In this document: one piece after another, positions 1 to 64,000 of the stretch
Layout: every line of letters starts with the position of its first letter
Position numbering within the stretch: position 1 is the first letter of the stretch
Sequence record: NC_094493.1
Source of the DNA: a phage
DNA: 64,000 nt
Direction: 5' to 3' (one strand)
Made by a program: the position numbers and the translations under genes
The notes under the pieces: generated by a model
What the model saw: only the letters and a program-made list of their open reading frames with translations
The model's database searches: none
What the model was told of the DNA's origin: nothing

Positions 1-5
1 GGGAT

Positions 6-932
6 ATGACACAAAGAGTGGCATGTGAAGTTGTTAACTTTGAACTTCACACGCTTTCTGCGTGGTTAAAGCATCTAACAGAAGATGTTGTCCCAGGATG
101 GGATAATAGATTCTTAAGGGTTACTAATAATCTAGCAGACGTTCCAGACAAAGCTGCTGCACGTCAAGTTCTCAATGTATACTCGCCTGAAGAAATGGAC
201 GATCTGTATGTTGACAAGTCTGGAGACATAATGACTCAGACTCAAACTTTGGGCCTTCAAAGAATCGAGTTTGCATCTGCGTCAACAGACAATGCGGCAA
301 TATATACCACCATAACCTCAGACAAGACGATGATGGATTTCTGGATTATGGACAACATTGGTGGTGCTGACGGCACAGATCTTGATGATCCTTCTCACCA
401 AATAGACGGGTTCCGTTGGAGATTTCAGCCTTCTGGTTGGCAGCCTGTGTTTTCGGCTATGAAGCTCAATGCTATAACTGCCAACCGTGCAAGACTGGCT
501 ATCCAAGGAAATCTTGAATGCAACGATGCAAAAAGTTCCTCTGCAAATGCCAATGCGGTCACGATACCAAGAGCCACTGTTAACGGACAACAATCCTGCG
601 GAAGCGCTCAAATAGGTGGAAGAGTTGATTGTAACGATGAAACCGTTAGAGGCCAATATGCAACAGTTGGTGGAAGAAACGTGGTCCGCAGGGTAAATGG
701 TAACAGCGCAGACGGTAGTGGTAACCTTACTATCCCTATGCCTAGTAGAGGGGTTGACGATGTAAGGATAGCAAACCGTTTCAAAACCACCTACAGAGAG
801 TCAAGAGTCTACCCTGGACATGTGATGTGCTCTGGTAACTACGCTTATAAACACCCTTATCAAGGTGATTACTGGACAGGTGCTATCCAAAAACTTGTAA
901 ACGGTCAATGGATCACTATATCTTATGCTTAA
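6..932 (+). CDS. hypothetical protein, probably virion/tail-associated
   Basis: 308-aa ORF, ATG at 6 (upstream context outside window, so true start unverifiable); G/N/T/S-rich beta-type composition; first gene of a co-oriented structural block. Confidence 0.5.
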   Translation: MTQRVACEVVNFELHTLSAWLKHLTEDVVPGWDNRFLRVTNNLADVPDKAAARQVLNVYSPEEMDDLYVDKSGDIMTQTQTLGLQRIEFASASTDNAAIYTTITSDKTMMDFWIMDNIGGADGTDLDDPSHQIDGFRWRFQPSGWQPVFSAMKLNAITANRARLAIQGNLECNDAKSSSANANAVTIPRATVNGQQSCGSAQIGGRVDCNDETVRGQYATVGGRNVVRRVNGNSADGSGNLTIPMPSRGVDDVRIANRFKTTYRESRVYPGHVMCSGNYAYKHPYQGDYWTGAIQKLVNGQWITISYA

Positions 933-943
933 AAAGAGGGTAA

Positions 944-1210
944 ATGAAACTAACTCAGTTTTTATGGGGATTGGTTGCGGCATCTGATGACCCTACGAAA
1001 GTGTCCCAATCTAAGCTATGGTCGAACATAGGCATGGCGGTAATGACTGGGGTGTTTATTCATATGGGGTATAATGATACGCTTCCTGAATGGTATGCGT
1101 GGATATACGCGCCTTCGGTAGCTTGCCCCCAGCTTATTAGCAAATTCATCTCGCTCCGGTGGGGTTGCCAGCACCCTGACCACGTTAAAAACGAAGAGCA
1201 AAAAGCTTAA
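944..1210 (+). CDS. hypothetical protein (88 aa)
   Basis: ATG preceded by AGAGGG RBS; lies between two structural-type genes. Confidence 0.5.
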   Translation: MKLTQFLWGLVAASDDPTKVSQSKLWSNIGMAVMTGVFIHMGYNDTLPEWYAWIYAPSVACPQLISKFISLRWGCQHPDHVKNEEQKA

Positions 1211-1219
1211 GGAGAAATC

Positions 1220-2965
1220 ATGGCGCAAGACATGACAAGCTTTGAGCAGGCGGTAGATCAAGTAATTGTTGATTCTGAACGTTTGCACCTGATTGTCAAC
1301 GGTAACGCTGTGGATGAAGTTGTCGTAGAGGATGGGACCACCATCCCTACGGTACGAAAAGCCATGCTTGACACCCTTTATTTTAAAACGCCACCGATCC
1401 CTTGGGCGTATGGTGCATCCACAACAGTTTTTAACCAGCTGTATGAGTTTAAAGGGGATACAGGCCCTCAGTGGTGGTACGCTCCCGCAGCATCAAAATC
1501 TAACCCGGTTAGAATGCCAGCAGATCCTTCACAATCTCCAAACTGGAGATTATACACCGACTCTGCAGTAATGGCAAAATACTACGCAAAACTTAACAGC
1601 CCAAGGTTCGAAGGTGACCCGCGAGTACCTACACCTCCAATGGACGATAAGTCAGAGTCCATAGCAAACACAGAATTTGTTGTTGACTATGTTGATAGCA
1701 TATTTGAAGCCATGGAGGGGATGAAAGTTACTGTAGGGTCTTTGGTGGTAAAAGGTCTTACAGAACTCGCCAACACCATAGTTGGGGGCACCCTTACCTT
1801 ACATGGACCTGTTAATGGAGCAGATTCTACTGCACGCTTCAGGAACCTAATCCTCACGGCAAATACTTCTACACTTACTTTTGCGTGGAGCGATCCTAAG
1901 CATACAGACTGGAGAAGCACAGAGCTGCAACCTCATGAAGTGTCCACCCACAGGGTTATAGCTGACACTATAACTTCTGGGAAACCAGTGGCTAATAATA
2001 ACGATGTACATTTTGATGGTCTGGGTAATAACTTTTTTGACTACGTGTACATTCGTGGTAATGCCATGAAGGCAGCAACCGAACCGACATTGCAGGTCGA
2101 TGGGACCACCAGGGTTAAGAACCTTGAGGTGACAGGTACCGTTACAGGGATAACCTACTCTGTCGATGGCACCATGATCTACCCTAGCTATATTGAAAGC
2201 ACGGGTGATGCATTGATAAATGGCGATTTGGAGGTTGGCGGGTCTGTAGTTATTCGAGGTACAGCCTCTATCCAAAATATAGCTCTGAATACTCTAAGAG
2301 TCAATGAGCGTGCAACTTTTGAAGGAGAAGGGCTTACAGCTAATAAAGGTACAATTACCGAGCTGACAACCACCACTTTAACTGCAACAACTGCAAACTC
2401 TGAAAACTGCAACGTTACCAGAAACTTGCAGGTAAATGGAGATGTTAGTTTAAACGCAGCAGGGACGGGAACCACCTACCTTCACAACCTTGAAATATCC
2501 GGCACAGTGACTGGGTGGCTGCCAGACTTCTCTAATGTCAACTTTGTTTGTAATGGCATCAACTCCAGTGGTAAGATAACCACCTCTCAAGAAATTGAGG
2601 CGGGTAAAACCATTACTGCCCCTACTTTCCACGCAGGAAAGGTAGATTTTGATTTAGAGGAGGTTGACGCGTCCAGTGGGACATGGACACCTAACGGACA
2701 GGCCAGTATGTATGTTGTCCACGCTAAAGGGGATTTTACAATAGGTCAGTGGCCTGGGACATCAGCGGAAGATAAACCTTATCCATTCACTGCAGTTATC
2801 TATGTAATTCAGGATGCTGTAGGTCACAACGTGACTTTGCACGATAAGTATGCTATCCTGTCGGCAACACCTGTTATTAACAACAAGGCTAACAGTGTTA
2901 CCCTGCTGCAATTAACATATTGTGGTGTTGGTGATATCGTAGACGTAGTAATTGCACAACGTTAA
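1220..2965 (+). CDS. tail fibre-like protein
   Basis: 581-aa ORF with AAGGAG RBS; T/G/N/V-rich with reiterated TLT/TGT-type beta-strand motifs typical of fibre proteins; product is inferred. Confidence 0.6.
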   Translation: MAQDMTSFEQAVDQVIVDSERLHLIVNGNAVDEVVVEDGTTIPTVRKAMLDTLYFKTPPIPWAYGASTTVFNQLYEFKGDTGPQWWYAPAASKSNPVRMPADPSQSPNWRLYTDSAVMAKYYAKLNSPRFEGDPRVPTPPMDDKSESIANTEFVVDYVDSIFEAMEGMKVTVGSLVVKGLTELANTIVGGTLTLHGPVNGADSTARFRNLILTANTSTLTFAWSDPKHTDWRSTELQPHEVSTHRVIADTITSGKPVANNNDVHFDGLGNNFFDYVYIRGNAMKAATEPTLQVDGTTRVKNLEVTGTVTGITYSVDGTMIYPSYIESTGDALINGDLEVGGSVVIRGTASIQNIALNTLRVNERATFEGEGLTANKGTITELTTTTLTATTANSENCNVTRNLQVNGDVSLNAAGTGTTYLHNLEISGTVTGWLPDFSNVNFVCNGINSSGKITTSQEIEAGKTITAPTFHAGKVDFDLEEVDASSGTWTPNGQASMYVVHAKGDFTIGQWPGTSAEDKPYPFTAVIYVIQDAVGHNVTLHDKYAILSATPVINNKANSVTLLQLTYCGVGDIVDVVIAQR

Positions 2966-2972
2966 TATATCT

Positions 2973-2999
2973 AACCGCTCCTGACGGGGCGGTTTTCTT
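2973..2999 (+). terminator. putative intrinsic terminator
   Basis: GC hairpin CCGCTCC/GGGGCGG followed by TTTTCTT, immediately after the stop at 2965. Confidence 0.5.
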
Positions 3000-3013
3000 A
3001 TCTGGAGAACACA

Positions 3014-6000
3014 ATGCTTCCAATCCCTTTGCTAAAACTTGGTCGTCATTTCCTCGATAAGAGGGGTGGAATTAAGGAACTTGCTGTTCTGTCATACCCA
3101 ATAGACAACAGTGATGGTACAAGCAACACAGTATCCTATGTAAATAGCTTAGCTATACTTTTTGATGATGGTCAGCTTAATATTACTGGCTATAATAGGT
3201 TCGGAGAGTGTCGGACTGGAGATCTTGATACAATAAACTATCCTAATGAGGCAGCTTGGAACGTAGACCATGTTTGGAGAGCTGACCGTGCATTTGTAAT
3301 CCGCACATTCGATAATAAATTTTTCTATATTGGTTGCACAGCTGGTCTTATCGGATCGGAGGCAGCAGGTGGAAACGATGTTTGTGTCAGAGAGTGGACA
3401 CCTTTGCCGGAACAGATCGTAACAGGGTTGCATTTGGACACCCATCCTGAGAGACTTGTTGAAGTAATGGGTGGCGTAAACAATACAGTGTGGGTAATTG
3501 CTGCACCAGAGGCTGATGGTATGCTTCACCTGTACGGCTCTGGCAACAATACTTACGGCTCTCTTCATGTTGACAAAAATCAGCATGCAACCCCTGTAAA
3601 GATTGGTGAGACATCGGAAAATCCTGAAACAGGTCCTTGGAAAAACCCAAGCATCAACTGCGAGGTGCATGACAACTCTGTTATTTTCGGTGGTCCTAGA
3701 GGTTTCTGGATTGCTGGATACGACTTTCTGAGAAATAACAGTAGAAACGACCTTGTTTGGCCTCCTGTGCAGATTACTCGTAACGATTTGAGGGGCATTC
3801 CTGCAGATGAGGAGTGGAAAGGGTTTATGTGCGGTCCTAACGGGGCAATAATTGCCACACAGAGGATGCATAGACCCGATGACCAGCAGCTTGTTAACGT
3901 ATTTTATGGTCAAAACATTTGGGGAGATGATACATGGCGGGAACTGAATATCACCTACACCCATGAGGTAATAATGGCTCGTGGGTACGGCACAAGTGGC
4001 ATTTTCTTCAATAATGGCACCAAGCAGTATCGTGGATTCTCTCGCAACTTGTGTAATGATATTGGTGCACAATCTGCAAACAATAGTCCTAGGTCCGATT
4101 TTATCCACTATCAAGCTCTTGCTACAGCTAAATATGTTGAGCAACGCCTGCCAGTTAGCTGGACAGAGAGTGTTTATTTCCAAGGCATCCATAGAGAAGG
4201 TTTCTTAGGGACCTTTACTGTTGTTAATGGTAAACTTTGGTGGTCAGGCATCCCAAGGGGAAGTTTTGCAGGCTCTAACAACCTGTTTGGAGGCAGACTT
4301 AATAGCCAGGGGTTCACAGAGATTCCGGAGAATTGGTATAAAAATGTCCCGGTAGATAGCTGGGGTATCGAAGACATCTTTGATGTCAATGGTGTGAGCA
4401 ATGTTAGCAACATTTACATCGGAGATACTGTCAAGATGAAATTGAAACCTCAGCCGGAGGGTGCTACGTTCATTATTGACAAGATTGAGTTGGTAAATGC
4501 TACAGGCACTGTTGTTACAGATGCAAACTATCAGTTCTCCACTAACTGGAACCATGGTGGTGCTAACGAAGTTGTGGTCACCCAGTATAACCGTAACATC
4601 AACAGACGTGGTTTGTATTCTATCAAGATCACCTACCATGACAAGCATGGCACTGGAAGAACCTATACGACAAGGACTTTGAACTGGAACACTATAGTTC
4701 CTGCGTATCCGTCCAACGGCAAGTGGCATACCGTTGGTAGAAACAAGCAGTTCCATGTTAACGATACTGTATACTTTGGGCTGAATGGGACCCAGCCTGC
4801 AGTAGAAGGGGATACATCGTATATGGTCAGACTCCACAGAATGGATGCTGGATCAGTCACTTATGATGTGACCCAAGAGATCTACGATCAAAGACGCGCC
4901 ACGTATGACAATATTGTAAAAACACAAGCCTTGTGGGAGTTCAATCCTAATGGCAAGGGTGGTAAAATGTTGCAGGTTAATGAGCAGAACGGAACGTCGT
5001 TGACTGTCCACGAACACCAAGACCCTTGGCCTGATCCTGGAAAACCTCACCCTGGCGCTCGTACACTGAAAATTGTCAGCCATGATGTAGGATATTTCGG
5101 AATACGCTGGGAAGCTACAGTAAGATATGCCGACGGGACAACAAACAACATAGGGATCACTCTTGGTGGCACTAGTGAGGATAACTCACTGAAAATTGCC
5201 TACACTCCTAGAGGCATCTCTATTGACAATATGGATGTTGTTCGCAACGGTTACGGCGATGTGAATGTCAAAGTTACTCTTGGCGAACATCTTGGTGGGG
5301 AAAGGATCATCATGTATGCCTTTGATCATGATCCGCGCACCAATGGGACTTATGCAAATCAGGCATGGAGTTACCTGATAAATGCACCTGAGCCAAATAC
5401 TAAAGAGTTCTACTATGGTATGAAGCGAGATGTGTGCAAGAAAACAGGAACACATGATTGGATTGCTATCTGCGTTAAAGATGAGCGCACAGCTTGGGAT
5501 GAGCCTGTTAACAGATGGTTCATAGGTATTCCTACCAGAAGTGATAAGTATGTCGCAGAATATATTGTATGCATGGGCGGTACCAACCTAAACATGTGTT
5601 GGAACGAAGATGTAAACAAATACTCTGATTATGACTATATGAGGGATTACTCTTGTAATTTGTGGTTTAACCAAACTACAGGTTACCCTCCGCGTCAGGC
5701 AAGGGTAAATCCTGCAATCTTTACAGATACGCAGGTTTTCTTGACAAAACAGGCCAACGAGGTCCAGACCTTCAAGAACAAATACGACCCTAATAAGTGG
5801 TTCTATAACTGCTATGGGGCATTTTTCTGGGGACCTGGAGAATTACCTGGTGGTGGCTCTTGTTTTGAGGCTGCAACTTACGCCAGTGACAGATTTATGG
5901 GCCAGGTCAAGAAATACAAGATAATTCCAGGGCCTGAAACTTTAGGTAACGCTGTCGACCCCTATATCATCATGAGTGATCTAAGATCGAACATGGATGG

Positions 6001-8641
6001 AACATCCATATCTATGCAAGTTCCGGTAACAAACGGATACAAGCGTGTTGTGATGATCATTAAGTGCGATCTGATAGGTAAGCAAGTTCTTGCAGAGAAC
6101 GGAACTTCCACCCACCTATTTGAGACTGCTCTGCACTATCAGTTTGCTGATTCACCTTTTGCAGGGGATAAGAGAATATCTGACACAGACGCTGTGCGAT
6201 GCAAGAAATTTATGCTAGGTGGCGGGTGGTGGTGGTATGAATTTGACTTAACAGACAAATTCACCGACACATCTAAAGTGGTGACAGGACTTCGTCTAGA
6301 CCTGGGTGAGAACATGCATAAAAGTGTTTGTGATGGCACCTACGGTGATCCTACGGTATACTTGAAGTATGTTTCTTTTGAGCACCCTGAAGATGTTGTT
6401 TATGGTCCAAAACTGAGGCTGTTTGGCAATTGGATTGCTAAAGACAGAGAAGGGATGGGTAGGAAGGTAAGAGGCTTCCTGGTCGATGCTGGCACAGAGG
6501 ATATGCTGGTGAATGCGGTGTGGCCTGAATTACCGGGAACTCAGTGGGACAATTCTGCTAAGTCTATAAACTGGTTCAATATCCACAGAGCTATGTGGGC
6601 AACTAACTGCTATCTGTGGAAAGAGTTGAATGACGGCGCTTTCGGGTTTACTGGTGGCAGAAGAATGGCAATCATTTGCTGGACAACGCTGCAGAGATGT
6701 TATGACCATGACTATGAGATTGGAGGCAGGGCATGGAAAAATATAAGGGATAGAATCATAACTAACTTTGCAGATCCTAACGGTGGCGGGGCGTATGGTT
6801 TCGACTGCAGCAGACTTATCCATTTGAACGGATCTTCGGCCTACAAGAAAGAAGGTTACTCTGGGTCTATGATAGAATGGGGTCTGGTGAAAGATGCTCG
6901 CGTGCTGATGGGTCAACAACTTGCTGCTGCAATAGGTCCTAATGCAGTGCAATCTGTTAAACCTGCGTGGTTTGATATCCCATTGTGGTCATCCGGTACA
7001 CCAGGAACTGCTGCAATCAACCCGACCACGGGGGATCTGGAAATCTCTTGGGAGGACTTGAAGCAGGTCGGTGGTTGGGATAAAACAGGGTATCAGGTTC
7101 AGTGGTGGAGACCTGATGGATCTTTAGCTGCTGATGAGTTTGTTAAGGACAATTTCTACACTATGTCCTCTGCAAAAGCACAGCAATTATTTGGTCAGGC
7201 CACTCCGTCAACGATCACCATGTCTATGTGCTGTAAAGACAACAGGACTGGAGCTTTGGGGCCAAGGGTTGCTAAGGTTTTCTCAGGTATTAAATGGAAT
7301 CTTCCTGTTCAAAGTGTTTCATGGAAGCAAATAGGTGATAACAAGCTGCTGGTTACCCCTGCCTGTCAGTTCAACGCAACTCTTAACGTTGATCCTGCTG
7401 TTGCGGCAAACTCAGCTAAAGCTTCTGACTTCTCTGTGTCTAACACTGCTATGGCAGATGTGAGGAAGATTGACACGCTGAACGCCAGAATTACCTGTAA
7501 AAACACTTATGGCACATTCCAAATCATCAACAACTTCACAGATGCTGATTCTAAGGTAGTGAGGACAGCAAGCCAGACTCTGAGTTTAGGAACTCTGGCC
7601 TATGCGGCCCTGATCACCGAGCAGTCGGCAACACTCCAAGGAGGTGGTGTAGGCAAGTCCATCGCAACACCTGTGTGGAAGCCAAATGAGTGGGTTGTGT
7701 TTGATTTGACTGTTGACTTCTCTAGCGATAATAACTGGACGTGGGTAAGGAATTGCTTACCTCAGTTGATGGGTGGTCCAAGCTCTGTCAGCGATAGCCA
7801 CGATTCTACTGACCCCAGCGTGTTCCAGATTGGTAAAACTCACCCAGAGACTGGAGAAACGTTGCCTGACAGGAAGTATGCGTTGGTTTGCATCTCTTAC
7901 GGGAAGGCAGATGTCACATTCTCAGGGACACACACTTATAACGGAACTTACAACTTCTCAAGGAAGTATAGTCTCAAAGCAGGGAACATTATAGACGAGG
8001 TCGGTGTGCTGTATAATCCGGGCAACGGCATAGGGATTGTGGGCGGTAAACTGCAGATGCAGGAACCTTCTATCACCCCTTCCAACGTATCCGGGATTAG
8101 AAAGACTTGGGAAAGTAGTAATACCAACATTGCAACAGTGGATGCCACCACAGGGCTGGTAACATTTAAAGCTACTGGGAATGTCACCATAAAGTTTGTA
8201 GTTAGAGATGATGCAGGCCGCAAAACGTCTTCAACATCGTTTACTGTCAGACAGATGGCACCTCAGTGGTTTATTTGGGAAGGAAATCCTCTTGACGGGG
8301 CTTACCCTAGACCTGCAGGAACGTCCAATATGAGGGTCTTTACCGGTCCGGTCATGGACAATCCGACCACAACCACCAACCCTACATTTTTCGGTGCTTA
8401 CATACCTGAAATTATTGGCCTACCAAGGAACCAGATACAACTGCTTTTCGGAGCAGGTGTTGATGGCCTAGCAACTTTTGGGTACAGTGACAACATTGAT
8501 GCAGCCAGAAGCTCGGGTTGGATTGGATTTAAGTTTCAGTGGAACCCTGGTGGTAGAACATTAGGTGTTGCAAGCATAGGTGTTATGCTACCTGGTAACC
8601 AGCAATACCATCTCGAAGCTTATACAAACTTCCCTAGTTAA
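3014..8641 (+). CDS. giant virion structural protein (putative adhesin/fibre) with Ig-like Big_2-type domain
   Basis: Uninterrupted 1875-aa ORF with GGAGA RBS; beta-rich W/G/N/T composition; Big_2-like segment IRKTWESSNTNIATVDATTGLVTFKATGNVTIKFVVRDDAG near the C-terminus. Confidence 0.85.
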   Translation: MLPIPLLKLGRHFLDKRGGIKELAVLSYPIDNSDGTSNTVSYVNSLAILFDDGQLNITGYNRFGECRTGDLDTINYPNEAAWNVDHVWRADRAFVIRTFDNKFFYIGCTAGLIGSEAAGGNDVCVREWTPLPEQIVTGLHLDTHPERLVEVMGGVNNTVWVIAAPEADGMLHLYGSGNNTYGSLHVDKNQHATPVKIGETSENPETGPWKNPSINCEVHDNSVIFGGPRGFWIAGYDFLRNNSRNDLVWPPVQITRNDLRGIPADEEWKGFMCGPNGAIIATQRMHRPDDQQLVNVFYGQNIWGDDTWRELNITYTHEVIMARGYGTSGIFFNNGTKQYRGFSRNLCNDIGAQSANNSPRSDFIHYQALATAKYVEQRLPVSWTESVYFQGIHREGFLGTFTVVNGKLWWSGIPRGSFAGSNNLFGGRLNSQGFTEIPENWYKNVPVDSWGIEDIFDVNGVSNVSNIYIGDTVKMKLKPQPEGATFIIDKIELVNATGTVVTDANYQFSTNWNHGGANEVVVTQYNRNINRRGLYSIKITYHDKHGTGRTYTTRTLNWNTIVPAYPSNGKWHTVGRNKQFHVNDTVYFGLNGTQPAVEGDTSYMVRLHRMDAGSVTYDVTQEIYDQRRATYDNIVKTQALWEFNPNGKGGKMLQVNEQNGTSLTVHEHQDPWPDPGKPHPGARTLKIVSHDVGYFGIRWEATVRYADGTTNNIGITLGGTSEDNSLKIAYTPRGISIDNMDVVRNGYGDVNVKVTLGEHLGGERIIMYAFDHDPRTNGTYANQAWSYLINAPEPNTKEFYYGMKRDVCKKTGTHDWIAICVKDERTAWDEPVNRWFIGIPTRSDKYVAEYIVCMGGTNLNMCWNEDVNKYSDYDYMRDYSCNLWFNQTTGYPPRQARVNPAIFTDTQVFLTKQANEVQTFKNKYDPNKWFYNCYGAFFWGPGELPGGGSCFEAATYASDRFMGQVKKYKIIPGPETLGNAVDPYIIMSDLRSNMDGTSISMQVPVTNGYKRVVMIIKCDLIGKQVLAENGTSTHLFETALHYQFADSPFAGDKRISDTDAVRCKKFMLGGGWWWYEFDLTDKFTDTSKVVTGLRLDLGENMHKSVCDGTYGDPTVYLKYVSFEHPEDVVYGPKLRLFGNWIAKDREGMGRKVRGFLVDAGTEDMLVNAVWPELPGTQWDNSAKSINWFNIHRAMWATNCYLWKELNDGAFGFTGGRRMAIICWTTLQRCYDHDYEIGGRAWKNIRDRIITNFADPNGGGAYGFDCSRLIHLNGSSAYKKEGYSGSMIEWGLVKDARVLMGQQLAAAIGPNAVQSVKPAWFDIPLWSSGTPGTAAINPTTGDLEISWEDLKQVGGWDKTGYQVQWWRPDGSLAADEFVKDNFYTMSSAKAQQLFGQATPSTITMSMCCKDNRTGALGPRVAKVFSGIKWNLPVQSVSWKQIGDNKLLVTPACQFNATLNVDPAVAANSAKASDFSVSNTAMADVRKIDTLNARITCKNTYGTFQIINNFTDADSKVVRTASQTLSLGTLAYAALITEQSATLQGGGVGKSIATPVWKPNEWVVFDLTVDFSSDNNWTWVRNCLPQLMGGPSSVSDSHDSTDPSVFQIGKTHPETGETLPDRKYALVCISYGKADVTFSGTHTYNGTYNFSRKYSLKAGNIIDEVGVLYNPGNGIGIVGGKLQMQEPSITPSNVSGIRKTWESSNTNIATVDATTGLVTFKATGNVTIKFVVRDDAGRKTSSTSFTVRQMAPQWFIWEGNPLDGAYPRPAGTSNMRVFTGPVMDNPTTTTNPTFFGAYIPEIIGLPRNQIQLLFGAGVDGLATFGYSDNIDAARSSGWIGFKFQWNPGGRTLGVASIGVMLPGNQQYHLEAYTNFPS

Positions 8642-8654
8642 CAGGAGGCAAATA

Positions 8655-8683
8655 AAAAGGGGCCAGACGGCCCCTTTCTTTTT
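8655..8683. terminator. bidirectional intrinsic terminator between convergent genes
   Basis: AAAAAGGGGCCagacGGCCCCTTTCTTTTT: GC stem flanked by an A-run and a T-run, between the plus-strand stop at 8641 and the minus-strand gene ending at 8688. Confidence 0.65.
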
Positions 8684-8687
8684 ATAA

Positions 8688-8888
8688 TTAGTAATATTCC
8701 CAACACGACCCATCTTCAGACGGCTGGACACGCTTACCTTCATGATCGACATAGGTGTAACCACAGCCTTCACAAATAACAGGTGCTGCATAGCCTTCCT
8801 TCCACTGACCCTCAGTGATCAATCCTTTCAGATCTCCGCAGTCACGACCAAACAACTCTTCAGAACAGTCTTTACAAAAATCAGCCAT
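8688..8888 (-). CDS. small zinc-ribbon-like protein
   Basis: 66-aa ORF with CxxC...CxxC cysteine pairs (CKDC...CEGC); last gene of the minus-strand block. Confidence 0.55.
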   Translation of the reverse strand: MADFCKDCSEELFGRDCGDLKGLITEGQWKEGYAAPVICEGCGYTYVDHEGKRVQPSEDGSCWEYY

Positions 8889-8957
8889 CTCTATCAGTCT
8901 CCATATTTAACCAATCTATATTACATATTGCCGAAGAAACAGTATTTCATTTCATCA

Positions 8958-9176
8958 TCACAGATCTCCAACAACTTCCCAAATACCCCAGTGAGCATCT
9001 ATATCCTTGATAAAGTATCTTTCTCCACGGTTTGTCCACACACCTATCCCAACTTTACCATCTATCCCATTGTATACATCTGCCTCATACTCTTTGCCCG
9101 GTGTAAAGTGTACACCCATCATAAGGGCTGTTATTCCATTAGGATTTTTAAATTTAACAAATTTTACTTTGCTCAT
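8958..9176 (-). CDS. hypothetical protein (72 aa)
   Basis: Co-oriented ORF abutting the next gene (9176/9178). Confidence 0.5.
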   Translation of the reverse strand: MSKVKFVKFKNPNGITALMMGVHFTPGKEYEADVYNGIDGKVGIGVWTNRGERYFIKDIDAHWGIWEVVGDL

Positions 9177-9177
9177 A

Positions 9178-9507
9178 TTACTTAACCCTTGCAGTTACAG
9201 TAGCGCTATACCCCATGTAGTTATGAGACATAAAGAATGTAAGCCCTTTAAGTTCAGGATTCTTTCTAAGAAATCGTTTCAATTTTCGAATGCAATTAAC
9301 ACCATGATCATAGTTTGAGAAATTAAATTTAATACCCTGCTCCATCATAGTGCACACTTCTTCATGGGTATGCCATTGTCTATCGTGGTCACAAAACCAG
9401 TAACCAATACCTTCTTTTTCTTGGATATGCAATCCCCAAAATACTTTATGCATTGGATATTTTGGTTTTCTACCATGATAATGTAGTTTAATATTCACAT
9501 GTGCCAT
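9178..9507 (-). CDS. hypothetical protein (109 aa)
   Basis: Co-oriented ORF in a tightly packed minus-strand block. Confidence 0.5.
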   Translation of the reverse strand: MAHVNIKLHYHGRKPKYPMHKVFWGLHIQEKEGIGYWFCDHDRQWHTHEEVCTMMEQGIKFNFSNYDHGVNCIRKLKRFLRKNPELKGLTFFMSHNYMGYSATVTARVK

Positions 9508-9674
9508 TTTTTGTTACTCCGTTCTGTATCTGTGATAATGAGAATAGCAAACTGGGGTGTGTGCTGTCAACAACATTTTTAAGCGTTTTGGGGAAGTTTT
9601 TGAAAGGTGGGTGTAATCACAAGAGAGGGTGGAGTTATTGAAGGCACAGGCCTCTTTTGAGGCCTTAAAATCGA

Positions 9675-10055
9675 TTATGACACTTTGACGTAGCGCTCTG
9701 ACAGAGCTGGAAAGCCAAAAGCAGTACCTATACTACCGTATGCTACCCACCATTGAAGTTCATCGTGACACCATTTTCCGATCAGGAAGGTGCTGGGGTA
9801 GCGGGTCAGTATTTTGGCATAAGCTTTAGGGTCTGCATCTTCTGGGATAATGATACTTGGAACATCTTTGTTATGACCACAGCAGCAGTTTAGAGTTTTC
9901 AATCCTGCCGCCCATAGACTCATGATAGGCTTAGCCATGCACTTATCAAGGCACACACGTTTTTTGCCGTCACGGAGCTTTTTAGGCACATCAACGATAA
10001 CATTTTGATGCTTGGCACCTTTCACTTTCCAATTATAGGATTTACACTTGCACAT
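9675..10055 (-). CDS. hypothetical Cys-rich protein (126 aa)
   Basis: ORF with clustered cysteines (CKCK, CLDKC, NCCCGH), possibly metal-binding. Confidence 0.5.
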   Translation of the reverse strand: MCKCKSYNWKVKGAKHQNVIVDVPKKLRDGKKRVCLDKCMAKPIMSLWAAGLKTLNCCCGHNKDVPSIIIPEDADPKAYAKILTRYPSTFLIGKWCHDELQWWVAYGSIGTAFGFPALSERYVKVS

Positions 10056-10261
10056 TTAATCAGTCTCCATCTAGAAAGCAATACTTTACTTAAAATCTTT
10101 GTCACCTATTACGATTGCACGAATCCACTCATTGTGATGTTCAATGGCGGTAAGGTGTAACATAATGCAGTGATTGTCATTACCAAACACGGTGCGGTAA
10201 GCTTTAGCAGCACCATGATATAACTTCCACATCAGGTGATGATATCTTCGCCTCATGGCTC

Positions 10262-10732
10262 TTACTCCGGTTCAGGATCTGGGTAATCTTCAATAATAAA
10301 TGGCCATCCGTTCCGCTTAGCTTCAGACTTATACTCGATCTCCTTCATTGCAAACTCTAACTGATTTTTAGCCGGAATACATGCCGGAGAATCATCAATC
10401 CAGATATCTGGGTAGATATCAAACTGCGCCAGATAGGCTGCCTTCTGAACACCTCCAGTATAAAACACGCCAACATCAAGCTCCTTGCGCCAATACTCAA
10501 TGTCTACATTGTCTTGAGTAATGAATCGGAAAGTCACAAGGTAGACTGTCCACCCCTCCTTCTTCAGATCCCTGATCAGGCGGGAGAAGATGAAAGGGCT
10601 CGCATTAAACGTTCCATCAAAGTCAATGGCAATGATGTGCGTGCCGTGGCGAGTCTCATATGGATTGCTTGTGGTAAGATTGCTGTAGTTAAAAGGGACC
10701 TCTTCCCCGCAGTAGCTGTAGTCCATATTCAC
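10262..10732 (-). CDS. HAD-superfamily phosphatase-like protein (possible nucleotidase)
   Basis: HAD motif I-like IAIDFDGTF and a late WIDDSP acidic motif; 156 aa. Confidence 0.5.
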   Translation of the reverse strand: MNMDYSYCGEEVPFNYSNLTTSNPYETRHGTHIIAIDFDGTFNASPFIFSRLIRDLKKEGWTVYLVTFRFITQDNVDIEYWRKELDVGVFYTGGVQKAAYLAQFDIYPDIWIDDSPACIPAKNQLEFAMKEIEYKSEAKRNGWPFIIEDYPDPEPE

Positions 10733-11004
10733 ACCTTCTCGTTGATAAATTTACGGGCGGTTTGGTGAGTTGTTTCTGCTGTCTTCAGAATAATATTAAT
10801 TTTATCGTCAAGATCATTCATCTCAGCAGCTAATTCAGGAATCTCTCCGGCATGCATAGTGAAATCATACATAGACATGCCAAGAATCTCATTGATTCGG
10901 CGGTTGCATTCTGCAGCACGCTGGTTCATTTTCCAAGCTAACACCAGAGCCTCTTGCGTAGCCTCCAGTGCAAAGTCTAATACGTCAGCTTCTTCTTTCG
11001 TCAT
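10729..11004 (-). CDS. hypothetical protein (91 aa)
   Basis: 4-nt start/stop overlap with downstream gene; helical, acidic. Confidence 0.5.
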   Translation of the reverse strand: MTKEEADVLDFALEATQEALVLAWKMNQRAAECNRRINEILGMSMYDFTMHAGEIPELAAEMNDLDDKINIILKTAETTHQTARKFINEKV

Positions 11005-11059
11005 CTCAGTCTCTCTTGTTGTATTGTTGGTAGGTGCATGAACACCTTATATCTCACTT

Positions 11060-11626
11060 TTATTCAAACTGCAATAGCAAGTCCACCACCGCACTAGGCC
11101 TGTCAACAAATTCCCCAGGCCCACATGCCCATAGAGGGTATCCATCAACATACCGCCATATCCAACCTGCAGTGTGAAGCTCAAGCAGGGCAGTGCCGTC
11201 CTTACTGTCAACCACCCTTTCCCACAGTGTTGGGCAGCGAAGCTTGAGAATCGGGTCCCCGCCCTTATACCCGTCCATGTAGATACCCATTGCAAAGTTC
11301 AGCATCATCTTTTTGTGCACTGATCTCTTACTGAGAGTGCTCATCACTTCCTCTTTGTGAATGTTTGTAAGCTTCTCCTTGGCTACCCGCAGATTGTTGC
11401 AACCATTGTTCAGCAGATCTTCCAGACACTTGATCCGAAGGTCGTGAATGTCTTTGTCGTGTACCGTTGGCACAGGGTCGTAGCGGTATAGCACTGTTGA
11501 TACAAGGTTGCTCGGGTGTGGGTCTGACAGCAACCCATAACCCCAATACTCTTCTGTATCTGAAAGGACAAGACACCCAATGTCTCTGTCAAGCTTTCCT
11601 GTGTTGTAAGCCACATTGACCGCCAT
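11060..11626 (-). CDS. hypothetical protein (188 aa)
   Basis: Long ORF in the co-oriented block; abuts 11629. Confidence 0.55.
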   Translation of the reverse strand: MAVNVAYNTGKLDRDIGCLVLSDTEEYWGYGLLSDPHPSNLVSTVLYRYDPVPTVHDKDIHDLRIKCLEDLLNNGCNNLRVAKEKLTNIHKEEVMSTLSKRSVHKKMMLNFAMGIYMDGYKGGDPILKLRCPTLWERVVDSKDGTALLELHTAGWIWRYVDGYPLWACGPGEFVDRPSAVVDLLLQFE

Positions 11627-11628
11627 GA

Positions 11629-11874
11629 CTATAGCTCCACTAACAAAGTGCTTTCAAAGTGCCGTTCATGCAGACCGTTGTAAGGGACCACTTCTACAAC
11701 GCCATCACGGACATATGGGGCCATCATGGTGGTATAATCTCCAAACGGGTTGGTATTGTCACTAACCACAACCACCTTCTGCCCTTCCTTGGCAGAGTGC
11801 CAAATAGATCTGCACTTCATCAGGTGTTCGAGAGCTCCAGGTAAAATTTTGTTACGTTCTTTACGGGTCTTCAT
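11629..11874 (-). CDS. hypothetical protein (81 aa)
   Basis: Start/stop overlap with neighbours on both sides. Confidence 0.5.
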   Translation of the reverse strand: MKTRKERNKILPGALEHLMKCRSIWHSAKEGQKVVVVSDNTNPFGDYTTMMAPYVRDGVVEVVPYNGLHERHFESTLLVEL

Positions 11875-12320
11875 AATAGGTATAGCTCCTTATGAAAGTA
11901 GTCTTTTAATTTCTCACTGAGAAACCTCTTGATACCTTCCTCTAAAGTGTTTTCGATGTAGTCCAGCTTAACTGCTTCGATGGACATATCATAGATCGCC
12001 AGCTCTAAGCTGTCAAGTCCCATCATAGCATGAACCATAAGATTTTCATCTTCAGATACATTCAGGGGACTTCCTATAACATCTGTAGGGAGGATAGTTT
12101 CCCAATTATTCTGGGTGGTAGTTCTCCCGCCATCCACTTTACGGCGTAGTTCGAAGGTGTTCTTAGTGTAGAACACTTCATAAGAAACGATACGGCTGTC
12201 GCTCTCATAATAAACGAAGTTCAGGTAGGAGCCTAGCCGCAGTCGGCAAACTTCTACCCCAAACCATTGTTTCTTATAAGAATTCAGGCTAATGCTGTCG
12301 CATTCACGTTTGCTCAACAC
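11871..12320 (-). CDS. hypothetical protein (149 aa)
   Basis: Co-oriented ORF, 4-nt overlap with downstream gene. Confidence 0.55.
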   Translation of the reverse strand: MLSKRECDSISLNSYKKQWFGVEVCRLRLGSYLNFVYYESDSRIVSYEVFYTKNTFELRRKVDGGRTTTQNNWETILPTDVIGSPLNVSEDENLMVHAMMGLDSLELAIYDMSIEAVKLDYIENTLEEGIKRFLSEKLKDYFHKELYLL

Positions 12321-12336
12321 GGCTCTCTCCTTTTTG

Positions 12337-12570
12337 TTAATCTTCGTAAATCAGGATTTCTGCTTTAGGTTTTCGTGCTTTCAGGTCCAGCTCTATCCAG
12401 TGCACCATAGCTGTTTCAAGAAAAACAGCTTGGATGCATCCGTCCTCAGCGTGCCCCACCAACATAACAAGATCTTCACCTTCGTCATCTGCATAACTAA
12501 CATACAGAATCTCTCCAGGTTCAAAGTCTTTCACAACCTGATTGCTGGATAATTTACGAATTTTTGCCAT
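12337..12570 (-). CDS. hypothetical protein (77 aa)
   Basis: Co-oriented ORF, acidic. Confidence 0.5.
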   Translation of the reverse strand: MAKIRKLSSNQVVKDFEPGEILYVSYADDEGEDLVMLVGHAEDGCIQAVFLETAMVHWIELDLKARKPKAEILIYED

Positions 12571-12571
12571 A

Positions 12572-12835
12572 TCAGAAACCCTCTAAAAAGCTCTTGTAGA
12601 AAATAATTTCAGTGTCCACACCTGTCACGATCTTATCGTTTCGGATCTCATCTGTGAGGTAGGTATCGAAACGTAGTACTTGTGTGGTATTGTCACACAT
12701 CCACTCAGCTGTGACCATTGCGAAAATCTTAGCATCTTCATTATCTGGTGTGAATGTTACCACCTCGCCGCACTTAAACTTTTCGATAGGTTGAGTGTTA
12801 GCTTTCGGTTCTGCGATAGTGATTTTCGTGGTCAT
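12572..12835 (-). CDS. hypothetical protein (87 aa)
   Basis: Co-oriented ORF abutting neighbours. Confidence 0.5.
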   Translation of the reverse strand: MTTKITIAEPKANTQPIEKFKCGEVVTFTPDNEDAKIFAMVTAEWMCDNTTQVLRFDTYLTDEIRNDKIVTGVDTEIIFYKSFLEGF

Positions 12836-13101
12836 TACTCTTCCTCCATAGTTTCACCAAATACTTCGATACGAGCATCGAGCTCGGTTGCTTTCAGCTC
12901 CCCAACAAAATATTTTAGTTCTTTCTCGTCCAGATCGTAAGCCCACACACAAGAAGAACATGCAGATTTCACAATCAGCAGCGTAGATACACGACCTGAC
13001 TCTGTGATCATGCTCACAATGGTTCCCACAGGGAACGTGTTGATAGCTTTTTTAACTGGGCGTTCAGCTTTAATTACTACCTCTGTTGCCATAAATAACA
13101 T
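12835..13101 (-). CDS. hypothetical protein (88 aa)
   Basis: Co-oriented ORF, 1-nt overlap with downstream gene. Confidence 0.5.
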   Translation of the reverse strand: MLFMATEVVIKAERPVKKAINTFPVGTIVSMITESGRVSTLLIVKSACSSCVWAYDLDEKELKYFVGELKATELDARIEVFGETMEEE

Positions 13102-13107
13102 CCTCTC

Positions 13108-14589
13108 TTACTTAGCGTACTCGATTAATTCCACAGTTTTACCAAAGCTAGGGATATAATTTTTATTATACCCTTCGGTTAGAACCCATAAAGTATCGTA
13201 CTTTTTCCACTTGTTGTCAACAGCCTTTTGTTCAAAGTTATGCTCAAAGTATAGGTCGGTCAGGACGATGACATCTTTTGCATTTGGTATGTTGGCATCC
13301 AGATACTCGAACACGCAAGCAGCTGTTGTTCCCCATGTTGAGTGGACCTCATAGTTGATCATTTCGTCTATGTTGCCGCGAGTGTATACTTTAACCTCCC
13401 CAACCTCAGTTGACCAACAGAACATTGTAACCTTAAATTCTTTATACAGATTGCACAATCCGGTTATTTCATTGAACATTTTCTTTAAAGTTCTTTGAGA
13501 GATCGAGCCAGAAACGTCTAAAGCTACAACAATATCTATGGTGTTTTCCGGATTACGACCGGGAACAATAACGTGCTGGTTCTTGTTTATAGCCCCAACT
13601 TTTCGCATTGTGCTGGTCAAAGACCCAGATCGGCGACCAGGTTTTCTGTAGGTCAGTTCAGCCTTTCGTTTAGACAACATGCGTTGCTTAATGATGTCTA
13701 TATAGTTGATTACAGGCTTACCCCTGTTCTTGACAAACTCACGCACCGCCTCAGGGCAACGACCTCCGGAAGCTTGCATTGCTGCTTCCAGCATGTCACC
13801 AGAGTCTTGCATGGCCTGATCTTTATCAGATTGGCTGATTACAGGTTGTGGCTGATCATACCCCATAGCCTTTCCAAGATCATCGCTGGTGCCACCGTTG
13901 CCGCTCATGTGATCATCGGTTTGTCGCTTATCTCCTTGAGAATTCTCACCTTTGCCGCTCTTACTTTTACCGTTATTCTGATCTCTTTGCTTATCAAGAA
14001 CTGCATAGACGTTCTCAGCAATCCATCCATGAAACTTCATGTCGCAGTAGCAACTAGCTAAGAAGCCAAAAGGCTTACCTTTTACGAACTCAGTGCTTTT
14101 CCCCTTTGGGAAGAAAACACAAGGAGGCTTGCTAAAGTCAACCACAAGACCTGTGTTGATAACGTGATCACAAGCAATATTGAACAGTTCCGGCTCAAAG
14201 CTTTTACCACGGACCAGATGATCACAGATAATATGCCCCACCTCATGTGACAGAAGAAAGGCCACCTCTTTCACAGATTTTGGGGAATAGAAAACCTCAG
14301 CCATCTCAAACTGCTTGTCAGTCAGAGATGCTTTAAGAATGGTTTTACGCTCATCCGCCAACCCCATAATGAACTCAGGGCTGTAGTAGATGCGTTTATG
14401 GTCGGTTGCCATGGTGGAGCACCATGTGTGGTTTTCTACGAACTGCAACCCTGACAGCAGTGTGCCATAAAACGGCAGCTTTTCAAGGAGATACATACGT
14501 GCAGCCTGCAACATTCTCAGGGCATCATCTTTCTGTGAGGCAATGATTTCTGAACTTCTGCTATCCATTAAAACTCCAGAAGGGGCCAT
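13108..14589 (-). CDS. vWA-domain protein with N-terminal HExxH metallopeptidase-like domain (MoxR-partner type)
   Basis: HEVGHIICDH (HExxH) near the N-terminus and a von Willebrand A MIDAS-like VVALDVSGSIS motif further on; 493 aa; ATG confirmed. Confidence 0.75.
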   Translation of the reverse strand: MAPSGVLMDSRSSEIIASQKDDALRMLQAARMYLLEKLPFYGTLLSGLQFVENHTWCSTMATDHKRIYYSPEFIMGLADERKTILKASLTDKQFEMAEVFYSPKSVKEVAFLLSHEVGHIICDHLVRGKSFEPELFNIACDHVINTGLVVDFSKPPCVFFPKGKSTEFVKGKPFGFLASCYCDMKFHGWIAENVYAVLDKQRDQNNGKSKSGKGENSQGDKRQTDDHMSGNGGTSDDLGKAMGYDQPQPVISQSDKDQAMQDSGDMLEAAMQASGGRCPEAVREFVKNRGKPVINYIDIIKQRMLSKRKAELTYRKPGRRSGSLTSTMRKVGAINKNQHVIVPGRNPENTIDIVVALDVSGSISQRTLKKMFNEITGLCNLYKEFKVTMFCWSTEVGEVKVYTRGNIDEMINYEVHSTWGTTAACVFEYLDANIPNAKDVIVLTDLYFEHNFEQKAVDNKWKKYDTLWVLTEGYNKNYIPSFGKTVELIEYAK

Positions 14590-14601
14590 TGGCCCCTGTC
14601 A

Positions 14602-15642
14602 TTATTTAACGTGTTTGAAAATACCTGCCAACTCGGTCATTGTCATGCGGGTGGTCTTCATAAGATCTGTCATAGCTTTCTCCATAATTGGAGATACTAC
14701 CATAAAGTTTCCTTTAGTGAAACCCTTATTCCAGTCGGTCACCAACAGTGGTTTAAGTCCAGCTCCGAGACGTTCACCAGTTAAAGCACAGCATTTGCGA
14801 ATATACGAACTCTTAAATTGGCTGAACGACAGATCAACTTTCATACCTGCATCGTAGAACGTTTGACAATAGAAAGTGTAAGCCTTAGCAATCTCAACAT
14901 CATCAGGCAGTGCAGGAACCTCTTCTGCAATCCCCTCTTCGACCTCCTGAGGCTCTTTTTCCTCTTCAGAGTTCTGTTCTTCAACTTCTTCTGTCACAGT
15001 CTCGTTCACGATGTCTGAAATGTGTTTGTTGGCTGCACGATCAGCCATGAAATTTTTAAAGTCCTGCATTGGTGACATATCTTCTTCCTCTTCGTCAAAT
15101 AGTGCTAGTTTATCTTCTTCTGTCCCGTATTGCAAGATGAAATCTTCAAAAGTATAATCACCTTTCAATTTCTCCATACGCTCTTCGCTCAGGTGGAGCA
15201 TCATCTGCTGGACAATTTTTCGATCAGTTTTGTCTTTAATCAGGATTGCAGTCTTTTTATCTACCAGACAGTCTTTCAGAGCATTGCACCTCAACCCTAC
15301 CACACAACAATTATCAATTGCGTAAGGACCTTCATCATCTATCCGCTCCAGAGATGGGTAGAAAGGATTTCCCAGTCCGTTTTCATCTGTGTGCATGTCG
15401 AAAGGTATAAGAGTGTAGTCGCATACCCCCTCCCCTAAAAGTTTTTTACCAAATAGGAGGTATTCTTCCCATGACAGGTCGAACTCTATATCTCGTTTCC
15501 GTGCGTTATTCTGTTTGCGTCTATATTTTTTGAGCAAGCGCTCTAACTCTTCTGGTGTATAATATTTTTCAAGATTCATGAGTTGTCTCTCGTGCTCTGT
15601 AAGTGAAGAAATCGTATCAATTGTCTTAACAGATGTCAACAT
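14602..15642 (-). CDS. hypothetical protein with duplicated Cys-containing motif and acidic linker (possible HNH-like nuclease)
   Basis: 347-aa ORF; two related segments (KRDIEFDLSWEEY...GVCDYT and AKAYTFYCQTF...KCCALTGERL) plus ERIDDEGPYAIDNCCVVGLRCNALK; ORF track starts at TTG 15645, ATG at 15642 used here. Confidence 0.55.
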   Translation of the reverse strand: MLTSVKTIDTISSLTEHERQLMNLEKYYTPEELERLLKKYRRKQNNARKRDIEFDLSWEEYLLFGKKLLGEGVCDYTLIPFDMHTDENGLGNPFYPSLERIDDEGPYAIDNCCVVGLRCNALKDCLVDKKTAILIKDKTDRKIVQQMMLHLSEERMEKLKGDYTFEDFILQYGTEEDKLALFDEEEEDMSPMQDFKNFMADRAANKHISDIVNETVTEEVEEQNSEEEKEPQEVEEGIAEEVPALPDDVEIAKAYTFYCQTFYDAGMKVDLSFSQFKSSYIRKCCALTGERLGAGLKPLLVTDWNKGFTKGNFMVVSPIMEKAMTDLMKTTRMTMTELAGIFKHVK

Positions 15643-15652
15643 CAAAAACGTG

Positions 15653-15681
15653 TTGACTTTACTCTAAATCTCCGATATAGT
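15653..15681 (+). promoter_or_regulatory. sigma70-type promoter for the plus-strand middle operon
   Basis: TTGACT, 17-nt spacer, TATAGT, about 40 nt upstream of the ATG at 15722. Confidence 0.6.
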
Positions 15682-15721
15682 GCACCCATTCGAAAGAAAA
15701 CCAACATAGGAGCACTCACTC

Positions 15722-16621
15722 ATGGCAAATCTTAACAGTTTTAGTACGCGGTGGAAACAGGACATAACAACCAATCTTTCAGCTGGGGACATCCTTTCTG
15801 CAATTTACGAGGCTTTAGATGATAAAGCTACTTCAAAAGCGGTTTGTACCAACCCACTAATTCCTGTAGTGATGAAGGTTATTGAGCGTAGATTGGTATC
15901 TGGGTCTGATAAGTGGACATATTTAGATAATGAAGGACACACCTATTCCAATGGGTACGTCGATATAAAAGTAGAATACGCGGTATCATACCGCCGGAGC
16001 GGTTCTGTAACTTTCAACTTCTCTGGAGGTTTTCGATCTCTGGCTACCTCACCTTTTGTTTCCTCAGAGGAGAAGTATGAGCTGCCATTTCTTTGGATGA
16101 TGGCTAACGCGACAGGAAAAACCCCCGTTAGCATCCGAGTAAAATACAACTACAACGGATCTAGTAAGATCTATGCCGAAAGTGTCTCAGCAAGTTTTTA
16201 TTTTGTGATGGGGGATGGAATCCTCAAACATATAAAGATGTGCGACATGCATGATGTTATAAATGAAGTGACTGATAAGAATGTTCTAGTGAAAGACCTT
16301 AACAATTTTTATACACCCGGAGACTATTACGTCAGCCGTCCACTGTGCATCTTTAATGCCGCACACCCTCTAGGTGAGTATTTGATCGCCAATAGCGATA
16401 TTGCCAATAACCGATTCGAGGTAGCAAGAGTTCAGAATGAGGTATTGACATCTTGCAAGAGCGGTGATAAGTTTACCGAAGAAGAGATGGGTGTTTTAGA
16501 AATGATGGGATATAAGTGTAGCCTTTGGGTAGATGAGGTGTTTAATGATTGCATCTATGGACAGGATATTTACCCATTAAAGAAGTATACTGATACAAGT
16601 TTAATTTATGCGAGGGTTTGA
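15722..16621 (+). CDS. hypothetical protein (299 aa)
   Basis: ATG with GGAG RBS; first gene after the divergent promoter region. Confidence 0.6.
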   Translation: MANLNSFSTRWKQDITTNLSAGDILSAIYEALDDKATSKAVCTNPLIPVVMKVIERRLVSGSDKWTYLDNEGHTYSNGYVDIKVEYAVSYRRSGSVTFNFSGGFRSLATSPFVSSEEKYELPFLWMMANATGKTPVSIRVKYNYNGSSKIYAESVSASFYFVMGDGILKHIKMCDMHDVINEVTDKNVLVKDLNNFYTPGDYYVSRPLCIFNAAHPLGEYLIANSDIANNRFEVARVQNEVLTSCKSGDKFTEEEMGVLEMMGYKCSLWVDEVFNDCIYGQDIYPLKKYTDTSLIYARV

Positions 16622-16896
16622 CTATGATGAAGGCATGTGGTAATGTATATTACGTCGGTGAACATGTTCAGGCAGACAGTGTGTGGAAATCTATTAAGTC
16701 CACCACTGACGATGCCTTTCTGAGTGGACTATGTTTCCCCAATCCGGGAGACATCCTCCCTCATCCTGGAGATTTTGTTGTCAACAAGATGGACGGTTAT
16801 ACCGTGTGCCTGATGGTTGAAAAAATCTTTTTAGACACTAGACACAATCACCGTCTTGTGTTAAAATTTCAAGAATGTAAAATGACAATTGCCTAA
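16618..16896 (+). CDS. hypothetical protein (92 aa)
   Basis: 4-nt overlap with upstream stop (translational coupling). Confidence 0.5.
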   Translation: MTMMKACGNVYYVGEHVQADSVWKSIKSTTDDAFLSGLCFPNPGDILPHPGDFVVNKMDGYTVCLMVEKIFLDTRHNHRLVLKFQECKMTIA

Positions 16897-16909
16897 GGAG
16901 ACCTTACCG

Positions 16910-17266
16910 ATGTCTAAAGTTACTTATCGTGCAGCTATTTACTGCAATGAACACCCAATCAATAATGATGGTCACTGCCTTTTTAAAGAAAATCAGTTGG
17001 GATGTATTGTCCTCCCTGATGAAGGGAAAGGTTATCTGATTGCATTGACAGGGTTTGAACCTGAAGCTCTGGAAGCCAATCTGGACTACCTGGTAGAAGA
17101 GGGTGCTGCAGACCTGGTTGCCAATGGCTTCTCCATAAGCCTTGACGAAGTGGAGCGCTTCATGGGCAATTACCGTGTAGTGCGTGAGTTTACTATCGAG
17201 GTGGAAACTCCAGAGTGGGGTAGCCATGAAACTAATGCCGAAGAAAAAGAAGAGGGGGTAGAATAA
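16910..17266 (+). CDS. hypothetical acidic protein
   Basis: ATG 16910 preceded by AAGGAG; ORF-track start 16889 is TTG. Confidence 0.55.
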   Translation: MSKVTYRAAIYCNEHPINNDGHCLFKENQLGCIVLPDEGKGYLIALTGFEPEALEANLDYLVEEGAADLVANGFSISLDEVERFMGNYRVVREFTIEVETPEWGSHETNAEEKEEGVE

Positions 17267-17523
17267 TGAAAGTGCAGATCTTGACTAATGCCGAGAAGAT
17301 GTTTATTGAAGATACACCTTTTGAAGCTGGTGAGCTACAGTTCATTTATTTTGTTGACTTAGATAAGGTGTTCCCTGCACTGAATCTTGGTCTGGATGAA
17401 GTTCCTCATAAGGTTTTGTGCCAAGTTGTTCGTGCATTAGCGGCAGATGGGGAGTTCCACACCCTTGAAGATGTCCAGACCTACGGGTATCTTGAACTAC
17501 AACGAGAAGAAGAGGTGAACTGA
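17266..17523 (+). CDS. hypothetical protein (85 aa)
   Basis: Overlapping stop/start with upstream gene. Confidence 0.5.
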   Translation: MKVQILTNAEKMFIEDTPFEAGELQFIYFVDLDKVFPALNLGLDEVPHKVLCQVVRALAADGEFHTLEDVQTYGYLELQREEEVN

Positions 17524-17525
17524 TA

Positions 17526-17906
17526 ATGGCCCAGTGGAAGACAACAGTTGACCTTCATGATCAGTGGTTAGGACGCATCACTGAAGACGGGAAGCTAGTG
17601 GAGTGGGACAATAAGCATGTTAGCGAGTTGGCAAGCATTGTGGCTGGCAAGTTACGCTCCAAGTTCCCTGAACAACTGGATCCTGATAATTCAAAGTTCG
17701 ATCCTGAGTTGGAGGATGTTGTATACTACTTCGATACCGTGGATGACTACGATGCGTGGCTTGCAGCACGGGAGCTTTACCCACAAGGCTCTGCTATGCG
17801 CCAGATGGAAGAAGATTATCCTCCGTGTGAGCAATTCAATAGCGCAATGACTTGCCTCTATGATTGGGCAGATAAGAACCTTGTCTGGATTCGAACTGCA
17901 TTCTAG
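17526..17906 (+). CDS. hypothetical protein (126 aa)
   Basis: Co-oriented ORF in operon. Confidence 0.5.
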   Translation: MAQWKTTVDLHDQWLGRITEDGKLVEWDNKHVSELASIVAGKLRSKFPEQLDPDNSKFDPELEDVVYYFDTVDDYDAWLAARELYPQGSAMRQMEEDYPPCEQFNSAMTCLYDWADKNLVWIRTAF

Positions 17907-17909
17907 CAG

Positions 17910-18218
17910 GTGGTGGTGGCAGGGATGCCGCTTAGAAGAGTAATAAACATGTTATACCAGAAACACGAACTTTGTGCAGAAAAAGAGTTAAATTTTGACA
18001 AAGTTATCCACAGATATTGTTATGGGAAGACCGGAAGACAACTAAGAAGGTGTACCCCAACATTCTTTCACCCCAGTAGACGGCTAAGTCCTGAAGAAGC
18101 AACAGCAGAAAGGGTTGCATACAACTGGGAAGTTGTGTACGATATTGACAGATCCGATGTGGCATCTGTTTTGGAAAACTTTGAAAACACTTACACACAA
18201 GTAGAGGACTTTTACTAA
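17910..18218 (+). CDS. hypothetical protein (102 aa)
   Basis: Co-oriented ORF; stop overlaps the start of the AAA+ gene. Confidence 0.5.
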   Translation: MVVAGMPLRRVINMLYQKHELCAEKELNFDKVIHRYCYGKTGRQLRRCTPTFFHPSRRLSPEEATAERVAYNWEVVYDIDRSDVASVLENFENTYTQVEDFY

Positions 18219-19402
18219 TGTCAAGAAACGTATTTGAAAGTGGTCAAATCACTGTCCGTGAGTTGCCAGCTATCATTCAGTTTGCCCAACGTCATAACCG
18301 ATCTGTCCTGATTTTAGGACCAATGGGCGTGGGGAAGAGCCAGGTGATGAAGCAGATCGCCGATAATATGTTCGGTGAGCGAGATGACAACCTGGTTGAC
18401 GTGCGACTGTCAGATAAAGATCCTGCCGACTTATCTGGGCTACCTATCCCTGTAGAAGCGGATGGAACTACACGTACAGTGTTTGCAATTCCAGAATTCT
18501 GGCCTGCAGATCCGGGCTGGAGCGGAATTATCTTTCTGGATGAGCTCACTCATGCAGATAACTACCTGCAAAAGGTTGCAATGCAGATTATGCTCGACCA
18601 CAAGTGCGGCACCTATGCATTCCCTAAGGGCTCTGTTTTTGTAGCTGCAGGTAACCGTTCTACAGATGGTGCTGTTCTTTCGGCGCTCGAAGCCCCTCTG
18701 GCTAACCGCTTTATCATTGTAGAAGTTACAAGCAACGCAGAGGTGTTTATTGAGGACTACGCATTCCTTAATGGGGTGCACTCCTCTGTAATTGGATATC
18801 TGAAAAGAGTTCCATCAGCTATTGATAATTATGAGGCCATGGCTGAGATTAATTGTCCATCTTTTGCCACACCGCGATCTTGGGTTGCTGCATCTGATAT
18901 CTTGCACGATTTTGACAGCGGTATTATTTCTGACGCTATGGCCCGTGTTCTTCTACAAGGTGCTATTGGTCACACTGCAGCGGTAGAGATCTGGACTTAC
19001 CACACCAAGAAACGCAACTTACCGGAAATCGGTCGGATTATGGCAGGAGGTTGCAAAGAATACGTAGGCCCTAAACAGCCAGACATCTTGTGGATTCTTG
19101 GATCTGAAGGTTGTATCGCTATTCGTAATATGATGGAAAATGCAAGTATCTCCGACGAAGATCTTGTTAGCTGTGTGGCAAACTTCCTCGATTTCCTTTG
19201 GGAAAACTTCAAGGACGAGAACCGAGATTTTGTATTCTCAGTCTTTATGGCGATGATGAAACCTAATGCCTTAGGAAATGCCTTGCTTATCGGTAAAGGT
19301 CGTGACAAGATTGTTGCTCAGCTGATCAAAGCATACCCAAACCTGATGAAGATTGTAAAAGAGTTTGGTGAAGAGTTTAGCGCCATTTTGGCTAAAGCTT
19401 AA
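18218..19402 (+). CDS. MoxR-like AAA+ ATPase
   Basis: Walker A LILGPMGVGKS and Walker B IIFLDELTHAD; single AAA core of about 390 aa as in MoxR/AAA_5 proteins. Confidence 0.75.
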   Translation: MSRNVFESGQITVRELPAIIQFAQRHNRSVLILGPMGVGKSQVMKQIADNMFGERDDNLVDVRLSDKDPADLSGLPIPVEADGTTRTVFAIPEFWPADPGWSGIIFLDELTHADNYLQKVAMQIMLDHKCGTYAFPKGSVFVAAGNRSTDGAVLSALEAPLANRFIIVEVTSNAEVFIEDYAFLNGVHSSVIGYLKRVPSAIDNYEAMAEINCPSFATPRSWVAASDILHDFDSGIISDAMARVLLQGAIGHTAAVEIWTYHTKKRNLPEIGRIMAGGCKEYVGPKQPDILWILGSEGCIAIRNMMENASISDEDLVSCVANFLDFLWENFKDENRDFVFSVFMAMMKPNALGNALLIGKGRDKIVAQLIKAYPNLMKIVKEFGEEFSAILAKA

Positions 19403-19411
19403 GGAGGTTGT

Positions 19412-19792
19412 ATGGCTAAAGTAGGTAAGCGGGGAAACTACCTGGTGGTATTGACCGAGGAGCCGGAGAAGGAGTACGAATGCAGCTCCACTTGCGTGAT
19501 CGATATCCGAGAAAAAGATGTAGATGAAATCTGGTTTAAAATATTGGACGCTTGCGATAGCAGTGATTATTTCTTCATCTATGTCAACGATAAGGCTGGG
19601 TTCTTCCATGACGACGGAGAGTTGCCGTATGAAATCTATGAACTTGTAGAGGCTTGCCATCGTGGAGATGCGGAGTTGTTTGGCTTACGGCTGAAAAGCG
19701 GTAAATTCTTCTATCAAGATGAGTGCATGAATCTTCATAACTTTGTAGAGGGAACTTGCAACGATGGAGAGATTTTGGCACACTACGATTAA
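19412..19792 (+). CDS. hypothetical protein (126 aa)
   Basis: ATG with GGAGG RBS immediately after the AAA+ gene. Confidence 0.5.
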   Translation: MAKVGKRGNYLVVLTEEPEKEYECSSTCVIDIREKDVDEIWFKILDACDSSDYFFIYVNDKAGFFHDDGELPYEIYELVEACHRGDAELFGLRLKSGKFFYQDECMNLHNFVEGTCNDGEILAHYD

Positions 19793-19804
19793 TTTCTAAT
19801 ACCA

Positions 19805-19830
19805 CCCCGCTTCGGCGGGGATTTTCTATT
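19805..19830 (+). terminator. putative intrinsic terminator
   Basis: CCCCGCttcgGCGGGG hairpin followed by ATTTTCTATTT. Confidence 0.6.
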
Positions 19831-19840
19831 TGGAGTTATT

Positions 19841-20341
19841 GTGAAAATTAAGATCTTTGCTATTATTTTGAGCGCATTTTTATCGCTGCCTGTTGTTGCA
19901 GCACCAAAACAAAAAGTATATCATACTTGCAAGCCCTCAGATACTAAGGAAAACATTTTGGCATGTAATATCTACAGGGAAGCTAGAGGGGATGGCACGA
20001 TGGGTATGCTGGCATCTGGGTTTGCCACATTAAACAGGAAATCTCACCCTAAATACCCAGACACTATAAGAAAGATTGTCTACCAACCTAACCAGTTTTC
20101 GTGGACAAACCACGGCAAAACTTTTAAGGTGACAGAAAAAGATTCATGGGATCACGCTAAAAGTCTTGCAAAGATGCTTCTAAAGGTCTATAATAACAAC
20201 CATGTTGCATACATGGCTATGGATATAACAGGTGGAGCAACACACTACCATACAACCAAAGTACGACCGAAATGGGCAAAAAAGATGCAGAGGACAGCTC
20301 AATTCGGGAGCCATATCTACTACAAGGAGCGCAATAAATGA
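19841..20341 (+). CDS. secreted cell-wall hydrolase (SleB/Hydrolase_2-like), candidate lysis enzyme
   Basis: GTG start with GGAG RBS; N-terminal signal peptide MKIKIFAIILSAFLSLPVVA; NIYREARGDG and GATHYHT motifs reminiscent of SleB-family hydrolases. Confidence 0.55.
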   Translation: MKIKIFAIILSAFLSLPVVAAPKQKVYHTCKPSDTKENILACNIYREARGDGTMGMLASGFATLNRKSHPKYPDTIRKIVYQPNQFSWTNHGKTFKVTEKDSWDHAKSLAKMLLKVYNNNHVAYMAMDITGGATHYHTTKVRPKWAKKMQRTAQFGSHIYYKERNK

Positions 20342-22320
20342 TTGTAAACAGTAATGAAACTAAAGCAGTGCTAACCGGAAATATGGAGGTCACCAGGGGC
20401 TCAATTTCTCTGAACAAAGAGACTTTTGGGCTAATCATTAAAGGGATTTACGAAGATAAGGTGCTGGCAAGCTGCCGTGAACCAATCTTCAACGCTGTAG
20501 ACTCCCATGTTGAGTCTGGACGGGGTGATGTACCGATCATCATTCACTCTCCTACAGACCTTGAACCATACTTCTTTGTGCAGGACGTTGGATTGGGCAT
20601 GTCAGAAGAGATGGTCCGCAACACGTTCATGAACCTTGGAGAGTCAACCAAGCGCAACAGTAACGCTCTGGTAGGTAATAAAGGTGTTGGTTCAAAGGCT
20701 CCGTTCAGCATGGTGGACACTTTCGATGTTATCAGTGTGCACAATGGTGTTGAAAGCACATATCTATTGTTCTTGGATCAGGGTATCCCAAACGTTACCA
20801 AGATCCGCGAGCGGAAGACTGAAGAGCACAACGGGGTAAAAGTTCAGTTCCATGTTAAGAAAGAGCATGTCCTGAAATATCGCACTGCTATTGCATCGTG
20901 CTTACGCTATGCGAAGTTTCCGTTCATCGTCACCGATCCCATGACCAGTAAGATGTTAGAAGGTGACAAGGTTGAGGCACAGTATCATTACGAGAAGGAT
21001 GGCTGGAAAATGACCATCCTGAAAGGTTATACCAGTTCTGATGAGAGCCGTGTTGTGATGGGTCACCAACCTTACCGCTCCAAGTTCCTGGAGACATTGA
21101 CCGATTACCCTGCAATCTGCGTGGAAATTCCTATTGGGGATTGCAATATTAACCCTGGGCGTGAATGGACCATAGAGGGCCATGACGACGGTGGATTCCA
21201 GGATCGCCTGGAGGCATTTGTCAAAGAAGGTATACGTCTTCGCGGGGCAGAAGTTGTTGCAGAACTGGAGACGGCAAAAACCTCCGCAGAAGCACGTGAA
21301 ATGATGAAGAATAGTGGAGTGTTCGGACACATCTTCGGCAAGAACTTTATGTGGAACCGTTGGGAAGAAACAGGGCTTGGCGACTTAGGCGATTGTGAAA
21401 TTTTCGCTGGCGGCTTAAATAAAGGCCGCATAGGCTATGCTCGTTACGGAAAGTCGGAGTTCTTACGAGGTGTATACCTTGTATTTAACGACGGAGACGG
21501 CAAATATAACCGGAATAAGTGTAACTACTTAAGCGAGATCACCGGACGCAACGTTTTCTATTGCCGGAACACGGATCTGGTGAAAGAGTTTAAAGAGGCG
21601 GCACACCATCCGTTCTTTGCAGATACGGTCAAATTGTTATCGGAGCTTCCACGCCGACCTGCGAAGAAAGGTGAAACCAAAACTCGTTACGAGCCAGGCT
21701 ACTGGGTTAAGAAGCTTAGAGAGGATGGCTACTTCCATCGTGAGCGCCTCACGAAGGCAGAGTTCAAGAAGATTAAGCATTGCATCCCTTATGAGGGGGA
21801 TATCCAACGGGGAAGCTGCTGGCTGGGCCAGATGAGTAACATCTACCAGCAAAATTATGACCGTGTGCGTGCTGCACTCCAGATTCCTGAAGGTGAAGAT
21901 CTGTACCTGGTATCAGAATCTCGTCTGCTTTGGACTGATCCTGATTGCCAGTATGTTACAGAGAAGAATGTGGAACATTTGTTGAAAGAGGATGCTTGGA
22001 AATTCTTACTGACTCGCGCAGCAAATGAAACTTCATATGACAGCCTGTATAGACAATTAGGGAAAATTATCCCCATGCAGGATTTTGGAAATTATCGGCC
22101 ACATTTCCACAAGTGGGAAGGTAACACCGCGTGGAAGCACAGTGAGCTAAATCATCGTGCCAAAATCTTAATCGCCAACCGGGTTAAGTGCGGGAAGGCC
22201 TATATTGCAAGATTGGAAAAGAAATATCCACTTTTGAAGCATGTAGGCTTGAAATATTGGGACACTCCTGCTATGATTGAATACCGTGAACTGATCGATA
22301 CAAAGAATAACATCAAATAA
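20338..22320 (+). CDS. rIIA: rIIA-like GHKL-family ATPase
   Basis: Bergerat-fold motifs in order: N-box EPIFNAVDSH, G1 FVQDVGLGMS, G2 GNKGVGSKAPFSMVDTFDVISVHNG (close to the T4 rIIA segment as I recall it); 660 aa; AAGGAG RBS. Confidence 0.7.
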   Translation: MIVNSNETKAVLTGNMEVTRGSISLNKETFGLIIKGIYEDKVLASCREPIFNAVDSHVESGRGDVPIIIHSPTDLEPYFFVQDVGLGMSEEMVRNTFMNLGESTKRNSNALVGNKGVGSKAPFSMVDTFDVISVHNGVESTYLLFLDQGIPNVTKIRERKTEEHNGVKVQFHVKKEHVLKYRTAIASCLRYAKFPFIVTDPMTSKMLEGDKVEAQYHYEKDGWKMTILKGYTSSDESRVVMGHQPYRSKFLETLTDYPAICVEIPIGDCNINPGREWTIEGHDDGGFQDRLEAFVKEGIRLRGAEVVAELETAKTSAEAREMMKNSGVFGHIFGKNFMWNRWEETGLGDLGDCEIFAGGLNKGRIGYARYGKSEFLRGVYLVFNDGDGKYNRNKCNYLSEITGRNVFYCRNTDLVKEFKEAAHHPFFADTVKLLSELPRRPAKKGETKTRYEPGYWVKKLREDGYFHRERLTKAEFKKIKHCIPYEGDIQRGSCWLGQMSNIYQQNYDRVRAALQIPEGEDLYLVSESRLLWTDPDCQYVTEKNVEHLLKEDAWKFLLTRAANETSYDSLYRQLGKIIPMQDFGNYRPHFHKWEGNTAWKHSELNHRAKILIANRVKCGKAYIARLEKKYPLLKHVGLKYWDTPAMIEYRELIDTKNNIK

Positions 22321-22330
22321 GGAGACCAAG

Positions 22331-23536
22331 ATGATTTTCATCTACGAACATTTCAAAACTCGTAAAGAAGCACGCGACCGCCGTGCAGAACTTGAGAAGA
22401 AGGGTTTCACATGTGCCATTGAGAAAGGTGACACAACCTGGACACTGGCAGTGGGTGCCCCAGAATTGTTCGATCCTGACCGTGACAGCGTCTGCTACAC
22501 CCGTGAGGATTTTGAAACCCGTGAAGAGGCCCGTCTATTTCGATATGGGCTGGAAGATAACGGTAAGTACGCCATGATCTTAGACTTAGGCGAAGGTTCC
22601 GTTAAACGTTGGAGCGTGATATACCCACTGTGTGTTGTTCACGGTGTGGGGTTCACCGGGGTGGCAATCAAGTCAGAAGAACCTTTAGTAGAAGTCAAAG
22701 ACCCGGTGCTGGAGGTGGTGAGCAGTGTGTCTCAGCAACAGACTCGAAGCATCGAGCCTTTAGTAGTTATTTGTGGGGAACTCCTCCAGATCACCTGCAA
22801 CGAAGGCATTTTTGAAATTCGCCGCAGCGAAAGTGAGGAAGTTTACCAGAAAGTCTTCGACCATATCTCTGTTCAGGAATATGATGAGGCAATTGGTGAA
22901 ATCCTTGTCTGGCTGGAACGCAAGAATGAGTTCACCACACTTGCAGACAACCTGATCATGAAAGATGGTAAGCTCTACTACTACGGTGTAGAGATGCGAT
23001 CCACCATTGCAAAGAAAATTGAGAAAGACTATGCAGACGGAACACTGGATGACCGCTATGTGAAATTCCTCGTTCGCCTGCTACGCAATCCTTCTGCAAA
23101 ATCTGTAAACATGCTCTACGATTTTATGCAGGCCAACGATATCCAGATTGCAGAAGATGGTCGAATCATTTGCTACAAAGGGGTTCAGTTTAACGGCAGC
23201 AAGTGGGTGGATTGGCACAGTGGTAAAGTTCCACAATACCAGGGTGCTTTTGTATCCATGCCTCGTAACTTTGTAGAGGATGATCCTGAAGCTGCGTGCT
23301 CCTATGGCTTACACTGCGCCAGCAAGGAGTATGCAAAGAGCTACGGCACTGTAATGACTGTCATGGTTGACCCTGCAGATGTGGTTAGTGTGCCATACCA
23401 ACACAATAGCGCTAAGTGCCGTGCCTGCCGCTATGAGATTGTGGTAGCTCCGGAAGCACGCAAGGACGGAGACCCGATTGAATACGTGGTTGACCGAGAC
23501 GGTAACACTATCGACATTCTTTACGAGGAGGCGTAA
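22331..23536 (+). CDS. hypothetical protein, possible rIIB-like partner
   Basis: 401-aa ORF with AAGGAGA RBS directly downstream of the rIIA-like gene; assignment by synteny only. Confidence 0.45.
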   Translation: MIFIYEHFKTRKEARDRRAELEKKGFTCAIEKGDTTWTLAVGAPELFDPDRDSVCYTREDFETREEARLFRYGLEDNGKYAMILDLGEGSVKRWSVIYPLCVVHGVGFTGVAIKSEEPLVEVKDPVLEVVSSVSQQQTRSIEPLVVICGELLQITCNEGIFEIRRSESEEVYQKVFDHISVQEYDEAIGEILVWLERKNEFTTLADNLIMKDGKLYYYGVEMRSTIAKKIEKDYADGTLDDRYVKFLVRLLRNPSAKSVNMLYDFMQANDIQIAEDGRIICYKGVQFNGSKWVDWHSGKVPQYQGAFVSMPRNFVEDDPEAACSYGLHCASKEYAKSYGTVMTVMVDPADVVSVPYQHNSAKCRACRYEIVVAPEARKDGDPIEYVVDRDGNTIDILYEEA

Positions 23537-24906
23537 TGGAAAAAGGGCAGTATGATGTAGGCACAGATGCTGCCCTCGTTGCAATCATGAGCGGTGAGAA
23601 TGTCTTCGTTTCAGGACCCGCAGGTTGTGGGAAGACGTACCTCATCAACATGATCCAGTCAATGTATGGAGACTCTTGCATAACGGTTGCCCCGACAGGG
23701 GTAGCCGCTTTAAACGTTAATGGAGCAACAGCACACCGAACCTTCGATCTTGCAGCAGGTGTGAGCATGGAGTCAGACTGGACCGCAATAAGGGCAAAAA
23801 CAGCAAAGCCTTTGAAAAGCAAGGCATTTACCATCCTAATTATCGATGAAATCTCTATGATCCGTGCTGATAAGTTTATAGAGATGGATAGGAAACTCCG
23901 CTTCCTTCGAAAAAATGACAAACCTTTCGGAGGCATACAGGTCATATTGTTTGGCGATTTTTACCAGGCACCTCCTGTTGTCTCTTCTATGGAGAAGGAA
24001 GCCTACTTCAACTTCTACCATACGGACCTGTGTTGCTACACCGAATCTTGGAAAGAGCTTGACCTCCACAACATAGCCCTAATAGATCAGTTCCGACAGG
24101 AGTCTATTCGATTTGCCACAATGCTCAACTGTGTTCGCGAGGGTCGTCGCATAAAAGAGGTTGTAGCAGAACTTAATGCTCGCTGTTACAAAGGTGGTGT
24201 ACCAACAGATGCTCTCACAATTTGCGCCACCAACAAACAAGCAGAGGAAGTAAACAGAAGGTTCTATGATGCCATCAACGCCCCAGAGAAGGTATACACT
24301 GGTGAAATGAAGGGTAAGTTTCCCTCCACCCTGCCAGTTGAGCAGGAGATGAAGTTGAAAATTGGCATGAAAGTTATGATAACCGCCAACGATGTTGACC
24401 CGACGCACAAAGTACCTTATTATGTTAACGGAACACGTGCCACAATTGTTAAATTTAAGAACAAGGCGGTGGTGGTAGAGCTTGAAGATGGAACACAGGT
24501 TGACATAGAGCAGAGGTTGTGGGAGAATAACGAGTATAAGCCCTCTCAGAGATACAACATTGCAGAAAGGAAGATGGAGAAGTTTATAGAGAGGGTAGTG
24601 ATTGGGTCATACAAGCAACTTCCTCTGAAATCTGGGTACGCCGTAACATCTCATAAAAGTCAAGGACTTACGCTAGATTGTTACAACCTAGACCTTGGAA
24701 AGAACGGAGCTTTCTCTCCTGGGATGACGTATGTCGCTTTGAGTAGAGTTAAGACAATACAAGGAATAAACTTGTTGCGTCCACTAAGAGAAGTTGACAT
24801 TATTGTTGACCCGCGAGTCGTAGAGTTTTACAATACAACATTCCCTGACTTAGACAAAATTGTCAGGAAAGATTTTGAAACCAGAGCAGAAGAGGGGGAC
24901 GTATGA
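23536..24906 (+). CDS. SF1 Pif1/RecD/Dda-like DNA helicase
   Basis: Walker A GPAGCGKTY, Walker B ILIIDEISM, GDFYQAPPV, TSHKSQGLT and YVALSRVKT motifs; ATG overlaps upstream stop (TAATG). Confidence 0.8.
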   Translation: MEKGQYDVGTDAALVAIMSGENVFVSGPAGCGKTYLINMIQSMYGDSCITVAPTGVAALNVNGATAHRTFDLAAGVSMESDWTAIRAKTAKPLKSKAFTILIIDEISMIRADKFIEMDRKLRFLRKNDKPFGGIQVILFGDFYQAPPVVSSMEKEAYFNFYHTDLCCYTESWKELDLHNIALIDQFRQESIRFATMLNCVREGRRIKEVVAELNARCYKGGVPTDALTICATNKQAEEVNRRFYDAINAPEKVYTGEMKGKFPSTLPVEQEMKLKIGMKVMITANDVDPTHKVPYYVNGTRATIVKFKNKAVVVELEDGTQVDIEQRLWENNEYKPSQRYNIAERKMEKFIERVVIGSYKQLPLKSGYAVTSHKSQGLTLDCYNLDLGKNGAFSPGMTYVALSRVKTIQGINLLRPLREVDIIVDPRVVEFYNTTFPDLDKIVRKDFETRAEEGDV

Positions 24907-25244
24907 GTTTGTGGAGAAATATCGTTAACTACGTGTGTGGCAATCCAACTCCTGAAGAGAAGGATGTTGTGATTCACGATTTTACTAAAAGATCTCGTGA
25001 AAAAGATCTACTGCTAACAAAGGTGACTGATAAAGATCCTGCAGTAGGGGACTGGGCAGGTTTTGCGTTTACATCGGACAAATACACCTTTAACAAAGGT
25101 GACTATCTTGTTGTGGATTTTAACGAAGACATCGAGGGTGCTGAACCTTACTATCAGACCCTTATCGTTGCAGGGTGTGTTGATCTCTCTGCAGGTATGC
25201 ACAGTTTGATTCTTTTTGAGCTTGACTCTGAAGACCTCCAGTAG
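24903..25244 (+). CDS. hypothetical protein (113 aa)
   Basis: Start overlaps upstream stop (ATGA). Confidence 0.5.
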   Translation: MSLWRNIVNYVCGNPTPEEKDVVIHDFTKRSREKDLLLTKVTDKDPAVGDWAGFAFTSDKYTFNKGDYLVVDFNEDIEGAEPYYQTLIVAGCVDLSAGMHSLILFELDSEDLQ

Positions 25245-25305
25245 TAAGATGTAAGTATAAAGGGGAGGCACTCCTCCCCACAAAAACTAAGGAGAGCACC
25301 AAACG

Positions 25306-26631
25306 ATGAGTAAAACCAAATTAGAACTTACCTGGATAGGTAAAAACGAGCGCAAAAAGTTAGAGCCGCACATTTTGTTAGAAGATTCTAGCAAGTCTTA
25401 CCACAGCCAGAAAGTGACCGAAAACGATATTTTTGATAATAAACTGATTTTTGGAGATAACTTATTAGCATTGAAGGCGCTAGAGCAAGAGTACGCAGGC
25501 AAAGTGAAGTGTGTTTACATAGACCCACCATTCAATACCGGGAGGGCTTTTGAGCACTACGATGATAGCCTGGAGCATTCCATTTGGCTGGGCTTAATGA
25601 GGGATAGGTTAGAAATAATTCGTAATCTTCTAAGTGATGATGGGGTAATATTCGTTCACTTAGATGATTGCGAAATGGCGTATTTAAAAGTTTTGATGGA
25701 CGAGATTTTTGGTCGTGCAAATCAGTTAAATACCATATCGATGACCACAAATTCCCCTTCGGGATTTAAGGCAACAGGAGCCACAGTTTTCTCCACAGCA
25801 AACTTTTTGCTTGTATATGCAAAAGATCGCACCCAGAAACCGCTTAACAAAATCTATATACCTAAAGGGTATGATACAGGATATAACAAATACCTATTAA
25901 ACCCGGATGACCATTATAAAAATTGGACGTGGTGCGGTATTGCCGATGCGTTTGCAAAGGCCAATGGCTATAAAGATGCAAAAGAAGCCAAGAAAAAACT
26001 GCCTGACACATTCGATGATGAATTAGCACAATTCGCAATTGATAATGCAGAACGTGTATTTCAATCTGTTGCAATTGGCGGTGGTGCTAAAATAAAGAGA
26101 AAAGAAACTATCGAGAAGTCAAAGAAAGATAGGGATAAGGTTTATGTACATCCAAATGAAGATGTTGAAGGATTTTATATCGCAAATGGTAGGCAAATGG
26201 TCTTTTACTCCAACAGGCTTTTGGAAATTGACGGTGATATGCAACCTGCGGAACTAATAACTGATGTTTGGACAGACATTAGTTGGAATGGAATAGCAAA
26301 TGAAGGCGGCGTTAGTTTCAAAAATGGGAAAAAACCAGAAGCGCTTTTGAAGCGAATTTTCGAAATGTGTACGCGAGAAGGCGATTTGGTATTGGATTCA
26401 TTCGGTGGTTCGGGAACTACTGCTGCTGTAGCTCACAAGATGAAAAGACGTTGGATCTCCATCGAGATCGGTGATCATTGCCATACCCATATTATTCCGC
26501 GCTTGGAAAAAGTGATCGATGGGGAAGATCAAGGTGGTATTTCTAAGTCTGTAAACTGGCAAGGTGGTGGTGGCTTCCGTTATTACAAACTTGCCCCGAC
26601 CTTAATTGCGAAAGATAAGTCTGATCAATAA
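25306..26631 (+). CDS. DNA N6-adenine/N4-cytosine methyltransferase (beta-class)
   Basis: Motif IV DPPFNTG precedes motif I-like FGGSGTT; 441 aa; AAGGAGA RBS. Confidence 0.75.
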   Translation: MSKTKLELTWIGKNERKKLEPHILLEDSSKSYHSQKVTENDIFDNKLIFGDNLLALKALEQEYAGKVKCVYIDPPFNTGRAFEHYDDSLEHSIWLGLMRDRLEIIRNLLSDDGVIFVHLDDCEMAYLKVLMDEIFGRANQLNTISMTTNSPSGFKATGATVFSTANFLLVYAKDRTQKPLNKIYIPKGYDTGYNKYLLNPDDHYKNWTWCGIADAFAKANGYKDAKEAKKKLPDTFDDELAQFAIDNAERVFQSVAIGGGAKIKRKETIEKSKKDRDKVYVHPNEDVEGFYIANGRQMVFYSNRLLEIDGDMQPAELITDVWTDISWNGIANEGGVSFKNGKKPEALLKRIFEMCTREGDLVLDSFGGSGTTAAVAHKMKRRWISIEIGDHCHTHIIPRLEKVIDGEDQGGISKSVNWQGGGGFRYYKLAPTLIAKDKSDQ

Positions 26632-26644
26632 AGAGTACAATCAA

Positions 26645-26950
26645 ATGATGAAATGTTATAAACCATACACTTTTGAAATCGATTTCGAACTTGACGATAT
26701 GTTCACTGTGGAAGCTCAGGCAGTTGTCCAGTTGCCAGACCCAGAGTGCCGTGATTCTGATGTTGACTATTACGGATTTAGACAAATTACCGATGTGCAT
26801 GTTTACCACAACGGTGAAGAGGTGGACTTCCACCAATTGCCAAACGATATGCGCCACTCAATTTACAAACGTGCAGCCCGTGAACTAGAGTCCTATCTGG
26901 ATGCAGCGACGACAGCAGCTGCATTTGCTGAAGAAGTGGGAGGTTTCTGA
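26645..26950 (+). CDS. hypothetical protein
   Basis: ORF-track ORF 26606..26950 trimmed to the first ATG clear of the upstream gene. Confidence 0.45.
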   Translation: MMKCYKPYTFEIDFELDDMFTVEAQAVVQLPDPECRDSDVDYYGFRQITDVHVYHNGEEVDFHQLPNDMRHSIYKRAARELESYLDAATTAAAFAEEVGGF

Positions 26951-27345
26951 TGATTACAGGTGTGAAGATTATCCAATACCACTTAACCAAATTGGAAGAT
27001 GCTGAAAAAGAGCTTGCAGAAGTTCTAAATAGTGGATATACTTTGCTATCATGCGCCTGCTCAGACACCTACGCTGTGTGGACACTTATCCGGAAGGAGG
27101 AGCCTGCAGGGATCTTGGTGCCAAACCCTAAGATTATCAGTGAAGTGGAGGACTGCTCTCAGGACGGCCTGTCAGAAGACTGGGAAGCATGGGAAGGTGG
27201 TGAAAACCCTGCACCAGGTAAGTGGGTAAAATACAAACTACGTAGCGGTGCACAGCACGCTGGATACTCTGATAACCTGGACTGGAGTCATTCTTCACCG
27301 GAATCATTGGTAAGTGCATATGATATCGTTGCTTTTCAGGAATAA
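26950..27345 (+). CDS. hypothetical protein (131 aa)
   Basis: Start overlaps upstream stop. Confidence 0.5.
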   Translation: MITGVKIIQYHLTKLEDAEKELAEVLNSGYTLLSCACSDTYAVWTLIRKEEPAGILVPNPKIISEVEDCSQDGLSEDWEAWEGGENPAPGKWVKYKLRSGAQHAGYSDNLDWSHSSPESLVSAYDIVAFQE

Positions 27346-27357
27346 GGAGAGAGTGTT

Positions 27358-27840
27358 ATGTCAGATTTTATGTGGAAAGTAGGTTATGCCTCTCCTGAAA
27401 TGTGCGAGGCTTGCTTTGTAAAAATAGGCCGCGAGGATATTGACAAAGTGATCTTTAAGTTTCGTGATGTATCTGTGATCGGCAACCGAGTGCTTAAGCA
27501 CTTAAAGAATCTGAAGCTCACCAAAAAGAAGTTCTTCGGACTTTTCGAAGAGAAAGTTGATGCTTGGACCCATTGCATTCAGGAAGCTAAATCTCACTAC
27601 AGTGCTATCGTTACCCCAGAACGGGTAGCCAAGATGGAAGGATTCATCAACAGCACAGAGTTTGAGTGCCTAAAGGCTGCCCTTAATAGTTATCCAAAGT
27701 GCCTCAAACACCTTGACAAGTATGTAGAAAAGGATGGGGAAATGTATCTCACCCTGGATGCATACTATGAGATGCAAGAAATTTTAAATTTAGATTTGAC
27801 ATTGGTATCCACCGAGTATACAATAGGTATCCGGGTTTAA
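27358..27840 (+). CDS. hypothetical protein (160 aa)
   Basis: ATG with GGAGAGAG RBS. Confidence 0.55.
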   Translation: MSDFMWKVGYASPEMCEACFVKIGREDIDKVIFKFRDVSVIGNRVLKHLKNLKLTKKKFFGLFEEKVDAWTHCIQEAKSHYSAIVTPERVAKMEGFINSTEFECLKAALNSYPKCLKHLDKYVEKDGEMYLTLDAYYEMQEILNLDLTLVSTEYTIGIRV

Positions 27841-27846
27841 CACTAG

Positions 27847-27873
27847 GCCCTGCCCGAAAGGGTGGGGCTTTTT
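27847..27873 (+). terminator. intrinsic terminator (copy 1 of a shared hairpin)
   Basis: GCCCTGCCCGAAAGGGTGGGGC hairpin followed by TTTTT; identical hairpin recurs at 38254. Confidence 0.65.
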
Positions 27874-27891
27874 GCATTAGGAGACAGCAAA

Positions 27892-28656
27892 TTGAAATTT
27901 ATCTATAAAGAACACTACCACAAAGGTGTTGTGTGGAGTCTATTTGACGGATCTGGCGGTGCAGTCATTGACTGGGCAAAAGCTGGATATCTGTGCCTGT
28001 GCTTTAACGCAGAAGGTGCTGACCACGGCAGTTATGCAGAGGTGATCACCGATCATCCAAATATTCACTATGTAGATTATTGGATTGATCCATGGTTCCC
28101 TCAGGAAACTTTCTGCATGTACCCAGCTCCGGACTTTGTTCTTGCATTTCCTCCGTGCACGCATTTAGCGGTATCAGGTGCTGCACATTTTAAGAAAAAG
28201 CTGGCTAAGGATCCTTTGATCCAAATTAATGCTGTAAAGGATGCTCGGGTTGCGGAAGAGCTGGGAGAGATTTACGATTGCCCGTGGCATGTAGAGAATC
28301 CTGTTGGTGTTATGTCCACACTGTGGCGCAAACCTGATTACCGTTTTCATCCTTCTGACTATGGCGGGTATTTACCGGAGGATGATGTAAACCCCTGGTT
28401 TCCTGAATTTATAGCTCCACGTGATGCCTATCCAAAAATAACTTGCGGCTGGATAGGTAATGGATTTATAATCCCGGCCACAAAACCTGTCCAGCAAATA
28501 GTTGACGCGGTTAGCGGGTATTCCATGCAACACGCCAAGCTGGGTGGAAAGAGTGCAAGAACGAAGATGATCCGAAGCCTCACACCACGTGGCTGGGCAA
28601 AAGCCGTATTCTTAGCAAACGAGCCTGTAGTAAGGAGCAGAATTAATGGGAAGTAA
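27892..28656 (+). CDS. DNA (cytosine-5) methyltransferase-like protein with atypical PCT motif
   Basis: Motif I-like LFDGSGG, motif IV-like FPPCTHLAVSGA and motif VI-like VENPVGV in canonical order; start set to TTG 27892 after AGGAGA RBS (ORF-track GTG 27862 lies inside the terminator hairpin); start uncertain. Confidence 0.5.
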   Translation: MKFIYKEHYHKGVVWSLFDGSGGAVIDWAKAGYLCLCFNAEGADHGSYAEVITDHPNIHYVDYWIDPWFPQETFCMYPAPDFVLAFPPCTHLAVSGAAHFKKKLAKDPLIQINAVKDARVAEELGEIYDCPWHVENPVGVMSTLWRKPDYRFHPSDYGGYLPEDDVNPWFPEFIAPRDAYPKITCGWIGNGFIIPATKPVQQIVDAVSGYSMQHAKLGGKSARTKMIRSLTPRGWAKAVFLANEPVVRSRINGK

Positions 28657-30724
28657 ATTTATGGCATCTGCATACAACCGTTTCGGTGAGCCAAACCCGA
28701 AAGCAACTAAGTATAAAAGTGGGGGAAGTGTGAAACGAGACTATCGTGATGAAAAAGAAGTTGAAACTGTAGAGACTGTTTTAGAAAATACTAAAATTGT
28801 CCCTGTCCCACAACAAAATATCGGTCTGATGGCTGCACAATATTTTGGTGTGCGATCAGCATTGTCCCAAGAAGACGGTGTGACAGTCACTGCAACATAT
28901 TTCCCATATTACGACCGCTACGGAAATCTGTCTGGTTTCAAAAAGCGTGACTGGACTATTCCTAAAGAGCAAAGGGGCCATTTCTCCGTTGTTGGCATCG
29001 TAAAGGCCAACTCCCAGATGTTTGGTCAAAAGCTGTGTGCATCTTCCAACAACCGTAAGCAGATTAACGTTTGTGAGGGAGAAGGTGATGTTATTGCAGC
29101 ATGGCAGGCTGCATATCAGATACAAGTAAAAGGGATTCTCACCAACGCTAAAGCCCCGGCAAAGGTGAAGCAGTGGGCTAAAGAGGTCCAGGACGGGATC
29201 GACGCAGTTATCAACGGTGGTGATCTGGCAGGAAAACCCTGCCTGCCTTTTGTTGGAATTAACTGTGGATGTGCAAACGCAGTAGATACTTTTGCAAACA
29301 ATGAGAAGTTTATCCGTAGCTATGGAACAGTTGTGCTGGCAATGGATAACGATGCAGCTAACGAGGTAGAGAAGCAAAAACACGTCATTAAAGGTGTTGA
29401 GGCCACGCACAATATCGCAGCATTTTTGATGGCTGATAACGTTTACCACGTAGAATACCCTGGTGAAGTAAATGACCCTGACGGTGTAAAAGATATCCGA
29501 GACATGCTGAAGGCTAAAAAGCTGGAAGATATTGTCAACATGTTCCGGCACCCTGTTAAATATGTGCCTGATGCTGTGTCGGATTTAGAAGACTTCTCTA
29601 TCGAGTCTTTGCGGAAAAAGACTTCCAACGGGGTAGATATCAGCGCAGAGTTCCCAAAACTGCAAAAAATGCTAAAAGGCTTGCACAAAGGGACACTCGT
29701 AATGCTTACAGGTCCGTCAGGTGGCGGTAAAACAACCATAGCTAAAAAACTGGAACACTGTATTGCAAGATACCTAATGGACCCGACATGTCCGAAGGCC
29801 GATGACTACGAAGAGGATGATCGTCTATGCATGATCCATCTTGAGGAGGATCCAGAGGAAGCAATTAACTCCTTGTATGCAAACCAGTTAGGGTTTGATG
29901 TTAAAGAGTTTGTTGAAGATCCTAGCCAGTTTTTAACTGATCAAGAACACGCAGAGATTCACCAATCATGGGCAAAAGCTGGAAAAATCAAAGTGTTCAA
30001 ACATTTCGGATCTATTCCGGTGGACGAGTTGATTACTAAGCTTAAGCAAATGGTTTGCCTGTACCATTGTCGTTATATTGTGCTTGATCACCTGTCCATG
30101 GTAATTTCAGGGCTTAATGTTAAGGATGAGCGAAAAGAACTGGACATGGCTATGACCCAACTGGCTGCGTTTTGTAAGCAGTTTAACGTGTTTATCTTGG
30201 TGATCGCTCACCTCAAACGTATAGAGATTGTGCCTCCTAAGGACAAGGATGGTAACCCGTTACCTTTCTGGTATCCTGTGCGAAAAGAGAATTTGCGAGG
30301 ATCGGCTGGGCTTGAACAGTTGAGTTGGGTAGTCATAGGTGTCGAGGCCGAAGAAATGGTGGATCGTTCTCGTGGACGTGTCCGTCTGGTAAGTCTTAAA
30401 AACCGTCCAGCAAAAACTTTAGGTATTGCTGACACTTTAGTTATGGACCCTCACACAGGCAAGTTCCATGATGCCAGCAATTGGTACTGGGATAAAGAAA
30501 TGCAGATGTTTACAGACGGAGAAGGTGGGGAGGTTGTTTGGAGACCTCAGGCTATGTTTGAGGATCAGGAGCATACAGTTGTAGAAACACCTATGGGTAA
30601 GGTTGTGGCTGATAAGGTTGTAACTCCTACTGTTAAACCTGTTGACACGCAGGAAGACCTCCAGTACGATGATCCATCCTCTGACCAGGTCCCCGGTTTT
30701 GAGGATGATGAAACGCCTTTTTAA
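28646..30724 (+). CDS. primase-helicase (TOPRIM domain + DnaB-like helicase)
   Basis: TOPRIM-like CEGEGD and AMDNDAAN; helicase Walker A LTGPSGGGKTT and Walker B YIVLDHLS; acidic tail ending DDETPF; AAGGAG RBS; 692 aa. Confidence 0.7.
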   Translation: MGSKFMASAYNRFGEPNPKATKYKSGGSVKRDYRDEKEVETVETVLENTKIVPVPQQNIGLMAAQYFGVRSALSQEDGVTVTATYFPYYDRYGNLSGFKKRDWTIPKEQRGHFSVVGIVKANSQMFGQKLCASSNNRKQINVCEGEGDVIAAWQAAYQIQVKGILTNAKAPAKVKQWAKEVQDGIDAVINGGDLAGKPCLPFVGINCGCANAVDTFANNEKFIRSYGTVVLAMDNDAANEVEKQKHVIKGVEATHNIAAFLMADNVYHVEYPGEVNDPDGVKDIRDMLKAKKLEDIVNMFRHPVKYVPDAVSDLEDFSIESLRKKTSNGVDISAEFPKLQKMLKGLHKGTLVMLTGPSGGGKTTIAKKLEHCIARYLMDPTCPKADDYEEDDRLCMIHLEEDPEEAINSLYANQLGFDVKEFVEDPSQFLTDQEHAEIHQSWAKAGKIKVFKHFGSIPVDELITKLKQMVCLYHCRYIVLDHLSMVISGLNVKDERKELDMAMTQLAAFCKQFNVFILVIAHLKRIEIVPPKDKDGNPLPFWYPVRKENLRGSAGLEQLSWVVIGVEAEEMVDRSRGRVRLVSLKNRPAKTLGIADTLVMDPHTGKFHDASNWYWDKEMQMFTDGEGGEVVWRPQAMFEDQEHTVVETPMGKVVADKVVTPTVKPVDTQEDLQYDDPSSDQVPGFEDDETPF

Positions 30725-30782
30725 TGTTTAACAAAGAGCGGGAGGGGTAGTACAACCGCCTCCCCTTTAAGGAGAACTGTAT

Positions 30783-33206
30783 ATGAGTATGTGGTCTTTC
30801 GATCTGGAGGCCTCCGGGCTTTTGGAAGATCTAGATCTTTATTATCACTGCGGTCTGTTTAAAGAGCTGAATAAGAACCGTTTTATGCTGTTCCTTCCTC
30901 TAAATGACCGCACACACTACTCCGAGGAGGATATAGAGAAGGCTAAGAACTTTATTCTGGCAAAGAAAACTCTTTATAAAGATTTTGAAGTTCGCATAGC
31001 AGATTTTTCGGAGTTGGAAGGTTGGCTTACAGGCAATTCCGACTGGTCACCAACAGCTTTGAACTGCCATAACTGCTACAGTTATGACTTTATGCTGATG
31101 GAAAGATTATCCGGTATTCATTTTGACATGTTCCGTGATCCTAAATGCATGGGTACTATCAACGACCACCAGGTTAACCTGTTTGATACGTTGGCGATGA
31201 GTCGAATCTTGTGGCCTGATCGCCCTTTACCAAAAGGTTGTCCGGACTCTGTATTCAACCCGGTCACTAAGAAAATGCAGCCTGTTGGTCCTCACGGCCT
31301 TATGGCATGGGGCTATGCTCTTGGTAACCAGAAAGTTCAAATTGATGACTGGCGCGATCTTCCGTTGTGGAAGTATGTGGATCGTGTATTTGAGGACGTT
31401 ATCATCCAGGAGCTGCTCTGGAAAGAACTGGTAGCGGAATCAAAAGGTGTATTCTACGGCAAGTCTGACATGCAGAACTTTATGTACGATCCTGCCAAAG
31501 AGAAGCCGAAAGGGTTCAAGAAGATCACCTGGAAGAACGCATTACGCCGAGGCATGCTGCAGCACTTCCTGATGGAGCTGCAGGCCCGTCAGGGTGTGTA
31601 TTTCGACATAGATGGAGCTATTGCTTTACGTGACCGTTGCGATGCGTGGATGAAAGAAATCGCTGATCGTGTTGAACCACAACTGCCTTTAAAAGAGCTG
31701 TCAATGTCTCAGCGGCCCAAGTTCCCTGAAAAGCCGTTTAACCAAGACGGGACAATCTCTAATAATGGTTGGAAATGGTTAAAAGATAAGCTTGGCTATC
31801 CTGTAGACATGAGCGCTCTAGAGTTCAAAGCCCCGCCTAAGAGAGCATTTACCTCCACAGGAGATGTCAGTAAGATGGGGATAAAATGGTGTGAAGAGAT
31901 GGGCTGCAAAGACCCCGATAAGATGGCTGATTTCTTGAGAGGCTATATTAAGGGCACCTCAACACCACAACCTTTACCTAAAGAGCTAATGGATCAGGCA
32001 ATAAGCGATCTGCAGCAGAAGCGAATGCCTGACTGCAAGATACCTATGAAAATCAGCAATCAGGACGACATTAAGCGATACCTGATCAGTGCTGGTTGGC
32101 TTCCGACAATGTGGAGAACTAAGGATGTAACTAAAGACAGCAAGAAGAAAGCTCTACCTGATGCAGATGTTGATGCACGAGTATATGCATACATGGACGA
32201 GCTTTTAGAGTCAGAGTATTGTGACCTAATTATCAACTTCTGGAACAAAACTGATGCTAAGTTTCAGACAACAGTGCACAAGTTCCGAAGCTTTCCTAAC
32301 TCCGAAAGGATTAAAAAGGAAGTATTCGGGAAAATACGTAGAAAAGCTAGGGCACTTATTACTTCTCCGCAACTGAAAGATACGTTTGGACACCTATGTC
32401 CGAATCTTGAAAAATTGAACGGAGAGATGGCTAAGGATATCGTCTTGTGGTTATCCTTGCGAAACCGCAGATCGGTCCTTGATCCAATCAAGGAGGATAA
32501 GGTTGATACTGGTCTTCTTAATCACCCACGCTTGAAGATTGACCATAAGCTTCCTGCTAAAAGCTCCGGATTAACAAACACTTCCAGACAGAAACACAGC
32601 ATTTGTGCAAACATGCCTAAACCCTCTCCTAAAGTGGTTATGGGTAAGGAGATGCGTAGCTTGTGGGGTGTTCCTCCTGGATACTTTGAGATCGGTATTG
32701 ACGGGTCCAACTTAGAGCAGCTTATCGGGGCTTGGGGTGCCTTTGAGTTCGACAACGGCTTGTATTATGATGTTGTAAGTAACGGGGACGCACACCAAAA
32801 CAATGCTGAGGCATATACAAAAGTAGCAGGCAGAGAGGTGTCTCGTAACGACGGTAAACCTATCACGTATGGGGTTATGTACGGGGCACAAAAAGATAAA
32901 GTTGCAGATATGCTGGACATCTCTCCAGAGTTGGGACAAAGGGTAATCGATGCACTCTGGGATGCCAACCCTGGTCTTAAGGGGCGCAAAGAGGATCTGG
33001 AGAAATTCTGGGAAGCAACAGGTAAGAAGTTTATCTACTCTTTTGATGGTCATGCTATCTGGACCCGATCTAAACACTCTTTACTTAATGCATACCAACA
33101 GAATGGTGGTGCATCGCTGTGTGACTTGGTTGGGATACTTATGCACCACCAAATGGTGAAGCGTGGGTGGTACGATGAAGGTGTTCGTCGTATTATTTAT
33201 TACCAT
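30783..33206 (+). CDS. family A (T7-like) DNA polymerase, exon 1
   Basis: 3'-5' exonuclease Exo I FDLEASG; motif A IDGSNLEQL; motif B RNDGKPITYGVMYGAQ; reading frame stops 1 codon after ...IIYYH, exactly where motif C (HDE) should continue. Confidence 0.85.
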
Positions 33207-33482
33207 AAATAACATTGTGGCTTCATAGAGTAATCTATGTCGAATAACCTCTTTAACTGCGGGAAGCCTAAACCTTATGGCAAGGTAATCCGCAACGAAG
33301 CGCTCAAAAGAGCGAACGCTCAGAGGCCATTCCGAAAGGAAGTAGACCAGCAAGTGCGGTCGAAATGGGAGGATTCCTGTGGTTGCTTATCATAGGAATA
33401 TGAGATGGTCCGATCCTACGTGAAAACGTATGGCTATGCACGTAATGGTGCGGGGTAGCTTAACGACCTACCTGAACTATTG
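33207..33482 (+). ncRNA. putative group I self-splicing intron (no ORF) interrupting the DNA polymerase
   Basis: 276 nt between ...YYH and DEYQLQV...; 5' exon ends in U and intervening sequence ends in G; P-like AACTGCGGGAAG (33255), Q-like AATCCGCAACG (33287), R-like GTAGACCAG (33342) and S-like GAGATGGTCC (33402) elements; candidate guide GTGG at 33217. Confidence 0.7.
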
Positions 33483-33836
33483 GATGAGTACCAACTTCAA
33501 GTGCCTGACACACCGAAGTATAAGACTGTGTACACCTTCGACACAATTGAAGAACTGGAAGCATTTAAGGCAGAGCAGGAAGCCAAACTTCATGTGTTCG
33601 ACGGTCATAAGTACAAAAAGGCACGCAAGGATGAGGACGGAAACGAAGTGGTTGACAGAGACGGAAACACGGTGTACGATCCTATCCTGAACGATAACGG
33701 AAAGCTTGAACTTATCTGGAGCCCTGTGGGTGAAATGGTGGTGCATTGCTTCTGGCAAGCTTCTAAAATGATGGGAGTCCCGTTCCAGATCACAGGTGAA
33801 TACTTGTGTGGTAGTAACTGGGGTGATTGTCACTAA
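33483..33836 (+). CDS. family A DNA polymerase, exon 2 (motif C to C-terminus)
   Basis: Begins DEYQLQV (completing H|DE motif C) and ends ...GSNWGDCH with a C-terminal His as in T7 gp5 (from memory); no RBS or ATG of its own. Confidence 0.75.
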   Translation, partial: DEYQLQVPDTPKYKTVYTFDTIEELEAFKAEQEAKLHVFDGHKYKKARKDEDGNEVVDRDGNTVYDPILNDNGKLELIWSPVGEMVVHCFWQASKMMGVPFQITGEYLCGSNWGDCH

Positions 33837-33885
33837 TGTAAACTATCAGCACAGGGAGGTGCTGTTGAGCAAAGAGGAGACTTTT

Positions 33886-34170
33886 ATGGTAGTAGAGCCA
33901 ACAAAAACATTTACATCCATGACCATTCCTGTTATTATGCAGGTGGAGTGTGTTCAGGTATCTCAAGTGTGGCCTGGCACCAAAATCCCAACAGGGCCTG
34001 ATTTCTTTCAGGTTGGGAAAGTGTACAATGTCTGGAAGGCACCAGATTGTTACCCTTTCATTAAAGATGAACGTGGGATGCTGTGGTATCTTGGAAATGA
34101 CTTGACACTGCACCTTGGGAATGCTATTATTGCAGTATTCAGATTTAACAAGAAGGAGACCGATCAATGA
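33886..34170 (+). CDS. hypothetical protein, member 1 of a 3-gene tandem paralogue set
   Basis: ATG after AAAGAGGAG RBS; shares GK.Y.V...IKDE.G..WY motif with the next two genes. Confidence 0.55.
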   Translation: MVVEPTKTFTSMTIPVIMQVECVQVSQVWPGTKIPTGPDFFQVGKVYNVWKAPDCYPFIKDERGMLWYLGNDLTLHLGNAIIAVFRFNKKETDQ

Positions 34171-34394
34171 CGACTTTGGTTAAAGCTACCTTTGTAGAAG
34201 AAAAGATGACAGACATGTCATTCTTTAAAGAAGGAAAGACCTACGAGGTTTATTACGATAAAGCTCGTGCAAACAAAATGATTAAAGACGAGGAAGGGGT
34301 TGACTGGTATATCTCTCACCTGGCAAACGGTGAGTATCATATCTACGGAACCACTTTGCTTGCCAAGTTTGTAGTTGTTGAAGAGGACCTATGA
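34167..34394 (+). CDS. hypothetical protein, paralogue 2
   Basis: 4-nt overlap with upstream gene; FKEGKTYEVYYD...IKDEEGVDWYISHLANG. Confidence 0.55.
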   Translation: MTTLVKATFVEEKMTDMSFFKEGKTYEVYYDKARANKMIKDEEGVDWYISHLANGEYHIYGTTLLAKFVVVEEDL

Positions 34395-34585
34395 AAGTAA
34401 AGTATCTTGCTGAAGGTATGAATAGGTATTTTACCCTTGGTGAAGAATATTGGCCCTTTACAAACAACGGCGATGTCTACGTGAAAGATAATTTCGGCAC
34501 GCCGTGGTTTCTGCACTCTAATGGGCTGGGATACTCCATTTACTGCGGTGCAGTGAACAACACAACTCTTGCAGAGTTCGTTTAG
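34391..34585 (+). CDS. hypothetical protein, paralogue 3
   Basis: 4-nt overlap with upstream gene; FTLGEEYWPF...VKDNFGTPWFLHSNGLG. Confidence 0.55.
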   Translation: MKVKYLAEGMNRYFTLGEEYWPFTNNGDVYVKDNFGTPWFLHSNGLGYSIYCGAVNNTTLAEFV

Positions 34586-34595
34586 AGGAGGTAGG

Positions 34596-34967
34596 ATGTT
34601 AGTAAAAGGTACCCACACAGTCAAACAACGTATTGAAGTTGAGATTGATGATTGTGAGCTGAAGCATATTTTACGGTCATGCTCCAACGTTTTGCTCCTT
34701 AGTATTCTTCAGGAGCGAGCGGAGAATGAGTTCTTAAATGCATTGGCAGGCCGTCCCGGTGACTTCTGTGTGCGTAAGCGTGGTGACAACAAGTCATGGT
34801 TGTGGGAAATCGATGCCGACTGGGATTACCACAAAAATGAGGGTATAGATGAGCCTATTCGTGAACTGACTGAAAACGAAGTTCAGATGTACGAAGATGT
34901 TTGCCAGTGGGCAAAAAGTCAACAAACCTACCTTGATCCTTGGTGGATGATTGAAAATAGTCGTTGA
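34596..34967 (+). CDS. hypothetical protein
   Basis: ATG after GAGGAGG RBS (ORF-track start 34569 trimmed). Confidence 0.55.
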   Translation: MLVKGTHTVKQRIEVEIDDCELKHILRSCSNVLLLSILQERAENEFLNALAGRPGDFCVRKRGDNKSWLWEIDADWDYHKNEGIDEPIRELTENEVQMYEDVCQWAKSQQTYLDPWWMIENSR

Positions 34968-34992
34968 CAAGAAGTAAGGTTAGATGTAAGAT
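34964..34992 (+). promoter_or_regulatory. sigma70-type promoter
   Basis: TTGACA, 17-nt spacer, TAAGAT, upstream of the ATG at 35044. Confidence 0.5.
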
Positions 34993-35043
34993 ACTCCTCA
35001 CAAACAGAGTATTGATTGTTAAATAATTAAGGAGACCTCTAAG

Positions 35044-35298
35044 ATGAAAATCATGTTGAAACCAGAATGCGTTGCAAACGACCGAGCTTTTAAAGATTGC
35101 ACACTTGGCGCTACTTATGAAGCAGAGTTTTGTGAGAACCCTTTGGTAAAAGCCCTTTTGGAAGAAGGGGCCCCTCTATCACAAGAAGAGCTTGATGAGC
35201 TGGAAAACTCAGCACAGTGCCTTACCTTTAAAGATGATGAAGGAGACTCTGTCTGGTGCACTGTTAACGAAGTAGTTTTTGTAAAAACTGAACATTAA
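35044..35298 (+). CDS. hypothetical acidic protein, member of a 2-gene paralogue pair
   Basis: AAGGAGA RBS; KPECVANDRAFKDCTLG...DDEGDSVWCT motif shared with the next gene. Confidence 0.6.
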   Translation: MKIMLKPECVANDRAFKDCTLGATYEAEFCENPLVKALLEEGAPLSQEELDELENSAQCLTFKDDEGDSVWCTVNEVVFVKTEH

Positions 35299-35301
35299 TA
35301 C

Positions 35302-35330
35302 TTGACAACAGCGATAGGACCTAATACAAT
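35302..35330 (+). promoter_or_regulatory. sigma70-type promoter with downstream hairpin
   Basis: TTGACA, 17-nt spacer, TACAAT; -10 sits inside an AGGACC...GGTCCT hairpin; upstream of the ATG at 35362. Confidence 0.55.
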
Positions 35331-35361
35331 GGTCCTATCAAAACGAAAGGGGACCACAGCA

Positions 35362-35619
35362 ATGACCAAACAATATCAACGAATTAAAGCCAAGGTTAAG
35401 CCAGACTACCTAGAGAAGGACTCTGCTTTTCGGGACTGCACAGCTGACAAAGTTTACACAGGGGCCGTCCTGTTGAACGATAAACTTGAAGTAGATGTGC
35501 TGGGTAAAGAGGCCGTTATCGAGGATGACAACGGTGACTGTGTTTTCTGCACCACACGGGAGCTAGAAGTCTTAGAATACTTCGGTGAAATCTTCAACTC
35601 CTTAGACGAGGAAGCGTAA
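35362..35619 (+). CDS. hypothetical acidic protein, paralogue of the 35044 gene
   Basis: ATG after AAAGGGGA RBS; KPDYLEKDSAFRDCTAD...DDNGDCVFCT; ORF-track start 35302 is the TTG of the -35 hexamer. Confidence 0.55.
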   Translation: MTKQYQRIKAKVKPDYLEKDSAFRDCTADKVYTGAVLLNDKLEVDVLGKEAVIEDDNGDCVFCTTRELEVLEYFGEIFNSLDEEA

Positions 35620-36008
35620 TGAAAAATATTTGGGATATCGATATCTTTGAAGCCTCTAAGCTTGACGGTGCTGATGGAGTGATTATGGTGTCTGATGGTA
35701 AGGCAACACTAACTTCCGGAGATATCATCTATGCCTTGGACGAGCTGGCGCTTCTGAAATCTACCGGTAACACTTTGGAGGAGCGTCTTCAAGGATTCGC
35801 TTTCAAAGAAGGTACAAATACAGCCATGATGTGCACCACGCGGACAGTTCAGGTTGGTAACGGTGTCTATATGATTATTGCTGTGTGTCCTAAATTCAGC
35901 AACGTCAACAAAGATGATGCTGACGCGGTCAACGATGTGGTTGTTCTCTTCGTGGGTGACGCTATGGCAGATCTGATGAATGCAGGAGAAGCAGCAAATG
36001 AAGACTGA
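35619..36008 (+). CDS. hypothetical protein (129 aa)
   Basis: Start overlaps upstream stop. Confidence 0.5.
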   Translation: MKNIWDIDIFEASKLDGADGVIMVSDGKATLTSGDIIYALDELALLKSTGNTLEERLQGFAFKEGTNTAMMCTTRTVQVGNGVYMIIAVCPKFSNVNKDDADAVNDVVVLFVGDAMADLMNAGEAANED

Positions 36009-36300
36009 AAACATCACCCCAGCAGGGTTCTTAAAAGTATACCGTGAACTGCTATATACTACAGAGGACAGTGTTCTAGAGTATCCAGAATATCTTTTGC
36101 TGTATAAGTATCTGCAGGAGGCTGGTGAAAATCTGCCAGTTAGTGCAGAAGGTGGTCCAAACTGGATATACAGCGCATGGAGAAAGGTTGACATTCTCCC
36201 AGACCCAGGTAAAGATATGGTAGTTTGGCAGCTTATCAACAACATCGGGATTCCAATCTTTGATGAAGCTGTTAAAATCTATTTTGAACTTGACGATTAA
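35998..36300 (+). CDS. hypothetical protein
   Basis: ATG after CAGGAGAAG RBS (ORF-track start 35980 trimmed). Confidence 0.5.
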   Translation: MKTENITPAGFLKVYRELLYTTEDSVLEYPEYLLLYKYLQEAGENLPVSAEGGPNWIYSAWRKVDILPDPGKDMVVWQLINNIGIPIFDEAVKIYFELDD

Positions 36301-36317
36301 TATCAGGAGACCTTAAG

Positions 36318-36563
36318 ATGGCTGAAGTAGTTGCTCGCGCAGGACAGAAAGTACGTTGTGTGGAAGTAGGTTTTGGTGGCAAAGGGTGTCAAAACTTGAC
36401 TCAAGGTAAGGAATACGCTGTTATTTCTGGTGGTGGCGACGAGAGTATTGTGTTCGAGGGCCACATCCTGGATGCTGAAAACTTTGAAATCTTTGACGAC
36501 GATGGAGATCCGATCACCTGCCTGCTGGACGGGAATTGGGGAACTTTCGAAGTGATTGGCTAA
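36318..36563 (+). CDS. hypothetical acidic protein (81 aa)
   Basis: ATG after CAGGAGA RBS. Confidence 0.55.
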   Translation: MAEVVARAGQKVRCVEVGFGGKGCQNLTQGKEYAVISGGGDESIVFEGHILDAENFEIFDDDGDPITCLLDGNWGTFEVIG

Positions 36564-36646
36564 CAAATACCTATTGTAATTTACAGAAGGGGATGCTAAA
36601 ATAGTGTCTCCTTCTATGTTGTTCAAATAAAATCGGAGATTCCATA

Positions 36647-37012
36647 ATGGAACAAATGAACGATCAAGCGTCGGTTGCGATGAACGAGCAAGAACAACCT
36701 CAAGAATTTTTCTTAGGGTTAAGTAAAGATCAAGTGTCTCTTCTGCTAGTGCTTTCTTCTTTCATGGGAAGACTTCAGGAGCTCACACAACAGCCAGAGG
36801 CTGAACAATTATTCCAAGCTTTGCGTGAAGAAGAAAAATATCGTCGTTTGGACTATGCCTTAGGTTGGGTAGCTCAACAACGGGATATGCTGATGGCCCT
36901 CTCTGGGACCACAAGTTTTGCAATGGGCCTGTTGGCTCAAGTTCAGGACAAATTAATTCAAGCAGGGTTCGCACACACGGCAAGCACTAACGAAGAACAA
37001 GGAGACAAATAA
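36647..37012 (+). CDS. hypothetical protein (121 aa)
   Basis: ATG after GGAGA RBS; Q/E-rich helical. Confidence 0.5.
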   Translation: MEQMNDQASVAMNEQEQPQEFFLGLSKDQVSLLLVLSSFMGRLQELTQQPEAEQLFQALREEEKYRRLDYALGWVAQQRDMLMALSGTTSFAMGLLAQVQDKLIQAGFAHTASTNEEQGDK

Positions 37013-38238
37013 TGAGCGTTATTCAACAATTCGCTAACCCAATGAATCCGCGTGAAACTGTTTTACTAGCTCACGGCATGATTAAACGTGTTAGCATCAA
37101 GCCTATTAAAGGTGCTGATCCTACAACAGGTATTAAAACCACTGTGTGGCAAGGTAAGAAAATTGAATCCAGCCACACCATCTCTTTACTGATTTCTGAA
37201 CTGGATTCCTCTGATAACCTGCTTCAAGGTGGTGAAGAAGTCTGGATCAGCATGGGTGATAAGCTGCTTAAACCAGGTCATCAAGACTCTGTCTCTGTTA
37301 AGATTGATGACAAGTGGGAAACCGTAACGCCAGGATGGATCGTAAATATCCCTTTGAAGGCAAACGAGCATAACGGTAAGACCTATTACAAGGGCTCACT
37401 GGCTAAGATGGTTAAGCTGGGTGCAGGAGAGGCTCCAGCAGCGACTCAGCAGCAAAAACAGCAACAAGGTGCACAATCACAAGGCCAGAAGCAGAAACCT
37501 CAGCAGAATGCCAATCAGGACGTTTTACGCATCTATGGTGATGTGACTCAGATTGTTGGCAACGTGGTTACTGTTAATGACCACAAGATTGGCGAAGGTG
37601 CTATGGTTGTAACTGATGAGCAGCTTAAAGACCTGGTGGTAGGTGGTCGTGTTGCAGCCATTGTTGACAAAGACACCGGAAACATTATCAGTGGTTTCAA
37701 GGCCTATCCCCCTAAGGCAGAGAACGGCACTCAAGGATCTGGTGGCAAGCGTAAATCCTCTTACGACCCTATCGGTGTGGAAACGGGGCATAGCATCAAT
37801 GCGTTGCAGATCATCCTGGATCGCGGGTTTAAGGTAGACGACCCACTGGGCGTGGCTAAAACACTGCACGTAGTCACCATTGAGCTTAAGAAAGAGTATG
37901 CTCAAGCCACCAACCGAACTGAAGATGAAGTAGGTGCCAGTGTCGGTAATGCGGTGTTGAACGCTTGTCGCCGTATTGACAAGAAAACGAAAGTTGATGA
38001 TTTTGCAGCGGCAATTACTGCAGAAGCAAAAGATGTCTTGACTAATCTGGCTGAACCGTTGTACGATTGGATCAAGAACGGTGCTGGGTCAACCGACCAT
38101 CAAGAACCTCAGGCTGCCAAACAGGAAGCAGCTCCACAGCAAAACACTGTAGACGCTCCTCCTGTAAATGATGCGGAAGATGACCCAATGGATCAGAATC
38201 CAGCACAGTACGCCTTTGATGATGACATCCCTTTTTAA
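37012..38238 (+). CDS. single-stranded DNA-binding protein-like
   Basis: 408 aa; Q-rich linker then acidic tail ending ...AFDDDIPF, identical to the E. coli SSB C-terminal hexapeptide as I recall it; AAGGAGA RBS; sits with replication genes. Confidence 0.6.
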   Translation: MSVIQQFANPMNPRETVLLAHGMIKRVSIKPIKGADPTTGIKTTVWQGKKIESSHTISLLISELDSSDNLLQGGEEVWISMGDKLLKPGHQDSVSVKIDDKWETVTPGWIVNIPLKANEHNGKTYYKGSLAKMVKLGAGEAPAATQQQKQQQGAQSQGQKQKPQQNANQDVLRIYGDVTQIVGNVVTVNDHKIGEGAMVVTDEQLKDLVVGGRVAAIVDKDTGNIISGFKAYPPKAENGTQGSGGKRKSSYDPIGVETGHSINALQIILDRGFKVDDPLGVAKTLHVVTIELKKEYAQATNRTEDEVGASVGNAVLNACRRIDKKTKVDDFAAAITAEAKDVLTNLAEPLYDWIKNGAGSTDHQEPQAAKQEAAPQQNTVDAPPVNDAEDDPMDQNPAQYAFDDDIPF

Positions 38239-38253
38239 CAATTAGTTAACATA

Positions 38254-38282
38254 GCCCTGCCCGAAAGGGTGGGGCATTTTTG
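38254..38282 (+). terminator. intrinsic terminator (copy 2 of the shared hairpin)
   Basis: GCCCTGCCCGAAAGGGTGGGGC followed by ATTTTTG then an AAGGAGA RBS. Confidence 0.65.
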
Positions 38283-38300
38283 TATAAGGAGATCTGAAAA

Positions 38301-38717
38301 ATGACATTAGAAGATATCATTGTTAAACCTGAGAACTATGACCAATACAACCTGTCAACTCAATCTGTAGACCTCGGATGCGCCACAGTCAGTGCATGGC
38401 TGGTTAACGGAAAAGAGCTTGACGAGTGCCTAGAAGCACACATGTCGGTGAATAAATTTCTTGATGAAAATACCCACTGGCTAGAGGGTGCAGGAGTATA
38501 TGCTTCATGGTTGGAGAGTATGGGATTCGACTACCAATCTGAAGAGGGGTGGTGGAGCTATTTAGCTATCTGCCCAGAGACGCTGCAATGCTTCATGAAA
38601 TATTCTGAAGATTTGGAGTACCGGGCGGTGGTTGATAGTGCCATTGCCCGTTATAGCCGTAAACCTTTTTCCCACGACATTAAAACTGTGGAAGAATTTG
38701 TTGAAGTTTTCTGTTGA
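38301..38717 (+). CDS. hypothetical protein (138 aa)
   Basis: ATG after AAGGAGA RBS. Confidence 0.55.
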   Translation: MTLEDIIVKPENYDQYNLSTQSVDLGCATVSAWLVNGKELDECLEAHMSVNKFLDENTHWLEGAGVYASWLESMGFDYQSEEGWWSYLAICPETLQCFMKYSEDLEYRAVVDSAIARYSRKPFSHDIKTVEEFVEVFC

Positions 38718-38813
38718 CACAGGTTGAAAGGTGTGCAATTATAACTTCATATAACGGGAGGACGCGATGAACGAAGAAAACTGGGATGTATAACTAACAG
38801 GAGGCCACTGCCC

Positions 38814-39011
38814 ATGATTTATCGAATCCGTGTAAGAGAAGATGCACCAGGCTGTTACTTTGACTGGCGTGGGTGGTGGTTTCTCCACCCAATGGATGGA
38901 CTCACAGATAGAATGCTGGATGCTGCCCTTTACACAGATACCGACATAGAATATAATCTCTATCTGAAGGACGGTATAGATAACGGCCTGTTTGAAGCAA
39001 TTCCTGTGTAA
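38814..39011 (+). CDS. hypothetical protein (65 aa)
   Basis: ATG after CAGGAGG RBS. Confidence 0.5.
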   Translation: MIYRIRVREDAPGCYFDWRGWWFLHPMDGLTDRMLDAALYTDTDIEYNLYLKDGIDNGLFEAIPV

Positions 39012-39079
39012 GAGACTGTGATAACTATGTTTTATGATCTTCCTGTAGCGCCACCACCTGTTGAACCCGGAGAACTAAG

Positions 39080-39505
39080 ATGATTTATGAAATGCCAAAA
39101 CTGATTCGTGACGATGCCCAAAACGCTCACACCATTATTATGGGCAAACGCATGGATATTATTTGTCATAAAGATTTCTGGGAAGGAAGTTACTTCACAG
39201 AGTATTTTGGTAAACTGGACAATGGTCTGCTGATCCAGTTCTACACCGATGCGGAAAACAATATCTGCTGGGAGTTCGAAACTGAAGATATCCATAAACT
39301 TTTCACCTTCCTCGGTATTAAGGTTGAGGCCAAGTTTGAAGAAGGTGAGTGCGACGATTGTGGATTCTACGAGGTAACAGATTTCTACCTCCCGAGCGGT
39401 GAGAACCTTTACTATGAAAGCCACTTCGGTAACTCCAATATGCCACAGTGCTGGACTGAGTTTTTTGAAATTGCGGAAGAGGAGCTGGCATACCGTGATT
39501 ATTGA
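39080..39505 (+). CDS. hypothetical acidic protein (141 aa)
   Basis: ATG after CGGAGA RBS. Confidence 0.5.
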   Translation: MIYEMPKLIRDDAQNAHTIIMGKRMDIICHKDFWEGSYFTEYFGKLDNGLLIQFYTDAENNICWEFETEDIHKLFTFLGIKVEAKFEEGECDDCGFYEVTDFYLPSGENLYYESHFGNSNMPQCWTEFFEIAEEELAYRDY

Positions 39506-39953
39506 TACTGTAGGGGGAGATCTAATCTCTCTTTTCAAGAAAGGGTCGGGCCACATGATCCACGGTTGTAACTGCTTTCACACAATGGGTGCAGGCATAG
39601 CGAAAGACATTGCCCGTGAGTTCCCTCAAGCACTGGCAGCCGACAAAGAGACTGCTTATGGTAATCTAGACAAGCTGGGTATGTTTTCTTGTTGGGAGCA
39701 TTTTGCCAAGAACAGGGTCGTATATGGAATCAACCTGTATACCCAGTTCTACCCAGGGCCCAATGCTGAATACTTCTCAATCATGAAAGGTTTTGAGCGA
39801 GTCAACGAGGTATTCAAAGGTGTGTCATTGCCGTTCTACATTCCTAAAATCGGATGCGGTATTGGCGGTCTAAAGTGGGAACATGTAGAAGATGTAATTA
39901 ATCTTGCAACCACAGATATTGATGTGGTTGTAGTAGAGTACAAAAAGTGTTGA
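39495..39953 (+). CDS. macro-domain protein (putative ADP-ribose binding/hydrolase)
   Basis: HGCNCFHTMGAGIAKDIA (like the macro-domain N..N...G.GVA motif) and IPKIGCGIGGL (like G.GI.G) at the expected spacing; start ambiguous (GTG 39495 overlapping upstream stop, or ATG 39555). Confidence 0.6.
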   Translation: MIIDTVGGDLISLFKKGSGHMIHGCNCFHTMGAGIAKDIAREFPQALAADKETAYGNLDKLGMFSCWEHFAKNRVVYGINLYTQFYPGPNAEYFSIMKGFERVNEVFKGVSLPFYIPKIGCGIGGLKWEHVEDVINLATTDIDVVVVEYKKC

Positions 39954-39978
39954 CGACCATCTTCTGAGGTGATATAGT
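39950..39978 (+). promoter_or_regulatory. sigma70-type promoter
   Basis: TTGACG, 17-nt spacer, TATAGT, followed by a TCTCCACA...TGTGGAGA hairpin. Confidence 0.5.
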
Positions 39979-40204
39979 CTCCACAACAACTAAGAGAGGA
40001 GAGCACTGTGGAGACTAAAATCTTAATTCTTGCTGTGGTAGATACAACCGAAGGAGCTATATTCGAATCTGCAGGAGGGTATTTCTACCTACCATACGGA
40101 AAAAGAACTTCCGAGCCAAGTAAAGATTCAATCCGCAAAGTGTTCCCGTGTGCTTTCTGGCTGGAGATTTTGGTATAAGATTGCAGAGGATTTGGGAGAG
40201 AATT

Positions 40205-40399
40205 ATGAGAAACAAGAAAGAGCTTTACTCTGGTGAGTGGATCAACGATCAACAGGTGGGAGAGGTAACCTGCTTCCGATGTTTTACCAGGTACAATCTT
40301 AAAACTGCACCAAAAAGTGTTCCAAAGACTGATGGTTATTACATAAAAGAACCTTATTGCCCAAAATGTAAATGCCGATTATACTGGAGTAACCTGTAA
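40205..40399 (+). CDS. small zinc-ribbon protein
   Basis: ATG after GGGAGAG RBS; CxxC...CxxC (CFRCF...CPKCKC); ORF-track start 40148 trimmed. Confidence 0.5.
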   Translation: MRNKKELYSGEWINDQQVGEVTCFRCFTRYNLKTAPKSVPKTDGYYIKEPYCPKCKCRLYWSNL

Positions 40400-40403
40400 A
40401 AGA

Positions 40404-40431
40404 TTGACATCTGAAAACTGCAGTGTATAAT
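40404..40431 (+). promoter_or_regulatory. consensus sigma70 promoter
   Basis: TTGACA, 16-nt spacer, TATAAT (both hexamers consensus) upstream of the ATG at 40463. Confidence 0.65.
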
Positions 40432-40462
40432 ATATGCATAAACTAACAGAGAGTGATGTATT

Positions 40463-40654
40463 ATGGTAATTTTTAACCGGGATGGTATCATAGTTAGACA
40501 GCACCCGTTCCTTGAATACTATCAAATTGAGCAATGGTGCTACGGGGATTGCAGTCACTCCTATGGGCAAAGTTGGGGATATCGTACAGTTTTTGAATCC
40601 ACAGACCTTGACAAAGTAAGACAGAAAGTTTTAGAACTTATTAACAACAAGTGA
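40463..40654 (+). CDS. hypothetical protein (63 aa)
   Basis: ATG after GAGAG; downstream of the consensus promoter. Confidence 0.5.
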   Translation: MVIFNRDGIIVRQHPFLEYYQIEQWCYGDCSHSYGQSWGYRTVFESTDLDKVRQKVLELINNK

Positions 40655-40661
40655 GTATGAT

Positions 40662-40994
40662 ATGGTAACATTAGAAAGACGTAAAGCTATCGCCGCCACA
40701 CTGGCAGACATCTTTTGGGAGTGCAATTTAAAAGATACTAGATATTGTGGCGCATCTGTAGATGCATTGTTCCCACGGCCTACTATTGTTGCAATGGGCA
40801 ACCTGCTCGATGTGGTATATGGAGCATGGGACAAGGAAGGTGGATTCTATATCTGGCAACCTGACTACGGGACTTGGAAAGAGGTTAGTGGTTCTTCGGA
40901 CTTCACTCCTGCAGTGGCTAAAATGGATGGCTGGAAAATCTATGTCGGTAACGACATGGAACTGAAAGGCGAAATTGTTTACTGGTTACCTTAA
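40662..40994 (+). CDS. hypothetical protein (110 aa)
   Basis: Co-oriented ORF. Confidence 0.5.
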   Translation: MVTLERRKAIAATLADIFWECNLKDTRYCGASVDALFPRPTIVAMGNLLDVVYGAWDKEGGFYIWQPDYGTWKEVSGSSDFTPAVAKMDGWKIYVGNDMELKGEIVYWLP

Positions 40995-41015
40995 GAAAGT
41001 CCAGGAGATAAAGTT

Positions 41016-41261
41016 ATGAACAAAGGGTGGACATTTGTAGACGGCGTTAAAAACATGCCTCTAGGAAAGTATATTGTAGCCATGGCAGATGAGAATGGCA
41101 ATGTGGATTTCGGAGCTTGCGAGGTTGTTCTTGCAGGATCTGGTAACTATGTGGACAAAACCGGGATAATTAACGGTCAGTTCTACTTTGATCACAACCC
41201 TGTTGTAGCGTATATGGCTATGCCAGAGTTCAAGTTCCCAAAGGAGGGTGCAGATGTTTAA
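41016..41261 (+). CDS. hypothetical protein (81 aa)
   Basis: ATG after CAGGAGA RBS. Confidence 0.55.
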   Translation: MNKGWTFVDGVKNMPLGKYIVAMADENGNVDFGACEVVLAGSGNYVDKTGIINGQFYFDHNPVVAYMAMPEFKFPKEGADV

Positions 41262-41451
41262 GCTTAAATCTGCATGGAACATCGCTGTGGGGGACGAGAT
41301 CCGTATCCCAGGTGGAAAGACCATTATGAAGATATCTCGTATCGAGTACGAAGGTGATCGTGTATTTCATATCTTTGCAGAGGATGGTCGAGAAATTTAT
41401 ATACAGGCAGGCTCTCACATCTATATTCGTAAGAAAGGGGACGACAAATGA
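41248..41451 (+). CDS. hypothetical protein (67 aa)
   Basis: Overlaps upstream gene end; GGAGGG upstream. Confidence 0.45.
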   Translation: MQMFKLKSAWNIAVGDEIRIPGGKTIMKISRIEYEGDRVFHIFAEDGREIYIQAGSHIYIRKKGDDK

Positions 41452-41777
41452 CAGAGATCATCATTTCAACTGCAGGGTATGTGTTCCTGACAATCATTGC
41501 ACTGACCATTCTGGTGGTGGTATATGGAATTGTTATTCTCCCTATTCTTGAGACAATTAGTTTGTGTCGGTGTTGGAGAAAGGCTTACGGTCCACAGCCG
41601 TGGAAGGACTGGCCCCACCTGGTGCACATAGCGTTCTCTTATGCTTATGATCACGCCAGCAGTGCATGCATAACCGGGTATCACGCCCACAACTGGAGCT
41701 GGGAAGGGTTGAGGAAATGGAATGTTACAAAGACCATACCTCTGCGCATGTACAAACCTAAAAACAAAGACAGCTGA
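41448..41777 (+). CDS. hypothetical membrane protein
   Basis: 4-nt overlap with upstream gene; N-terminal hydrophobic helix IISTAGYVFLTIIALTILVVVYGIVILPIL. Confidence 0.5.
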   Translation: MTEIIISTAGYVFLTIIALTILVVVYGIVILPILETISLCRCWRKAYGPQPWKDWPHLVHIAFSYAYDHASSACITGYHAHNWSWEGLRKWNVTKTIPLRMYKPKNKDS

Positions 41778-42088
41778 TACTTGAAAATTCCTGGCATATC
41801 AAGTATAAGGGGGATTTCTAAAATGGATTTCCTCCTTTTGATATTTCACCGGGCCGGATATTTTAAAATTCTTAGAAAATCAGAAAATGGATCGAAAACT
41901 AAAATGGATTTTTCAGAGTAGGCGCGACAAGCTGAATAACTCATCCTATCGTTTGCACCATATTCCAGGCCACCATTATAGATTTCCCACACATGCTAAC
42001 CTCCCTCTACTAGAACTTCCTCCACTTACCCTTGACCTTCTATGGTAACAATCTAACCACTATCTTGAAGTTGCGGTGCAGCTTTCCA

Positions 42089-42270
42089 GGTACTCGATCT
42101 ACTTTTCATTTCAGGGCTTGGATTTTCTGAAAATTTTTCTCGATAAATTTCTCAGTACTCGATCTGTTTTTCGTTTTCTGAATCGGATTTTCTGGAAATC
42201 GTTCCGGCTCTCGACCTGAAATTTTTGGGGACGAAATCGATTTTTCGTTTTCAGAAATGGATTTTTAAAA
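42089..42270. repeat. iteron-like imperfect tandem repeats in a 1-kb non-coding gap
   Basis: GTACTCGATCT at 42089 and 42155; GGATTTTCTG(A/G)AAAT at 42118 and 42185; TTTTCGTTTTC at 42160 and 42243; AAATGGATTT four times between 41821 and 42266; unit about 66 nt. Confidence 0.5.
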
Positions 42271-42412
42271 TTTCTATATGGGAATATTTTAGTGGATACT
42301 ATTTTATAGGAAATTGTTACGGAGGGTAATTAGCGTGCTAATTAAATTTATTAAATGCGAGGAGTTCTCATTTAGAATTTTGAATGATAATCATTCTCGT
42401 TTGCAGAATAAC

Positions 42413-42436
42413 GGGCAGGCCCGGTGATTGTCTCCC
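42413..42436. repeat. 24-nt motif GGGCAGGCCCGGTGATTGTCTCCC (copy A)
   Basis: Direct variant CCGGTGGTTGTCTCCC at 42556; inverted 23/24 copy at 51506..51529. Confidence 0.5.
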
Positions 42437-42796
42437 GGCCCCTACTGCCCCGGCTTGTTATTATAGTAACACACAGGACAAAGAAAGCAAGAAGTTTTTG
42501 CATAAATTTTTAGACGATAATGATAATCGTTCTCATTTCATGCAGCGCCCATCCCCGGTGGTTGTCTCCCCCGTCACCGGTGCCTGCCGTCCTTTCGATA
42601 GGTATATTTTGCCACCTGGCGGGGCCGCTGTCAACACTTTTCAAAAAAAAAAAATTCTAACCTGATGCGCTGACCGCTGCAACCTGGCGGGGCCAGCCTG
42701 GCAGGGCCTAACTGACCAGGTAGGAGAGAATGAAGGCTTGCAAACCTGGTGGGCCTATGCTATAGGATAGGTAACAATTGAAGAGGAGGTACAAAA

Positions 42797-42973
42797 ATGG
42801 AAGGTAATATGATCCCCCTGGAAAATGTAGCTATTAATGACGCTGAGGCTATCGCCCTGGTTGAAAAGGCTATGGCGGGAGCGTTGGAACATAAAGAAGA
42901 GTACGAAAAAATGATGGTTAACCTGGCAGGGGCGGCGGCTGGAGAATTCTACCCAAAAAATAATTTTAACTAA
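42797..42973 (+). CDS. hypothetical small protein (58 aa)
   Basis: ATG after GAGGAGG RBS; absent from the ORF track (under 60 aa). Confidence 0.5.
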   Translation: MEGNMIPLENVAINDAEAIALVEKAMAGALEHKEEYEKMMVNLAGAAAGEFYPKNNFN

Positions 42974-42976
42974 TGG

Positions 42977-43005
42977 TTGACAGCTCGGACAGTTCTTGTT
43001 ATTCT
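42977..43005 (+). promoter_or_regulatory. sigma70-type early promoter
   Basis: TTGACA, 17-nt spacer, TATTCT. Confidence 0.5.
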
Positions 43006-43058
43006 TATCCTCGCAAGGTGAACAACACCACACCAATTAACAGAGAGGATAAAAAATC

Positions 43059-43256
43059 ATGAACGCCTACGGAATTAAAGTACGTCGCAACACTCGCCAG
43101 GTGGTCACCAATCAAGTGATTTGCCGGGTGGATGTAACCATCAACAACGGGCAAGGCCTTTATAAATTTCGTCGCGGTCATAGCTATACCCTGCAACAGC
43201 TTAACCGTTGCGCCCTGACAAAAGGTCAGATCAACCACTGGTTTAATAAAAAATAA
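43059..43256 (+). CDS. hypothetical basic protein (65 aa)
   Basis: ATG after AGAGAGGA RBS; K/R-rich. Confidence 0.55.
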   Translation: MNAYGIKVRRNTRQVVTNQVICRVDVTINNGQGLYKFRRGHSYTLQQLNRCALTKGQINHWFNKK

Positions 43257-43258
43257 TG

Positions 43259-43287
43259 TTGACATATGGTCTGACACAAAATACACT
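43259..43287 (+). promoter_or_regulatory. sigma70-type early promoter
   Basis: TTGACA, 17-nt spacer, TACACT. Confidence 0.55.
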
Positions 43288-43319
43288 GAAATCGCAAAAG
43301 ACACTAAGAGGATAAAATC

Positions 43320-43718
43320 ATGAAAACCACTACCTTTAATTTTGATAATGCGGACTTTTCTTTTTCTGATGTCAAGAACTGCCGCCGTGATCGTGGATTT
43401 TACAAGTCTTATAATCTGGTGGGCCTGGACGATGACAATAATTTGCACGAAGTAGCTGAGATCCGGTATTATGCCGCCGCCAGTGGTAACACTCACTACT
43501 GCGTGTTTTGGATTCACGACAACAAGAACAATAAGTACGGTTATACTGGCGGCAAGGCGAGCGGTCACGGTTACGATAAAGCTAACGCAGCACTTGAGAG
43601 TGCATTAAATGCTATGGAGATCACTGCCGACGGCTGGATCTACGAAGAAGAGTTTTTGTCGGCACTTGCTGACCACCTGGGCTATAAAAAGCACATTGTG
43701 ACATGCGCCCACGAATAA
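43320..43718 (+). CDS. hypothetical protein (132 aa)
   Basis: ATG after AAGAGGA RBS. Confidence 0.6.
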   Translation: MKTTTFNFDNADFSFSDVKNCRRDRGFYKSYNLVGLDDDNNLHEVAEIRYYAAASGNTHYCVFWIHDNKNNKYGYTGGKASGHGYDKANAALESALNAMEITADGWIYEEEFLSALADHLGYKKHIVTCAHE

Positions 43719-43724
43719 AAATCA

Positions 43725-43752
43725 TTGACACGCTGCAAAATTTAAGTAAACT
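43725..43752 (+). promoter_or_regulatory. sigma70-type early promoter with 5'-UTR hairpin
   Basis: TTGACA, 16-nt spacer, TAAACT; then GGCGGGAAtgttTCCCGCC hairpin and AAAGGA RBS. Confidence 0.55.
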
Positions 43753-43800
43753 AGACACAAAAGGCGGGAATGTTTCCCGCCAGCACAAAGGAAAAAGATC

Positions 43801-44205
43801 ATGAATAAGAACGTACGCCGCATCATGAACGAACTGGCAAACGATGAAAAAATTATTGACATGCACTTAGTGAACATTTGCCGCCGTTGTGTAACCTATA
43901 ACAACCGCGCCGCAAAAGCGCGTGAGATGAACGCAAAAGGCACCTTAAAGCCCTTCCAGGTGGTGGTAAAGGCCATTAAAGATGTAGCTAATACGGCAAA
44001 CCAGGTACAGGGGAACACCAACGAGAGTACCAATATTGATCCGGCTTACATCATGAAACGGATCCGGACCTGCAAGAACAAAGAGCAAGTGTATAACGTC
44101 ATAGACTGGTTGGATTCCATGGGCGACGTGGTTTATAATAGGTTTTCTGCAGCCATTGAGATCCAGCTAGACAGGTTGGACGGGAAAGTACTAAAAACTT
44201 ATTGA
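43801..44205 (+). CDS. hypothetical protein (134 aa)
   Basis: ATG after AAAGGAAAAAG. Confidence 0.6.
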   Translation: MNKNVRRIMNELANDEKIIDMHLVNICRRCVTYNNRAAKAREMNAKGTLKPFQVVVKAIKDVANTANQVQGNTNESTNIDPAYIMKRIRTCKNKEQVYNVIDWLDSMGDVVYNRFSAAIEIQLDRLDGKVLKTY

Positions 44206-44206
44206 G

Positions 44207-44253
44207 TTTATTTTTAGATGGCCTTGACTCCAGGGCCATCGATAAAGTAAACT
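44207..44253 (+). promoter_or_regulatory. repeated palindrome-bearing promoter element, copy 1
   Basis: TTATTTTTAGATGGCCTTGACTCCAGGGCCATCGATAAAGTAAACT: GATGGCC/GGCCATC inverted repeat brackets TTGACT; TAAACT 18 nt downstream. Confidence 0.55.
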
Positions 44254-44285
44254 AATCTCAGTTAAGCGAAAAAGGGGGCTTTAAG

Positions 44286-44405
44286 ATGGGCACTACACGC
44301 CAATACACAAAGGTAACTATTATCGTCTGCGTTGTCGGTTACATCCTGGCGCAAATGTTAATGAGTAGCGCTAACAGTTTTGCAAAATTTTTCTTAAATT
44401 TTTAA
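44286..44405 (+). CDS. putative small membrane peptide (39 aa)
   Basis: ATG after AAAGGGGG RBS; hydrophobic core VTIIVCVVGYILAQ; downstream of repeat copy 1. Confidence 0.35.
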   Translation: MGTTRQYTKVTIIVCVVGYILAQMLMSSANSFAKFFLNF

Positions 44406-44433
44406 TTGACAAGCTAACTTAGATCGGTATACT
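44406..44433 (+). promoter_or_regulatory. sigma70-type early promoter with 5'-UTR hairpin
   Basis: TTGACA, 16-nt spacer, TATACT; then GGGAAAACTTCCC hairpin and AAGGAGAAAA RBS. Confidence 0.65.
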
Positions 44434-44484
44434 TAAACCCGTAAACGGGAAAACTTCCCAGAACACACAAAAGGAGAAAACACC

Positions 44485-44826
44485 ATGACCACTATGACCG
44501 CCGCAGAAAAAGCTATTCAGGTTGCCGCACTGAAAAAACAGATCGCAGACCTTGAGAACAAGATCGATACCTTTGAAATCGACGAGGACAAGTACGACGA
44601 AAACTATGATGAATGGTTAGACGAGATCTACGGCGAAATCATGATCGGAAACATTTCTTTTCTTCCGTCGCGTATCCTCAAGGAGCTAGATCCTATCGCT
44701 TACCGCTGCGGATTTAGCGACTACATCGACAGCCTGGATATTGAGGACGATGAAGAATACCAGGAATTACAGACAGAGTTAGAAGAAGCAAAAGAAGAGC
44801 TTGCGGAGCTGGAAGAAAACGAGTAA
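44485..44826 (+). CDS. hypothetical acidic coiled-coil protein (113 aa)
   Basis: ATG after AAAGGAGAAAA; E/D-rich. Confidence 0.6.
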   Translation: MTTMTAAEKAIQVAALKKQIADLENKIDTFEIDEDKYDENYDEWLDEIYGEIMIGNISFLPSRILKELDPIAYRCGFSDYIDSLDIEDDEEYQELQTELEEAKEELAELEENE

Positions 44827-44828
44827 GA

Positions 44829-44875
44829 TTATTTTTAGATGGCCTTGACTCCAGGGCCATCAATAAAGTAAACTT
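44829..44875 (+). promoter_or_regulatory. repeated palindrome-bearing promoter element, copy 2
   Basis: Near-identical to copy 1 (ATTATTTTTAGATGGCCTTGACTCCAGGGCCATCAATAAAGTAAACT). Confidence 0.55.
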
Positions 44876-44915
44876 TATACTGTTAACACTGAACTAATGC
44901 ATAGGAGTTAAAACC

Positions 44916-45161
44916 ATGGCAGCACTAATCACCAAATATTATGCCCCTACCAACACCAAAAGCGCCCGTATCATGGTAAAAGGCTTCGGACGTAAAAAGG
45001 TTTACACCTGGGATTATGCCTTAGACACGGAAGACAACTACACCAACGCGATGACAGATTTTATTAATGAGCTGAACACGCGGATCTTGACAAATTATAA
45101 AATTACCGATATTGCCTATATAGGGGAAGGCGGGATCTGTTTTGTCGGTATCGTCAAATAA
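44916..45161 (+). CDS. hypothetical protein (81 aa)
   Basis: ATG after TAGGAG RBS. Confidence 0.55.
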   Translation: MAALITKYYAPTNTKSARIMVKGFGRKKVYTWDYALDTEDNYTNAMTDFINELNTRILTNYKITDIAYIGEGGICFVGIVK

Positions 45162-45165
45162 ACTG

Positions 45166-45212
45166 TTTTTTCGGTGGTCCTGGTAGCAGGGCCATCTATA
45201 AAGATAGTTTAT
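45166..45212 (+). promoter_or_regulatory. degenerate copy of the palindrome-bearing element
   Basis: GGTGGTCCTGGTAGCAGGGCCATCTATAAAGATAGTTTATC shares the GGGCCATC(G/T)ATAAAG core. Confidence 0.35.
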
Positions 45213-45236
45213 CAATACAATGAAAGGAGAAAGTAC

Positions 45237-45590
45237 ATGATCAGCGGGGCAAGTTTTATTATTGGCGCTATTGCTACGGCTTTAATTGTAAACAAGATCC
45301 AATCTAAAAATGAAAAAGAGAGCAACGCGCTCACAGAATACCCATTTTGGGTATTCAACGACAATGAAGACTACATTATCAAGTACAAGAATGAGAAGGG
45401 CGACCAGGTAACACCGCGACCGATCCCAGCTTACAAGATGCAAGAAACACTATACCGCCTAAAGGCTGGAGGCGCAAAAATCGTAGACTTTTGGGGATAT
45501 GATTGCAAGGATCAGGAGGTTATAAAGCGCCGTATCCGGGCTATTCAGGCCAATATTGAAGTTAGCAAGGGGGGAATATATGAAGATTAA
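45237..45590 (+). CDS. hypothetical protein with N-terminal transmembrane helix
   Basis: ATG after AAAGGAGA RBS; ISGASFIIGAIATALIVN hydrophobic N-terminus. Confidence 0.55.
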   Translation: MISGASFIIGAIATALIVNKIQSKNEKESNALTEYPFWVFNDNEDYIIKYKNEKGDQVTPRPIPAYKMQETLYRLKAGGAKIVDFWGYDCKDQEVIKRRIRAIQANIEVSKGGIYED

Positions 45591-45777
45591 TTTTGAGAAG
45601 ATTGTAAAGCGATCTCATGATTCCAAAGAGCTGCCGGAACGACGCCAGCGCAACAATAAACTGAATAAGCCAAAAAGATTTGGGAAGATCTGGCGGAATC
45701 ATTATGATCGTAAATTGCCGGGCCTACTTTTGGAACGTGAACGACAGGCGGAACGATACCGCCACAAAGGCAAATAA
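45580..45777 (+). CDS. hypothetical basic protein
   Basis: ATG after AAGGGGGG; K/R-rich; overlaps upstream stop. Confidence 0.45.
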   Translation: MKINFEKIVKRSHDSKELPERRQRNNKLNKPKRFGKIWRNHYDRKLPGLLLERERQAERYRHKGK

Positions 45778-45785
45778 CAACCAAC

Positions 45786-45812
45786 GCCCCGCCATTGTGC
45801 GGGGCTTTTTTA
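45786..45812 (+). terminator. intrinsic terminator
   Basis: GCCCCGCcattgtGCGGGGC followed by TTTTTTATTT. Confidence 0.7.
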
Positions 45813-45959
45813 TTTCTATCCTACGAATAGCGCCCCTGGTTGGCCCTGTAAACGCCATAAAAGCCCCTACCTATGCAATCCCCTTTCTTAACCTGAAAAC
45901 AGCGTCTAGGGCCGTTTTATGGCGTTAAAAATGTTATTGACAGTGATTTTATTTAAAGC

Positions 45960-45988
45960 TTGACACCTTGGAATAGTCCGGATATACT
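45960..45988 (+). promoter_or_regulatory. sigma70-type early promoter
   Basis: TTGACA, 17-nt spacer, TATACT; second TTGACA 23 nt upstream. Confidence 0.65.
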
Positions 45989-46023
45989 GACCACATCAAA
46001 GCAAGAAGGAAGGAGTAAACGCC

Positions 46024-46284
46024 ATGCGTAAATTGAAAAATTTTGATAAGGTAGATGTAGTACTGAATAATTTTTACTACTGCAATAATAAAGCCGTTTG
46101 GTGGCGTGATAGTTCCACCGATAAAGTTAAGGCGCGCTTTCTCCAAGGGCACTGGCAAGGCCGTCCAGTGATTAAAATCATGGGGCAATTGGTAGCGTTT
46201 AAAAATTGCCGCCGTGTTGATGACGTTGAAGAGATTTTAAGCATTTTGCGCCACAATAATTTAAAAAATAGTGTTGACAAGTAA
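46024..46284 (+). CDS. hypothetical protein (86 aa)
   Basis: ATG after GAAGGAAGGAG RBS. Confidence 0.6.
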   Translation: MRKLKNFDKVDVVLNNFYYCNNKAVWWRDSSTDKVKARFLQGHWQGRPVIKIMGQLVAFKNCRRVDDVEEILSILRHNNLKNSVDK

Positions 46285-46301
46285 ATCTCGATAAGTATAC
46301 T
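46274..46301 (+). promoter_or_regulatory. sigma70-type early promoter with 5'-UTR hairpin
   Basis: TTGACA, 16-nt spacer, TATACT; then GGCGGGAAAACTTCCCGCC hairpin. Confidence 0.65.
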
Positions 46302-46358
46302 TAAACACACAGGCGGGAAAACTTCCCGCCACTAACAAAGAAAATAGGAGAAAATATC

Positions 46359-46982
46359 ATGACCACCGTTAACATTACCACAGGTTACAATTTATCTTTC
46401 GACGTGCTGACCGATGAACAAAAAGAAAAAGCTATTGAAATGGTCCGCGAAAGAGAAGAACACAGCGGGGATAACTTTTTTGCAGAAAGTGTAATTGAAG
46501 ACTATAAAGAACATATCTTTCCAGAGTATGGCCTTGAAGATACCAAGGTACATTGGTCCGGCTTTTGGTGCCAGGGCGACGGCGCGTCAATCAGTGCGGA
46601 AAACGTGGATTTAGAAAAATTCTTGCGTAAAGTCAAGTCTCTGACTAAATTCCGCTCAATTCGTCACTTGTTCGGCACAATGCACGATGGCGAGCTATCC
46701 GCAAGTGTTGAGCGTGATCCATATAGCCGCTATAGTCACGAAAACACTGTAAGCGGGTACATCGATACTACATGGCTAGACCTGACAGCCAAGCAAGAAA
46801 GTAAGGTTGAAGAGCTGGAAGAGCTGATCACCGAGACGGTACGGGAGCTATCCCGCAAGGTTTATGTAGACCTGGAGGAGGCCTATCTTGAACAGTTTAC
46901 TACCGAAAACCTGATCGGCCTTATTGAAGCCAATGATTGGCGGTTTAATGTGGATGAATATGGGGAGATGAGTTTTTCATAA
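46359..46982 (+). CDS. hypothetical protein (207 aa)
   Basis: ATG after ATAGGAGAAAA RBS; largest early-region ORF. Confidence 0.65.
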   Translation: MTTVNITTGYNLSFDVLTDEQKEKAIEMVREREEHSGDNFFAESVIEDYKEHIFPEYGLEDTKVHWSGFWCQGDGASISAENVDLEKFLRKVKSLTKFRSIRHLFGTMHDGELSASVERDPYSRYSHENTVSGYIDTTWLDLTAKQESKVEELEELITETVRELSRKVYVDLEEAYLEQFTTENLIGLIEANDWRFNVDEYGEMSFS

Positions 46983-46990
46983 ATAAAGTG

Positions 46991-47018
46991 TTGCAATAAT
47001 CTAAAAACCTGCTATATT
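46991..47018 (+). promoter_or_regulatory. sigma70-type early promoter with 5'-UTR hairpin
   Basis: TTGCAA, 16-nt spacer, TATATT; then GGGGCgagatgacttGCCCC hairpin. Confidence 0.55.
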
Positions 47019-47071
47019 AAAACTCAAGGGGCGAGATGACTTGCCCCACACAAAACAAAGAGGAAAACATC

Positions 47072-47452
47072 ATGAAAAACACCACCAAGGCTATTGACAC
47101 CGTTATGTTTAACCTGGTTACATTCCGTGAAGATATGAAAGATCTTCCACGTGAAACTGTGTGCGACCATATCGAAAACTATCGCAAACTAATCAAAGAG
47201 TTGCCTTTAAAACGTGACCAATATGCGGCTAACGCTATGCTTAACGCCATGATCAAAAAGATGATTCAGTGTGATTTAACTCTGGCCTATGATTATGCAG
47301 GTGGTCGTTTTGCAGTATACAATCAGCCCGTGCCTGGTATGAGCACCACCGAAGAATTGCACGCGCTCAATCTAAAACAAGATGTGTGGGATAGTATGCC
47401 CCGCGTGGTGGTATGGGTAGAAAGCGGAAAGATTTACGGCGATAATTTTTAA
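47072..47452 (+). CDS. hypothetical protein
   Basis: ATG after AAAGAGGAAAACATC; ORF-track start 47036 lies inside the 5' hairpin. Confidence 0.6.
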   Translation: MKNTTKAIDTVMFNLVTFREDMKDLPRETVCDHIENYRKLIKELPLKRDQYAANAMLNAMIKKMIQCDLTLAYDYAGGRFAVYNQPVPGMSTTEELHALNLKQDVWDSMPRVVVWVESGKIYGDNF

Positions 47453-47462
47453 TCAGGTAACA

Positions 47463-47490
47463 GGCGGCGGCATATTTGCCGCCTTATTGT
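47463..47490 (+). terminator. intrinsic terminator
   Basis: GGCGGCggcatatttGCCGCC followed by TTATTGTT. Confidence 0.55.
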
Positions 47491-47519
47491 TAATCAGAAC
47501 TGTAAAAGAGGTACATAGA

Positions 47520-47891
47520 ATGGAATTTATTATTTTGGCTATATTAGTTGCCTTGTTTAACGCCTGGATCGCTGGCAAGATGGGCAGATCCGCCTTTTTA
47601 TGGTTTATTATATCTATTTTCCTGGGAGTGGTTGCAACTATTGTATTGGTTATCCTTGCAATTGTTGACAAGGGGAATAATAGAAAGGGTAAAGTATTTT
47701 CAGACCTGTACGACGCTCAAACATTTGTCAACGCCTACTACAGCGATCTTCCAGTCTCCCTACGTTGCAGCCTTGCACAACAGGTTTTCGATGAAGCTAA
47801 AACCAGAGATCACGCCCATGAGATTTGTTTAACTGAGGCGGATCGCCTATTTGAGAGGAATAGAAAATATGTGGACCAGCCGTTTAAATAA
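47520..47891 (+). CDS. hypothetical membrane protein (two predicted TM helices)
   Basis: ATG after AAAGAGG; MEFIILAILVALFNAWIAG and FLWFIISIFLGVVATIVLVILAIV. Confidence 0.55.
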   Translation: MEFIILAILVALFNAWIAGKMGRSAFLWFIISIFLGVVATIVLVILAIVDKGNNRKGKVFSDLYDAQTFVNAYYSDLPVSLRCSLAQQVFDEAKTRDHAHEICLTEADRLFERNRKYVDQPFK

Positions 47892-48090
47892 TGCCACGTT
47901 AATTAATCCCTTTAGTGAAGATTTGAAGCCAGCCGCCTGGCGCGATGGATTCAATAACGAAAGCTTTATTTTCAGGCCTGATCTTAAGGAATTTTATAAC
48001 AATGGATCGAACAACGACAGAGATAATTTTTCTTGTAATGTGCGTGGTGATAATACTCCTGGGGGCCATTGCAAACCACGTCACTGCTAA
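47869..48090 (+). CDS. hypothetical protein
   Basis: ATG after GAGAGGAA; overlaps end of upstream gene; frame choice uncertain. Confidence 0.4.
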   Translation: MWTSRLNNATLINPFSEDLKPAAWRDGFNNESFIFRPDLKEFYNNGSNNDRDNFSCNVRGDNTPGGHCKPRHC

Positions 48091-48110
48091 CAGGAGGGAA
48101 GGGGGAGACG

Positions 48111-48230
48111 ATGACAACCAAGGATAAGCCCCGCACCGATAAGGTGCGCCGTGTTATGGTATGGCTTGAGATCATCGCCCTTGAAATATTGTTAGGCGTA
48201 GGGATGTACTTTATCGCTGTAAGTAACTGA
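48111..48230 (+). CDS. putative small membrane peptide (39 aa)
   Basis: ATG after GGGAAGGGGGAG; hydrophobic WLEIIALEILLGVGMYFIAV. Confidence 0.35.
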   Translation: MTTKDKPRTDKVRRVMVWLEIIALEILLGVGMYFIAVSN

Positions 48231-48234
48231 TAAC

Positions 48235-48265
48235 GGCCCCCAATCCCTGGGGGCTTAACTTTTTC
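48235..48265 (+). terminator. intrinsic terminator
   Basis: GGCCCCCaatccctGGGGGC followed by a T-rich run. Confidence 0.6.
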
Positions 48266-48286
48266 AAAAATTTTTCTTCCCGGGTG

Positions 48287-48315
48287 TTGCAATCCGGTCC
48301 GGAATATGGATAATA
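48287..48315 (+). promoter_or_regulatory. sigma70-type early promoter with 5'-UTR hairpin
   Basis: TTGCAA, 17-nt spacer, ATAATA; then GGGGAgcaaTCCCC hairpin. Confidence 0.5.
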
Positions 48316-48366
48316 ACAATCAACGGGGAGCAATCCCCACCACAAAGACTAGAAAGGAGAAACAAA

Positions 48367-48567
48367 ATGAGCAATAATATCCGCGTTATTAACTTCAAAA
48401 AAGAAGAAAAAATTGCCGTGCTGATTGACGGTCAAGAAATCTTTAAAGGTGATTATGAAGATCATCAAACGGCGATTAGTATCACTCGCGTGATTGGTTA
48501 CCACAATTTTTACCCTCAAGGCGCTGAGGCAGCAGTAAAACGAATTAAAGAGATTGTAGGCCTGTAA
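48367..48567 (+). CDS. hypothetical protein (66 aa)
   Basis: ATG after AAAGGAGAAACAAA. Confidence 0.6.
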   Translation: MSNNIRVINFKKEEKIAVLIDGQEIFKGDYEDHQTAISITRVIGYHNFYPQGAEAAVKRIKEIVGL

Positions 48568-48569
48568 AA

Positions 48570-48616
48570 TTTATTTTTAGATGGCCTTGACTCCAGGGCC
48601 ATCGATAAAGTAAATT
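48570..48616 (+). promoter_or_regulatory. repeated palindrome-bearing promoter element, copy 3
   Basis: TTATTTTTAGATGGCCTTGACTCCAGGGCCATCGATAAAGTAAATT, near-identical to copies at 44207 and 44829. Confidence 0.55.
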
Positions 48617-48658
48617 TAAACCCTGTTAAAATAATCAGTGCAAAAAGGAGTAATGATC

Positions 48659-48958
48659 ATGTTTATCCAGGCTAATAATCTTTATTTCTTTGATGGTCAG
48701 ATCGTAGACGGCGTGGAAGTAGAGATCACTGGGTGCCCCGGTGGTCAGGCTATGATGTTCCGTAATAATGCCTTTGATGATCCCTGTATCCTCCTGGCGA
48801 TGGAAGTTACCAAGCTGGATGATAAGAAAACGCTGATTGACTATTCTATTAAAGATCATCCTGATTATCATATGATTCATGGCGATCTGTGTATCGTTGA
48901 CCGTGACAAGGTGGGCGGCATTGTGATCGCTATTGTGAACGATGTTTTCTCTAAATAA
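48659..48958 (+). CDS. hypothetical protein
   Basis: ATG 8 nt after AGGAG; ORF-track start 48638 is GTG. Confidence 0.6.
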   Translation: MFIQANNLYFFDGQIVDGVEVEITGCPGGQAMMFRNNAFDDPCILLAMEVTKLDDKKTLIDYSIKDHPDYHMIHGDLCIVDRDKVGGIVIAIVNDVFSK

Positions 48959-49016
48959 TTCCGGCAAATGATGCAAAATAAGGCCCCTGGCAGGGCCTGC
49001 AGCGATATAATCACAT

Positions 49017-49050
49017 AAAGGCTATGCGGTTGCATGGCCTTTATTATTTT
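49017..49050 (+). terminator. intrinsic terminator (preceded by a second GC hairpin)
   Basis: AAAGGCtatgcggttgcatgGCCTTT followed by ATTATTTT; AGGCCCctggcaGGGCCT hairpin at 48981. Confidence 0.6.
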
Positions 49051-49098
49051 AGCGTTACAGCTGCCCCCAAGGCGCTTAAAAAATTTTTAAAGAAGTAC

Positions 49099-49127
49099 TT
49101 GCATCAAGTCCTACAATATGGATAATA
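49099..49127 (+). promoter_or_regulatory. sigma70-type early promoter
   Basis: TTGCAT, 17-nt spacer, ATAATA; ATATGGATAATA block shared with the 48287 promoter. Confidence 0.5.
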
Positions 49128-49187
49128 AAGGGTGTCGGGGGGCGGTGAGGCCTCCAATCATTAACCAGATAGATAGGAGTTAAAACC

Positions 49188-49472
49188 ATGGCTATTGTTA
49201 CCGTTGGCGATGTAGTAGAAATGGAAGCCAAATACTTAAAAGCGGGTATGCATATCATACGGAATGATCAAGAATTGTTATTAACCATGGTTGAATATAA
49301 TCCCGGTCAGGATTATCCTAGCGTTGACTACTTTTTCCAGTATGTTGATGAAGAATTAAAAGAGGATGAGGCTTATCAGGGTGAATTTTGTAATTTCTTT
49401 TGCCCTGATGAGGTTGTAAAAGTTATTTATCAACCTGGCGTACCTTTCCCGTTGCACGCCATCAATAAATAA
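49188..49472 (+). CDS. hypothetical protein (94 aa)
   Basis: ATG after TAGGAG RBS. Confidence 0.6.
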   Translation: MAIVTVGDVVEMEAKYLKAGMHIIRNDQELLLTMVEYNPGQDYPSVDYFFQYVDEELKEDEAYQGEFCNFFCPDEVVKVIYQPGVPFPLHAINK

Positions 49473-49534
49473 GCCTGGCGGGGCCGAAAAGGCCCCTCCT
49501 GAAATTATGAAAAAATAAAGAGGGGTAAATCATC

Positions 49535-49762
49535 ATGATTGAACAAGTTAAACGCGCCGAGGCTATTAATGGCAATGTGATCTATTTTGTCAGCAAAAAC
49601 GAAAAAGTACCATATGCGGCGGTAATAGTACAGCCTGACGGCAATTATTGGTTTACTGTATACGGATCTTATTCTTTTGGGCGTCCGGTGCATGATAGAA
49701 TTTTGAAAGTAGCGAACCCTACCGGGAAGAATATCACAGCAGAAAAATTTTTTGAAAAATAG
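49535..49762 (+). CDS. hypothetical protein (75 aa)
   Basis: ATG after AGAGGGG; preceded by CCTGGCGGGGCC motif and GGCC...GGCC hairpin. Confidence 0.55.
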   Translation: MIEQVKRAEAINGNVIYFVSKNEKVPYAAVIVQPDGNYWFTVYGSYSFGRPVHDRILKVANPTGKNITAEKFFEK

Positions 49763-49793
49763 TTGACATGACCGTATAAGACTGTAGTATATA
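49763..49793 (+). promoter_or_regulatory. sigma70-type early promoter with 5'-UTR hairpin
   Basis: TTGACA, 17-19-nt spacer, TATA-rich -10 (GTATATA); then GGGGGCaaGCCCC hairpin. Confidence 0.55.
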
Positions 49794-49838
49794 AATCAAA
49801 GGGGGCAAGCCCCACCAACCACAAAGAGGATAAAAACC

Positions 49839-50018
49839 ATGGCTATTATTGCAAAGACCGAGATTGTAGGGTTAGATTCTATTCTCCTGGCATATGAGGA
49901 AGCTATAGAAATGTATGTGGTTTCCTACGGTGAATATATCCGTGAATATAAATCTGTTGATCTAGCTTTTGAATGTTATATTCGCCAGGTCAATAAAGCA
50001 TATGATGATTATCGTTAA
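49839..50018 (+). CDS. hypothetical small protein (59 aa)
   Basis: ATG after AAAGAGGATAAAAACC; absent from the ORF track (under 60 aa). Confidence 0.5.
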   Translation: MAIIAKTEIVGLDSILLAYEEAIEMYVVSYGEYIREYKSVDLAFECYIRQVNKAYDDYR

Positions 50019-50024
50019 AATAGT

Positions 50025-50052
50025 TTGACAACAATTATAAATCGGGTAGAAT
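50025..50052 (+). promoter_or_regulatory. sigma70-type early promoter with 5'-UTR hairpin
   Basis: TTGACA, 16-nt spacer, TAGAAT; then GCGGCAatgaTGCCGC hairpin. Confidence 0.6.
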
Positions 50053-50103
50053 GTATTTCGTAGGGCGGCAATGATGCCGCTCACAACTAGAAGAGGGGTC
50101 ATC

Positions 50104-50298
50104 ATGGCGCTTAAAAAACTAACAAGCAATACTCGTTGGGATGAAATCGACGGGGAAGTTTACATTTTCGCCCGTAAACCAGGGGATCAAAAATGGTCAA
50201 AGGCTTTTACTTGCCACCCTGCAACAATAGACCTGATAAAAAGGGAAGGTCTACGTGAAGCAGTATCAAGAAGCCTACTGATCCCTTGTAAAAAATAG
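50104..50298 (+). CDS. hypothetical protein
   Basis: ATG after GAAGAGGGG; ORF-track start 50071 lies within the 5' hairpin. Confidence 0.55.
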   Translation: MALKKLTSNTRWDEIDGEVYIFARKPGDQKWSKAFTCHPATIDLIKREGLREAVSRSLLIPCKK

Positions 50299-50327
50299 TT
50301 GGACAATACGCGGTTACCTGGTAAAGT
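50299..50327 (+). promoter_or_regulatory. weak sigma70-type promoter
   Basis: TTGGAC, 17-nt spacer, TAAAGT; then GGGCG...CGCCC hairpin. Confidence 0.4.
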
Positions 50328-50379
50328 GTACGACATAGGGCGGGGCAATAAGGCAACGCCCATTAATGAGGGTGGAATC

Positions 50380-50484
50380 ATGTTAGAGAAAATTTTCACG
50401 GTTGTAGTAGTGGGCCTGGCGTTATCGGTTGGAGTAGTTGCAACTATGGCTAACATGATCCTATCTTCCCACGGTATTGGATAA
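50380..50484 (+). CDS. putative small membrane peptide (34 aa)
   Basis: ATG after GAGGGTGGA; hydrophobic FTVVVVGLALSVGVVATMANMIL. Confidence 0.35.
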   Translation: MLEKIFTVVVVGLALSVGVVATMANMILSSHGIG

Positions 50485-50494
50485 GGTGAATCAA

Positions 50495-50710
50495 ATGATC
50501 ACGAATAAAACAGGTAAAACAGAATTTTTACGCGGCTTGCAGATCGGCAAGCCTGAGATCTGGTATTGCACTAAAACACCACGTGACGAAATGAAAGATT
50601 TTACCGCCACGCTGAAGCGGGTAAAGATATCTATCACGCAGAAAAAAGCCTTGATAGTGGTTGAAGGTGAGATCCCCCAAACCGTTGTTATAGTTGAGCG
50701 TACAGCATAG
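50495..50710 (+). CDS. hypothetical protein
   Basis: ATG after AAGGTG; ORF-track start 50477 is TTG. Confidence 0.5.
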   Translation: MITNKTGKTEFLRGLQIGKPEIWYCTKTPRDEMKDFTATLKRVKISITQKKALIVVEGEIPQTVVIVERTA

Positions 50711-50798
50711 TTTAATTTATAGAGATACCTGAAAATTAACCAATAAAGCATAAACAGGCGGTAACCGCCTTAAACGTAGCAGAAAGAGGATAGACACA

Positions 50799-51083
50799 AT
50801 GAAAAAGATGATCGCAGTGGTTGCCCTGGTTGTTGGACTTAATGCGCCTGTAATGGCTAAAGAGCTGGCAAAAGAGGTTAATCTAACGGATATTCATGCC
50901 GTCAATCAAATCGGGGTTACTTATCGCTTATGCCTTGCCGCTAAAACTTTTAATGACGGCACAACAGAGTACTACGGATTCGAGGGTATCCGGTGCGGTG
51001 AGCTTGCTCGCGACCTTAAGGAAGATCCAGATCTGGAAGATCTACCCATCACCGTAAACGGTAAAGCTTACGTAAACCGTTAA
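50799..51083 (+). CDS. hypothetical secreted protein
   Basis: ATG after AAAGAGGA; signal-peptide-like N-terminus MKKMIAVVALVVGLNAPVMA. Confidence 0.6.
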   Translation: MKKMIAVVALVVGLNAPVMAKELAKEVNLTDIHAVNQIGVTYRLCLAAKTFNDGTTEYYGFEGIRCGELARDLKEDPDLEDLPITVNGKAYVNR

Positions 51084-51085
51084 CC

Positions 51086-51220
51086 ATGAGAAAGATAACC
51101 ATCACCTTGGGGATTGTGGTAGCAATACTGGCGCTCTTTCCCCTTATGGTTAGGTATGTGCTGATCAGTGTTGTCCTGATAGTCAGTGATCTATTGGAAA
51201 CGGTTGGCACCTTGTTTTAA
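51086..51220 (+). CDS. putative small membrane peptide (44 aa)
   Basis: ATG 2 nt after upstream stop; hydrophobic ITLGIVVAILALFPLMVRYVLISVVLIV; not in the ORF track. Confidence 0.3.
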   Translation: MRKITITLGIVVAILALFPLMVRYVLISVVLIVSDLLETVGTLF

Positions 51221-51233
51221 AGAGCGATAAAAA

Positions 51234-51425
51234 ATGAATATCGAACAAGTTAGAAAGGTATTAGCGGTACTGCGTTATCATAATCATAGAAAGGTCATAG
51301 ACGATCCTGATTATGTTGATTCAAGCCTGGAAGAGGATACACTACAAGCCATAAGTAACATGCAAGAATTGCTAAAGCGCATGACAGAGAAAAACCGACC
51401 GGACTACATAGGCGAAAAAATATAA
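51234..51425 (+). CDS. hypothetical protein (63 aa)
   Basis: ATG-initiated ORF followed by a terminator. Confidence 0.5.
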   Translation: MNIEQVRKVLAVLRYHNHRKVIDDPDYVDSSLEEDTLQAISNMQELLKRMTEKNRPDYIGEKI

Positions 51426-51441
51426 TATTTATAAACTACAA

Positions 51442-51469
51442 AACAGGGCTTGCAATGGTCCTGTTTTTT
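51442..51469 (+). terminator. intrinsic terminator
   Basis: ACAGGgcttgcaatggtCCTGT followed by TTTTTTG. Confidence 0.7.
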
Positions 51470-51505
51470 GTTATACTTATTCCACGGCAGGCACCTGGCG
51501 ACGGG

Positions 51506-51529
51506 GGGAGACAATCACCGGGCCTGCCT
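51506..51529. repeat. inverted copy of the 42413 motif (copy B)
   Basis: GGGAGACAATCACCGGGCCTGCCT is the reverse complement (23/24) of 42413..42436; preceded by CACCTGGCGACGGGG, which resembles the CCTGGCGGGGCC motif. Confidence 0.5.
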
Positions 51530-51553
51530 GTCATATAAGAACTATAAAAACCG

Positions 51554-51582
51554 TTGACATCTGCCATGGGGTGGGGTAACAT
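51554..51582 (+). promoter_or_regulatory. sigma70-type early promoter with 5'-UTR hairpin
   Basis: TTGACA, 17-nt spacer, TAACAT; then GGGGCaagacgtttGCCCC hairpin. Confidence 0.55.
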
Positions 51583-51640
51583 TTATCTTGAAGGGGCAAG
51601 ACGTTTGCCCCACACAACAACCAGAAGAGAGGAAAACATC

Positions 51641-51913
51641 ATGTCAAGCTGGATTAATCAAGAGGTCGAATCACGTTTTAATGCTATATGGGATCTCATC
51701 GAAAAAGAGGACGGAACATCAAGCCCTTACCTCAATAATCTTGAATTCCATTTTGTGGAAGCGATGAACGCAGAACATGATCACGAAGGTGGTGCGGACG
51801 AGTTCGCTAAAGGGTATGGCTTCAACAATGCCAACGAAATGATCGAGGCGGTTGTACTCCAGGCTGAGGAAGATTATCAATTAAAAACGCTTGAATTCTG
51901 CCGCCGTAAGTAA
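51641..51913 (+). CDS. hypothetical acidic protein
   Basis: ATG after AGAGAGGAAAACATC; ORF-track start 51554 lies within promoter/hairpin. Confidence 0.6.
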   Translation: MSSWINQEVESRFNAIWDLIEKEDGTSSPYLNNLEFHFVEAMNAEHDHEGGADEFAKGYGFNNANEMIEAVVLQAEEDYQLKTLEFCRRK

Positions 51914-51974
51914 TAAGATAATGACACGGGCCAAAAGGCCCACTAAACCAGGACCACATAAAGAGGAAAACATC

Positions 51975-52238
51975 ATGAAACGTCTTGACCAGCTCAAACT
52001 AGTTCAGTACATGGCTTACAGAATTCTTGAAGTCCAAAAAGGTAGCAAAAAAGAAGTTTGCGAGAAAGCGTACAAGATCTTTACTCGCAAAAAAGACGAT
52101 TGGATGTTACGCCAGACTAAAAAGGCTGACATCTTGGGGTACCTGGAAGAAGAGATCCGGCTTGAAGAACAAGAAGAGATCCGCCGTAGTGAGGCAGATT
52201 ATCAGGCAGCTTGGGAAAACTGGATGAGCAACAAATAA
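51975..52238 (+). CDS. hypothetical protein
   Basis: ATG after AAAGAGGAAAACATC preceded by GGGCCaaaaGGCCC hairpin; ORF-track start 51891 is TTG. Confidence 0.6.
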   Translation: MKRLDQLKLVQYMAYRILEVQKGSKKEVCEKAYKIFTRKKDDWMLRQTKKADILGYLEEEIRLEEQEEIRRSEADYQAAWENWMSNK

Positions 52239-52304
52239 TACAACAAGTTACATGGTCAGGGGCAATAAAGCCCCTTGATTACATAAAAATTATGCTATCC
52301 CTTG

Positions 52305-52333
52305 TTGACAGGGATCGGCAGTTTTGCTATATT
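52305..52333 (+). promoter_or_regulatory. sigma70-type early promoter
   Basis: TTGACA, 17-nt spacer, TATATT. Confidence 0.65.
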
Positions 52334-52382
52334 CTTTTTTGAAGGGAAGTTGTAAGAAAATTAACTAAGAGGTAAAAACACC

Positions 52383-52802
52383 ATGAACATTAAATCTGAT
52401 AATCCGGCATATAGCTTTGATAACGCTTTTTGTCACGGTCCGGCGGCGAAAGGATTCGAAATCGATGGTAAACTAGTTATTGTTAATGTTGACGGGGAAG
52501 AGGTTGCAGTATATCCGGTGGCAGACGTTAAAAGCCGTCTACAATGCCGCATGGATGTTACCGCCTATCAGCTTGATCCGGTCCGGGTAGTTGCCCTGGT
52601 CCTGGAAGAAGAAATTAAAGCAATGCACCACAGCAACAAGTTTATTGGTGACGCTCAAGATAATATGCAGGTATGCCGCTATAAAGTTAATGAAGTGCTT
52701 AAAGAGTACGGCTATAAGGATTTAATGATCAAGCGTGATGAAAAATTCCGCTACCGTAACGACCTGGCAAATCGGATTTTTGAAATATACGAATCATTAT
52801 AA
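52383..52802 (+). CDS. hypothetical protein (139 aa)
   Basis: ATG after AAGAGGTAAAAACACC; last plus-strand early gene. Confidence 0.6.
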   Translation: MNIKSDNPAYSFDNAFCHGPAAKGFEIDGKLVIVNVDGEEVAVYPVADVKSRLQCRMDVTAYQLDPVRVVALVLEEEIKAMHHSNKFIGDAQDNMQVCRYKVNEVLKEYGYKDLMIKRDEKFRYRNDLANRIFEIYESL

Positions 52803-52821
52803 TTTTTTAACTGAATTATCA

Positions 52822-52846
52822 AGGGGCTTAGGCCCCTTTCTTTTTG
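52822..52846 (+). terminator. intrinsic terminator closing the plus-strand early block
   Basis: AGGGGCttagGCCCCT followed by TTCTTTTTG. Confidence 0.7.
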
Positions 52847-53565
52847 TCTGCTCTTCCCCCTACCATAAACGGCCCTACCTGGCAAGTGGAATAATTGACG
52901 AGCCATCAATCCCACACACTGTACAAATATACATGTAAAATAGCTATTGCATAACCTTTCATTGTGTGGTAGCAGGGCTATTTTTACCCGTTTTCCCTTC
53001 CAAAATTGCACGTAATGCCGCTATTGCACAAATTTTAACCTGATGCACATCTCCAATATCTTGTCAACAACTAAAAATCTTTATAAGTCATACACTTACA
53101 CAACATAGAAAGCGTGTCCTACGCGAAAAATCGAGTATAACTATAGCCGCCAGATCTCAGAATTCACGTACGCACGCCATTCTATAGCCTGCAAAGTATT
53201 TATTCCAACCACAGAATAACGGAATAGTCAATACCTGCATAAAATAATTATTCGTGTAAACTGCATAACATAAATCAGCTCAGGTGTCAACATTTTTCGT
53301 AAACAGTCCGAAATTATCACGATGAGTTATCATAAACAGAGAAATCTTTAGTCGTCTAATGTTTACTGTACATTACTATACTGACTGGAATCATTAGATG
53401 ACTAAGAGAAAGATAAGAAATAATTAATAATGTGATTATTTTACCTGTAACAATAAGGCAACTATGCAAACGAATGGCATGGCGCGACGGAGTCGCGACA
53501 TAATATAAAAGCAGTAACCATCACCCCCGTGATAGTTTGTCTGCAATCTATTAATCAGATCATAG

Positions 53566-53616
53566 TTGCCTTGTATTTAGTTAATCATGACATAACAAGC
53601 AAGGCAACTATAGATC
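53566..53616. repeat. long palindrome in the non-coding convergent zone
   Basis: CATAGTTGCCTTG...CAAGGCAACTATAG inverted repeat (13-bp arms, about 26-nt loop); AAGGCAACTATG also at 53455 and TAGTTGCCCTG at 53624. Confidence 0.5.
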
Positions 53617-55290
53617 TTCTAATAGTTGCCCTGCTTTTATATTATGTCATAGAAACACCCGAAGGGGTGACCAAAGGTCACCTGGCATAGCCAGCGAAAG
53701 ATTATTAACTTGCTAATCGTTATCATGCAAACGAATGGCATGGCTTATAATTTTTGAGCAAATAGTCTATACGTGAACAGTGAGGCATGCAATAGTAACA
53801 ATTGTTATTATATCCAGTGTTTAGTTTGCCCAGTGTGTCACTATTATGTCATATTATGTCACAGTATGTCAGACAAGTTTTTCTCCTCTTTGTCAAGTGC
53901 TGCATGAAAAATTTACAAGCTGGTATGGTAGCATTTTTGCGGTCCTGTTTACATTCAGTAATGTATGTATAATCCTTGTTGTGTGGGCGTTTAGACGTCT
54001 AGACGGTTGGAAGTCCACAGGTCAATATCTAATCTATCGGCTGCTAACTATATCCCACACAAATAGTAAGAAATATGATTGTTATATGCGTAAACAGTAA
54101 CTCATGTTATCAATCCCTGTATGTATCGCCAGTGGTGCGCATAATGGGTATTATGTTAAATTGCCCGTAATGATAATGGTTCTCACAATGATATGTATTC
54201 TCATTCCCCCACACAAAATAGATTGCAAATGTTGTGCCACTATGTGAACGGCCTCACCTATTAATTTGCCTCACTGCCTCGATATTTGAGAATTGTTATA
54301 AGAATGAGAATGATTCCCATTTCGTCCGCCTGGCAGCACTCCTGTAGGACAAGCACAAAATCGTGGCATAGCTGGACCTGTTCAGATATTTCTGGCTGGC
54401 TCTTCAGGTCTGTGTGGGAAAAGCCAACCCCCTCCGGCGGCGGGGAGGGTGTCAATTAAAAAATTTATGGGGTATATGAAGCGCTCTTCAGGTAAGGCAT
54501 GTACTATGGGATGAAACCCTCTTCAGGCAATGATATTTGTGGGTGTGATATTTGCTGGAAAGCCAGATATGACGGGACTCCCGGCGGGGCAGGGGTAGTA
54601 CAGACAGGGAAAATATGGGGATGTAGTTGGGTGAATTGATCGGGCAGGTAGAGTACGGAATATGTTACAAGTATGTTAAATATGGAGGGTGAATATCTGC
54701 AGGATTTGTGTGTAAAATCAAAGACTTAAGTAGTGTTGTGGTATTTTCTATAAATAATTCAAGTTTAATAGGTAATATTTGTCTCTATCCACTTTGTGTG
54801 GTAAACAAATTCAAATGAGATTGGTTTACAAGTGTATACATAATATGCAAATTAAAGATACAAGAAACCCCCCTCCCCCTTCGGCTACCATTCACCTTTT
54901 CCTCTGACTGGTACTTAAACACTTATTCAGACTCTTCAGGTTATCACCCATACACCATATGGCAGTGACTGGTGTCCTCCGGCCCCTCTTTCGTCACCCG
55001 TCCGCTTCGCCATGCTAATGCCATAGCCAAATGTTCGGTTGTTCACCCTGTTCACTCAGGTGTATCTCCATACCCCTTCAAACCGAAGAGAACAGAAAAC
55101 CCGAATTACTCGGTAAAAGAAAAGAGAAGAACTTAATTTTATCAGGATAGGCAAGAATGTCAAGGCATGACTGCTCACTAAACAAGCAAACAGTCATGTG
55201 TGGGAGGTAAGTGATTGTGGTGGTAGGAAATTTAGTTGAAAGATGTGTTATAGGTGCTTCCAGCACTTTAGCCTGGCAGCTAATTGTGTG

Positions 55291-55506
55291 TCAGTCCAGC
55301 GGTTCATCCTCTACTTCACTGAAATCAATGTTCATGGTCTCTTCCCAACCATCGATCTCAGCACAAGAGTGGAGTTCTTTAGGGTTTACTCCCAAAGCCT
55401 CAGCAACAGAGTCTATATTTAACACCTCTGGCAGGTATGATTCATCGAATTCAAGGTAAATCAGGCCACGAGTGTTGTCAACTCCACCAAATATTTCTAT
55501 CTTCAT
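55291..55506 (-). CDS. hypothetical acidic protein
   Basis: ATG at 55506 preceded by AGGAGA; begins MKIEIFGG, the MK[IV][KE][IL] N-terminus seen in several genes of this block; ORF-track start 55572 trimmed. Confidence 0.55.
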   Translation of the reverse strand: MKIEIFGGVDNTRGLIYLEFDESYLPEVLNIDSVAEALGVNPKELHSCAEIDGWEETMNIDFSEVEDEPLD

Positions 55507-55626
55507 GAAATCTCCTCTGGAAATGAGAGTGTGAACAGGGTTTATACGTTCCAATGCACTGGAATTATGCACGTTTGCCTCTTCAGACCATGCTTTAGCA
55601 TGAGGAACCTGTGTGGGCTCGGTGCT

Positions 55627-55839
55627 TCATAGTCTACCACCCCTGAACTCTTCGTGCTCAGGCATAATAGAGAACCAGATATCTACGATGTCTTCCCACG
55701 TTAGGTCATCAGCCTCAGGATCTACCTGGAGCGAAGATGGAGAATCTTCAGAATCGAAGTTTTCCTCTTTCACTGGCTCAGCCAAGGGACATATAGTCAC
55801 TCCTTTGGATGTCTCTTCAAATGCATGTGTGTTTATCAT
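55627..55839 (-). CDS. hypothetical acidic protein (start uncertain)
   Basis: ORF-track ORF 55627..56040 begins with TTG; first in-frame ATG at 55839; D/E-rich C-terminus. Confidence 0.4.
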   Translation of the reverse strand: MINTHAFEETSKGVTICPLAEPVKEENFDSEDSPSSLQVDPEADDLTWEDIVDIWFSIMPEHEEFRGGRL

Positions 55840-56145
55840 GTTCCACCCGTGAGTATTCCGGCAACAGCCACTATGGACGTAATGATCATCAGGATCACCA
55901 CCAAAACCTCTGACAATGTTTTCATTGTGTGTCCCATATTCTCCAAACGATGTGTGGATACTATCACTGGAGCGGAAATGTGTCAACAGAAACGTCGCGA
56001 GGGTTTGGTTAAAATCCGAGCGTATGGTGATTTGGGTCAAAACGGACGTGCGTTCTCGCTACGCTCGAAATATAAAGTTGTTTGTAGGAAGCTCTTAAAC
56101 GCTCTGTAATGAGATTAACTACCCAAGGTATTCAATCGTGCACCA

Positions 56146-56174
56146 GACAAAGAAAAGGACGCCACAGAGCGTCC
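56146..56174 (-). terminator. intrinsic terminator (minus strand)
   Basis: GGACGCtctgtgGCGTCC followed by TTTTCTTTG on the minus strand, just downstream of the gene ending at 56200. Confidence 0.6.
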
Positions 56175-56199
56175 TAGGTGTCTTAAATTTGATATTTTG

Positions 56200-56511
56200 C
56201 TATACCCATGAGGGCTTATCAAGATTGGAGTAGCTAAAAGGTGTCAAAAGGTGACTGTCAAAATCTCTCAAACTATCCAGATCTTTTTCCTCGTCCTGGC
56301 ACCATCTGTGCCTACATTTATTGTTGTAGTGCATAGAATGCATAGCGTTCTGCAACTTAACAGGTACAAGTGATTCAGGAGTAGATAGTATTGTTGGGTA
56401 TGCCAGAACCACCTCAAACAGTGGAAACACATCGAAACTAAAGTCTACCTCTGCAGAGGTTGATGGCATATAGGAGTATTTAGCCGCCTTTGTAGACATA
56501 ATCCACCTCAC
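56200..56511 (-). CDS. hypothetical protein (103 aa)
   Basis: 4-nt start/stop overlap with upstream gene. Confidence 0.55.
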   Translation of the reverse strand: MRWIMSTKAAKYSYMPSTSAEVDFSFDVFPLFEVVLAYPTILSTPESLVPVKLQNAMHSMHYNNKCRHRWCQDEEKDLDSLRDFDSHLLTPFSYSNLDKPSWV

Positions 56512-56834
56512 ACAGGTTTGATAATACCTTTACCGAATAACTCTTTGTATCTAATCTTGTCCGGATCCCCCTCCTGGATAATTTCGAAGACAATATCCAA
56601 CCCTGGGATAATCACTTCTCCAGTGTCAAGTTTGGCAAGAACAAAACCAGAAGGTTGAATGGTTTCCCAGTTGCGACGATTGGAATAGAAGACCTCGAAA
56701 ATATCACCGACCTTGATCTGTTGATCAAGATGTTCAAGATTCTCTTTCATATAGACGCAGCGTATTTTTCGTGCAGGCCATAGACCACCTGCATCACGTT
56801 CATTCAATTCTTTTACAGTGATCGGTATACCCAT
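56508..56834 (-). CDS. hypothetical protein (108 aa)
   Basis: Co-oriented ORF downstream of the 56852 terminator. Confidence 0.55.
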   Translation of the reverse strand: MGIPITVKELNERDAGGLWPARKIRCVYMKENLEHLDQQIKVGDIFEVFYSNRRNWETIQPSGFVLAKLDTGEVIIPGLDIVFEIIQEGDPDKIRYKELFGKGIIKPV

Positions 56835-56851
56835 CTCAAATCTCCTTCATA

Positions 56852-56881
56852 GATAGTAAAAAGAGGGGCCCAAGCCCCTCT
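56852..56881 (-). terminator. intrinsic terminator (minus strand)
   Basis: AGAGGGGCttggGCCCCTCT followed by TTTTTACTA on the minus strand. Confidence 0.6.
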
Positions 56882-56887
56882 TTGTCA

Positions 56888-57193
56888 TTATTCTACAGAG
56901 CGTTTGAACAGAATGTCTGCCTCAGACATGTGCTCAACCTCTTCTTCGATTTTAGCTCGACGTTTTTCAGCCTCATAGCGAATATCGAACTCGGTAGCCA
57001 CCAGAGATTTGATGAATTTAGGAGAATACAGGTGATCCTGCTTCTCAACGAGAATGATATCCTTAATGGCATCTTTCAGATCTTTAATCTGAAGCTGGAG
57101 TTCCACCAGTTCTTCGATTGTTTTGCGAAGGCGATCACGTTCTGCAGTGTCAGAAGGAAGAGAGGTGAACAGTTCAACTTTAGATTTAGCCAT
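56888..57193 (-). CDS. hypothetical coiled-coil protein (101 aa)
   Basis: Heptad-like charged helical sequence (ELVELQLQIKDLKDAIKD). Confidence 0.55.
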   Translation of the reverse strand: MAKSKVELFTSLPSDTAERDRLRKTIEELVELQLQIKDLKDAIKDIILVEKQDHLYSPKFIKSLVATEFDIRYEAEKRRAKIEEEVEHMSEADILFKRSVE

Positions 57194-57221
57194 AGTAAGA
57201 GTCTCCTTATGTTGTTTTAAA

Positions 57222-57539
57222 TTAACGTTCTACAAAAATACCGTTCAGTTCAATAACCAAGAATTTCTGGTCTTCACTATCGTCTCGTGCCAGCACCTCA
57301 CAGACGTATCGGTCATCCCCATCATCATCGCAGTCAAATACAAGACTGAGGACTTTATCATGATAAACTTTCGCCACTACCGCCTCGTAAGTATTGCCGA
57401 TTGTGAATCCAAGATAATCTCCAATGCATTTGACAACAACATGATCACCAGCATTCAAGTCAATCTTCGTCATTACTGCGCTCCTTGGGTAATAATACTG
57501 TATGTAAAACTTTAACCAGAGATGTGAATAACGCCCCAA
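57222..57539 (-). CDS. hypothetical protein (105 aa)
   Basis: Co-oriented ORF, acidic. Confidence 0.5.
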   Translation of the reverse strand: MGRYSHLWLKFYIQYYYPRSAVMTKIDLNAGDHVVVKCIGDYLGFTIGNTYEAVVAKVYHDKVLSLVFDCDDDGDDRYVCEVLARDDSEDQKFLVIELNGIFVER

Positions 57540-57628
57540 AACACACCGATAGCGCTAAAACAGACAAGGCCATCATTAAAGCTTCAGTAAAATCAGTCAC
57601 CCCTCACCTCTTGTTAGTCACTATACTG

Positions 57629-57892
57629 TCATTTATCCTTGCCGTCAAGAACTTTTTTAAATCTTTCAGGGATATCGCCTGTTCTTAGATAGCTCATGAC
57701 CTCACAAGGTTCCCACTTAAATTTCTTACAAAGCAGGGCGGCTGAGATTGTTTCATTGCGAAAAGAAAGGATATTAATATCCCATTCTGAGAACCCCAAC
57801 TTCCGAAGGGTAGCTACAGAAATCCTCACCGCAACCCAGCAGCAAAAACATGCAACAAACGCCACTGCTATAACCCACATCAGGATGTTCAT
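57629..57892 (-). CDS. hypothetical membrane protein (87 aa)
   Basis: N-terminal hydrophobic helix MNILMWVIAVAFVACFCCWVAV. Confidence 0.5.
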   Translation of the reverse strand: MNILMWVIAVAFVACFCCWVAVRISVATLRKLGFSEWDINILSFRNETISAALLCKKFKWEPCEVMSYLRTGDIPERFKKVLDGKDK

Positions 57893-57981
57893 ACAAGCAC
57901 CTTACTGAAATACAAGACACAGTGTTAAGGTTACTGACCAGCAAATAATTAATAGTGCCGTTGCAACCTTGGCAAGATTTA

Positions 57982-58269
57982 TCATAGTGCCTCTAAGATT
58001 TCATATCCTTCTGGTCGGAATACAAGCCACTCCGTGGCTCCGTTTGGTCGATACGCTTTATACAGAACAACCTGATCTCGGCACATGCACATGGCTACAT
58101 AGTTTTCATCCACACCTGCAGCCTGCATTGCATCTTCTTCTCCGGCAACCGCCTTGCTTACAACTTCCTTGGTAGGAAGGTGTGCGATCAGCTCGTCACC
58201 ATCATTAATTCCAAAATGGCTTAGTTCTCCATTGGTATCTTTAATCTTAATCTTAACCAGATCTTTCAT
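57982..58269 (-). CDS. hypothetical acidic protein (95 aa)
   Basis: Abuts the next gene (58269). Confidence 0.55.
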   Translation of the reverse strand: MKDLVKIKIKDTNGELSHFGINDGDELIAHLPTKEVVSKAVAGEEDAMQAAGVDENYVAMCMCRDQVVLYKAYRPNGATEWLVFRPEGYEILEAL

Positions 58270-58598
58270 TAGTCTTTCTCCAGGTTCAAAGGCCCTAAGA
58301 TTTCATATGCCAGATTAGAAGTTACCAGAGGATCTTCTGCATCTTTAGTATTGTACCACCCGTGAATAACCAGAGTCCCACTTTGTTTCATGTCCAACTG
58401 GAACTCTTCTGCCGTTTCCTCATCCAGCTCCAAGATTTCCATAAGGTATTTGATGTTAGGAAGGTATGCAGCTGTTACAGTTCCCTCCACCAAACCTTCG
58501 GGCCAACCTACATCTGGATGACAAGTAGGAACCAGGTTGGTCAGCTTAATGGTGTACGCTTTTTCTGCACGAGCCTTCAGTAACGGGTCAATCTTCAT
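58269..58598 (-). CDS. hypothetical acidic protein (109 aa)
   Basis: 1-nt start/stop overlaps on both sides. Confidence 0.55.
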   Translation of the reverse strand: MKIDPLLKARAEKAYTIKLTNLVPTCHPDVGWPEGLVEGTVTAAYLPNIKYLMEILELDEETAEEFQLDMKQSGTLVIHGWYNTKDAEDPLVTSNLAYEILGPLNLEKD

Positions 58599-58948
58599 TA
58601 TTCGTCCTCCTCTTCGGTGCCTGCTTCCAGCAATAAGTTAAGAATATCTTCTGCACAAGGCTCATAGAACTCTTGGCCTTCATTATCGATGATTTTGTAG
58701 TCATCTCCACGAATAATCAGAGGATCACTCTCAAAATTATCAAGACCTTTAACAACGACAACACGATCAATTGCCATCATTGTAAGAACTTTATCGACAT
58801 CTTCCTCTGCTACACCATACTGCAGCAGAATGTCTTTAGTAGGAGGAACAGCATCCACCACAACACCGTTACCAAAACCTTCCGGGAGTTTAGCTAAAAT
58901 ATCTTCCGGAACCACATTCACATCAAAACCGGTAATTTCTACTTTCAT
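58598..58948 (-). CDS. hypothetical acidic protein (116 aa)
   Basis: Begins MKVEITGFD; D/E-rich tail. Confidence 0.55.
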   Translation of the reverse strand: MKVEITGFDVNVVPEDILAKLPEGFGNGVVVDAVPPTKDILLQYGVAEEDVDKVLTMMAIDRVVVVKGLDNFESDPLIIRGDDYKIIDNEGQEFYEPCAEDILNLLLEAGTEEEDE

Positions 58949-59209
58949 TTACAGCACCTCTTCGTCAACTACTTCATAAAAATGGCCTGGGATTGCAATA
59001 GCGTTCTCACCTTCACCTACAAACACAGTTCCGTCAAGAATCAACATCATAAGAATTTCTGGAATATCCTCTTCCGGAACGTTGCCAAAACCTTTAATCA
59101 GCGTGTAGGTTGGAAGATTTACCTCTAAGATGCCACCATCTTTAGAGCGGAAATCAACACCATCCTGAATCTCTGCCATTTCAAGGTTTTTCAGTTTAAT
59201 CTTCATCAA
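58949..59209 (-). CDS. hypothetical acidic protein (86 aa)
   Basis: Begins MMKIKLKNL; directly downstream of a candidate minus-strand promoter. Confidence 0.55.
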   Translation of the reverse strand: MMKIKLKNLEMAEIQDGVDFRSKDGGILEVNLPTYTLIKGFGNVPEEDIPEILMMLILDGTVFVGEGENAIAIPGHFYEVVDEEVL

Positions 59210-59238
59210 TCAGTCTCCCGTCTTGTTAAGATGAAGGT

Positions 59239-59268
59239 ATTATTTCACACAGGGTTGGTGTTGTCAAC
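59239..59268 (-). promoter_or_regulatory. candidate sigma70 promoter (minus strand) with palindromic -35
   Basis: Minus-strand TTGACA, about 18-nt spacer, AATAAT; the -35 sits in the near-perfect palindrome GGTGTTG(T/A)CAACACC. Confidence 0.4.
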
Positions 59269-59285
59269 ACCTGTGTGCAAGAAAA

Positions 59286-59681
59286 TTACTGAAACAGTGC
59301 GGATAAATTACCTTCTGGTGGGAACTTATCTGCCAAAAACGGTGTTAGCACAGTAGCCTTCTGAAGATCTGGGGTCCACTCGTTGTTCAGAACATCCCAG
59401 TAGTACGCAATGTTGCTGTGTGGGTGCCGCATTACGAACTTTTTCCCTTCGTAGTCATCTGAAACCTCTACAGAAGAAATAACAACAGAATCTTCAAGGG
59501 TTTCTTCATAGAAAGATCCGCCTTCAAATTTCCAACGAGATGCAAGAGCCCCTGCCTTGAACGCTGCAGATAACGGACTGTCGGCAAGAACATACATTTC
59601 TTGCACTCTGCCGCTGCGATCTTTACTTCTTACGTTGTACACAGTATCTGAGCTATACTCAACACGGTATAGGCTTACCAT
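59286..59681 (-). CDS. hypothetical protein, paralogue of 61488..61886
   Basis: Shares FV..HP.S...YW......WTP....T.L with the 61488 gene. Confidence 0.6.
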   Translation of the reverse strand: MVSLYRVEYSSDTVYNVRSKDRSGRVQEMYVLADSPLSAAFKAGALASRWKFEGGSFYEETLEDSVVISSVEVSDDYEGKKFVMRHPHSNIAYYWDVLNNEWTPDLQKATVLTPFLADKFPPEGNLSALFQ

Positions 59682-60040
59682 TACCGCACCTCCTCAATAA
59701 CTTCCACATCTGAACCTACCACAAATGCAAAAGGACAGGTTTCATGAAAGACATCCGGATCGCCGCCAAGCTTGCTAACAATTTCTCCACCACTAATAAA
59801 CACAAGCTCACCGATATTCATCAGATTGCTGAAATAGTATCCATAATGATTGAAGAATGCAGCAGGGTCAGGTAGACTAGTAGCCTCAAGTTCTACATCT
59901 GTTGAGATTACTTTCTTATCATAACCTCTCGCCTTCTGAGATGCAAGATCCGCAGAATCTTCAGGCGACCGGAGATGCACAGGAATTGTTTCACCAATAA
60001 AGCGTACTTTCATATTATCACCCAACAACCATAGCTTCAA
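59681..60040 (-). CDS. hypothetical protein (119 aa)
   Basis: 1-nt overlap with downstream gene. Confidence 0.5.
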   Translation of the reverse strand: MKLWLLGDNMKVRFIGETIPVHLRSPEDSADLASQKARGYDKKVISTDVELEATSLPDPAAFFNHYGYYFSNLMNIGELVFISGGEIVSKLGGDPDVFHETCPFAFVVGSDVEVIEEVR

Positions 60041-60281
60041 AAGGGGTCATGAACGAATAAACGGCATCATCATCTGCTTCAGGGAATGCTCCCAAAGACT
60101 TCATGTCTGAGCCCTTGACAAATACAAGGTTTTGATCAAAAGCTTCTTGGGGATCAATCCGATACATATTTCGTAGAATGTCGCTTACCTCCTCATCAAG
60201 AGGTGAGTATGCTGTGCACGTTTTTCCGATCAAGCTTTGAGAATCAGGGTATCCACCTGAAGTTTTAAAATAAACAATCAT
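60018..60281 (-). CDS. hypothetical protein (87 aa)
   Basis: Co-oriented ORF overlapping downstream gene by 23 nt; start approximate. Confidence 0.45.
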   Translation of the reverse strand: MIVYFKTSGGYPDSQSLIGKTCTAYSPLDEEVSDILRNMYRIDPQEAFDQNLVFVKGSDMKSLGAFPEADDDAVYSFMTPFEAMVVG

Positions 60282-60372
60282 ATAGTATCACCTCTGGTAA
60301 GAGATTGGGATTCCTTTCCCACAAATAATTACAAATCTTCCTTATCGAGGAAGTATGCTAATCCAAGCAGGA

Positions 60373-60642
60373 TTATTCCTCTACAATCTCATACACATCA
60401 GGAGTTACAATCAACTCTTCTCCGTTACCCGGTGCAACAAACACCACCAAACCTTCAGGTGTGTGCTTTTTAGCCATCTCGATAACATCTTCGCGCAGAG
60501 CTGGCTCCATCAGATCAAAACCTTCACCCAGGGCATCACTAACCACCTTCATATAGTCCACTGGTTGTGCTTCAACAATCATGCCTTCAACCAGTCCACA
60601 GTTTTTGTCTGCCAGCTCAGTTTTGAATAATTTAATTTTCAT
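60373..60642 (-). CDS. hypothetical acidic protein (89 aa)
   Basis: Begins MKIKLFK; ends ...DVYEIVEE. Confidence 0.55.
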   Translation of the reverse strand: MKIKLFKTELADKNCGLVEGMIVEAQPVDYMKVVSDALGEGFDLMEPALREDVIEMAKKHTPEGLVVFVAPGNGEELIVTPDVYEIVEE

Positions 60643-60779
60643 TTAGAGGTCTCCTCAATTATTTGATATTAATAGCCGTAACCTAACACATTAACTACAA
60701 TTGCGATTGCAAACATAATTTCAAAGCATGCAATCTCTACATTTGGGACTAATTTCTTAATCACACCCATTGTAGCACC

Positions 60780-61097
60780 TCATTCTCCAAAGTCAATCTT
60801 TACTTTGCCTTTCCCCTTACCTTTCTTTCCACCACATTTAGCCAGCTGACGTGCTGCAACATCTACCATACGGTCAGTTGCCTCGTAAGCATCACTGCCT
60901 TTAGCTTTGGCAATAACTTCTTTTCCAGAATTGTCAAAAATGAACGCCATAACTTCCTGGTGATCATTTTCAACTTTTACACTCACACGTGCATAGTTGG
61001 CAGAGGGGTGCAAACGCTCCAGCTTAGACATTTTGTGGGAAATGAAAGACACCATACCTTCAGTGATTTCTACGTTGCCAGTGATTTCAATTTGCAT
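60780..61097 (-). CDS. hpf: ribosome hibernation promoting factor / RaiA-family protein
   Basis: MQIEITGNVEITEGM...KLE...VKVEN...KGSDAYEATDRMVDVAARQLAK lines up with E. coli HPF (MQLNITGNNVEITEAL...KLE...LKVEK...EGQDMYAAIDGLIDKLARQLTK, from memory); ATG confirmed with AGGAA RBS; Lys/Gly-rich tail. Confidence 0.8.
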   Translation of the reverse strand: MQIEITGNVEITEGMVSFISHKMSKLERLHPSANYARVSVKVENDHQEVMAFIFDNSGKEVIAKAKGSDAYEATDRMVDVAARQLAKCGGKKGKGKGKVKIDFGE

Positions 61098-61105
61098 AAC
61101 GTGTT

Positions 61106-61136
61106 CCTTTTAAAGAAGAGGGAACCAAACCCTCTT
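61106..61136 (-). terminator. hairpin (possible terminator/attenuator) upstream of hpf
   Basis: AGAGGGtttggttCCCTCT followed by TCTTTAAAAGG on the minus strand; the T-run overlaps the hpf RBS, so it may be a 5'-UTR structure. Confidence 0.4.
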
Positions 61137-61179
61137 TGAAAACAATGATACTAAATCTGAAGCGTTGTGTCAACAGTTT

Positions 61180-61470
61180 TTACAGATTGTTGTCGATAGT
61201 ATTTAAAATATCTACAGCAAGATCTGCCATTTTTCGAACATACTCTGCAAACTCAACAGGATCCTTGATCAAAGAATTTACAGGGTCGTACCCTAGAGCG
61301 TTCAAAATGGCTGCAGCATCTACAACCTTTTCATCATTTGCAAAGATCTCTCCGTCAAACTTATAGGTCCATTTTGAGTCAATCTTGGCAGGGCATGGCT
61401 GGTCCATGCTTGTTACACCATCGTCTTTAACCTCTCCTGCGTTATCAATATTCAGAACTAAATCCATCAT
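61180..61470 (-). CDS. hypothetical acidic protein (96 aa)
   Basis: Co-oriented ORF. Confidence 0.55.
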   Translation of the reverse strand: MMDLVLNIDNAGEVKDDGVTSMDQPCPAKIDSKWTYKFDGEIFANDEKVVDAAAILNALGYDPVNSLIKDPVEFAEYVRKMADLAVDILNTIDNNL

Positions 61471-61487
61471 AGTGGCACCTCACTGTT

Positions 61488-61886
61488 TCAGTTTAGCTTT
61501 TCTTCAACAACCCCATAGCTTGGGACAGAATCAAGAGCTTTCTGGTTTAAAAGTGGTGTAGCAGAATCTGCAAACGGTGTCCAAGTTTTTGTTCTGGAAT
61601 TCCAGTAATGCTTCACTCTGGAATCTGGATGCACTATAACAAAAACTTTTTCACTTGTCAACACATTAATTTCTTCTACACCCTTGCTGATAATTTCTCC
61701 GTCATAGCCCCCAGTCTGGTATCCTTCGTACCAGGTTCTTGCATAGGCATAGCCAGCCTGCCAGCATGCAGCCTCCTCCGAGGTGGAGACTACGTAGAAG
61801 TCCTTCTCAAATTCCGGAATACGCCCTTGCTTTACGCTCCAAGCTCCGCGAATTTTCATTGTAACTTTGAACAGTTTATTTTTCAC
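61488..61886 (-). CDS. hypothetical protein, paralogue of 59286..59681
   Basis: FVIVHPDSRVKHYWNSRTKTWTPFADSATPLL versus FVMRHPHSNIAYYWDVLNNEWTPDLQKATVLTP. Confidence 0.6.
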   Translation of the reverse strand: MKNKLFKVTMKIRGAWSVKQGRIPEFEKDFYVVSTSEEAACWQAGYAYARTWYEGYQTGGYDGEIISKGVEEINVLTSEKVFVIVHPDSRVKHYWNSRTKTWTPFADSATPLLNQKALDSVPSYGVVEEKLN

Positions 61887-61898
61887 AACGGTTACCCA

Positions 61899-62153
61899 TC
61901 ACAGCTCTACAATATCTGCATCTGACCCTACCCCAAAGGCATAATAGGACTCTTCCCCGAAATAATATTCAGGTGCACCAGCGGTGATCAGGTCTGATCC
62001 TAAGATAAACACCACGTTGTGGCCTACATAACTGTGATGTTGCCGCACAGGATCATCCCACGGCAACCCTTCAAAGTATACCGCAGGGACGACCTTTCCT
62101 TTCAGGAAGGATTGCCCCAAGTAGACGTTAGAATCAAGAATTTTAACCTTCAT
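61899..62153 (-). CDS. hypothetical protein, tandem paralogue (pair with 62143..62370)
   Basis: MKVKILDSNVYLGQ...GSDLITAGA...DADIVE versus MMKVKVLDSRFYIGQ...GADLIAAGA...DVEIVE. Confidence 0.6.
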   Translation of the reverse strand: MKVKILDSNVYLGQSFLKGKVVPAVYFEGLPWDDPVRQHHSYVGHNVVFILGSDLITAGAPEYYFGEESYYAFGVGSDADIVEL

Positions 62154-62370
62154 GATCGTCCTCCACTATCTCTACATCCTCACCTAGGGCAAAGTTGTAG
62201 GTCCACTGACTGTCAAAGCATTCCTGAGATGCACCAGCGGCAATAAGATCTGCCCCTTTTATTTTTAAAAGGTCAGGGTAATCTTCGTTAGGGACAGCAG
62301 TAAACACTTTCCCCACTAAAGGCTCCTGACCAATATAGAATCTTGAATCTAAAACTTTAACTTTCATCAA
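62143..62370 (-). CDS. hypothetical protein, tandem paralogue
   Basis: See 61899..62153; 11-nt overlap between the pair. Confidence 0.6.
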   Translation of the reverse strand: MMKVKVLDSRFYIGQEPLVGKVFTAVPNEDYPDLLKIKGADLIAAGASQECFDSQWTYNFALGEDVEIVEDDHEG

Positions 62371-62654
62371 CGGTCTCCATCAGGTGGTTGTGGGACGTAA
62401 ACACTGTTACGAATATCGTCCGCAGTATAGTAATAAGTGTCTCCAACCCTATCTCTGGCTGCAATGTACTCTGCTATACCAATAAGTGCCATTGATTTGG
62501 TGGCGTATCTTCCCCACTCGTTAGCTCCCCAGTAGAATTTAGACCAATAGGGAATAAGACCGAACAAATATACCTTTTGACGAACTTCCCAGTAAGTGCC
62601 TTTCCCGACAAGTTTAAACTCAACTTCACCACTGTTAATCTTTTTCATTATCAA
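62367..62654 (-). CDS. hypothetical protein (95 aa)
   Basis: 4-nt overlaps on both sides. Confidence 0.55.
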   Translation of the reverse strand: MIMKKINSGEVEFKLVGKGTYWEVRQKVYLFGLIPYWSKFYWGANEWGRYATKSMALIGIAEYIAARDRVGDTYYYTADDIRNSVYVPQPPDGDR

Positions 62655-62947
62655 TCTCCCTCTACCGTGGTCGGATTGTCAGTAAGAAATTGAGCATTAG
62701 CTGGAGGCACACCTGACATTTTCCACACGACCATAAGTTTGTAACCAGGCACTCTATTAAGCGCAGATCGAGTAGAGTTTGTGCACGTATACTTTCGCTT
62801 TCCAAACCCGTTCTCCATCATAATCCAGTACCCAGTATCTTTGTCACCAGGTATTGGTAGACCACCTTCATCAACCCACTGAATGGACCACGGCACGATG
62901 GCTACAGCTTTATATTTAAACTTTTTAAACCACTCAAAAAGTTTCAT
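62651..62947 (-). CDS. hypothetical protein (98 aa)
   Basis: 4-nt overlap with downstream gene. Confidence 0.55.
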   Translation of the reverse strand: MKLFEWFKKFKYKAVAIVPWSIQWVDEGGLPIPGDKDTGYWIMMENGFGKRKYTCTNSTRSALNRVPGYKLMVVWKMSGVPPANAQFLTDNPTTVEGD

Positions 62948-63042
62948 AATTCAGCCTCGCATAGACATAATCACTATAAACAGGCAAACAATGAATCCGA
63001 ATGCCACGCCACCCATAAACGTTAATATTGATGCAATCATAG

Positions 63043-63228
63043 TCAATCAGCCTCGCTTGGCAACTCTTCCACCTTAACATGCCGAAAAGTGTTACCGTAA
63101 TGGTTGATCCATGACATCAGCTCACTTTCTTGCTCTTCCTCTGGGATGAACTCTCGAATACTGACAAGTTTTAAGAAAACCCAATCACAATCTGCACCCA
63201 TTCTACCAGACAGACAATAGTGCTTCAT
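63043..63228 (-). CDS. hypothetical protein (61 aa)
   Basis: Co-oriented ORF. Confidence 0.45.
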   Translation of the reverse strand: MKHYCLSGRMGADCDWVFLKLVSIREFIPEEEQESELMSWINHYGNTFRHVKVEELPSEAD

Positions 63229-63247
63229 AAAAACCCTCCATCCTGGT

Positions 63248-63448
63248 TTAGAATACTGCCTCTTTTAATGATCCAAGGAGCAGCAGGTGTGAAATCTGAT
63301 CCACATCCATGGTAGATTCAATCTCCTCTTTTTTGAAAGGTTCTCGGCAAAACAGTACTACATTTGGGTTTTCGCTACGCACTATATAATACAGATCGTT
63401 CAAATCATTCTCATAGTAGGTATTAAATTTAAGAATTTTGTCACTCAT
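63248..63448 (-). CDS. hypothetical protein (66 aa)
   Basis: 4-nt overlap with upstream gene. Confidence 0.5.
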   Translation of the reverse strand: MSDKILKFNTYYENDLNDLYYIVRSENPNVVLFCREPFKKEEIESTMDVDQISHLLLLGSLKEAVF

Positions 63449-63732
63449 TTTCTAATCCTCTTCTTAGATTTTTGTGCAGAAACGCTTTCTGCAATACGAG
63501 ACAGGCGTTCTTCTGAAGCTTTACCTACCCCAGGTTTCTTGAGCGGGTTATCTTTATGACCGCAATCCAATTGGATGCTAGATACCTCCCCAACCTTGTA
63601 AGTCAATTCTAACAAAAGGTTGTCGTCCTTGTCAAATGTTTTTACGATAAATTTTTTATCGTCCTCCTGAACTTCATACCTAGTACCTGCAGTATACAGC
63701 ATGGTGCCATCAGTGTAGGATATCCAAATCAT
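63445..63732 (-). CDS. hypothetical protein (95 aa)
   Basis: 4-nt overlaps on both sides. Confidence 0.5.
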   Translation of the reverse strand: MIWISYTDGTMLYTAGTRYEVQEDDKKFIVKTFDKDDNLLLELTYKVGEVSSIQLDCGHKDNPLKKPGVGKASEERLSRIAESVSAQKSKKRIRK

Positions 63733-63926
63733 TGCACCTCCTTCTGCTGCAACAGCATTAACTCTTTGTTGGAAATCTTTACTGCTGTCTTTATTGTTCC
63801 ATCTTCACGGAACCACGACCAGAATTCTACAGTGTCACCACTATCAAGCAAGGCATGACCATGGTAAAAATCCTTGTCCTTAGACAGTTTCTCATCTATA
63901 TCTGCATCGACACATTCGTGATCCAT
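63729..63926 (-). CDS. hypothetical protein (65 aa)
   Basis: Co-oriented ORF; upstream region runs to the window edge, so start unverified. Confidence 0.45.
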   Translation of the reverse strand: MDHECVDADIDEKLSKDKDFYHGHALLDSGDTVEFWSWFREDGTIKTAVKISNKELMLLQQKEVQ

Positions 63927-64000
63927 AGCATTTTGCCTGAATGCATCGGTTATGCCAATGCATGCCTTGCTCTCAAGACTGGTATATCCGATATCTTTTA

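Follow-up and report, generated by a model that had tools for sequence, protein, structure and literature searches.

The window, a 64,000-nucleotide stretch of sequence record NC_094493.1, comes from an rV5-like coliphage of the Vequintavirinae, and its positions 42977-52846 are the hyperplastic early region of that phage. Two scans of this block for TTGACA/TTGCAA and TAnnnT hexamers at 16-17 nt spacing found 14 intergenic sigma70 promoters scoring at least 9/12 (42977, 43259, 43725, 44406, 45960, 46274, 46991, 48287, 49763, 50025, 50300, 51450, 51554 and 52305), all immediately 5′ of + strand genes, as well as weaker candidates at 49099 and 51891. About 15 intergenic candidates precede small genes, bearing out an earlier sequence-only reading that had described at least 13 near-consensus sigma70 promoters with 16-17-nt spacing, placed almost gene by gene. 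On the + strand, 11 sites reach at least 10/12 with at least 5/6 in the −35 hexamer, compared with 1.2±1.1 (maximum 4) in 200 dinucleotide shuffles of the block; the same scan of the − strand of 42977-52846 returned no site at or above 10/12. One of the 11, the intragenic site 46043, is probably spurious.

The promoters belong to self-contained cassettes of 75-90 bp which occupy the gaps between small genes. An AT-rich stretch abutting the upstream stop codon leads into a near-consensus sigma70 promoter and a 9-11 nt A/T-rich start region carrying a pyrimidine-purine step. There follow a GC-rich hairpin of 4-9 bp, with GG at its start in every case, an unstructured A/C-rich spacer free of T-runs, a strong Shine-Dalgarno (SD) sequence and the ATG. 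Between hairpin and SD, the spacer consists of 59% A, 23% C, 9% G and 9% T, and 6-9 nt separate the ATG from the SD motifs, which are of the AAGAGGA/AGGAG type; the sequence-only reading had described an ACACAAA-type spacer and a ribosome-binding site behind the hairpin. The cassettes with a hairpin are as follows.

43725-43800, + strand: cassette P43725; TTGACA-16-TAAACT, 10-nt gap, hairpin 43763-43781 (GGCGGGAATGTTTCCCGCC, −13.1 kcal/mol), A/C-rich spacer, SD; ATG 43801; 35 bits with model R1
44406-44484, + strand: cassette P44406; TTGACA-16-TATACT, degenerate weak hairpins 44438-44449 and 44447-44459 (about −4.5 kcal/mol); ATG 44485; R1 19.7 bits
46274-46358, + strand: cassette P46274; TTGACA-16-TATACT, 10-nt gap, hairpin 46312-46330 (GGCGGGAAAACTTCCCGCC); ATG 46359; R1 33.7 bits
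46991-47071, + strand: cassette P46991; TTGCAA-16-TATATT, 9-nt gap, hairpin 47028-47047 (GGGGCGAGATGACTTGCCCC); ATG 47072
48287-48366, + strand: cassette P48287; TTGCAA-16-GATAAT, 10-nt gap, hairpin 48325-48338 (GGGGAGCAATCCCC); ATG 48367; about 30 nt past terminator 48235-48255
49099-49187, + strand: cassette P49099, with weak −35; TTGCAT-16-GATAAT, 11-nt gap, hairpin 49138-49155; ATG 49188
49763-49838, + strand: cassette P49763; TTGACA-16-TAGTAT, 10-nt gap, hairpin 49801-49813 (GGGGGCAAGCCCC); ATG 49839; R1 21 bits
50025-50103, + strand: cassette P50025; TTGACA-16-TAGAAT, 10-nt gap, hairpin 50063-50082 (GGGCGGCAATGATGCCGCTC); ATG 50104; R1 65 bits
50300-50379, + strand: cassette P50300; TGGACA-16-TAAAGT, 10-nt gap, hairpin 50338-50361; ATG 50380; R1 44 bits
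51554-51640, + strand: cassette P51554; TTGACA-17-TAACAT, 10-nt gap, hairpin 51593-51611 (GGGGCAAGACGTTTGCCCC); ATG 51641
51891-51974, + strand: weak candidate P51891, within the end of the upstream gene; TTGAAT-17-TAAGAT, 8-nt gap, hairpin 51928-51941 (GGGCCAAAAGGCCC); ATG 51975

The other promoters of the block have a weak hairpin, none, or an unusually long one.

42977-43058, + strand: promoter P42977; TTGACA-17-TATTCT, weak 4-bp hairpin 43017-43029 (−3.0 kcal/mol); ATG 43059
43259-43319, + strand: promoter P43259; TTGACA-17-TACACT, no hairpin; ATG 43320
45960-46023, + strand: promoter P45960; TTGACA-17-TATACT, no hairpin; ATG 46024
51450-51553, + strand: promoter P51450; TTGCAA-16-TATACT inside terminator 51440-51467, then 8 nt and a 43-nt hairpin 51486-51528
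52305-52382, + strand: promoter P52305; TTGACA-17-TATATT, no hairpin; ATG 52383

Since no convincing ORF lies between P51450 and P51554, the P51450 transcript might represent a leader or a small RNA. Compared with relatives, the −35 hexamers have diverged by 1.2% and the −10 hexamers by 2.7%, versus 7.5% in the promoter spacer between them, making the hexamers 3-6 times more conserved. The cassettes are real, modular units under selection; the sequence-only reading had described a modular transcription unit for many small genes.

A stable compact hairpin (ΔG ≤ −6 kcal/mol) begins 10-11 nt past the last −10 base at nine of the 15 promoters of the block (43763, 46312, 47028, 48325, 49138, 49801, 50063, 50338 and 51593), and this phasing is non-random (binomial P≈5e-9, taking as background how densely hairpins occur within the block). 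Three or four more hairpins are weak or atypical, including the one at 51928 behind a weak promoter and the 43-nt hairpin behind P51450. The four hairpins quoted earlier were located as written at 46312, 47028, 48325 and 49801; the accompanying figure of 11 promoters with hairpins stands for the nine stable ones, but reaches 11 only with the weak structures at 43017 and 44438/44447. Several promoters of this phage that are just as strong (43259, 45960, 52305 and 40404, the last being the strongest of the window at 12/12) have no hairpin, so the hairpin is not essential for early expression; outside the block, the strong promoters of the window do without it. Across nine related loci, nearly all hairpins found 3-19 nt from a strong −10 start at 9-11 nt, and phased hairpins accompany 17 of the 22 Schickermooser promoters and 11 of the 20 phi92 promoters. 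The same cassette, more stereotyped, recurs throughout the early regions of phi92-like phages (Stephanstirmvirinae), where the cassettes are very alike and the fixed spacing could be partly due to common descent. In the window, the gap sequences of the cassettes are mutually unrelated, yet the spacing is constant at 9-11 nt.

The closest described relatives of the cassettes are the promoter-early stem-loops (PeSLs) of the T4-like phages RB49/phi1, PST/T4 and nt-1/KVP40 (Arbiol 2010, PMC2839356; Comeau 2014, PMC4122927). In both, a near-consensus sigma70 promoter with AT-rich DNA upstream is combined with a GC-rich stem-loop, SD and start codon. Both are repeated among the small ORFans of a hyperplastic early region, and both mark the junctions where close relatives differ by an insertion, deletion or replacement. 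The cassettes differ in lineage (Vequintavirinae and Stephanstirmvirinae, not Straboviridae) and in the position of the stem-loop, which is always 9-11 nt 3′ of the −10 and hence within the cassette's own transcript. In RB49 it is mostly between −35 and −10 or overlaps the −10, with one of the 15 found lying downstream, while in PST and nt-1 it is 5′ of the promoter (PMC4122927). The element of the window that resembles the RB49 layout is a second, different palindromic repeat, with TTGACT in the palindrome loop, which four other genes carry instead of a hairpin cassette.

44217-44253, + strand: second element, copy 1; palindrome GATGGCC-TTGACTCCAG-GGCCATC, then NATAAAGTAAAC; 5′ of ATG 44286
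44838-44874, + strand: second element, copy 2
45173-45209, + strand: second element, variant copy; GGTGGTCCTG-GTAG-CAGGGCCATC, then TATAAAGATAG; no TTGAC hexamer
48580-48616, + strand: second element, copy 4

Terminators are also found in the block.

45786-45815, + strand: canonical intrinsic terminator; GC stem, then TTTTTTATTT
47462-47494, + strand: terminator-like hairpin with T-rich tail
48235-48265, + strand: terminator-like hairpin with T-rich tail, immediately 5′ of P48287
49015-49054, + strand: terminator-like hairpin with T-rich tail, 5′ of P49099
51440-51477, + strand: terminator-like hairpin with T-rich tail, 5′ of P51554
52821-52848, + strand: terminator at the end of the block

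Given these six canonical T-tract terminators, the block is a series of nested units, not one read-through mRNA. The cassette hairpins share with rho-independent terminators a GC-rich stem of 5-9 bp and a short loop, their stems equal those of the real terminators in stability, and they are annotated as rho-independent terminators in GenBank entries for relatives (vB_EcoM_ASO2A and Schickermooser, for example), phi92-like phages included. However, they lack a U-tract (0.8 T per 10 nt past the stem, versus 6.5 in the six real terminators and 2.5 expected) and stand between promoter and gene instead of behind a gene, while true T-tract terminators occur separately in the same block. By sequence they are not terminators, and the terminator role proposed for PeSLs fits them poorly for want of a T-tract. 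A related proposal is a PeSL-type attenuator, in which transcription reaching the hairpins from cassettes further 5′ would be partly terminated or paused there, so that each gene would depend chiefly on its own promoter and expression would not pile up along the block. In RB49, a GC-rich PeSL stem-loop (G-run, loop, C-run) lowered downstream lacZ expression as strongly as rrnB T1 (PMC2839356), and by analogy some attenuation by the cassette hairpins may occur. Attenuation as their explanation is nonetheless unlikely: besides the missing U-tract, an efficient terminator 10 nt past a consensus promoter would abort that promoter's own transcripts and silence its own gene, a second terminator would be redundant at the three cassettes that directly follow a canonical one (within about 120 nt), and a terminator needs no fixed 10-nt distance to the −10, the RB49 stem-loop being variable in position.

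Comparison with relatives indicates that structure, not sequence, is the conserved feature. The hairpin is kept in 34 of 34 orthologous variants, which still fold despite indels, whole-stem swaps and hypervariable loops, which diverge by 33% and evolve faster than any other part of the cassette. Among 38 phi92-type copies, compensatory changes are frequent at two of eight stem pairs (for example, GC to CG in 11 copies), with a covariation score higher than in any of 500 shuffles or any slid register. Template-switch repair of quasi-palindromes can likewise keep stems perfect, with no need for RNA selection. The same variation bears on a protein-binding RNA site, either a nut/boxB-like loading site for an antiterminator or a translational repressor operator on many early mRNAs. 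Small hairpins shortly 3′ of early promoters, some with A-rich loops (GGGCCAAAAGGCCC at 51928; GGGGCCGAAAAGGCCCC at 49479), recall lambda boxB, and genes such as 47520-48230, which lack their own promoter, need terminators to be read through. This role is extremely improbable, as the loops are unconstrained and both loops and stems differ between cassettes, leaving no common recognition surface, the hairpins come one per gene and not, like nut sites, one per operon, and an Rfam search of the block was negative; nor was a boxA-like partner noticed on unsystematic inspection.

A pyrimidine occupies position −4 before the stem in 34 of 52 cases and a purine position −3 in 39 of 52. This step fits the Y−1/R+1 start rule, with the predicted start at position 8 after the −10, and promoter geometry together with the conserved dinucleotide predicts about 3 unpaired 5′ nucleotides (range 2-4). 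Folding of the 5′ UTRs retains the hairpin in 10 of 11 cases and leaves the SD mostly unpaired. Near-consensus sigma70 promoters are prone to slow escape, and a hairpin that folds on emergence of the nascent RNA from the exit channel might act co-transcriptionally, limiting backtracking or sigma-dependent promoter-proximal pausing and speeding the clearance of very strong promoters. The fixed distance to the −10 and the pairing of hairpins with such escape-slow promoters would suit this role, which is nevertheless very unlikely: the stem folds only with polymerase near +30 or beyond, after escape, the 12/12 promoter at 40404 does without it, and the initial transcribed region holds no −10-like pause element.

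The best reading, with a probability of about 0.5 as the whole explanation, is that the near-terminal hairpin caps and protects the mRNA 5′ end, a role the sequence-only reading had put forward and which is partly supported. The fixed distance to the promoter, the kept folding and the absence of a T-tract are as such a function would predict. E. coli mRNAs are stabilized by 5′ stem-loops, as RppH and RNase E require single-stranded 5′ ends (PMC3997798); examples are the 5′-terminal stem-loops of the ompA and papA 5′ UTRs (Emory 1992 and Bouvet 1992, as cited in PMC3997798). In these, as in the cassettes, a short stable hairpin lies at the 5′ end or close to it, ahead of an unstructured leader and SD, and their dependence on structure over sequence matches the sequence turnover and kept folding of the cassettes. 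The T7 gene 10 leader has a 5′ stem-loop of the same stabilizing sort. Unlike ompA and papA, which are single and experimentally mapped, the cassettes are repeated gene by gene with a predicted 5′ end, whose 2-4 nt overhang may be long enough to make protection incomplete: RppH and RNase E require two or more unpaired 5′ nucleotides and prefer at least three (PMC8833179). With about 3 nt predicted, the overhang is borderline for these enzymes, so protection may be partial, or weak unless the start is closer to the stem.

In the proposed mechanism, unmodified host RNA polymerase would read the cassette promoters and start about 8 nt past the −10, leaving 2-4 free nucleotides and then at once the hairpin, which would hinder RppH and 5′-end-dependent RNase E attack and so stabilize the mRNA. 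The hairpin would also insulate the leader, keeping it in a defined fold with the SD open regardless of the following gene. Read-through from upstream would pass the cassette hairpins, since the six T-tract terminators elsewhere do the stopping. The phage encodes a Srd-like protein, with gp11 as its rV5 counterpart (PMC3606486), and T4 Srd is described as stimulating RNase E against host mRNA (PMC4980113, citing Qi 2015). No start-site, half-life or 3′-end data for Vequintavirinae or Stephanstirmvirinae phages were found in the searchable literature.

The cassettes lie at recombination junctions, as PeSLs do: of 22 homology breakpoints, 17 coincide with intergenic cassettes or lie no more than 3 nt from one, and the subfamilies differ by permutations of their gene order. 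At 50016-50034, within AAAATAGTTTGACAACAA, the −35 of P50025 is the site of a crossover that joins rV5-like DNA on the left to phi92-like DNA on the right, and phage Mangalyan has both cassettes of this junction in tandem. Mangalyan also carries a cassette insertion with its junction at 51953-51969 (window coordinates), in the SD region of the P51891 cassette, and a P51554-type stem at the P46991 site, a hairpin swap between cassettes. The hairpin might then be a DNA-level inverted repeat for cassette recombination or mobility (a cruciform, or the target of a phage nuclease or recombinase), placed beside promoters by common descent. The junctions, permuted order, hairpin swap and hypervariable loops would agree with this, as would the mini-circles that RB49 PeSLs form via exchange between flanking copies (PMC2839356). 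Such a role is decidedly unlikely, given that the best-resolved crossovers lie outside the stem, in the −35/UP and SD regions, where they fit ordinary homologous exchange between conserved patches, and that unrelated gap sequences hold the 9-11 nt spacing. Alongside 5′-end protection by the hairpin, the promoter and SD parts, being near-identical among cassettes, probably also serve as short homology patches at which gene cassettes are exchanged, inserted and deleted, both within the rV5-like phages and with phi92-like phages.

The early block of this rV5-like coliphage (window positions 42977-52846, plus strand) carries a repeated promoter-hairpin feature that is real, highly non-random and conserved across two phage subfamilies. 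Each copy of this cassette, named here by its promoter position (P50025, for instance), consists of a sigma70 promoter, a GC hairpin, an A/C-rich spacer, a Shine-Dalgarno sequence (SD) and an ATG. The sequence-only reading had counted at least 13 promoters, rightly so: scans find 14 sigma70-type sites with 16-17 nt spacers, all of them intergenic and each directed into the next gene.

Promoters, post-promoter hairpins and terminators of the early block
42977, 43259, 43725, 44406, 45960, 46274, 46991, plus strand: promoters confirmed by consensus and our own scans
48287, 49763, 50025, 50300, 51450, 51554, 52305, plus strand: promoters confirmed by consensus and our own scans
49099, 51891, plus strand: weaker promoter candidates
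43763, 46312, 47028, 48325, 49138, 49801, 50063, 50338, 51593, plus strand: the nine stable compact hairpins after promoters
45786, 47462, 48235, 49015, 51440, 52821, plus strand: canonical terminators

At a stringent threshold, the plus strand of the block contains 11 promoter sites against 1.2±1.1 in 200 dinucleotide shuffles, and the minus strand contains none. The nine hairpins, which fold with −6 to −13.6 kcal/mol and each begin with GG, start 10-11 nt past the last −10 base (binomial P ~5e-9, the null being the block's own density of such hairpins). Together, shuffles and binomial test rule out a chance origin of the promoters and of the hairpin phasing. Eleven hairpins had been claimed from the sequence, a generous count whose extras are weak or atypical; nine are solid. 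Only weak stems are present at two further promoters (43017 and 44438/44447), hairpin 51928 sits behind a weak promoter, and the hairpin is absent behind three strong promoters (43259, 45960 and 52305).

Within the 64-kb window the cassette is confined to this block, the other strong promoters lacking a hairpin, with one or two possible exceptions on the minus strand at 61.1-61.7 kb. These promoters of the other early arm (61105-61173 and ~61620-61661) are followed after 7-8 nt by the hairpins AAGAGGGTTTGGTTCCCTCTT and GATTCCAGAGTGAAGCATTACTGGAATT, and the site at 61105-61173 scores 20.9 bits with the cassette model; both may be more diverged cassettes outside the block. Another atypical arrangement is found at P51450 (TTGCAA-16-TATACT), which is embedded in the terminator at 51440-51467 and followed by a 43-nt hairpin (51486-51528) contained in a 77-nt fold (51484-51560; −25 kcal/mol, z=−2.5). 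The plus strand at 51450-51553 has no convincing ORF ahead of the next promoter and may represent a small RNA or a long leader.

At the upstream edge of the cassette, the preceding stop codon directly adjoins, or lies very close to, an AT-rich stretch (78% A+T in the 20 nt before the −35, against 58% in the block), with the −35 next. The 9-11 nt between the −10 and the stem are A/T-rich. Among 52 non-redundant copies, taken from the window and from relatives, they contain a pyrimidine 4 nt before the stem in 34 and a purine 3 nt before it in 39. This Y-R step agrees with the Y−1/R+1 context favoured for transcription starts, at position 8 past the −10, and about three nucleotides would then be unpaired at the 5' end. 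GG opens the stem in 47-49 of the 52 copies, and A follows it in 44. The A/C spacer and ribosome-binding site described earlier are indeed seen: the segment between hairpin and SD is 59% A, 23% C, 9% G and 9% T, and an SD of the AAGAGGA/AGGAG type plus the start codon close the cassette at its 3' end. When the predicted 5' UTRs are folded with 30 nt of coding sequence, the hairpin is retained in 10 of 11 and the SD is mostly unpaired. In the minimum free energy fold of the P50025 leader (50063-50115, plus strand), the 5' hairpin sequence does not form the local stem but is paired to the SD/AUG region (GGGGUCAUCAUGGCGC), an alternative pairing that could control translation of gene 50104.

Hairpins of this kind are labelled as intrinsic (Rho-independent) terminators in GenBank records of relatives, which list a promoter, then a rho-independent terminator, then the gene. 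The annotated terminators are WebGeSTer, TransTermHP or ARNold predictions, and the following lie 10 nt past an annotated promoter and immediately ahead of the gene (coordinates within the fetched loci).

Annotated rho-independent terminators behind promoters in relatives
vB_EcoM_ASO2A (L012): 102-167, 1178-1248, 2501-2570
Schickermooser (L003): 3010-3028, 7779-7795

The missing U-tract and the position both argue against the terminator explanation. The 10 nt after the stem contain on average 0.8 T in 11 post-promoter hairpins versus 6.5 in the six canonical terminators and 2.5 expected from composition. True terminators are positioned upstream of promoters, and the cassette hairpin stands between a promoter and the gene served by it, not at the end of a transcription unit. 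At P48287, P49099 and P51554 a second terminator would be purposeless because a true one closely precedes each, and a terminator 10 nt past a consensus promoter would abort that promoter's own RNA. Termination of antisense transcription is likewise rejected: some stems, read on the minus strand, are followed by T-rich runs, since these are the complement of the A-rich start region, and a usable minus-strand T tract occurs in only ~3/9 stems. The annotated terminators at these positions are cassette hairpins mislabelled by terminator predictors. Termination is very unlikely to be the hairpins' main role, and operon predictions are misled by the public records of a large phage group.

Matches to the 9.9-kb region, at 90-96% identity, come from 253 phage records, almost all of rV5-like coliphages (Vequintavirus), including A51.2, Mangalyan, rV5_ev isolates and JES2013. 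In 42797-52802, 29 small plus-strand ORFs of 34-207 aa are called, each with an SD, and the relatives' annotation of the block's products is always hypothetical or small membrane protein. Its counterpart in rV5 is the end of the transcription unit spanning genes 238 to 164, on a map where the stretch that follows is termed non-coding; a consensus search in the same paper gave 33 promoters and 20 terminators, with no mention of a promoter-hairpin unit (PMC3606486). The 'non-coding' box is recognizable in the window as a gap of ~2.7 kb (~52850-55600) between convergent plus and minus gene blocks, without convincing ORFs and annotated only with tiny ORFs in relatives. A CCTGGC(G/A)GGGCC motif occurs five times in intergenic plus-strand positions of the early block (42615, 42683, 42697, 48986 and 49474).

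Its kin CAGGGCC forms the 3' arm of a second, palindromic repeated element. This element lies in intergenic DNA at 44217-44253, 44838-44874, 45173-45209 and 48580-48616 (plus strand), serving four genes that have no promoter-hairpin cassette. It consists of a T-rich run, the palindrome GATGGCC-TTGACTCCAG-GGCCATC (−16 kcal/mol) and NATAAAG(T/A)A. The arms do not vary among the rV5-like relatives examined. The TTGACT within the loop does (TTTACT, TTGATT), and the third copy lacks it; the element is not found in phi92-like loci. A terminator is rejected because the T-run precedes the stem. The element may be a PeSL-like promoter with its hairpin over the −35 (PeSLs being the promoter-early stem-loops of T4-like phages), an operator, or a phage-specific (middle/late-like, ATAAAG) promoter.

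Conservation of the cassette was followed in orthologous regions of the Vequintavirus isolates Mangalyan, naam, JohannBauhin (Bas53), Aya and rV5_ev147, plus typing phage 4 (a partial genome).

Divergence of cassette parts from the window
−35 hexamer: 1.2%
spacer between hexamers: 7.5%
−10 hexamer: 2.7%
gap between −10 and hairpin: 10.9%
stem: 9.5%
loop: 32.9%
post-hairpin spacer: 14%
SD region: 6.5%
first 60 nt of coding sequence: 5%

By this distribution, the promoters are under purifying selection and the loops are free or mutation-prone. A hairpin is kept at the same place in 34/34 distinct orthologous variants from 11 sites, through loop changes, indels and replacement of whole stems. For instance, the P46991 site of Mangalyan carries the stem found at P51554 in the window, and its P50300 site has a GGCGGGAA-type stem.

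A far more stereotyped form of the cassette is found in phi92 and Schickermooser (both Stephanstirmvirinae) and in ZYD (filed under Vequintavirus in its record). It reads TTGACA-N16-TAnnnT-GTATCACATA, followed by GGGCGGCAAT…GCCGCTC or GGCGGGAA…TTCCCGCC, then an A-rich spacer, AGAGA and ATG. The cassette is present at 11/20 strong promoters of phi92, 17/22 of Schickermooser and 11/26 of ZYD, with a −10-to-hairpin gap of almost always 9-11 nt. RNAalifold predicts no structure on a MAFFT alignment of 38 phi92-type cassettes because the 3' arms are misaligned, and the structure was supplied by hand for pair counting and a covariance model. The specified stem is paired in 84% of cells versus 39-65% for slid registers, and compensatory GC-to-CG and GC-to-AU changes occur at two stem positions. 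Built from phi92-type copies only, the covariance model recovers P50025 (65 bits), P50300 (44 bits), P43725 (35 bits), P46274 (34 bits), P49763 (21 bits), P44406 (20 bits) and P51554 (17 bits) in the window. An IMG/VR pattern scan with TTGACA…GGCGGGAA…TTCCCGCC returns only 2 contigs and is little informative on distribution. A known RNA family is rejected, a scan of the whole window at Rfam gathering thresholds giving only a group I intron elsewhere. This catalytic intron is full length (33197-33432, plus strand; RF00028, 64.7 bits, E=4e-14) and begins just before the end of the 809-aa ORF 30783-33212, which is therefore probably an intron-interrupted gene.

When the block is locally aligned with each relative, most alignments stop at cassettes: of 22 distinct homology breakpoints, 17 lie inside intergenic DNA or no more than 3 nt from it, although such DNA makes up only about a quarter of the block. 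The clearest junction is at P50025: the sequence is rV5-like up to AAAATAGTTTGACAACAA (50016-50034, the −35), and to the right it matches ZYD/Schickermooser at 89-93% identity through 50708, with the return to rV5-like sequence at 50438. Mangalyan has the two alternative cassettes one after the other, each with a promoter copy in front of it, the configuration expected before or after exchange between flanking cassettes. A Mangalyan-specific insertion is bounded by a 17-nt repeat in the SD region (51953-51969), and further junctions are found at 48971 and 49812/49827. Phi92-type phages have homologues of genes 49535, 49839 and 50104 in another order, with the homology beginning at the ATG or directly behind the hairpin.

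Among described elements the PeSLs come closest. They combine a sigma70 promoter with a GC stem-loop, an SD and an AT-rich part upstream, recur in hyperplastic regions and have been implicated in modular shuffling and mini-circle formation (PMC2839356, PMC4122927). Six PeSL features recur in the cassettes: a near-consensus sigma70 early promoter in intergenic space; an AT-rich stretch upstream of it; an adjacent stable GC-rich stem-loop (G-run, loop, C-run); an SD and start codon at the 3' end; repetition, concentrated in a hyperplastic region of small ORFans; and indel or replacement junctions between close relatives. Hairpin position is the one that differs: PeSL stem-loops vary in place and mostly lie within the promoter or ahead of it, and in essentially all cassettes the hairpin starts 9-11 nt past the −10. 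In the hyperplastic region of RB49, scanned with the script used for the window, 13 of 15 hairpins near strong promoters start inside the promoter (in the −35/−10 spacer or around the −10), one lies upstream, and only one is found past the −10, at 9 nt. The stem-loops of PST and nt-1 precede the promoter (PMC4122927). By its position, the hairpin of rV5-like and phi92-like phages would uniquely be part of the cassette's own transcript, strictly phased to the predicted start site. A terminator or attenuator role, as proposed for PeSLs, is possible; the absence of a T-tract argues against intrinsic termination.

Sites of the lambda nut/boxB type are a poor match: they have a conserved loop to which an antiterminator protein binds, and in the cassettes the loop is the most variable part and differs from one to the next. 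RNase III sites are rejected on stem length: RNase III needs a stem of roughly 20 bp, and these have 4-9 bp. In E. coli, 5' stem-loops stabilise mRNAs, since a single-stranded 5' end is required by both RppH and RNase E (PMC3997798). Stabilising stem-loops of the ompA type depend on structure, not sequence, which the cassettes match by an evolutionary proxy, the folding of every orthologous variant. The ompA-type hairpin is at most a few nt from the 5' end, and the cassette stem has a predicted 3-nt overhang. The cassette is a variant of PeSL cassettes and 5' stabilising stem-loops, not a separate class. The literature searched on rV5-, phi92-, phAPEC8- and PVP-SE1-type phages yielded neither transcription start site mapping nor an earlier description of it.

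The best-supported reading is a modular early expression cassette whose hairpin would form the 5' end of the mRNA, protecting and insulating it, and whose conserved parts would act as crossover points. Strict phasing to the −10 is what a 5'-end function predicts; a role at the DNA level or an effect on promoter clearance is also possible. For 5'-end protection, the ~3 free nucleotides predicted are a quantitative caveat, as RppH and RNase E need at least two and prefer at least three (PMC8833179). A plausible context for mRNA protection is offered by an Srd-like protein. ORF 14602-15645 (minus strand), which adjoins divergent promoters at ~15639/15653, matches the PHROG families 'Srd anti-sigma factor' (E=7e-9) and 'decoy of host sigma70' (E=6e-14) as well as one labelled HNH endonuclease (E=2.5e-110). 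Its rV5 homologue, gp11, is likewise described as Srd-like/sigma70 decoy (PMC3606486). In T4, Srd stimulates the action of RNase E on host mRNA (PMC4980113).

These findings extend promoter/stem-loop cassettes beyond T4-like phages, and the predicted location of the hairpin within the cassette's own transcript points to mRNA 5'-end protection or insulation. They also provide base-resolved examples of gene-cassette exchange at promoter sequences between two subfamilies used in phage therapy collections. For engineering, nature supplies in these cassettes compact and probably insulated units for expression in E. coli. A bolder, tentative proposal, given about one chance in four, is that rV5-like and phi92-like phages share a mobile cassette with two functions: its phased 5' hairpin would let early mRNA resist 5'-end-dependent decay, which the phage may accelerate for host mRNA via the Srd-like protein, and its promoter and SD patches would serve as crossover points for ORFans within and between the two subfamilies. 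If true, large virulent coliphages would share PeSL-like elements as a general principle of their design, and mRNA protection would be a second function built into these elements.

Follow-up and report, generated by a model that had tools for sequence, protein, structure and literature searches.

A typical substrate of Escherichia coli RNase III consists of two helical turns, and internal loops confine its cleavage to one strand, leaving a protective 3' hairpin (PMC1540722). In the T7 site R1.1, the determinants are base pairs of a distal box (UA then UG) and of a proximal box (PMC1540722). A different kind of phage intergenic element is the promoter-early stem-loop (PeSL) of T4-like phages (Arbiol et al. 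2010, PMC2839356; Comeau et al. 2014, PMC4122927). A PeSL consists of a terminator stem-loop of the form G(n)-loop-C(n), followed by an A/T-rich tract and then by a near-consensus sigma70 promoter.

The locus described here lies in a 64-kb stretch of DNA (the window) from an rV5-like Vequintavirus, a phage infecting E. coli, and carries four copies of a short element. Like PeSLs, this element is an intergenic repeat in a hyperplastic region of small ORFs of unknown function, it has a stem-loop and an A/T-rich tract, and indels between close relatives are bounded by its copies, with chimeric elements remaining. In contrast to PeSLs, its match to a promoter is at chance level (9/12, 18-bp spacer) rather than near consensus, its hairpin encloses the "-35" and is not terminator-like, a separate terminator stem-loop is lacking, and its A/T tracts form a second helix by pairing with each other. 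In architecture the element resembles the early RNase III signals of T7. Both are sense-strand intercistronic hairpins of about 50 nt in the polycistronic early mRNA of a coliphage. In both, the lower stem is A/U-rich and 9-10 bp long, the internal loop is asymmetric, the upper stem is G/C-rich with 10 bp including U.G pairs, and the loop has 4-5 nt. However, sequence homology is not detectable between them, the internal loop is 2x3 in the element and about 4x5 in T7, and the copies are near-identical to each other, compared with a mean column identity of 67% for the T7 sites. Unlike T7, the phage is a 137-kb myovirus that relies on the host RNA polymerase throughout. The element is unannotated, and it probably belongs to a known kind, the T7-type processing hairpin.

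Repeat copies and the gene cassettes between them

The original prediction described a 45-bp repeat in three near-identical copies, a degenerate copy and a partial one. The three near-identical copies are real and all on the + strand, at 44208-44252 (no mismatch), 44829-44873 (one mismatch) and 48571-48615 (one mismatch), although the positions first given for them were one base too low; none is expected by chance (100 shuffles). The degenerate copy is also genuine, with 65% identity at 45161-45209 and a match of 72 bits (E-value = 8.5e-14, 45159-45212) to the covariance model of the repeat family (R1). The supposed partial copy near 52955 falls outside the family: it has only the 12-mer TGGTAGCAGGGC in common with the degenerate copy, gives no match to the family model even at E-value<=10, and folds differently from the element. 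A look-alike at 57562 does not belong to the repeat family. No further copies were found in the rest of the rV5 genome or in the E. coli genomes searched, and an Rfam 15 covariance-model scan of positions 41500-54500 returned no match at E-value<=1 except an unrelated, sub-threshold one at 47004.

The inverted repeat first noticed as GATGGCC/GGCCATC exists and is longer, pairing 10 bp (GATGGCCTTG/CAGGGCCATC) including a T.G pair. TTGACT, which had been placed in its loop, is not confined there: TTG is paired in the fold and the loop is ACTC only. A second 10-bp helix pairs the T-rich 5' flank with the 3' flank ATAAAGTAAAC. Since this helix joins both flanks, the unit is 54 nt long, not 45 (Table 1). 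As had been stated, each copy begins at the stop codon that ends the preceding ORF; the next start codon lies 28-43 nt past the 45-mer. All four copies are located in a single early transcription unit of small ORFs, on the coding strand and between + strand ORFs; the rV5 paper assigned the genes around the element to one transcription unit.

Table 1. Coordinates of the element copies, their neighbours and related features (window positions unless a locus is named; R1, family model; R2, T7-site model)
Feature	Position	Strand	Details
Upstream gene of copy 1, stop codon	44203-44205	+	134-aa ORF, TGA
Copy 1, type A	44203..44256	+	fold -26.2 kcal/mol, z -6.6; R1 80.4 bits; R2 19.4 bits
Copy 1, lower stem	44205-44214 / 44244-44253	+	
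Copy 1, internal loop	44215-44216 and 44241-44243	+	UA and GAU
Copy 1, upper stem	44217-44226 / 44231-44240	+	
Copy 1, tetraloop	44227-44230	+	ACUC
Copy 1, predicted RNase III cut	44241..44244	+	after GAU, 3' side of internal loop; from R2 alignment register and T7 cleavage coordinates in T7 folds
Copies 2, 3 and 4, predicted equivalent cuts	after 44864, 45199, 48606	+	from alignment to T7 sites only
Cassette between copies 1 and 2	44257..44823	+	39-aa ORF, promoter, 113-aa ORF
Strong sigma70-like promoter	44406-44433		TTGACA-16-TATACT, within copy 1-2 cassette
Copy 2, type A	44824..44877	+	fold -21.5 kcal/mol, z -5.1; R1 79.7 bits; R2 18.9 bits
Copy 2, neighbours	44485-44826; 44916-45161		begins at TAA of 113-aa ORF (first); 81-aa ORF (second) downstream
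Cassette between copies 2 and 3	44878..45158	+	81-aa ORF (phrog_3199)
Copy 3, type B (diverged)	45159..45212	+	fold -28.2 kcal/mol, z -8.1; R1 72.4 bits; R2 17.4 bits; begins at TAA of 81-aa ORF
Copy 4, type A	48566..48619	+	fold -24.7 kcal/mol, z -6.6; R1 81.3 bits; R2 21.3 bits, E 0.02
Copy 4, neighbours	48367-48567; 48659-48958		begins at TAA of 66-aa ORF (first); 99-aa ORF (second) downstream
CAjan two-tier hairpins	L033:2418-2478 and 2738-2798		

The original prediction further suggested a recombination hotspot for gene cassettes, and a comparison of gene content between copies in related phages bears this out: cassettes have been lost exactly between copies in natural deletions, leaving a single chimeric element. 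The segment between copies 1 and 2 is exactly missing from phiWec189 and from the IMG/VR contig 2051223002_000007 (pairwise blastn), with breakpoints inside the element; a hybrid of the two copies is found at L020:1626-1679, the event being present in loci L020/L010. In phage 241Ecol014PP it is the segment from copy 2 to copy 3 that is exactly missing, and a chimera of these copies (L021:3620-3673) is of type A in its 5' half and of type B at its 3' end. Being near-identical direct repeats of 50 nt, the copies thus serve as substrates of homologous recombination that deletes cassettes.

RNA fold and its conservation

The + strand RNA of the element forms a 54-nt hairpin with two stems of 10 bp each, a lower one of A/U and an upper one of G/C with G.U pairs; a 2x3 internal loop separates them, and a tetraloop closes the upper stem. 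An earlier proposal of a DNA element pairing with itself was right about the self-pairing, but the pairing is that of RNA and extends over 54 nt. The fold energies lie between -21 and -28 kcal/mol (z between -5 and -8). The opposite strand folds more weakly because of the G.U pairs, at -12 to -16 kcal/mol; in copy 3 it reaches just -12.7 kcal/mol. No other single hairpin of the early region is as strong as the four copies.

Base pairing is retained in 98.8% of the paired positions of the four copies in the window, with four compensatory pairs. We extended the comparison to 49 copies (40 distinct sequences) from 13 phage loci plus this window. Pairing was 98.0% (800 cells, 40 distinct sequences), again with compensatory changes at four pairs, and double-change cells numbered 33 against 11 +/- 4.8 in shuffles; as a control, slid registers gave just 33-58% pairing. 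The asymmetric internal loop, 2 nt on one side and 3 nt on the other, is present in 49/49 copies. Copy 3 has CTGGTA where the others have TTGACT, yet the two-helix fold is kept; its upper stem contains two G.U pairs and its lower stem is re-paired. The exchanges in type B (A-U to G-U, C-G to U-G and U-G to C-G) are such that pairing survives solely in the + strand RNA. Within Vequintavirus, the changes in the upper stem are one-sided (wobble) only, and no double compensatory change was found there. Among 31 distinct type A copies, hardly any variation is seen in the upper stem or in loop bases A and C, a constancy beyond what a generic dsRNA substrate needs. This invariance could reflect recent duplication or gene conversion, sequence-specific recognition by a protein, or a secondary role as a promoter.

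Comparison with T7 RNase III sites and competing explanations

We built a covariance model (R2) from seven T7 RNase III sites only (R0.3, R0.5, R1, R1.1, R1.3, R4.7 and R18.5) and searched the window with it. The four copies are the best four matches; each is aligned over its full length without gaps on the + strand, and the scores run from 17.4 to 21.3 bits (highest for copy 4). The E-values are singly marginal (0.02-0.18), and the four matches amount to one or two independent observations because they are copies of one another. Elsewhere, over about 190 kb of non-T7 phage DNA, no match rose above 15 bits; the highest were 14.8 bits in the rest of the window, 14.7 bits in a 5.2-kb CAjan locus, 13 bits in the remaining 83 kb of rV5 and 12.7 bits in 40 kb of Justusliebigvirus alia. 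A held-out true T7 site, R6.5, scored 23.9 bits. The helix length of RNase III signals (about 20 bp, two turns) is found in all four copies as 10 + 10 bp, an internal loop interrupts the helix (4x5 in the T7 consensus), and the element is intercistronic and on the transcribed strand, within a polycistronic phage mRNA. In the register chosen here, type A has U.G at pair 8 of the upper stem like R1.1, but C-G instead of A-U at pair 7, and type B has C-G at pair 8 without U.G, the box positions being ambiguous from PMC1540722. The U.G at pair 8 occurs in three of the seven T7 sites.

On balance we lean towards an RNase III-type intercistronic processing or stability hairpin, rather than a promoter. 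The element, which would act in cis, lies directly after stop codons in the polycistronic sense-strand early mRNA of rV5-like phages and forms an interrupted hairpin of about 20 bp; its two helices, each about one turn long, flank the small asymmetric internal loop in the T7 style. From this architecture and the alignment to T7 sites we infer that host RNase III would bind the hairpin and cut a single time, 3' of the internal loop at a position predicted to follow GAU. The upstream cistron would thereby retain a protective 3' hairpin and the downstream cistron would become a separate mRNA, so that adjoining small early genes may gain independent stabilities. Against this reading speak the smaller internal loop, the partial match to the R1.1 boxes, the marginal E-values, and an upper stem that is near-invariant in type A and changes on one side only.

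All of the structural evidence would fit equally well a functional RNA hairpin with another reader. The hairpin may be a passive barrier to 3'-5' exonucleases after cuts elsewhere, e.g. by RNase E in the A/U-rich spacers, or a site where a phage- or host-encoded RNA-binding protein regulates the adjoining cistrons. The near-invariance of the type A upper stem and loop, together with distal and proximal boxes that are only partly canonical (PMC1540722), speaks for such a reader. However, an exonuclease barrier does not need a two-helix layout with an asymmetric loop in the register of T7 sites, strict sequence recognition is at odds with type B, whose loop and stem sequence differs yet is conserved at its own site, and the T7-site model singles out the four copies. 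We consider another reader rather unlikely. Much less probable is a selected function at the DNA level, that of a PeSL-like linker repeat promoting gain and loss of small-ORF cassettes by homologous recombination. It would account for two different natural deletions bounded exactly by copies with chimeric elements left, for the position in a hyperplastic small-ORF region, and for a cassette gene (the 81-aa ORF) common to unrelated phage families; PeSLs do behave in this manner (PMC2839356). Recombination, though, requires sequence identity only, and leaves unexplained the strand-specific G.U pairing, the compensatory changes in the lower stem and the conserved internal loop. Moreover, the diverged type B copy survives despite being a poor recombiner, and copies do not flank the other indels of the region (48960/48971 and 45937-45942). 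We read recombination at the copies as a by-product, not as the selected function.

An operator-controlled promoter, as originally predicted, is equally hard to credit. It would consist of the sigma70 hexamers TTGACT-18-TAAACT with a T-rich UP-like tract and the -35 inside an operator palindrome, and would allow regulated re-initiation before each downstream gene. Type A copies do offer 5/6 and 4/6 hexamer matches with an 18-bp spacer, TTGAC is conserved with a variable sixth base, and the spacing to the next start codon (33-43 nt) is suitable. Dual use is conceivable too, as the T7 record places the minor E. coli promoters B, C and E close to the RNase III coordinates used. Nevertheless, a 9/12 match is at background level: 52 sites reach the scan threshold (>=9/12) in the surrounding 13 kb, against 32 +/- 5.6 in shuffles, while the evident phage promoters match 10-11/12 with 16-17 bp spacers, one of them just 150 nt downstream of copy 1. 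The match is lost in type B, where CTGGTA (3/6) is kept in 10 phages with every base pair retained. The variable C/T of the "-10" covaries with a base 48 nt upstream (GC 15, AU 11, GU 8), the "spacer" is invariant, and the G.U wobbles leave the DNA palindrome imperfect, pairing in the + strand RNA only. The constraint pattern tracks base pairing and not the -35/-10 hexamers, contrary to a sigma70 promoter, and the element is absent from the promoter annotation of the rV5 authors. The proposed coupling of termination with re-initiation is likewise unsupported, because no U-tract comes after the hairpin. An intrinsic (Rho-independent) terminator or attenuator after each upstream ORF, to which a G/C-rich 10-bp stem directly 3' of the stop codon might point, is the reading to which we give least credence. 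With GAUAAAGUAAAC as the 3' flank and the T-run on the 5' side, a U-tract follows the hairpin on neither strand, and a terminator scan did not call the element (3' flank GAUAAAG) though it called others nearby, e.g. 45786-45805.

The 81-aa gene in other phages

Homologues of the 81-aa gene, which lies between copies 2 and 3, were found in Seuratvirus and, with weak similarity (35% identity over aa 3-50, E-value = 1e-4), in a T7-like Klebsiella phage. Their surroundings speak for the RNase III-type reading. The Klebsiella homologue is preceded by a T7-type site scoring 40.5 bits with the T7-site model, which also starts at the upstream stop codon. The homologue of Seuratvirus CAjan has two-tier hairpins on both sides. 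Like the element, these begin at stop codons; their lower stem is of A/U, the internal loop is small, and the upper stem comprises 10 bp including G.U pairs. Their lower stem AGUUU...AUAAGCAAACUAAU resembles AGUUU...AUAAAGUAAACUAAU of copy 1, whereas the upper-stem sequences are unrelated; the CAjan hairpins gave no match with the family model and no significant match with the T7-site model. A search of IMG/VR for the lower-stem pattern returned rV5-like and Seuratvirus examples only.

A speculative extension, which we consider improbable, is that the hairpin marks the boundary of a mobile early-gene cassette crossing phage families, small genes such as the 81-aa phrog_3199 gene travelling together with RNase III-type hairpins that abut stop codons. 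If so, the hairpins would insulate a gene post-transcriptionally in any E. coli-type host and at the same time supply homology for insertion and excision, as an RNA-processing counterpart to the promoter-terminator cassettes of PeSLs.

The 81-aa gene is flanked by hairpins in the rV5-like myovirus and in the siphovirus CAjan, and preceded by one in the T7-like podovirus.

Four copies of a hairpin-forming element

The palindrome-bearing 45-mer occurs on the + strand in three near-identical copies, none being expected in shuffled sequence; the original prediction had these right except for coordinates that were one base too low. A repeat search likewise recovers its diverged fourth copy. The proposed "partial copy" near position 52955 has to be dropped: it shares only a single 12-mer with the diverged copy, exhibits a different fold and gives no match to the family model at E≤10. 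Nor is a look-alike at 57562 related to the element. As had been noticed, the stop codon of the upstream ORF marks the beginning of every copy. The following start codon lies 28-43 nt past the 45-mer.

The window shares 93-96% identity with rV5-like coliphages (genus Vequintavirus), and the element region corresponds to rV5 ORFs 179-194, within a long series of small ORFs, all on the + strand, which the rV5 authors put in one transcription unit. No known function was found for the flanking proteins. Sigma70 promoters are annotated nearby in the rV5 record, for instance the equivalent of TTGACA-16-TATACT at 44406-44433; the element itself is neither annotated there nor mentioned in the rV5 genome paper.

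The + strand RNA of all four copies folds into a single long hairpin of about 54 nt, with folding energies of -21.5 to -28.2 kcal/mol and z-scores between -5 and -8. Folding is far weaker on the opposite strand (-12.7 to -16.5 kcal/mol), because wobble pairs turn into A.C mismatches. In the diverged copy (type B; the other three are type A), CTGGTA stands in place of TTGACT, three upper-stem differences preserve pairing through G.U, and the lower stem is re-paired. Type B has the most stable fold among the four, and this copy, previously termed degenerate, is the most informative of them. Across the four copies 98.8% of cells are paired, with both sides changed in four pairs; sliding the partner by 1-3 columns reduces pairing to 35-56%. 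The selected feature is very probably a structure of the sense-strand RNA.

Positions and parts of the hairpin element, and other features of the region
Feature	Position	Description
Copy 1 (type A)	44203-44256	45-mer at 44208-44252, 0 mismatches
Copy 2 (type A)	44824-44877	45-mer at 44829-44873, 1 mismatch
Copy 3 (type B)	45159-45212	repeat match at 45161-45209, 65% identity
Copy 4 (type A)	48566-48619	45-mer at 48571-48615, 1 mismatch
Lower stem		10 bp, A/U-rich; T-rich 5' flank paired with ATAAAGTAAAC
Internal loop		2 nt / 3 nt
Upper stem		10 bp, G/C-rich; GAUGGCCUUG/CAGGGCCAUC, one U.G pair included
Apical loop		tetraloop
66-nt repeat	44406-44471; 46274-46339	74% identical
Direct repeats (families D2, D7)	42080-42265	three repeats, ~47-57 nt, spacing 65-74 nt
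Probable terminator hairpin	48995-49060	13-bp hairpin ATAAAGGCTATGC/GCATGGCCTTTAT, then TATTTT
5'-UTR/RBS motif (families D4, D6, D15)	47041-47077; 49807; 51605; 54204; 43298; 51953	GCCCCACACAAAACAAAGAGGAAAACATCATGAAA and variants
Stretch lacking long ORFs	~52940-55200	no ORF of at least 90 aa

Conserved pairing and recombination between copies

Blastn places the element in Vequintavirus only, where 120 records have it, as a rule at three type A places each. The remaining 83 kb of rV5 contain no extra copies. As 5,426 E. coli genomes lack it, the element is not a host REP-like sequence. No relevant family came out of scanning the early region against Rfam, and an IMG/VR scan with the conserved 3' core returned 18 loci, in which only the rV5-like ones carry the element, the other 15 being chance matches.

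With a covariance model we gathered a comparative set of 49 copies, the homologous region being taken from 12 further phages or contigs. Pairing is retained in 98.0% of its 800 cells, and double changes number 33 where column shuffles give 11 ± 4.8. Four pairs covary in the lower stem; the changes in the upper stem are all wobble exchanges. Variable sites cluster at three places: loop positions 3-4, the opening base of the 3' internal loop, and the lower stem's foot. Mean column identity is 0.90-0.97 in the element, slightly above that of the 120-nt flanks on either side (0.87-0.93).

The original prediction read the 45-mer as an operator-controlled promoter. The proposed TTGACT-18-TAAACT scores 9/12, which is at chance level: sites at or above this threshold of the scan number 52 in the surrounding 13 kb, versus 32 ± 5.6 in shuffles, and promoters evident in this region reach 10-11, their spacers being 16-17 bp. 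Since, in addition, the -35 hexamer is gone in type B and the constraint follows the pairing, we find nothing to support selection for promoter function. The variable base of the supposed -10 (TAAACT/TAAATT) changes in concert with one lying 48 nt upstream (G-C 15, A-U 11, G-U 8), which is beyond what a promoter model explains; the type A copies may have weak incidental promoter activity. A transcription terminator fares no better, the U-tract after the hairpin being missing on both strands and a terminator scan leaving the element uncalled.

The suggestion that the copies act in recombination is supported by cassettes that are missing between them in relatives, with hybrid elements left behind. 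The 621-bp unit from copy 1 to copy 2 is missing from phiWec189 and from an IMG/VR contig, which have one hybrid element instead, and the 335-bp unit from copy 2 to copy 3 is missing from 241Ecol014PP. The element of the latter joins a type A 5' half to a type B 3' end, and this chimerism accounts for its two lower-stem mismatches. Other indels of the region do not end at copies. Such chimeric elements give a direct view of 50-nt repeats driving cassette loss in the variable early region. We regard this recombination as a consequence of repeat identity, not as the selected function. The same behaviour is exhibited by the promoter-early stem-loops (PeSLs) of T4-like phages (PMC2839356, PMC4122927), the defining features of which, a near-consensus promoter and a separate terminator stem-loop, are missing from the element.

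Likeness to the RNase III sites of T7

T7 sequence was folded around its RNase III site coordinates, which we take to be those of Dunn and Studier (1983). R0.3, R0.5, R1, R1.1, R4.7 and R18.5 exhibit an internal loop 3' of a G/C-rich upper stem of 9-10 bp, with an A/U-rich lower stem in five of the six (90-nt minimum-energy fold), and R1.3 is a nearly continuous helix. In all seven sites the upper helix has the cleavage coordinate at its 3' foot. The alignment consensus has helices of 9 bp and 10 bp, separated by a 4x5 loop.

We used a covariance model, built from these seven T7 sites alone, to search the entire window with filtering disabled. The four copies themselves take the first four places among its matches, all ungapped and full length on the + strand, with scores of 21.3, 19.4, 18.9 and 17.4 bits (E-values of 0.02-0.18, individually marginal, the matches not being independent). 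The next match in the window scores 14.8 bits. The control maxima are 13 bits in the other 83 kb of rV5 and 14.7 bits in a 5.2-kb locus of phage CAjan; 40 kb of Justusliebigvirus alia contain no T7-type hairpins, the model peaking there at 12.7 bits. R6.5, a T7 site outside the training set, was recovered at 23.9 bits. The copies clearly rank above background.

Two helical turns are typical of the substrates of RNase III from E. coli, and internal loops limit the enzyme to a single phosphodiester, so that a protective 3' hairpin is left (PMC1540722). Judged from the alignment register, RNase III would cut after GAU, at 44243/44244 and equivalent positions. On the best explanation, somewhat more likely than not, the element serves as an RNase III-type intercistronic hairpin for the processing and stabilisation of early mRNA. 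Hairpins of this kind are well known from T7; the present one is unannotated and absent from Rfam, and we found nothing in the literature on Vequintavirus concerning RNase III or transcript maps.

Copies 2 and 3 enclose an 81-aa gene with homologues in Seuratvirus siphoviruses (43-47% identity) and weaker ones in T7-like Klebsiella phages. The early-region homologue of Klebsiella phage phi1_146030 has a T7-type site in front of it (40.5 bits, E = 3 × 10-8), and this site starts where the gene upstream has its stop codon. In CAjan, two-tier hairpins (-18.8 and -21.3 kcal/mol) flank the homologue on both sides, again beginning at stop codons; their lower stems resemble those of the rV5 element, whereas the upper stems are unrelated. 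An IMG/VR pattern search for the lower stem with a free upper stem returned 77 loci, with the two-tier fold in rV5-like phages and Seuratvirus only, and therefore demonstrates no wider family. A long nested hairpin of repeated TAGGGT/ACCCTA units (-27.7 kcal/mol) occupies an intergenic gap of the CAjan locus (L033:4760-4830) and is the best match to the T7-site model there (14.7 bits).

The rV5-like phages are widely isolated and are in use for E. coli O157 biocontrol and in therapy cocktails. To our knowledge, their early gene expression is known solely from promoter and terminator predictions. If the hairpins are RNase III sites, mRNA processing in the style of T7 would also occur in a large myovirus dependent on the host RNA polymerase, unequal levels of adjacent tiny early genes on one transcript would be accounted for, and annotators would gain a reason not to label the motif a promoter.

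Other features of the region

The 66-nt repeat consists of a near-consensus sigma70 promoter, TTGACA-16-TATACT, followed directly by a short 5'-UTR stem-loop (CCCGTAAACGGG / GGGAAAACTTCCC). It is nearer in spirit to the PeSLs than the element is, but its stem-loop lies downstream of the promoter. A further difference in cassettes is that phage MiataMamis carries a 540-bp insertion with three small ORFs (45937-45942 versus L022:5233-5776), which sits between a terminator at 45786-45805 and a promoter at 45960 and is not bounded by the hairpin element.

The early ORF run is closely preceded by the D2/D7 direct repeats, which adjoin a G/C-rich, strongly folding stretch (42400-42800) and are possibly an origin or a regulatory array. 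Justusliebigvirus alia has annotated repeat_regions at a comparable position (L032:18302-18569).

A probable intrinsic terminator, the hairpin at 48995-49060, supplies the T7-site model with its matches 5 and 6. Directly upstream of it, at 48960/48971, many relatives have an extra 351-nt ORF that is absent from the window. The 5'-UTR/RBS motif precedes several early ORFs. The stretch lacking long ORFs, which separates the last + strand early ORF from the convergent genes, corresponds to the "non-coding" box of the rV5 map, and an Rfam scan up to 54500 gave no match.

About 20 GenBank records (MG0656xx, "Campylobacter phage C5, D1, A142 ...") are labelled as Campylobacter jejuni phages. They are 92-97% identical to rV5-like coliphages across the element region, and their host labels look doubtful.

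What the first reader, a model, noticed from the sequence alone, without database searches (positions are those of the whole stretch)
52851..55290. 2.4-kb non-coding zone between convergent gene blocks, dense in palindromes and short direct repeats
No credible ORF spans a region far larger than any other intergenic gap here. Both flanking blocks transcribe into it. It contains a 13-bp-arm palindrome CATAGTTGCCTTG...CAAGGCAACTATAG (53566..53616) with further AAGGCAACTAT copies at 53455 and 53624. CAAACGAATGGCATGGC occurs twice (53475, 53727). There are tandem hairpins CACCCgaagGGGTG and GGTGACCaaaGGTCACC near 53650, TTATGTCA three times at 53845..53875, CTCTTCAGG four times (54400, 54484, 54519, 54932), and C-rich/G-rich inverted blocks near 54430 and 54860. 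Candidate roles are replication origin, packaging site or genome terminus, or structured non-coding RNAs.
Basis: seen in the sequence. Interest (0 to 1): 0.65.

Follow-up and report, generated by a model that had tools for sequence, protein, structure and literature searches.

The report
Virion DNA ends of rV5-like phage
This gene-free stretch is where the linear DNA of an rV5-like coliphage begins and ends: it holds the 459-base repeat found at both tips of the packaged genome plus conserved flanking signals, a layout already reported for this phage group, so the finding is real but largely known.

Summary
The window is a Vequintavirus (rV5-like coliphage). The zone (52803-55290) is truly non-coding: none of its 25 ORFs of at least 30 aa shows third-codon-position bias, while the flanking genes do. 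It is nevertheless as conserved as the genes around it, or more so.

The zone is the concatemer junction. Window 53872-54330 is the 459-bp direct terminal repeat (DTR) of the virion DNA. At least nine GenBank records start or end exactly at its edges, and three carry it at both ends. Two papers report 458/459-bp terminal repeats for this genus. The experimentally mapped DTR edges of Klebsiella phage KPP-1 are homologous to these edges.

The non-coding box (Kropinski 2013) and the DTR (Korf 2019; Dias 2020) are both published, so the core is already known.

I found no published description of three further features:
- a 152-bp T-shaped DNA palindrome (53497-53648) that is invariant within the genus, and whose architecture and position (196-327 bp outside the left DTR edge) recur in four lineages of two subfamilies;
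- hypervariable repeat arrays abutting the DTR;
- a conserved sigma-70 promoter (55163-55136, minus strand) reading toward the DTR.

I infer that these act in cis during T7-type end maturation. This has not been tested.

The parts
52383..52802 (+). Last gene of the plus-strand block (139 aa, no Pfam domain). It is the gene nearest the right virion end.
   Evidence: Strong third-codon-position bias, p=3e-11. Annotated as a CDS in relatives. About 91% aa identical in Phapecoctavirus, where it also lies next to the terminus.
52821..52838 (+). Intrinsic terminator closing the plus-strand block
   Evidence: 7-bp GC-rich stem plus T-run. Murica annotates a terminator at the same place.
52839..53871 (.). 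Left flank: unique non-coding DNA just inside the right-hand DTR copy of the virion
   Evidence: No coding signature. Mean pairwise identity 0.90. The island 53041-53150 is still alignable in the divergent relative L010.
53464..53483 (+). First copy of the 20-nt exact direct repeat ATGCAAACGAATGGCATGGC, which brackets the palindrome
   Evidence: Intact in 13 of 13 relatives.
53497..53648 (.). 152-bp compound (T-shaped) palindrome: an 18-bp perfect outer stem encloses a short hairpin (ATCAC-CCCC-GTGAT) and a long hairpin built from inverted GGCAACTAT copies
   Evidence: z=-8.6 and -8.2 as RNA on the two strands, -8.9 as DNA. 98-100% column identity in 14 genomes. Only 2 G.U in about 60 pairs on either strand. 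Unique in the window. The same architecture and side occur in L010, KPP-1 and Mt1B1_P17.
53651..53696 (.). Indel segment carrying the two small hairpins CACCCgaagGGGTG and GGTGACCaaaGGTCACC
   Evidence: Absent in 7 of 14 relatives. 40% gaps in the conservation profile.
53725..53744 (+). Second copy of the 20-nt direct repeat
   Evidence: Intact in 11 of 13 relatives.
53750..53871 (.). Hypervariable short-repeat array abutting the left DTR edge. In this phage the last 30 bp are three 10-bp units (TATTATGTCA, TATTATGTCA, CAGTATGTCA).
   Evidence: Column identity 0.68-0.72 with many indels. Relatives carry other tandem units of 16, 15 and 11 bp. Only the last ..AGTATG.. before the cut is shared across lineages.
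53872..54330 (.). 459-bp direct terminal repeat of the virion DNA, present once in the concatemer or circular assembly. Left cut TGTCA|GACAAG, right cut GTCCGCC|TGGCAG.
   Evidence: Record ends of YN3, EdH4 and ECP2309 (both ends) and of ECP2303, Pr121LW and bov10K2/11CS3/22_2/25_3 coincide exactly with these edges. Published 458/459-bp terminal repeats. The edges are homologous to the mapped KPP-1 DTR edges. Mean identity 0.94.
54331..54360 (.). Conserved 12 bp outside the right cut (TGGCAGCACTCC), followed by an indel hotspot
   Evidence: Alignment. Relatives have insertions of 12-50 bp right after 54342.
54361..55290 (.). Right flank: unique non-coding DNA just inside the left-hand DTR copy. 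It contains CTCTTCAGG x4 (54400, 54484, 54519, 54932), GATATTTG x3 and small G/C-rich hairpins.
   Evidence: Mean identity 0.96, higher than the flanking genes. Motif copies are invariant. No coding signature. The island 54511-54609 is conserved in L010.
54850..55200 (.). Near-invariant block B, which is not detectably structured
   Evidence: 99-100% column identity. Fold z=-1.2 and +0.1. 55034-55147 is 77% identical in L010.
55136..55163 (-). Near-consensus sigma-70 promoter with extended -10 (TTGACA-16-TGaTAAAAT) reading toward the DTR
   Evidence: 11 of 12 hexamer matches. Retained with changed bases in L010 as TTGCAA-17-TGcTATAAT.
55101..55113 (-). Hairpin plus T-run about 15-30 nt downstream of that promoter
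   Evidence: L010 has a hairpin plus T-run at the same position with a different sequence.
55291..55506 (-). Last gene of the minus-strand block (71 aa). It is the gene nearest the left virion end.
   Evidence: Third-position bias p=5e-6, intact in 12 of 13 relatives. Annotated in relatives.

Best explanation
The zone is the concatemer junction of a Vequintavirus, the place where unit genomes are cut out of replicated DNA. SHOWN: window 53872-54330 is the 459-bp direct terminal repeat (DTR) carried at both ends of virion DNA. In the virion the left end therefore reads DTR, then 960 bp of non-coding DNA, then minus-strand small genes transcribed toward that end. The right end reads plus-strand genes, then about 1.07 kb of non-coding DNA (52803-53871, terminator included), then DTR. 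This explains the apparent convergence and why the expected bidirectional terminator was not found in rV5. SHOWN: the cuts fall in sequences conserved across genera (..AGTATG..|RACA.. and GTCCGYC|TRGCA). The flanks are non-coding yet under purifying selection. A T-shaped DNA palindrome lies 196-327 bp outside the left DTR edge in four lineages. INFERRED: maturation is T7-type. Terminase makes two sequence-specific cuts, one at each DTR edge, and the single junction copy of the repeat is duplicated by DNA synthesis. The palindrome, whose outer arms carry the same TATTATGTC motif that abuts the left cut, would act in cis. It could be the docking site for the small terminase subunit. Or it could be the snap-back hairpin that primes synthesis across the repeat, as proposed for the T7 hairpin intermediate. 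The conserved promoter at 55163-55136 would transcribe across the junction, like T7 phiOR.
For: Identity: the zone matches 121 phage records at 92-97%. rV5 has 'no observable ORFs from 104013-106618', between convergent genes 163 and 164.
Termini: YN3's two record ends overlap by window 53872-54330. Nine or more records end exactly on the 459-bp element and three carry it at both ends. [quoted passage not shown]
Cross-genus support: the KPP-1 DTR was mapped by 2x coverage plus PhageTerm as T7-type. It lies in the same kind of gap and its edges are homologous to the window's edges. Mt1B1_P17 has a 328-bp DTR after the same 139-aa gene.
Constraint: identity is 0.90, 0.94 and 0.96 in the three parts of the zone against 0.92 and 0.93 in the flanking genes. 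There is no codon signature.
Palindrome: z=-8 to -12 in four lineages, on the same side and at a similar distance from the edge, with diverged sequence. G.U pairs are rare on both strands. It is unique in the window and absent from E. coli genomes.
Promoter: conserved in L010.
T7 model and hairpin: summarised in PMC4281155.
Against: No sequencing reads of this phage were available, so the termini are inferred from relatives. Some record ends may follow earlier records by convention rather than independent mapping. The rV5 paper, the bov-phage announcement using PhageTerm and the BpE1AUH paper call vequintavirus genomes circularly permuted or headful-packaged. However, version 2 of the bov records starts exactly at the DTR edge. 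The roles assigned to the palindrome, the motifs and the promoter rest only on position, conservation and analogy. Block B and most of the right flank are missing in KPP-1 and Mt1B1_P17, whose equivalent flanks are only about 285-334 bp, so they cannot be universal maturation signals. The inner hairpins of the KPP-1 palindrome are in the opposite order relative to the DTR. The tandem TATTATGTCA copies at the cut are not conserved within the genus.
Confidence: 0.8

Rival explanations
1. One or both flanks are a replication origin. An AT-rich unwinding stretch (about 53200-53450) lies next to iteron-like GGCAACTAT copies and the palindrome. Alternatively, the promoter at 55163 could make a G-rich transcript on the C-rich template (54860-55000) that forms an R-loop and primes DNA synthesis, as at T7 or T4 transcription-dependent origins. 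This could coexist with the terminus function.
For: GC content is 36% at 53001-54000 against about 43% elsewhere. GGCAACTAT occurs 4 times in the zone and nowhere else in the window, and all copies are invariant. The promoter is strong and conserved. The replication module lies in the adjacent plus-strand block. The rV5 authors saw a skew change at 104425-105475.
Against: The skew change coincides with the switch in transcription direction. DnaA boxes are not enriched: one relaxed match in the zone. The GGCAACTAT copies are arranged mainly as the paired arms of the hairpin rather than as a same-sense iteron array. An origin would not need the palindrome's fixed side and distance relative to the DTR edge, seen in four lineages. 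Block B and the promoter are absent from the short equivalent flanks of KPP-1 and Mt1B1_P17.
Confidence: 0.2
2. The conserved blocks encode one or more non-coding RNAs, for example a short transcript from the promoter at 55163 that ends at the 55113-55101 hairpin, or a longer G-rich RNA of about 270 nt. Such RNAs would regulate phage or host functions.
For: The promoter and a downstream hairpin plus T-run are conserved in position in L010 while the hairpin sequence differs. Block B is 99-100% invariant. No protein-coding signature is present.
Against: No Rfam family matches, even at E<=5. Block B folds no better than shuffled sequence. The one strongly structured element is a strand-symmetric Watson-Crick palindrome. 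No transcriptome study of a vequintavirus turned up in the paper library searched.
Confidence: 0.2
3. The palindrome and repeat region is a T5-like injection-stop signal that pauses DNA entry after a first step of transfer.
For: [quoted passage not shown] Vequintaviruses share T5-like hypersensitivity to daunorubicin.
Against: No genes lie between either virion end and the palindrome: only the 459-bp DTR plus 224 bp. A paused first-step DNA would therefore encode nothing. DnaA boxes are not enriched. The DTR is 0.46 kb, not about 10 kb.
Confidence: 0.03
4. The zone is decayed or spacer DNA with no function, and the repeats are neutral debris.
For: Two segments (53650-53700 and 53750-53860) are hypervariable and rich in indels. 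L010 tolerates an HNH endonuclease gene inserted in the zone.
Against: Overall conservation equals or exceeds that of the neighbouring genes, and two blocks are 98-100% invariant. The architecture recurs across two subfamilies.
Confidence: 0.02

Closest known systems
The 'non-coding' box of phage rV5 (Kropinski et al. 2013, PMC3606486) and the 458/459-bp terminal repeats of vequintaviruses EdH4, HdK5 (Korf et al. 2019, PMC6563267) and Gotham (Dias et al. 2020, PMC7471380)
   Same: This is the same locus in the same genus, at 92-97% identity. It has the same gene-free gap between convergent blocks and the same repeat length.
   Different: In the passages I read, none of these papers places the repeat inside the non-coding box. 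The rV5 paper called the genome circularly permuted. None of those passages describes the palindrome, the motif families, the conserved promoter or the conservation level of the flanks.
Bacteriophage T7/T3 concatemer junction (short exact terminal repeat, flanking short-repeat arrays, promoter reading across the junction, hairpin intermediate in repeat duplication)
   Same: Shared features are a short exact DTR with fixed ends, arrays of short repeats abutting the repeat, a promoter directed across the junction, and an inverted repeat able to form a hairpin a few hundred bp outside the repeat. PhageTerm classes the relative KPP-1 as T7-type. The T7 hairpin and duplication model is summarised in PMC4281155.
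   Different: This is a 137-kb myovirus that uses host sigma-70 promoters rather than a phage RNA polymerase. The repeat is 459 bp against 160 bp. There is about 1 kb of conserved non-coding DNA on each side. The palindrome is a large T-shaped element. Details of the T7 arrays and hairpin position come from my recollection of the T7 literature and were not checked here. No functional test exists.
Phage T5 injection-stop signal region
   Same: Both are non-coding stretches near a genome end, dense in direct repeats, inverted repeats and palindromes.
   Different: There are no DnaA boxes, no pre-early genes distal to the element, and the DTR is about 20 times shorter.
Parvovirus (AAV) T-shaped terminal hairpin
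   Same: The topology is the same: an outer stem enclosing two internal hairpins, of similar size (116-206 nt here), made almost entirely of Watson-Crick pairs. It is a natural self-priming structure.
   Different: The element is not at the physical DNA end: it lies 224 bp plus the 459-bp DTR inside. No flip/flop isomers are seen, since all 14 genomes share one orientation. There is no sequence relationship. This is a resemblance of shape only.

Membership tests
Phage genome with short exact direct terminal repeats (T7-type ends) | Virion DNA has fixed ends rather than permuted ones | tested here: met
   Indirect evidence. Nine or more GenBank records from several labs end exactly at 53872 or 54330. 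[quoted passage not shown] Three papers claim permutation instead.
Phage genome with short exact direct terminal repeats (T7-type ends) | The same sequence is present at both ends of the packaged DNA | tested here: met
   YN3, EdH4 and ECP2309 carry the 459-bp element at both record ends. Published lengths are 458 and 459 bp.
Phage genome with short exact direct terminal repeats (T7-type ends) | Two-fold read coverage over the repeat and read-start pile-ups at its edges | not testable with these tools
   No reads were available for this phage. This is reported for the relative KPP-1.
Phage genome with short exact direct terminal repeats (T7-type ends) | Sequence-specific cut sites conserved among relatives | tested here: met
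   Both edges are homologous in the window, KPP-1 and L010. The right edge is also homologous in Mt1B1_P17. Both cuts precede (N)RRCA.
T7-like concatemer-junction accessory elements | Short-repeat arrays flanking the repeat, a promoter reading across the junction, and a hairpin-forming inverted repeat nearby, all required in cis for maturation | tested here: inconclusive
   All three are present as sequence features. The cis requirement cannot be tested in silico.
Headful (pac) packaging with circular permutation | No fixed ends, and terminal redundancy of variable sequence | tested here: not met
   Record ends cluster at two exact positions and an exact 459-bp repeat is present. This contradicts the claims.
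Replication origin (iteron / DnaA-box / AT-rich type) | DnaA boxes or a same-sense iteron array next to an AT-rich unwinding element | tested here: inconclusive
   An AT-rich stretch is present. DnaA boxes are not enriched. The GGCAACTAT copies are mostly paired hairpin arms.
Replication origin (iteron / DnaA-box / AT-rich type) | Copy-number peak or autonomous replication activity | not testable with these tools
   Needs marker-frequency sequencing or origin cloning.
T5-type injection-stop signal | Repeat- and palindrome-rich non-coding DNA with DnaA boxes, placed after pre-early genes inside a long terminal repeat | tested here: not met
   Repeats and palindromes are present. There are no DnaA boxes, no genes between the end and the element, and the DTR is only 459 bp.
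Curated structured RNA families (Rfam 15) | Covariance-model match at or near the gathering score | tested here: not met
   Nothing in the zone reaches gathering score. The best permissive hits have E=1.2-2.8 and lie far below threshold.
Protein-coding gene(s) | Conserved open frame with third-codon-position substitution bias | tested here: not met
   All 25 ORFs give p>0.1, against 5e-6 to 2e-13 for the flanking genes. The small CDSs annotated in PMBT16, FFH2, APCEc02 and Murica are not supported.
Mobile element (MITE-like: terminal inverted repeats plus flanking direct repeat) | Multiple copies, or presence/absence polymorphism, with a target-site duplication adjacent to the inverted repeats | tested here: not met
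   There is a single copy in the window and none in 5,426 E. coli genomes. It is present in all 14 relatives. The 20-nt direct repeats lie 13 and 76 nt away from the arms.

The most novel reading that the evidence does not exclude
The T-shaped DNA palindrome, conserved in architecture, side and distance (196-327 bp outside one DTR edge) across Vequintavirinae and Stephanstirmvirinae, is the long-sought cis element that regenerates the second copy of a short terminal repeat. After a terminase nick it would snap back and prime synthesis across the repeat. It would also share its recognition motif (TATTATGTC) with the cut site. That would give a general, testable mechanism for DTR duplication in large myoviruses.
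Probability: 0.3. Interest if true: 0.6.

Novelty: already known. Interest (0 to 1): 0.33.

Why it matters
Knowing that the gap is the genome terminus has three practical consequences. It corrects annotation: spurious small CDSs and 'circularly permuted' labels in many vequintavirus records. It explains the apparent convergent transcription and why the expected terminator was not found in rV5. It also tells phage engineers where the true ends and packaging signals lie in a group widely used for E. coli O157 biocontrol and in the BASEL collection. [quoted passage not shown] The conserved palindrome, the cut-site motifs and the promoter found here are concrete cis elements that could be mutated to address that question in a tractable E. 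coli phage.

Tried and rejected
- Rfam at gathering and permissive thresholds found nothing in the zone, and there are no tRNAs.
- Protein-coding reading: rejected by the codon-position test. A 'structural protein' of 44 aa in APCEc02 and small CDSs in PMBT16, FFH2 and Murica are not supported.
- Structured RNA in invariant block B: it folds no better than shuffles.
- RNA role for the palindrome: disfavoured, because both strands fold equally well and G.U pairs are rare.
- DnaA boxes and the T5-type stop signal: not enriched, and there are no distal genes.
- MITE or host-derived element: single copy, with no E. coli match.
- The CM1 '600-bp insertion with two CDSs': it is a second tandem copy of about 61 bp plus the DTR.
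- IMG/VR gave only three relatives, so GenBank records were used instead.
- Within the genus the key blocks are too invariant for covariation statistics. Structure conservation was therefore judged across four diverged lineages rather than with a covariance model.
- I found no open-access primary description of the T7 hairpin intermediate, only a secondary summary. No vequintavirus transcriptome study turned up.
Full report
IDENTITY OF THE WINDOW. The zone matches 121 phage records at 92-97% identity, and almost all are Vequintavirus (rV5-like coliphages of about 137 kb). The plus-strand block that runs into the zone is the replication module: PIF1 helicase, DnaB-like primase-helicase, family A DNA polymerase and a DNA methylase. 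It is followed by many small genes. The minus-strand block consists of small genes.

CHECK OF THE OBSERVATION. The last plus-strand gene ends at 52802 and is followed by a good intrinsic terminator at 52821-52838. The last minus-strand gene ends at 55291. Most annotators leave the interval blank. A few fill it with tiny hypothetical CDSs.

The mechanical absence of ORFs is not very discriminating in a region of tiny genes, so I used an evolutionary test. In an alignment of 14 vequintaviruses, none of the 25 zone ORFs of at least 30 aa shows third-codon-position bias (all p>0.1) and many are interrupted in relatives. Five of the six flanking control ORFs give p=5e-6 to 2e-13. The zone is therefore truly non-coding.

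The zone is also conserved. Mean pairwise identity is 0.90 (52851-53871), 0.94 (53872-54330) and 0.96 (54331-55290), against 0.92 and 0.93 for the flanking genes. Two blocks are 98-100% invariant: 53450-53650 and 54850-55200.

- TATTATGT: 6 copies in the zone, 1 in the other 61.5 kb.
- GGCAACTAT: 4 against 0.
- CTCTTCAGG: 4 against 1.
- CCCACACA: 6 against 8.
- GTRAACAG: 5 of the 9 window copies are in the zone, where 0.3 would be expected.

WHAT IT IS. Several GenBank records start or end inside the zone, and always at the same two points. In window orientation, phage YN3 begins at 53872 (GACAAGTTTTTC...) and ends at 54330 (...CATTTCGTCCGCC), so both record ends carry window 53872-54330. Searching with that 459-bp element shows three records carrying it at both ends: EdH4, ECP2309 and YN3. 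Six further records start or end exactly on it: ECP2303, Pr121LW and four bov phages.

The literature agrees. [quoted passage not shown] So the zone is the concatemer junction: about 1.07 kb of right-end non-coding DNA (52803-53871), the single junction copy of the DTR, and 0.96 kb of left-end non-coding DNA. The 'convergent' blocks are simply transcribed outward toward the two virion ends.

INDEPENDENT CROSS-LINEAGE SUPPORT. Klebsiella phage KPP-1 (genus Mydovirus) has a 514-bp DTR mapped by two-fold coverage and PhageTerm and classed as T7-type (PMC9862379). That DTR lies in the same kind of convergent gap of about 1.8 kb. Read in reverse, its edges are homologous to the window's:
- Left edge, window: AGTATGTCA|GACAAGTTTTTCTCCTCTTTGTCAAG
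- Left edge, KPP-1: GAGTATGTATTGCTA|AACACAATTCTCTCTCCTTGTCAAG
- Right edge, window: CGTCCGCC|TGGCAGCAC
- Right edge, KPP-1: TGTCCGTC|TAGCACCGC

A divergent IMG/VR relative (L010) keeps the same left-edge motif. Its alignable islands include one that ends exactly at the right edge, window 54273-54331.

In Phapecoctavirus Mt1B1_P17 (subfamily Stephanstirmvirinae) the record ends share a 328-bp exact repeat. That repeat lies 916 bp downstream of a 91%-identical copy of the same 139-aa terminal gene. In all lineages both cuts precede (N)RRCA. This is suggestive only, because the motif is short.

ANATOMY OF THE FLANKS.

(a) Palindrome. Positions 53497-53648 form a 152-bp compound palindrome. An 18-bp perfect outer stem (GACATAATATAAAAGCAG / CTGCTTTTATATTATGTC) encloses a short hairpin (ATCAC-CCCC-GTGAT) and a long hairpin built from inverted GGCAACTAT copies. 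A 20-nt exact direct repeat brackets the whole element.
- It folds far better than shuffles on both strands: z=-8.6 and -8.2 as RNA, -8.9 as DNA.
- It has only 2 G.U in about 60 pairs on either strand.
- It is the only spaced inverted repeat of its class in the 64-kb window.
- It has no match in 5,426 E. coli genomes.
- It is invariant in 14 genomes.

The same architecture recurs in the other three lineages: a perfect 15-21-bp outer stem enclosing two inner hairpins, on the same side of the DTR, ending 196-327 bp before the left edge. The z-scores are -7.7 for L010, -11.7 for KPP-1 and -8.0 for Mt1B1_P17, although the sequences have diverged. In the window and in L010 the outer arms begin with GACATAATA/TATTATGTC. 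In the window, that same motif is tandemly repeated in 10-bp phase right up to the left cut.

(b) Edges of the DTR. The DNA immediately outside both DTR edges is hypervariable. To the left there are arrays of short tandem units that differ between genomes. To the right there is a 12-50-bp indel hotspot after 12 conserved bases.

(c) Right flank. It carries invariant CTCTTCAGG and GATATTTG copies and the invariant but unstructured block B. It also carries a near-consensus extended -10 sigma-70 promoter on the minus strand (55163-55136) reading toward the DTR. In L010 that promoter is kept with different bases, and a hairpin plus T-run follows at the same position with a different sequence. The extra length of the L010 zone is an inserted HNH homing-endonuclease gene.

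MECHANISM (INFERRED). The best-supported reading is T7-type maturation. Replication gives concatemers with one repeat per junction. Terminase makes sequence-specific cuts at the two edges. The repeat is duplicated by DNA synthesis (model summarised in PMC4281155).

The palindrome has a fixed side and distance relative to the cut. It has Watson-Crick symmetry, and it shares a motif with the cut site. These features favour a cis role in this process over an origin or an RNA. It could be a terminase docking site or a snap-back primer for synthesis across the repeat.

The promoter reading across the junction parallels T7 phiOR, and the flanking short-repeat arrays parallel those next to the T7 repeat. 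Both parallels rest on my recollection of the T7 literature and were not tested here.

None of these functional assignments has been tested. Block B and the promoter are missing from the short equivalent flanks of KPP-1 and Mt1B1_P17, so they are lineage-specific extras. They could be a small RNA gene or an origin element.

RIVALS.
- Origin. An AT-rich stretch and iteron-like repeats are present. DnaA boxes are not enriched, the skew signal is confounded, and the repeats are mostly hairpin arms.
- ncRNA. There is no Rfam match, and only the promoter-proximal hairpin has comparative support.
- T5-like injection stop. The sequence style is similar (PMC13250531), but no genes lie distal to the element.
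- Junk DNA. Excluded by the conservation.

CONFLICTING LITERATURE. rV5 (2013), the bov phages (PhageTerm, 2021) and BpE1AUH (2026) were described as circularly permuted or headful-packaged. The exact repeat, the identical record ends from several laboratories (including version 2 of the bov records) and the homology to the mapped KPP-1 edges argue that these were mis-assignments. Reads of this particular phage were not available to me.

NOVELTY AND VERDICT. The gene-free box and the 458/459-bp terminal repeat are both published for this genus, and many database records already start at the repeat, so the core of the finding is already known. The conserved T-shaped palindrome, the conserved cut-site sequences, the hypervariable edges and the junction-directed promoter appear undescribed: literature searches and the passages read found nothing. 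[quoted passage not shown] Interest is modest.

Noticed in passing
window 33197-33432 (plus flanks 30783-33836): A group I intron (Rfam RF00028, 64.7 bits) abuts the end of the family A DNA polymerase ORF. Among vequintaviruses it is a presence/absence polymorphism. About 58 of 128 records have it. Murica, DrSchubert, CarlMeissner and nom lack it. ECML-10, A135 and C7 have an insert about 600 bp longer, possibly an intron carrying an ORF.
   Followed up: partly
GenBank MG0656xx records (matches to window 52851-55290 and 52383-52802): Nineteen unannotated 'UNVERIFIED Campylobacter phage' records are vequintaviruses. The window's closest relative in this zone is 'Campylobacter phage C2' (97.3% DNA identity, 100% for the 139-aa protein). 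The host label looks doubtful for coliphage-like genomes.
   Followed up: no
L003 (Shigella phage CM1, MK962749) about 2750-3950; probably also I29 (ON286975): The 600-bp 'insertion' in CM1, annotated with two CDSs, is a second tandem copy of about 61 bp of upstream sequence plus the whole DTR. It is either an assembly artefact of the terminal repeat or a real product of aberrant end processing.
   Followed up: partly
L010 8716-9486: An HNH homing-endonuclease gene (PHROG 99, E=2e-46; Pfam HNH_3) is inserted in the otherwise non-coding right flank of a divergent relative. The flank therefore tolerates insertions between its conserved islands.
   Followed up: yes
window 52383-52802: The 139-aa terminal gene has no Pfam domain (Murica notes a 'Rel homology domain'). 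It is shared at about 91% aa identity with Phapecoctavirus phages of another subfamily, far above the genome-wide similarity, and it sits next to the terminus in both. This suggests exchange or co-inheritance of the end module.
   Followed up: partly
window 52911, 52963, 53980, 54054, 54208, 54411, 54795, 55197: CCCACACA/TGTGTGGG-type motifs recur in both orientations across the zone, including three inside the DTR (6 copies in the zone against 8 in the other 61.5 kb). Five of the eight 7-mer (CCACACA) copies are intact in at least 11 of 13 relatives. No known binding protein comes to mind.
   Followed up: partly
window 53299, 53773, 53945, 54090, 55048: GTRAACAG occurs 5 times in the zone out of 9 in the window (expected 0.3). 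Copies lie in opposite orientation on the two sides of the DTR and as an inverted pair inside it. A tandem GTGAACA-GG-GTGAACA at 55040-55055 is conserved in L010.
   Followed up: partly
literature (PMC13250531): Vequintaviruses (Bas48-59) are reported to be highly sensitive to the DNA intercalator daunorubicin, like T5-like phages whose block occurs at an early DNA-entry step. Whether the palindrome-rich terminus region contributes is unknown.
   Followed up: no
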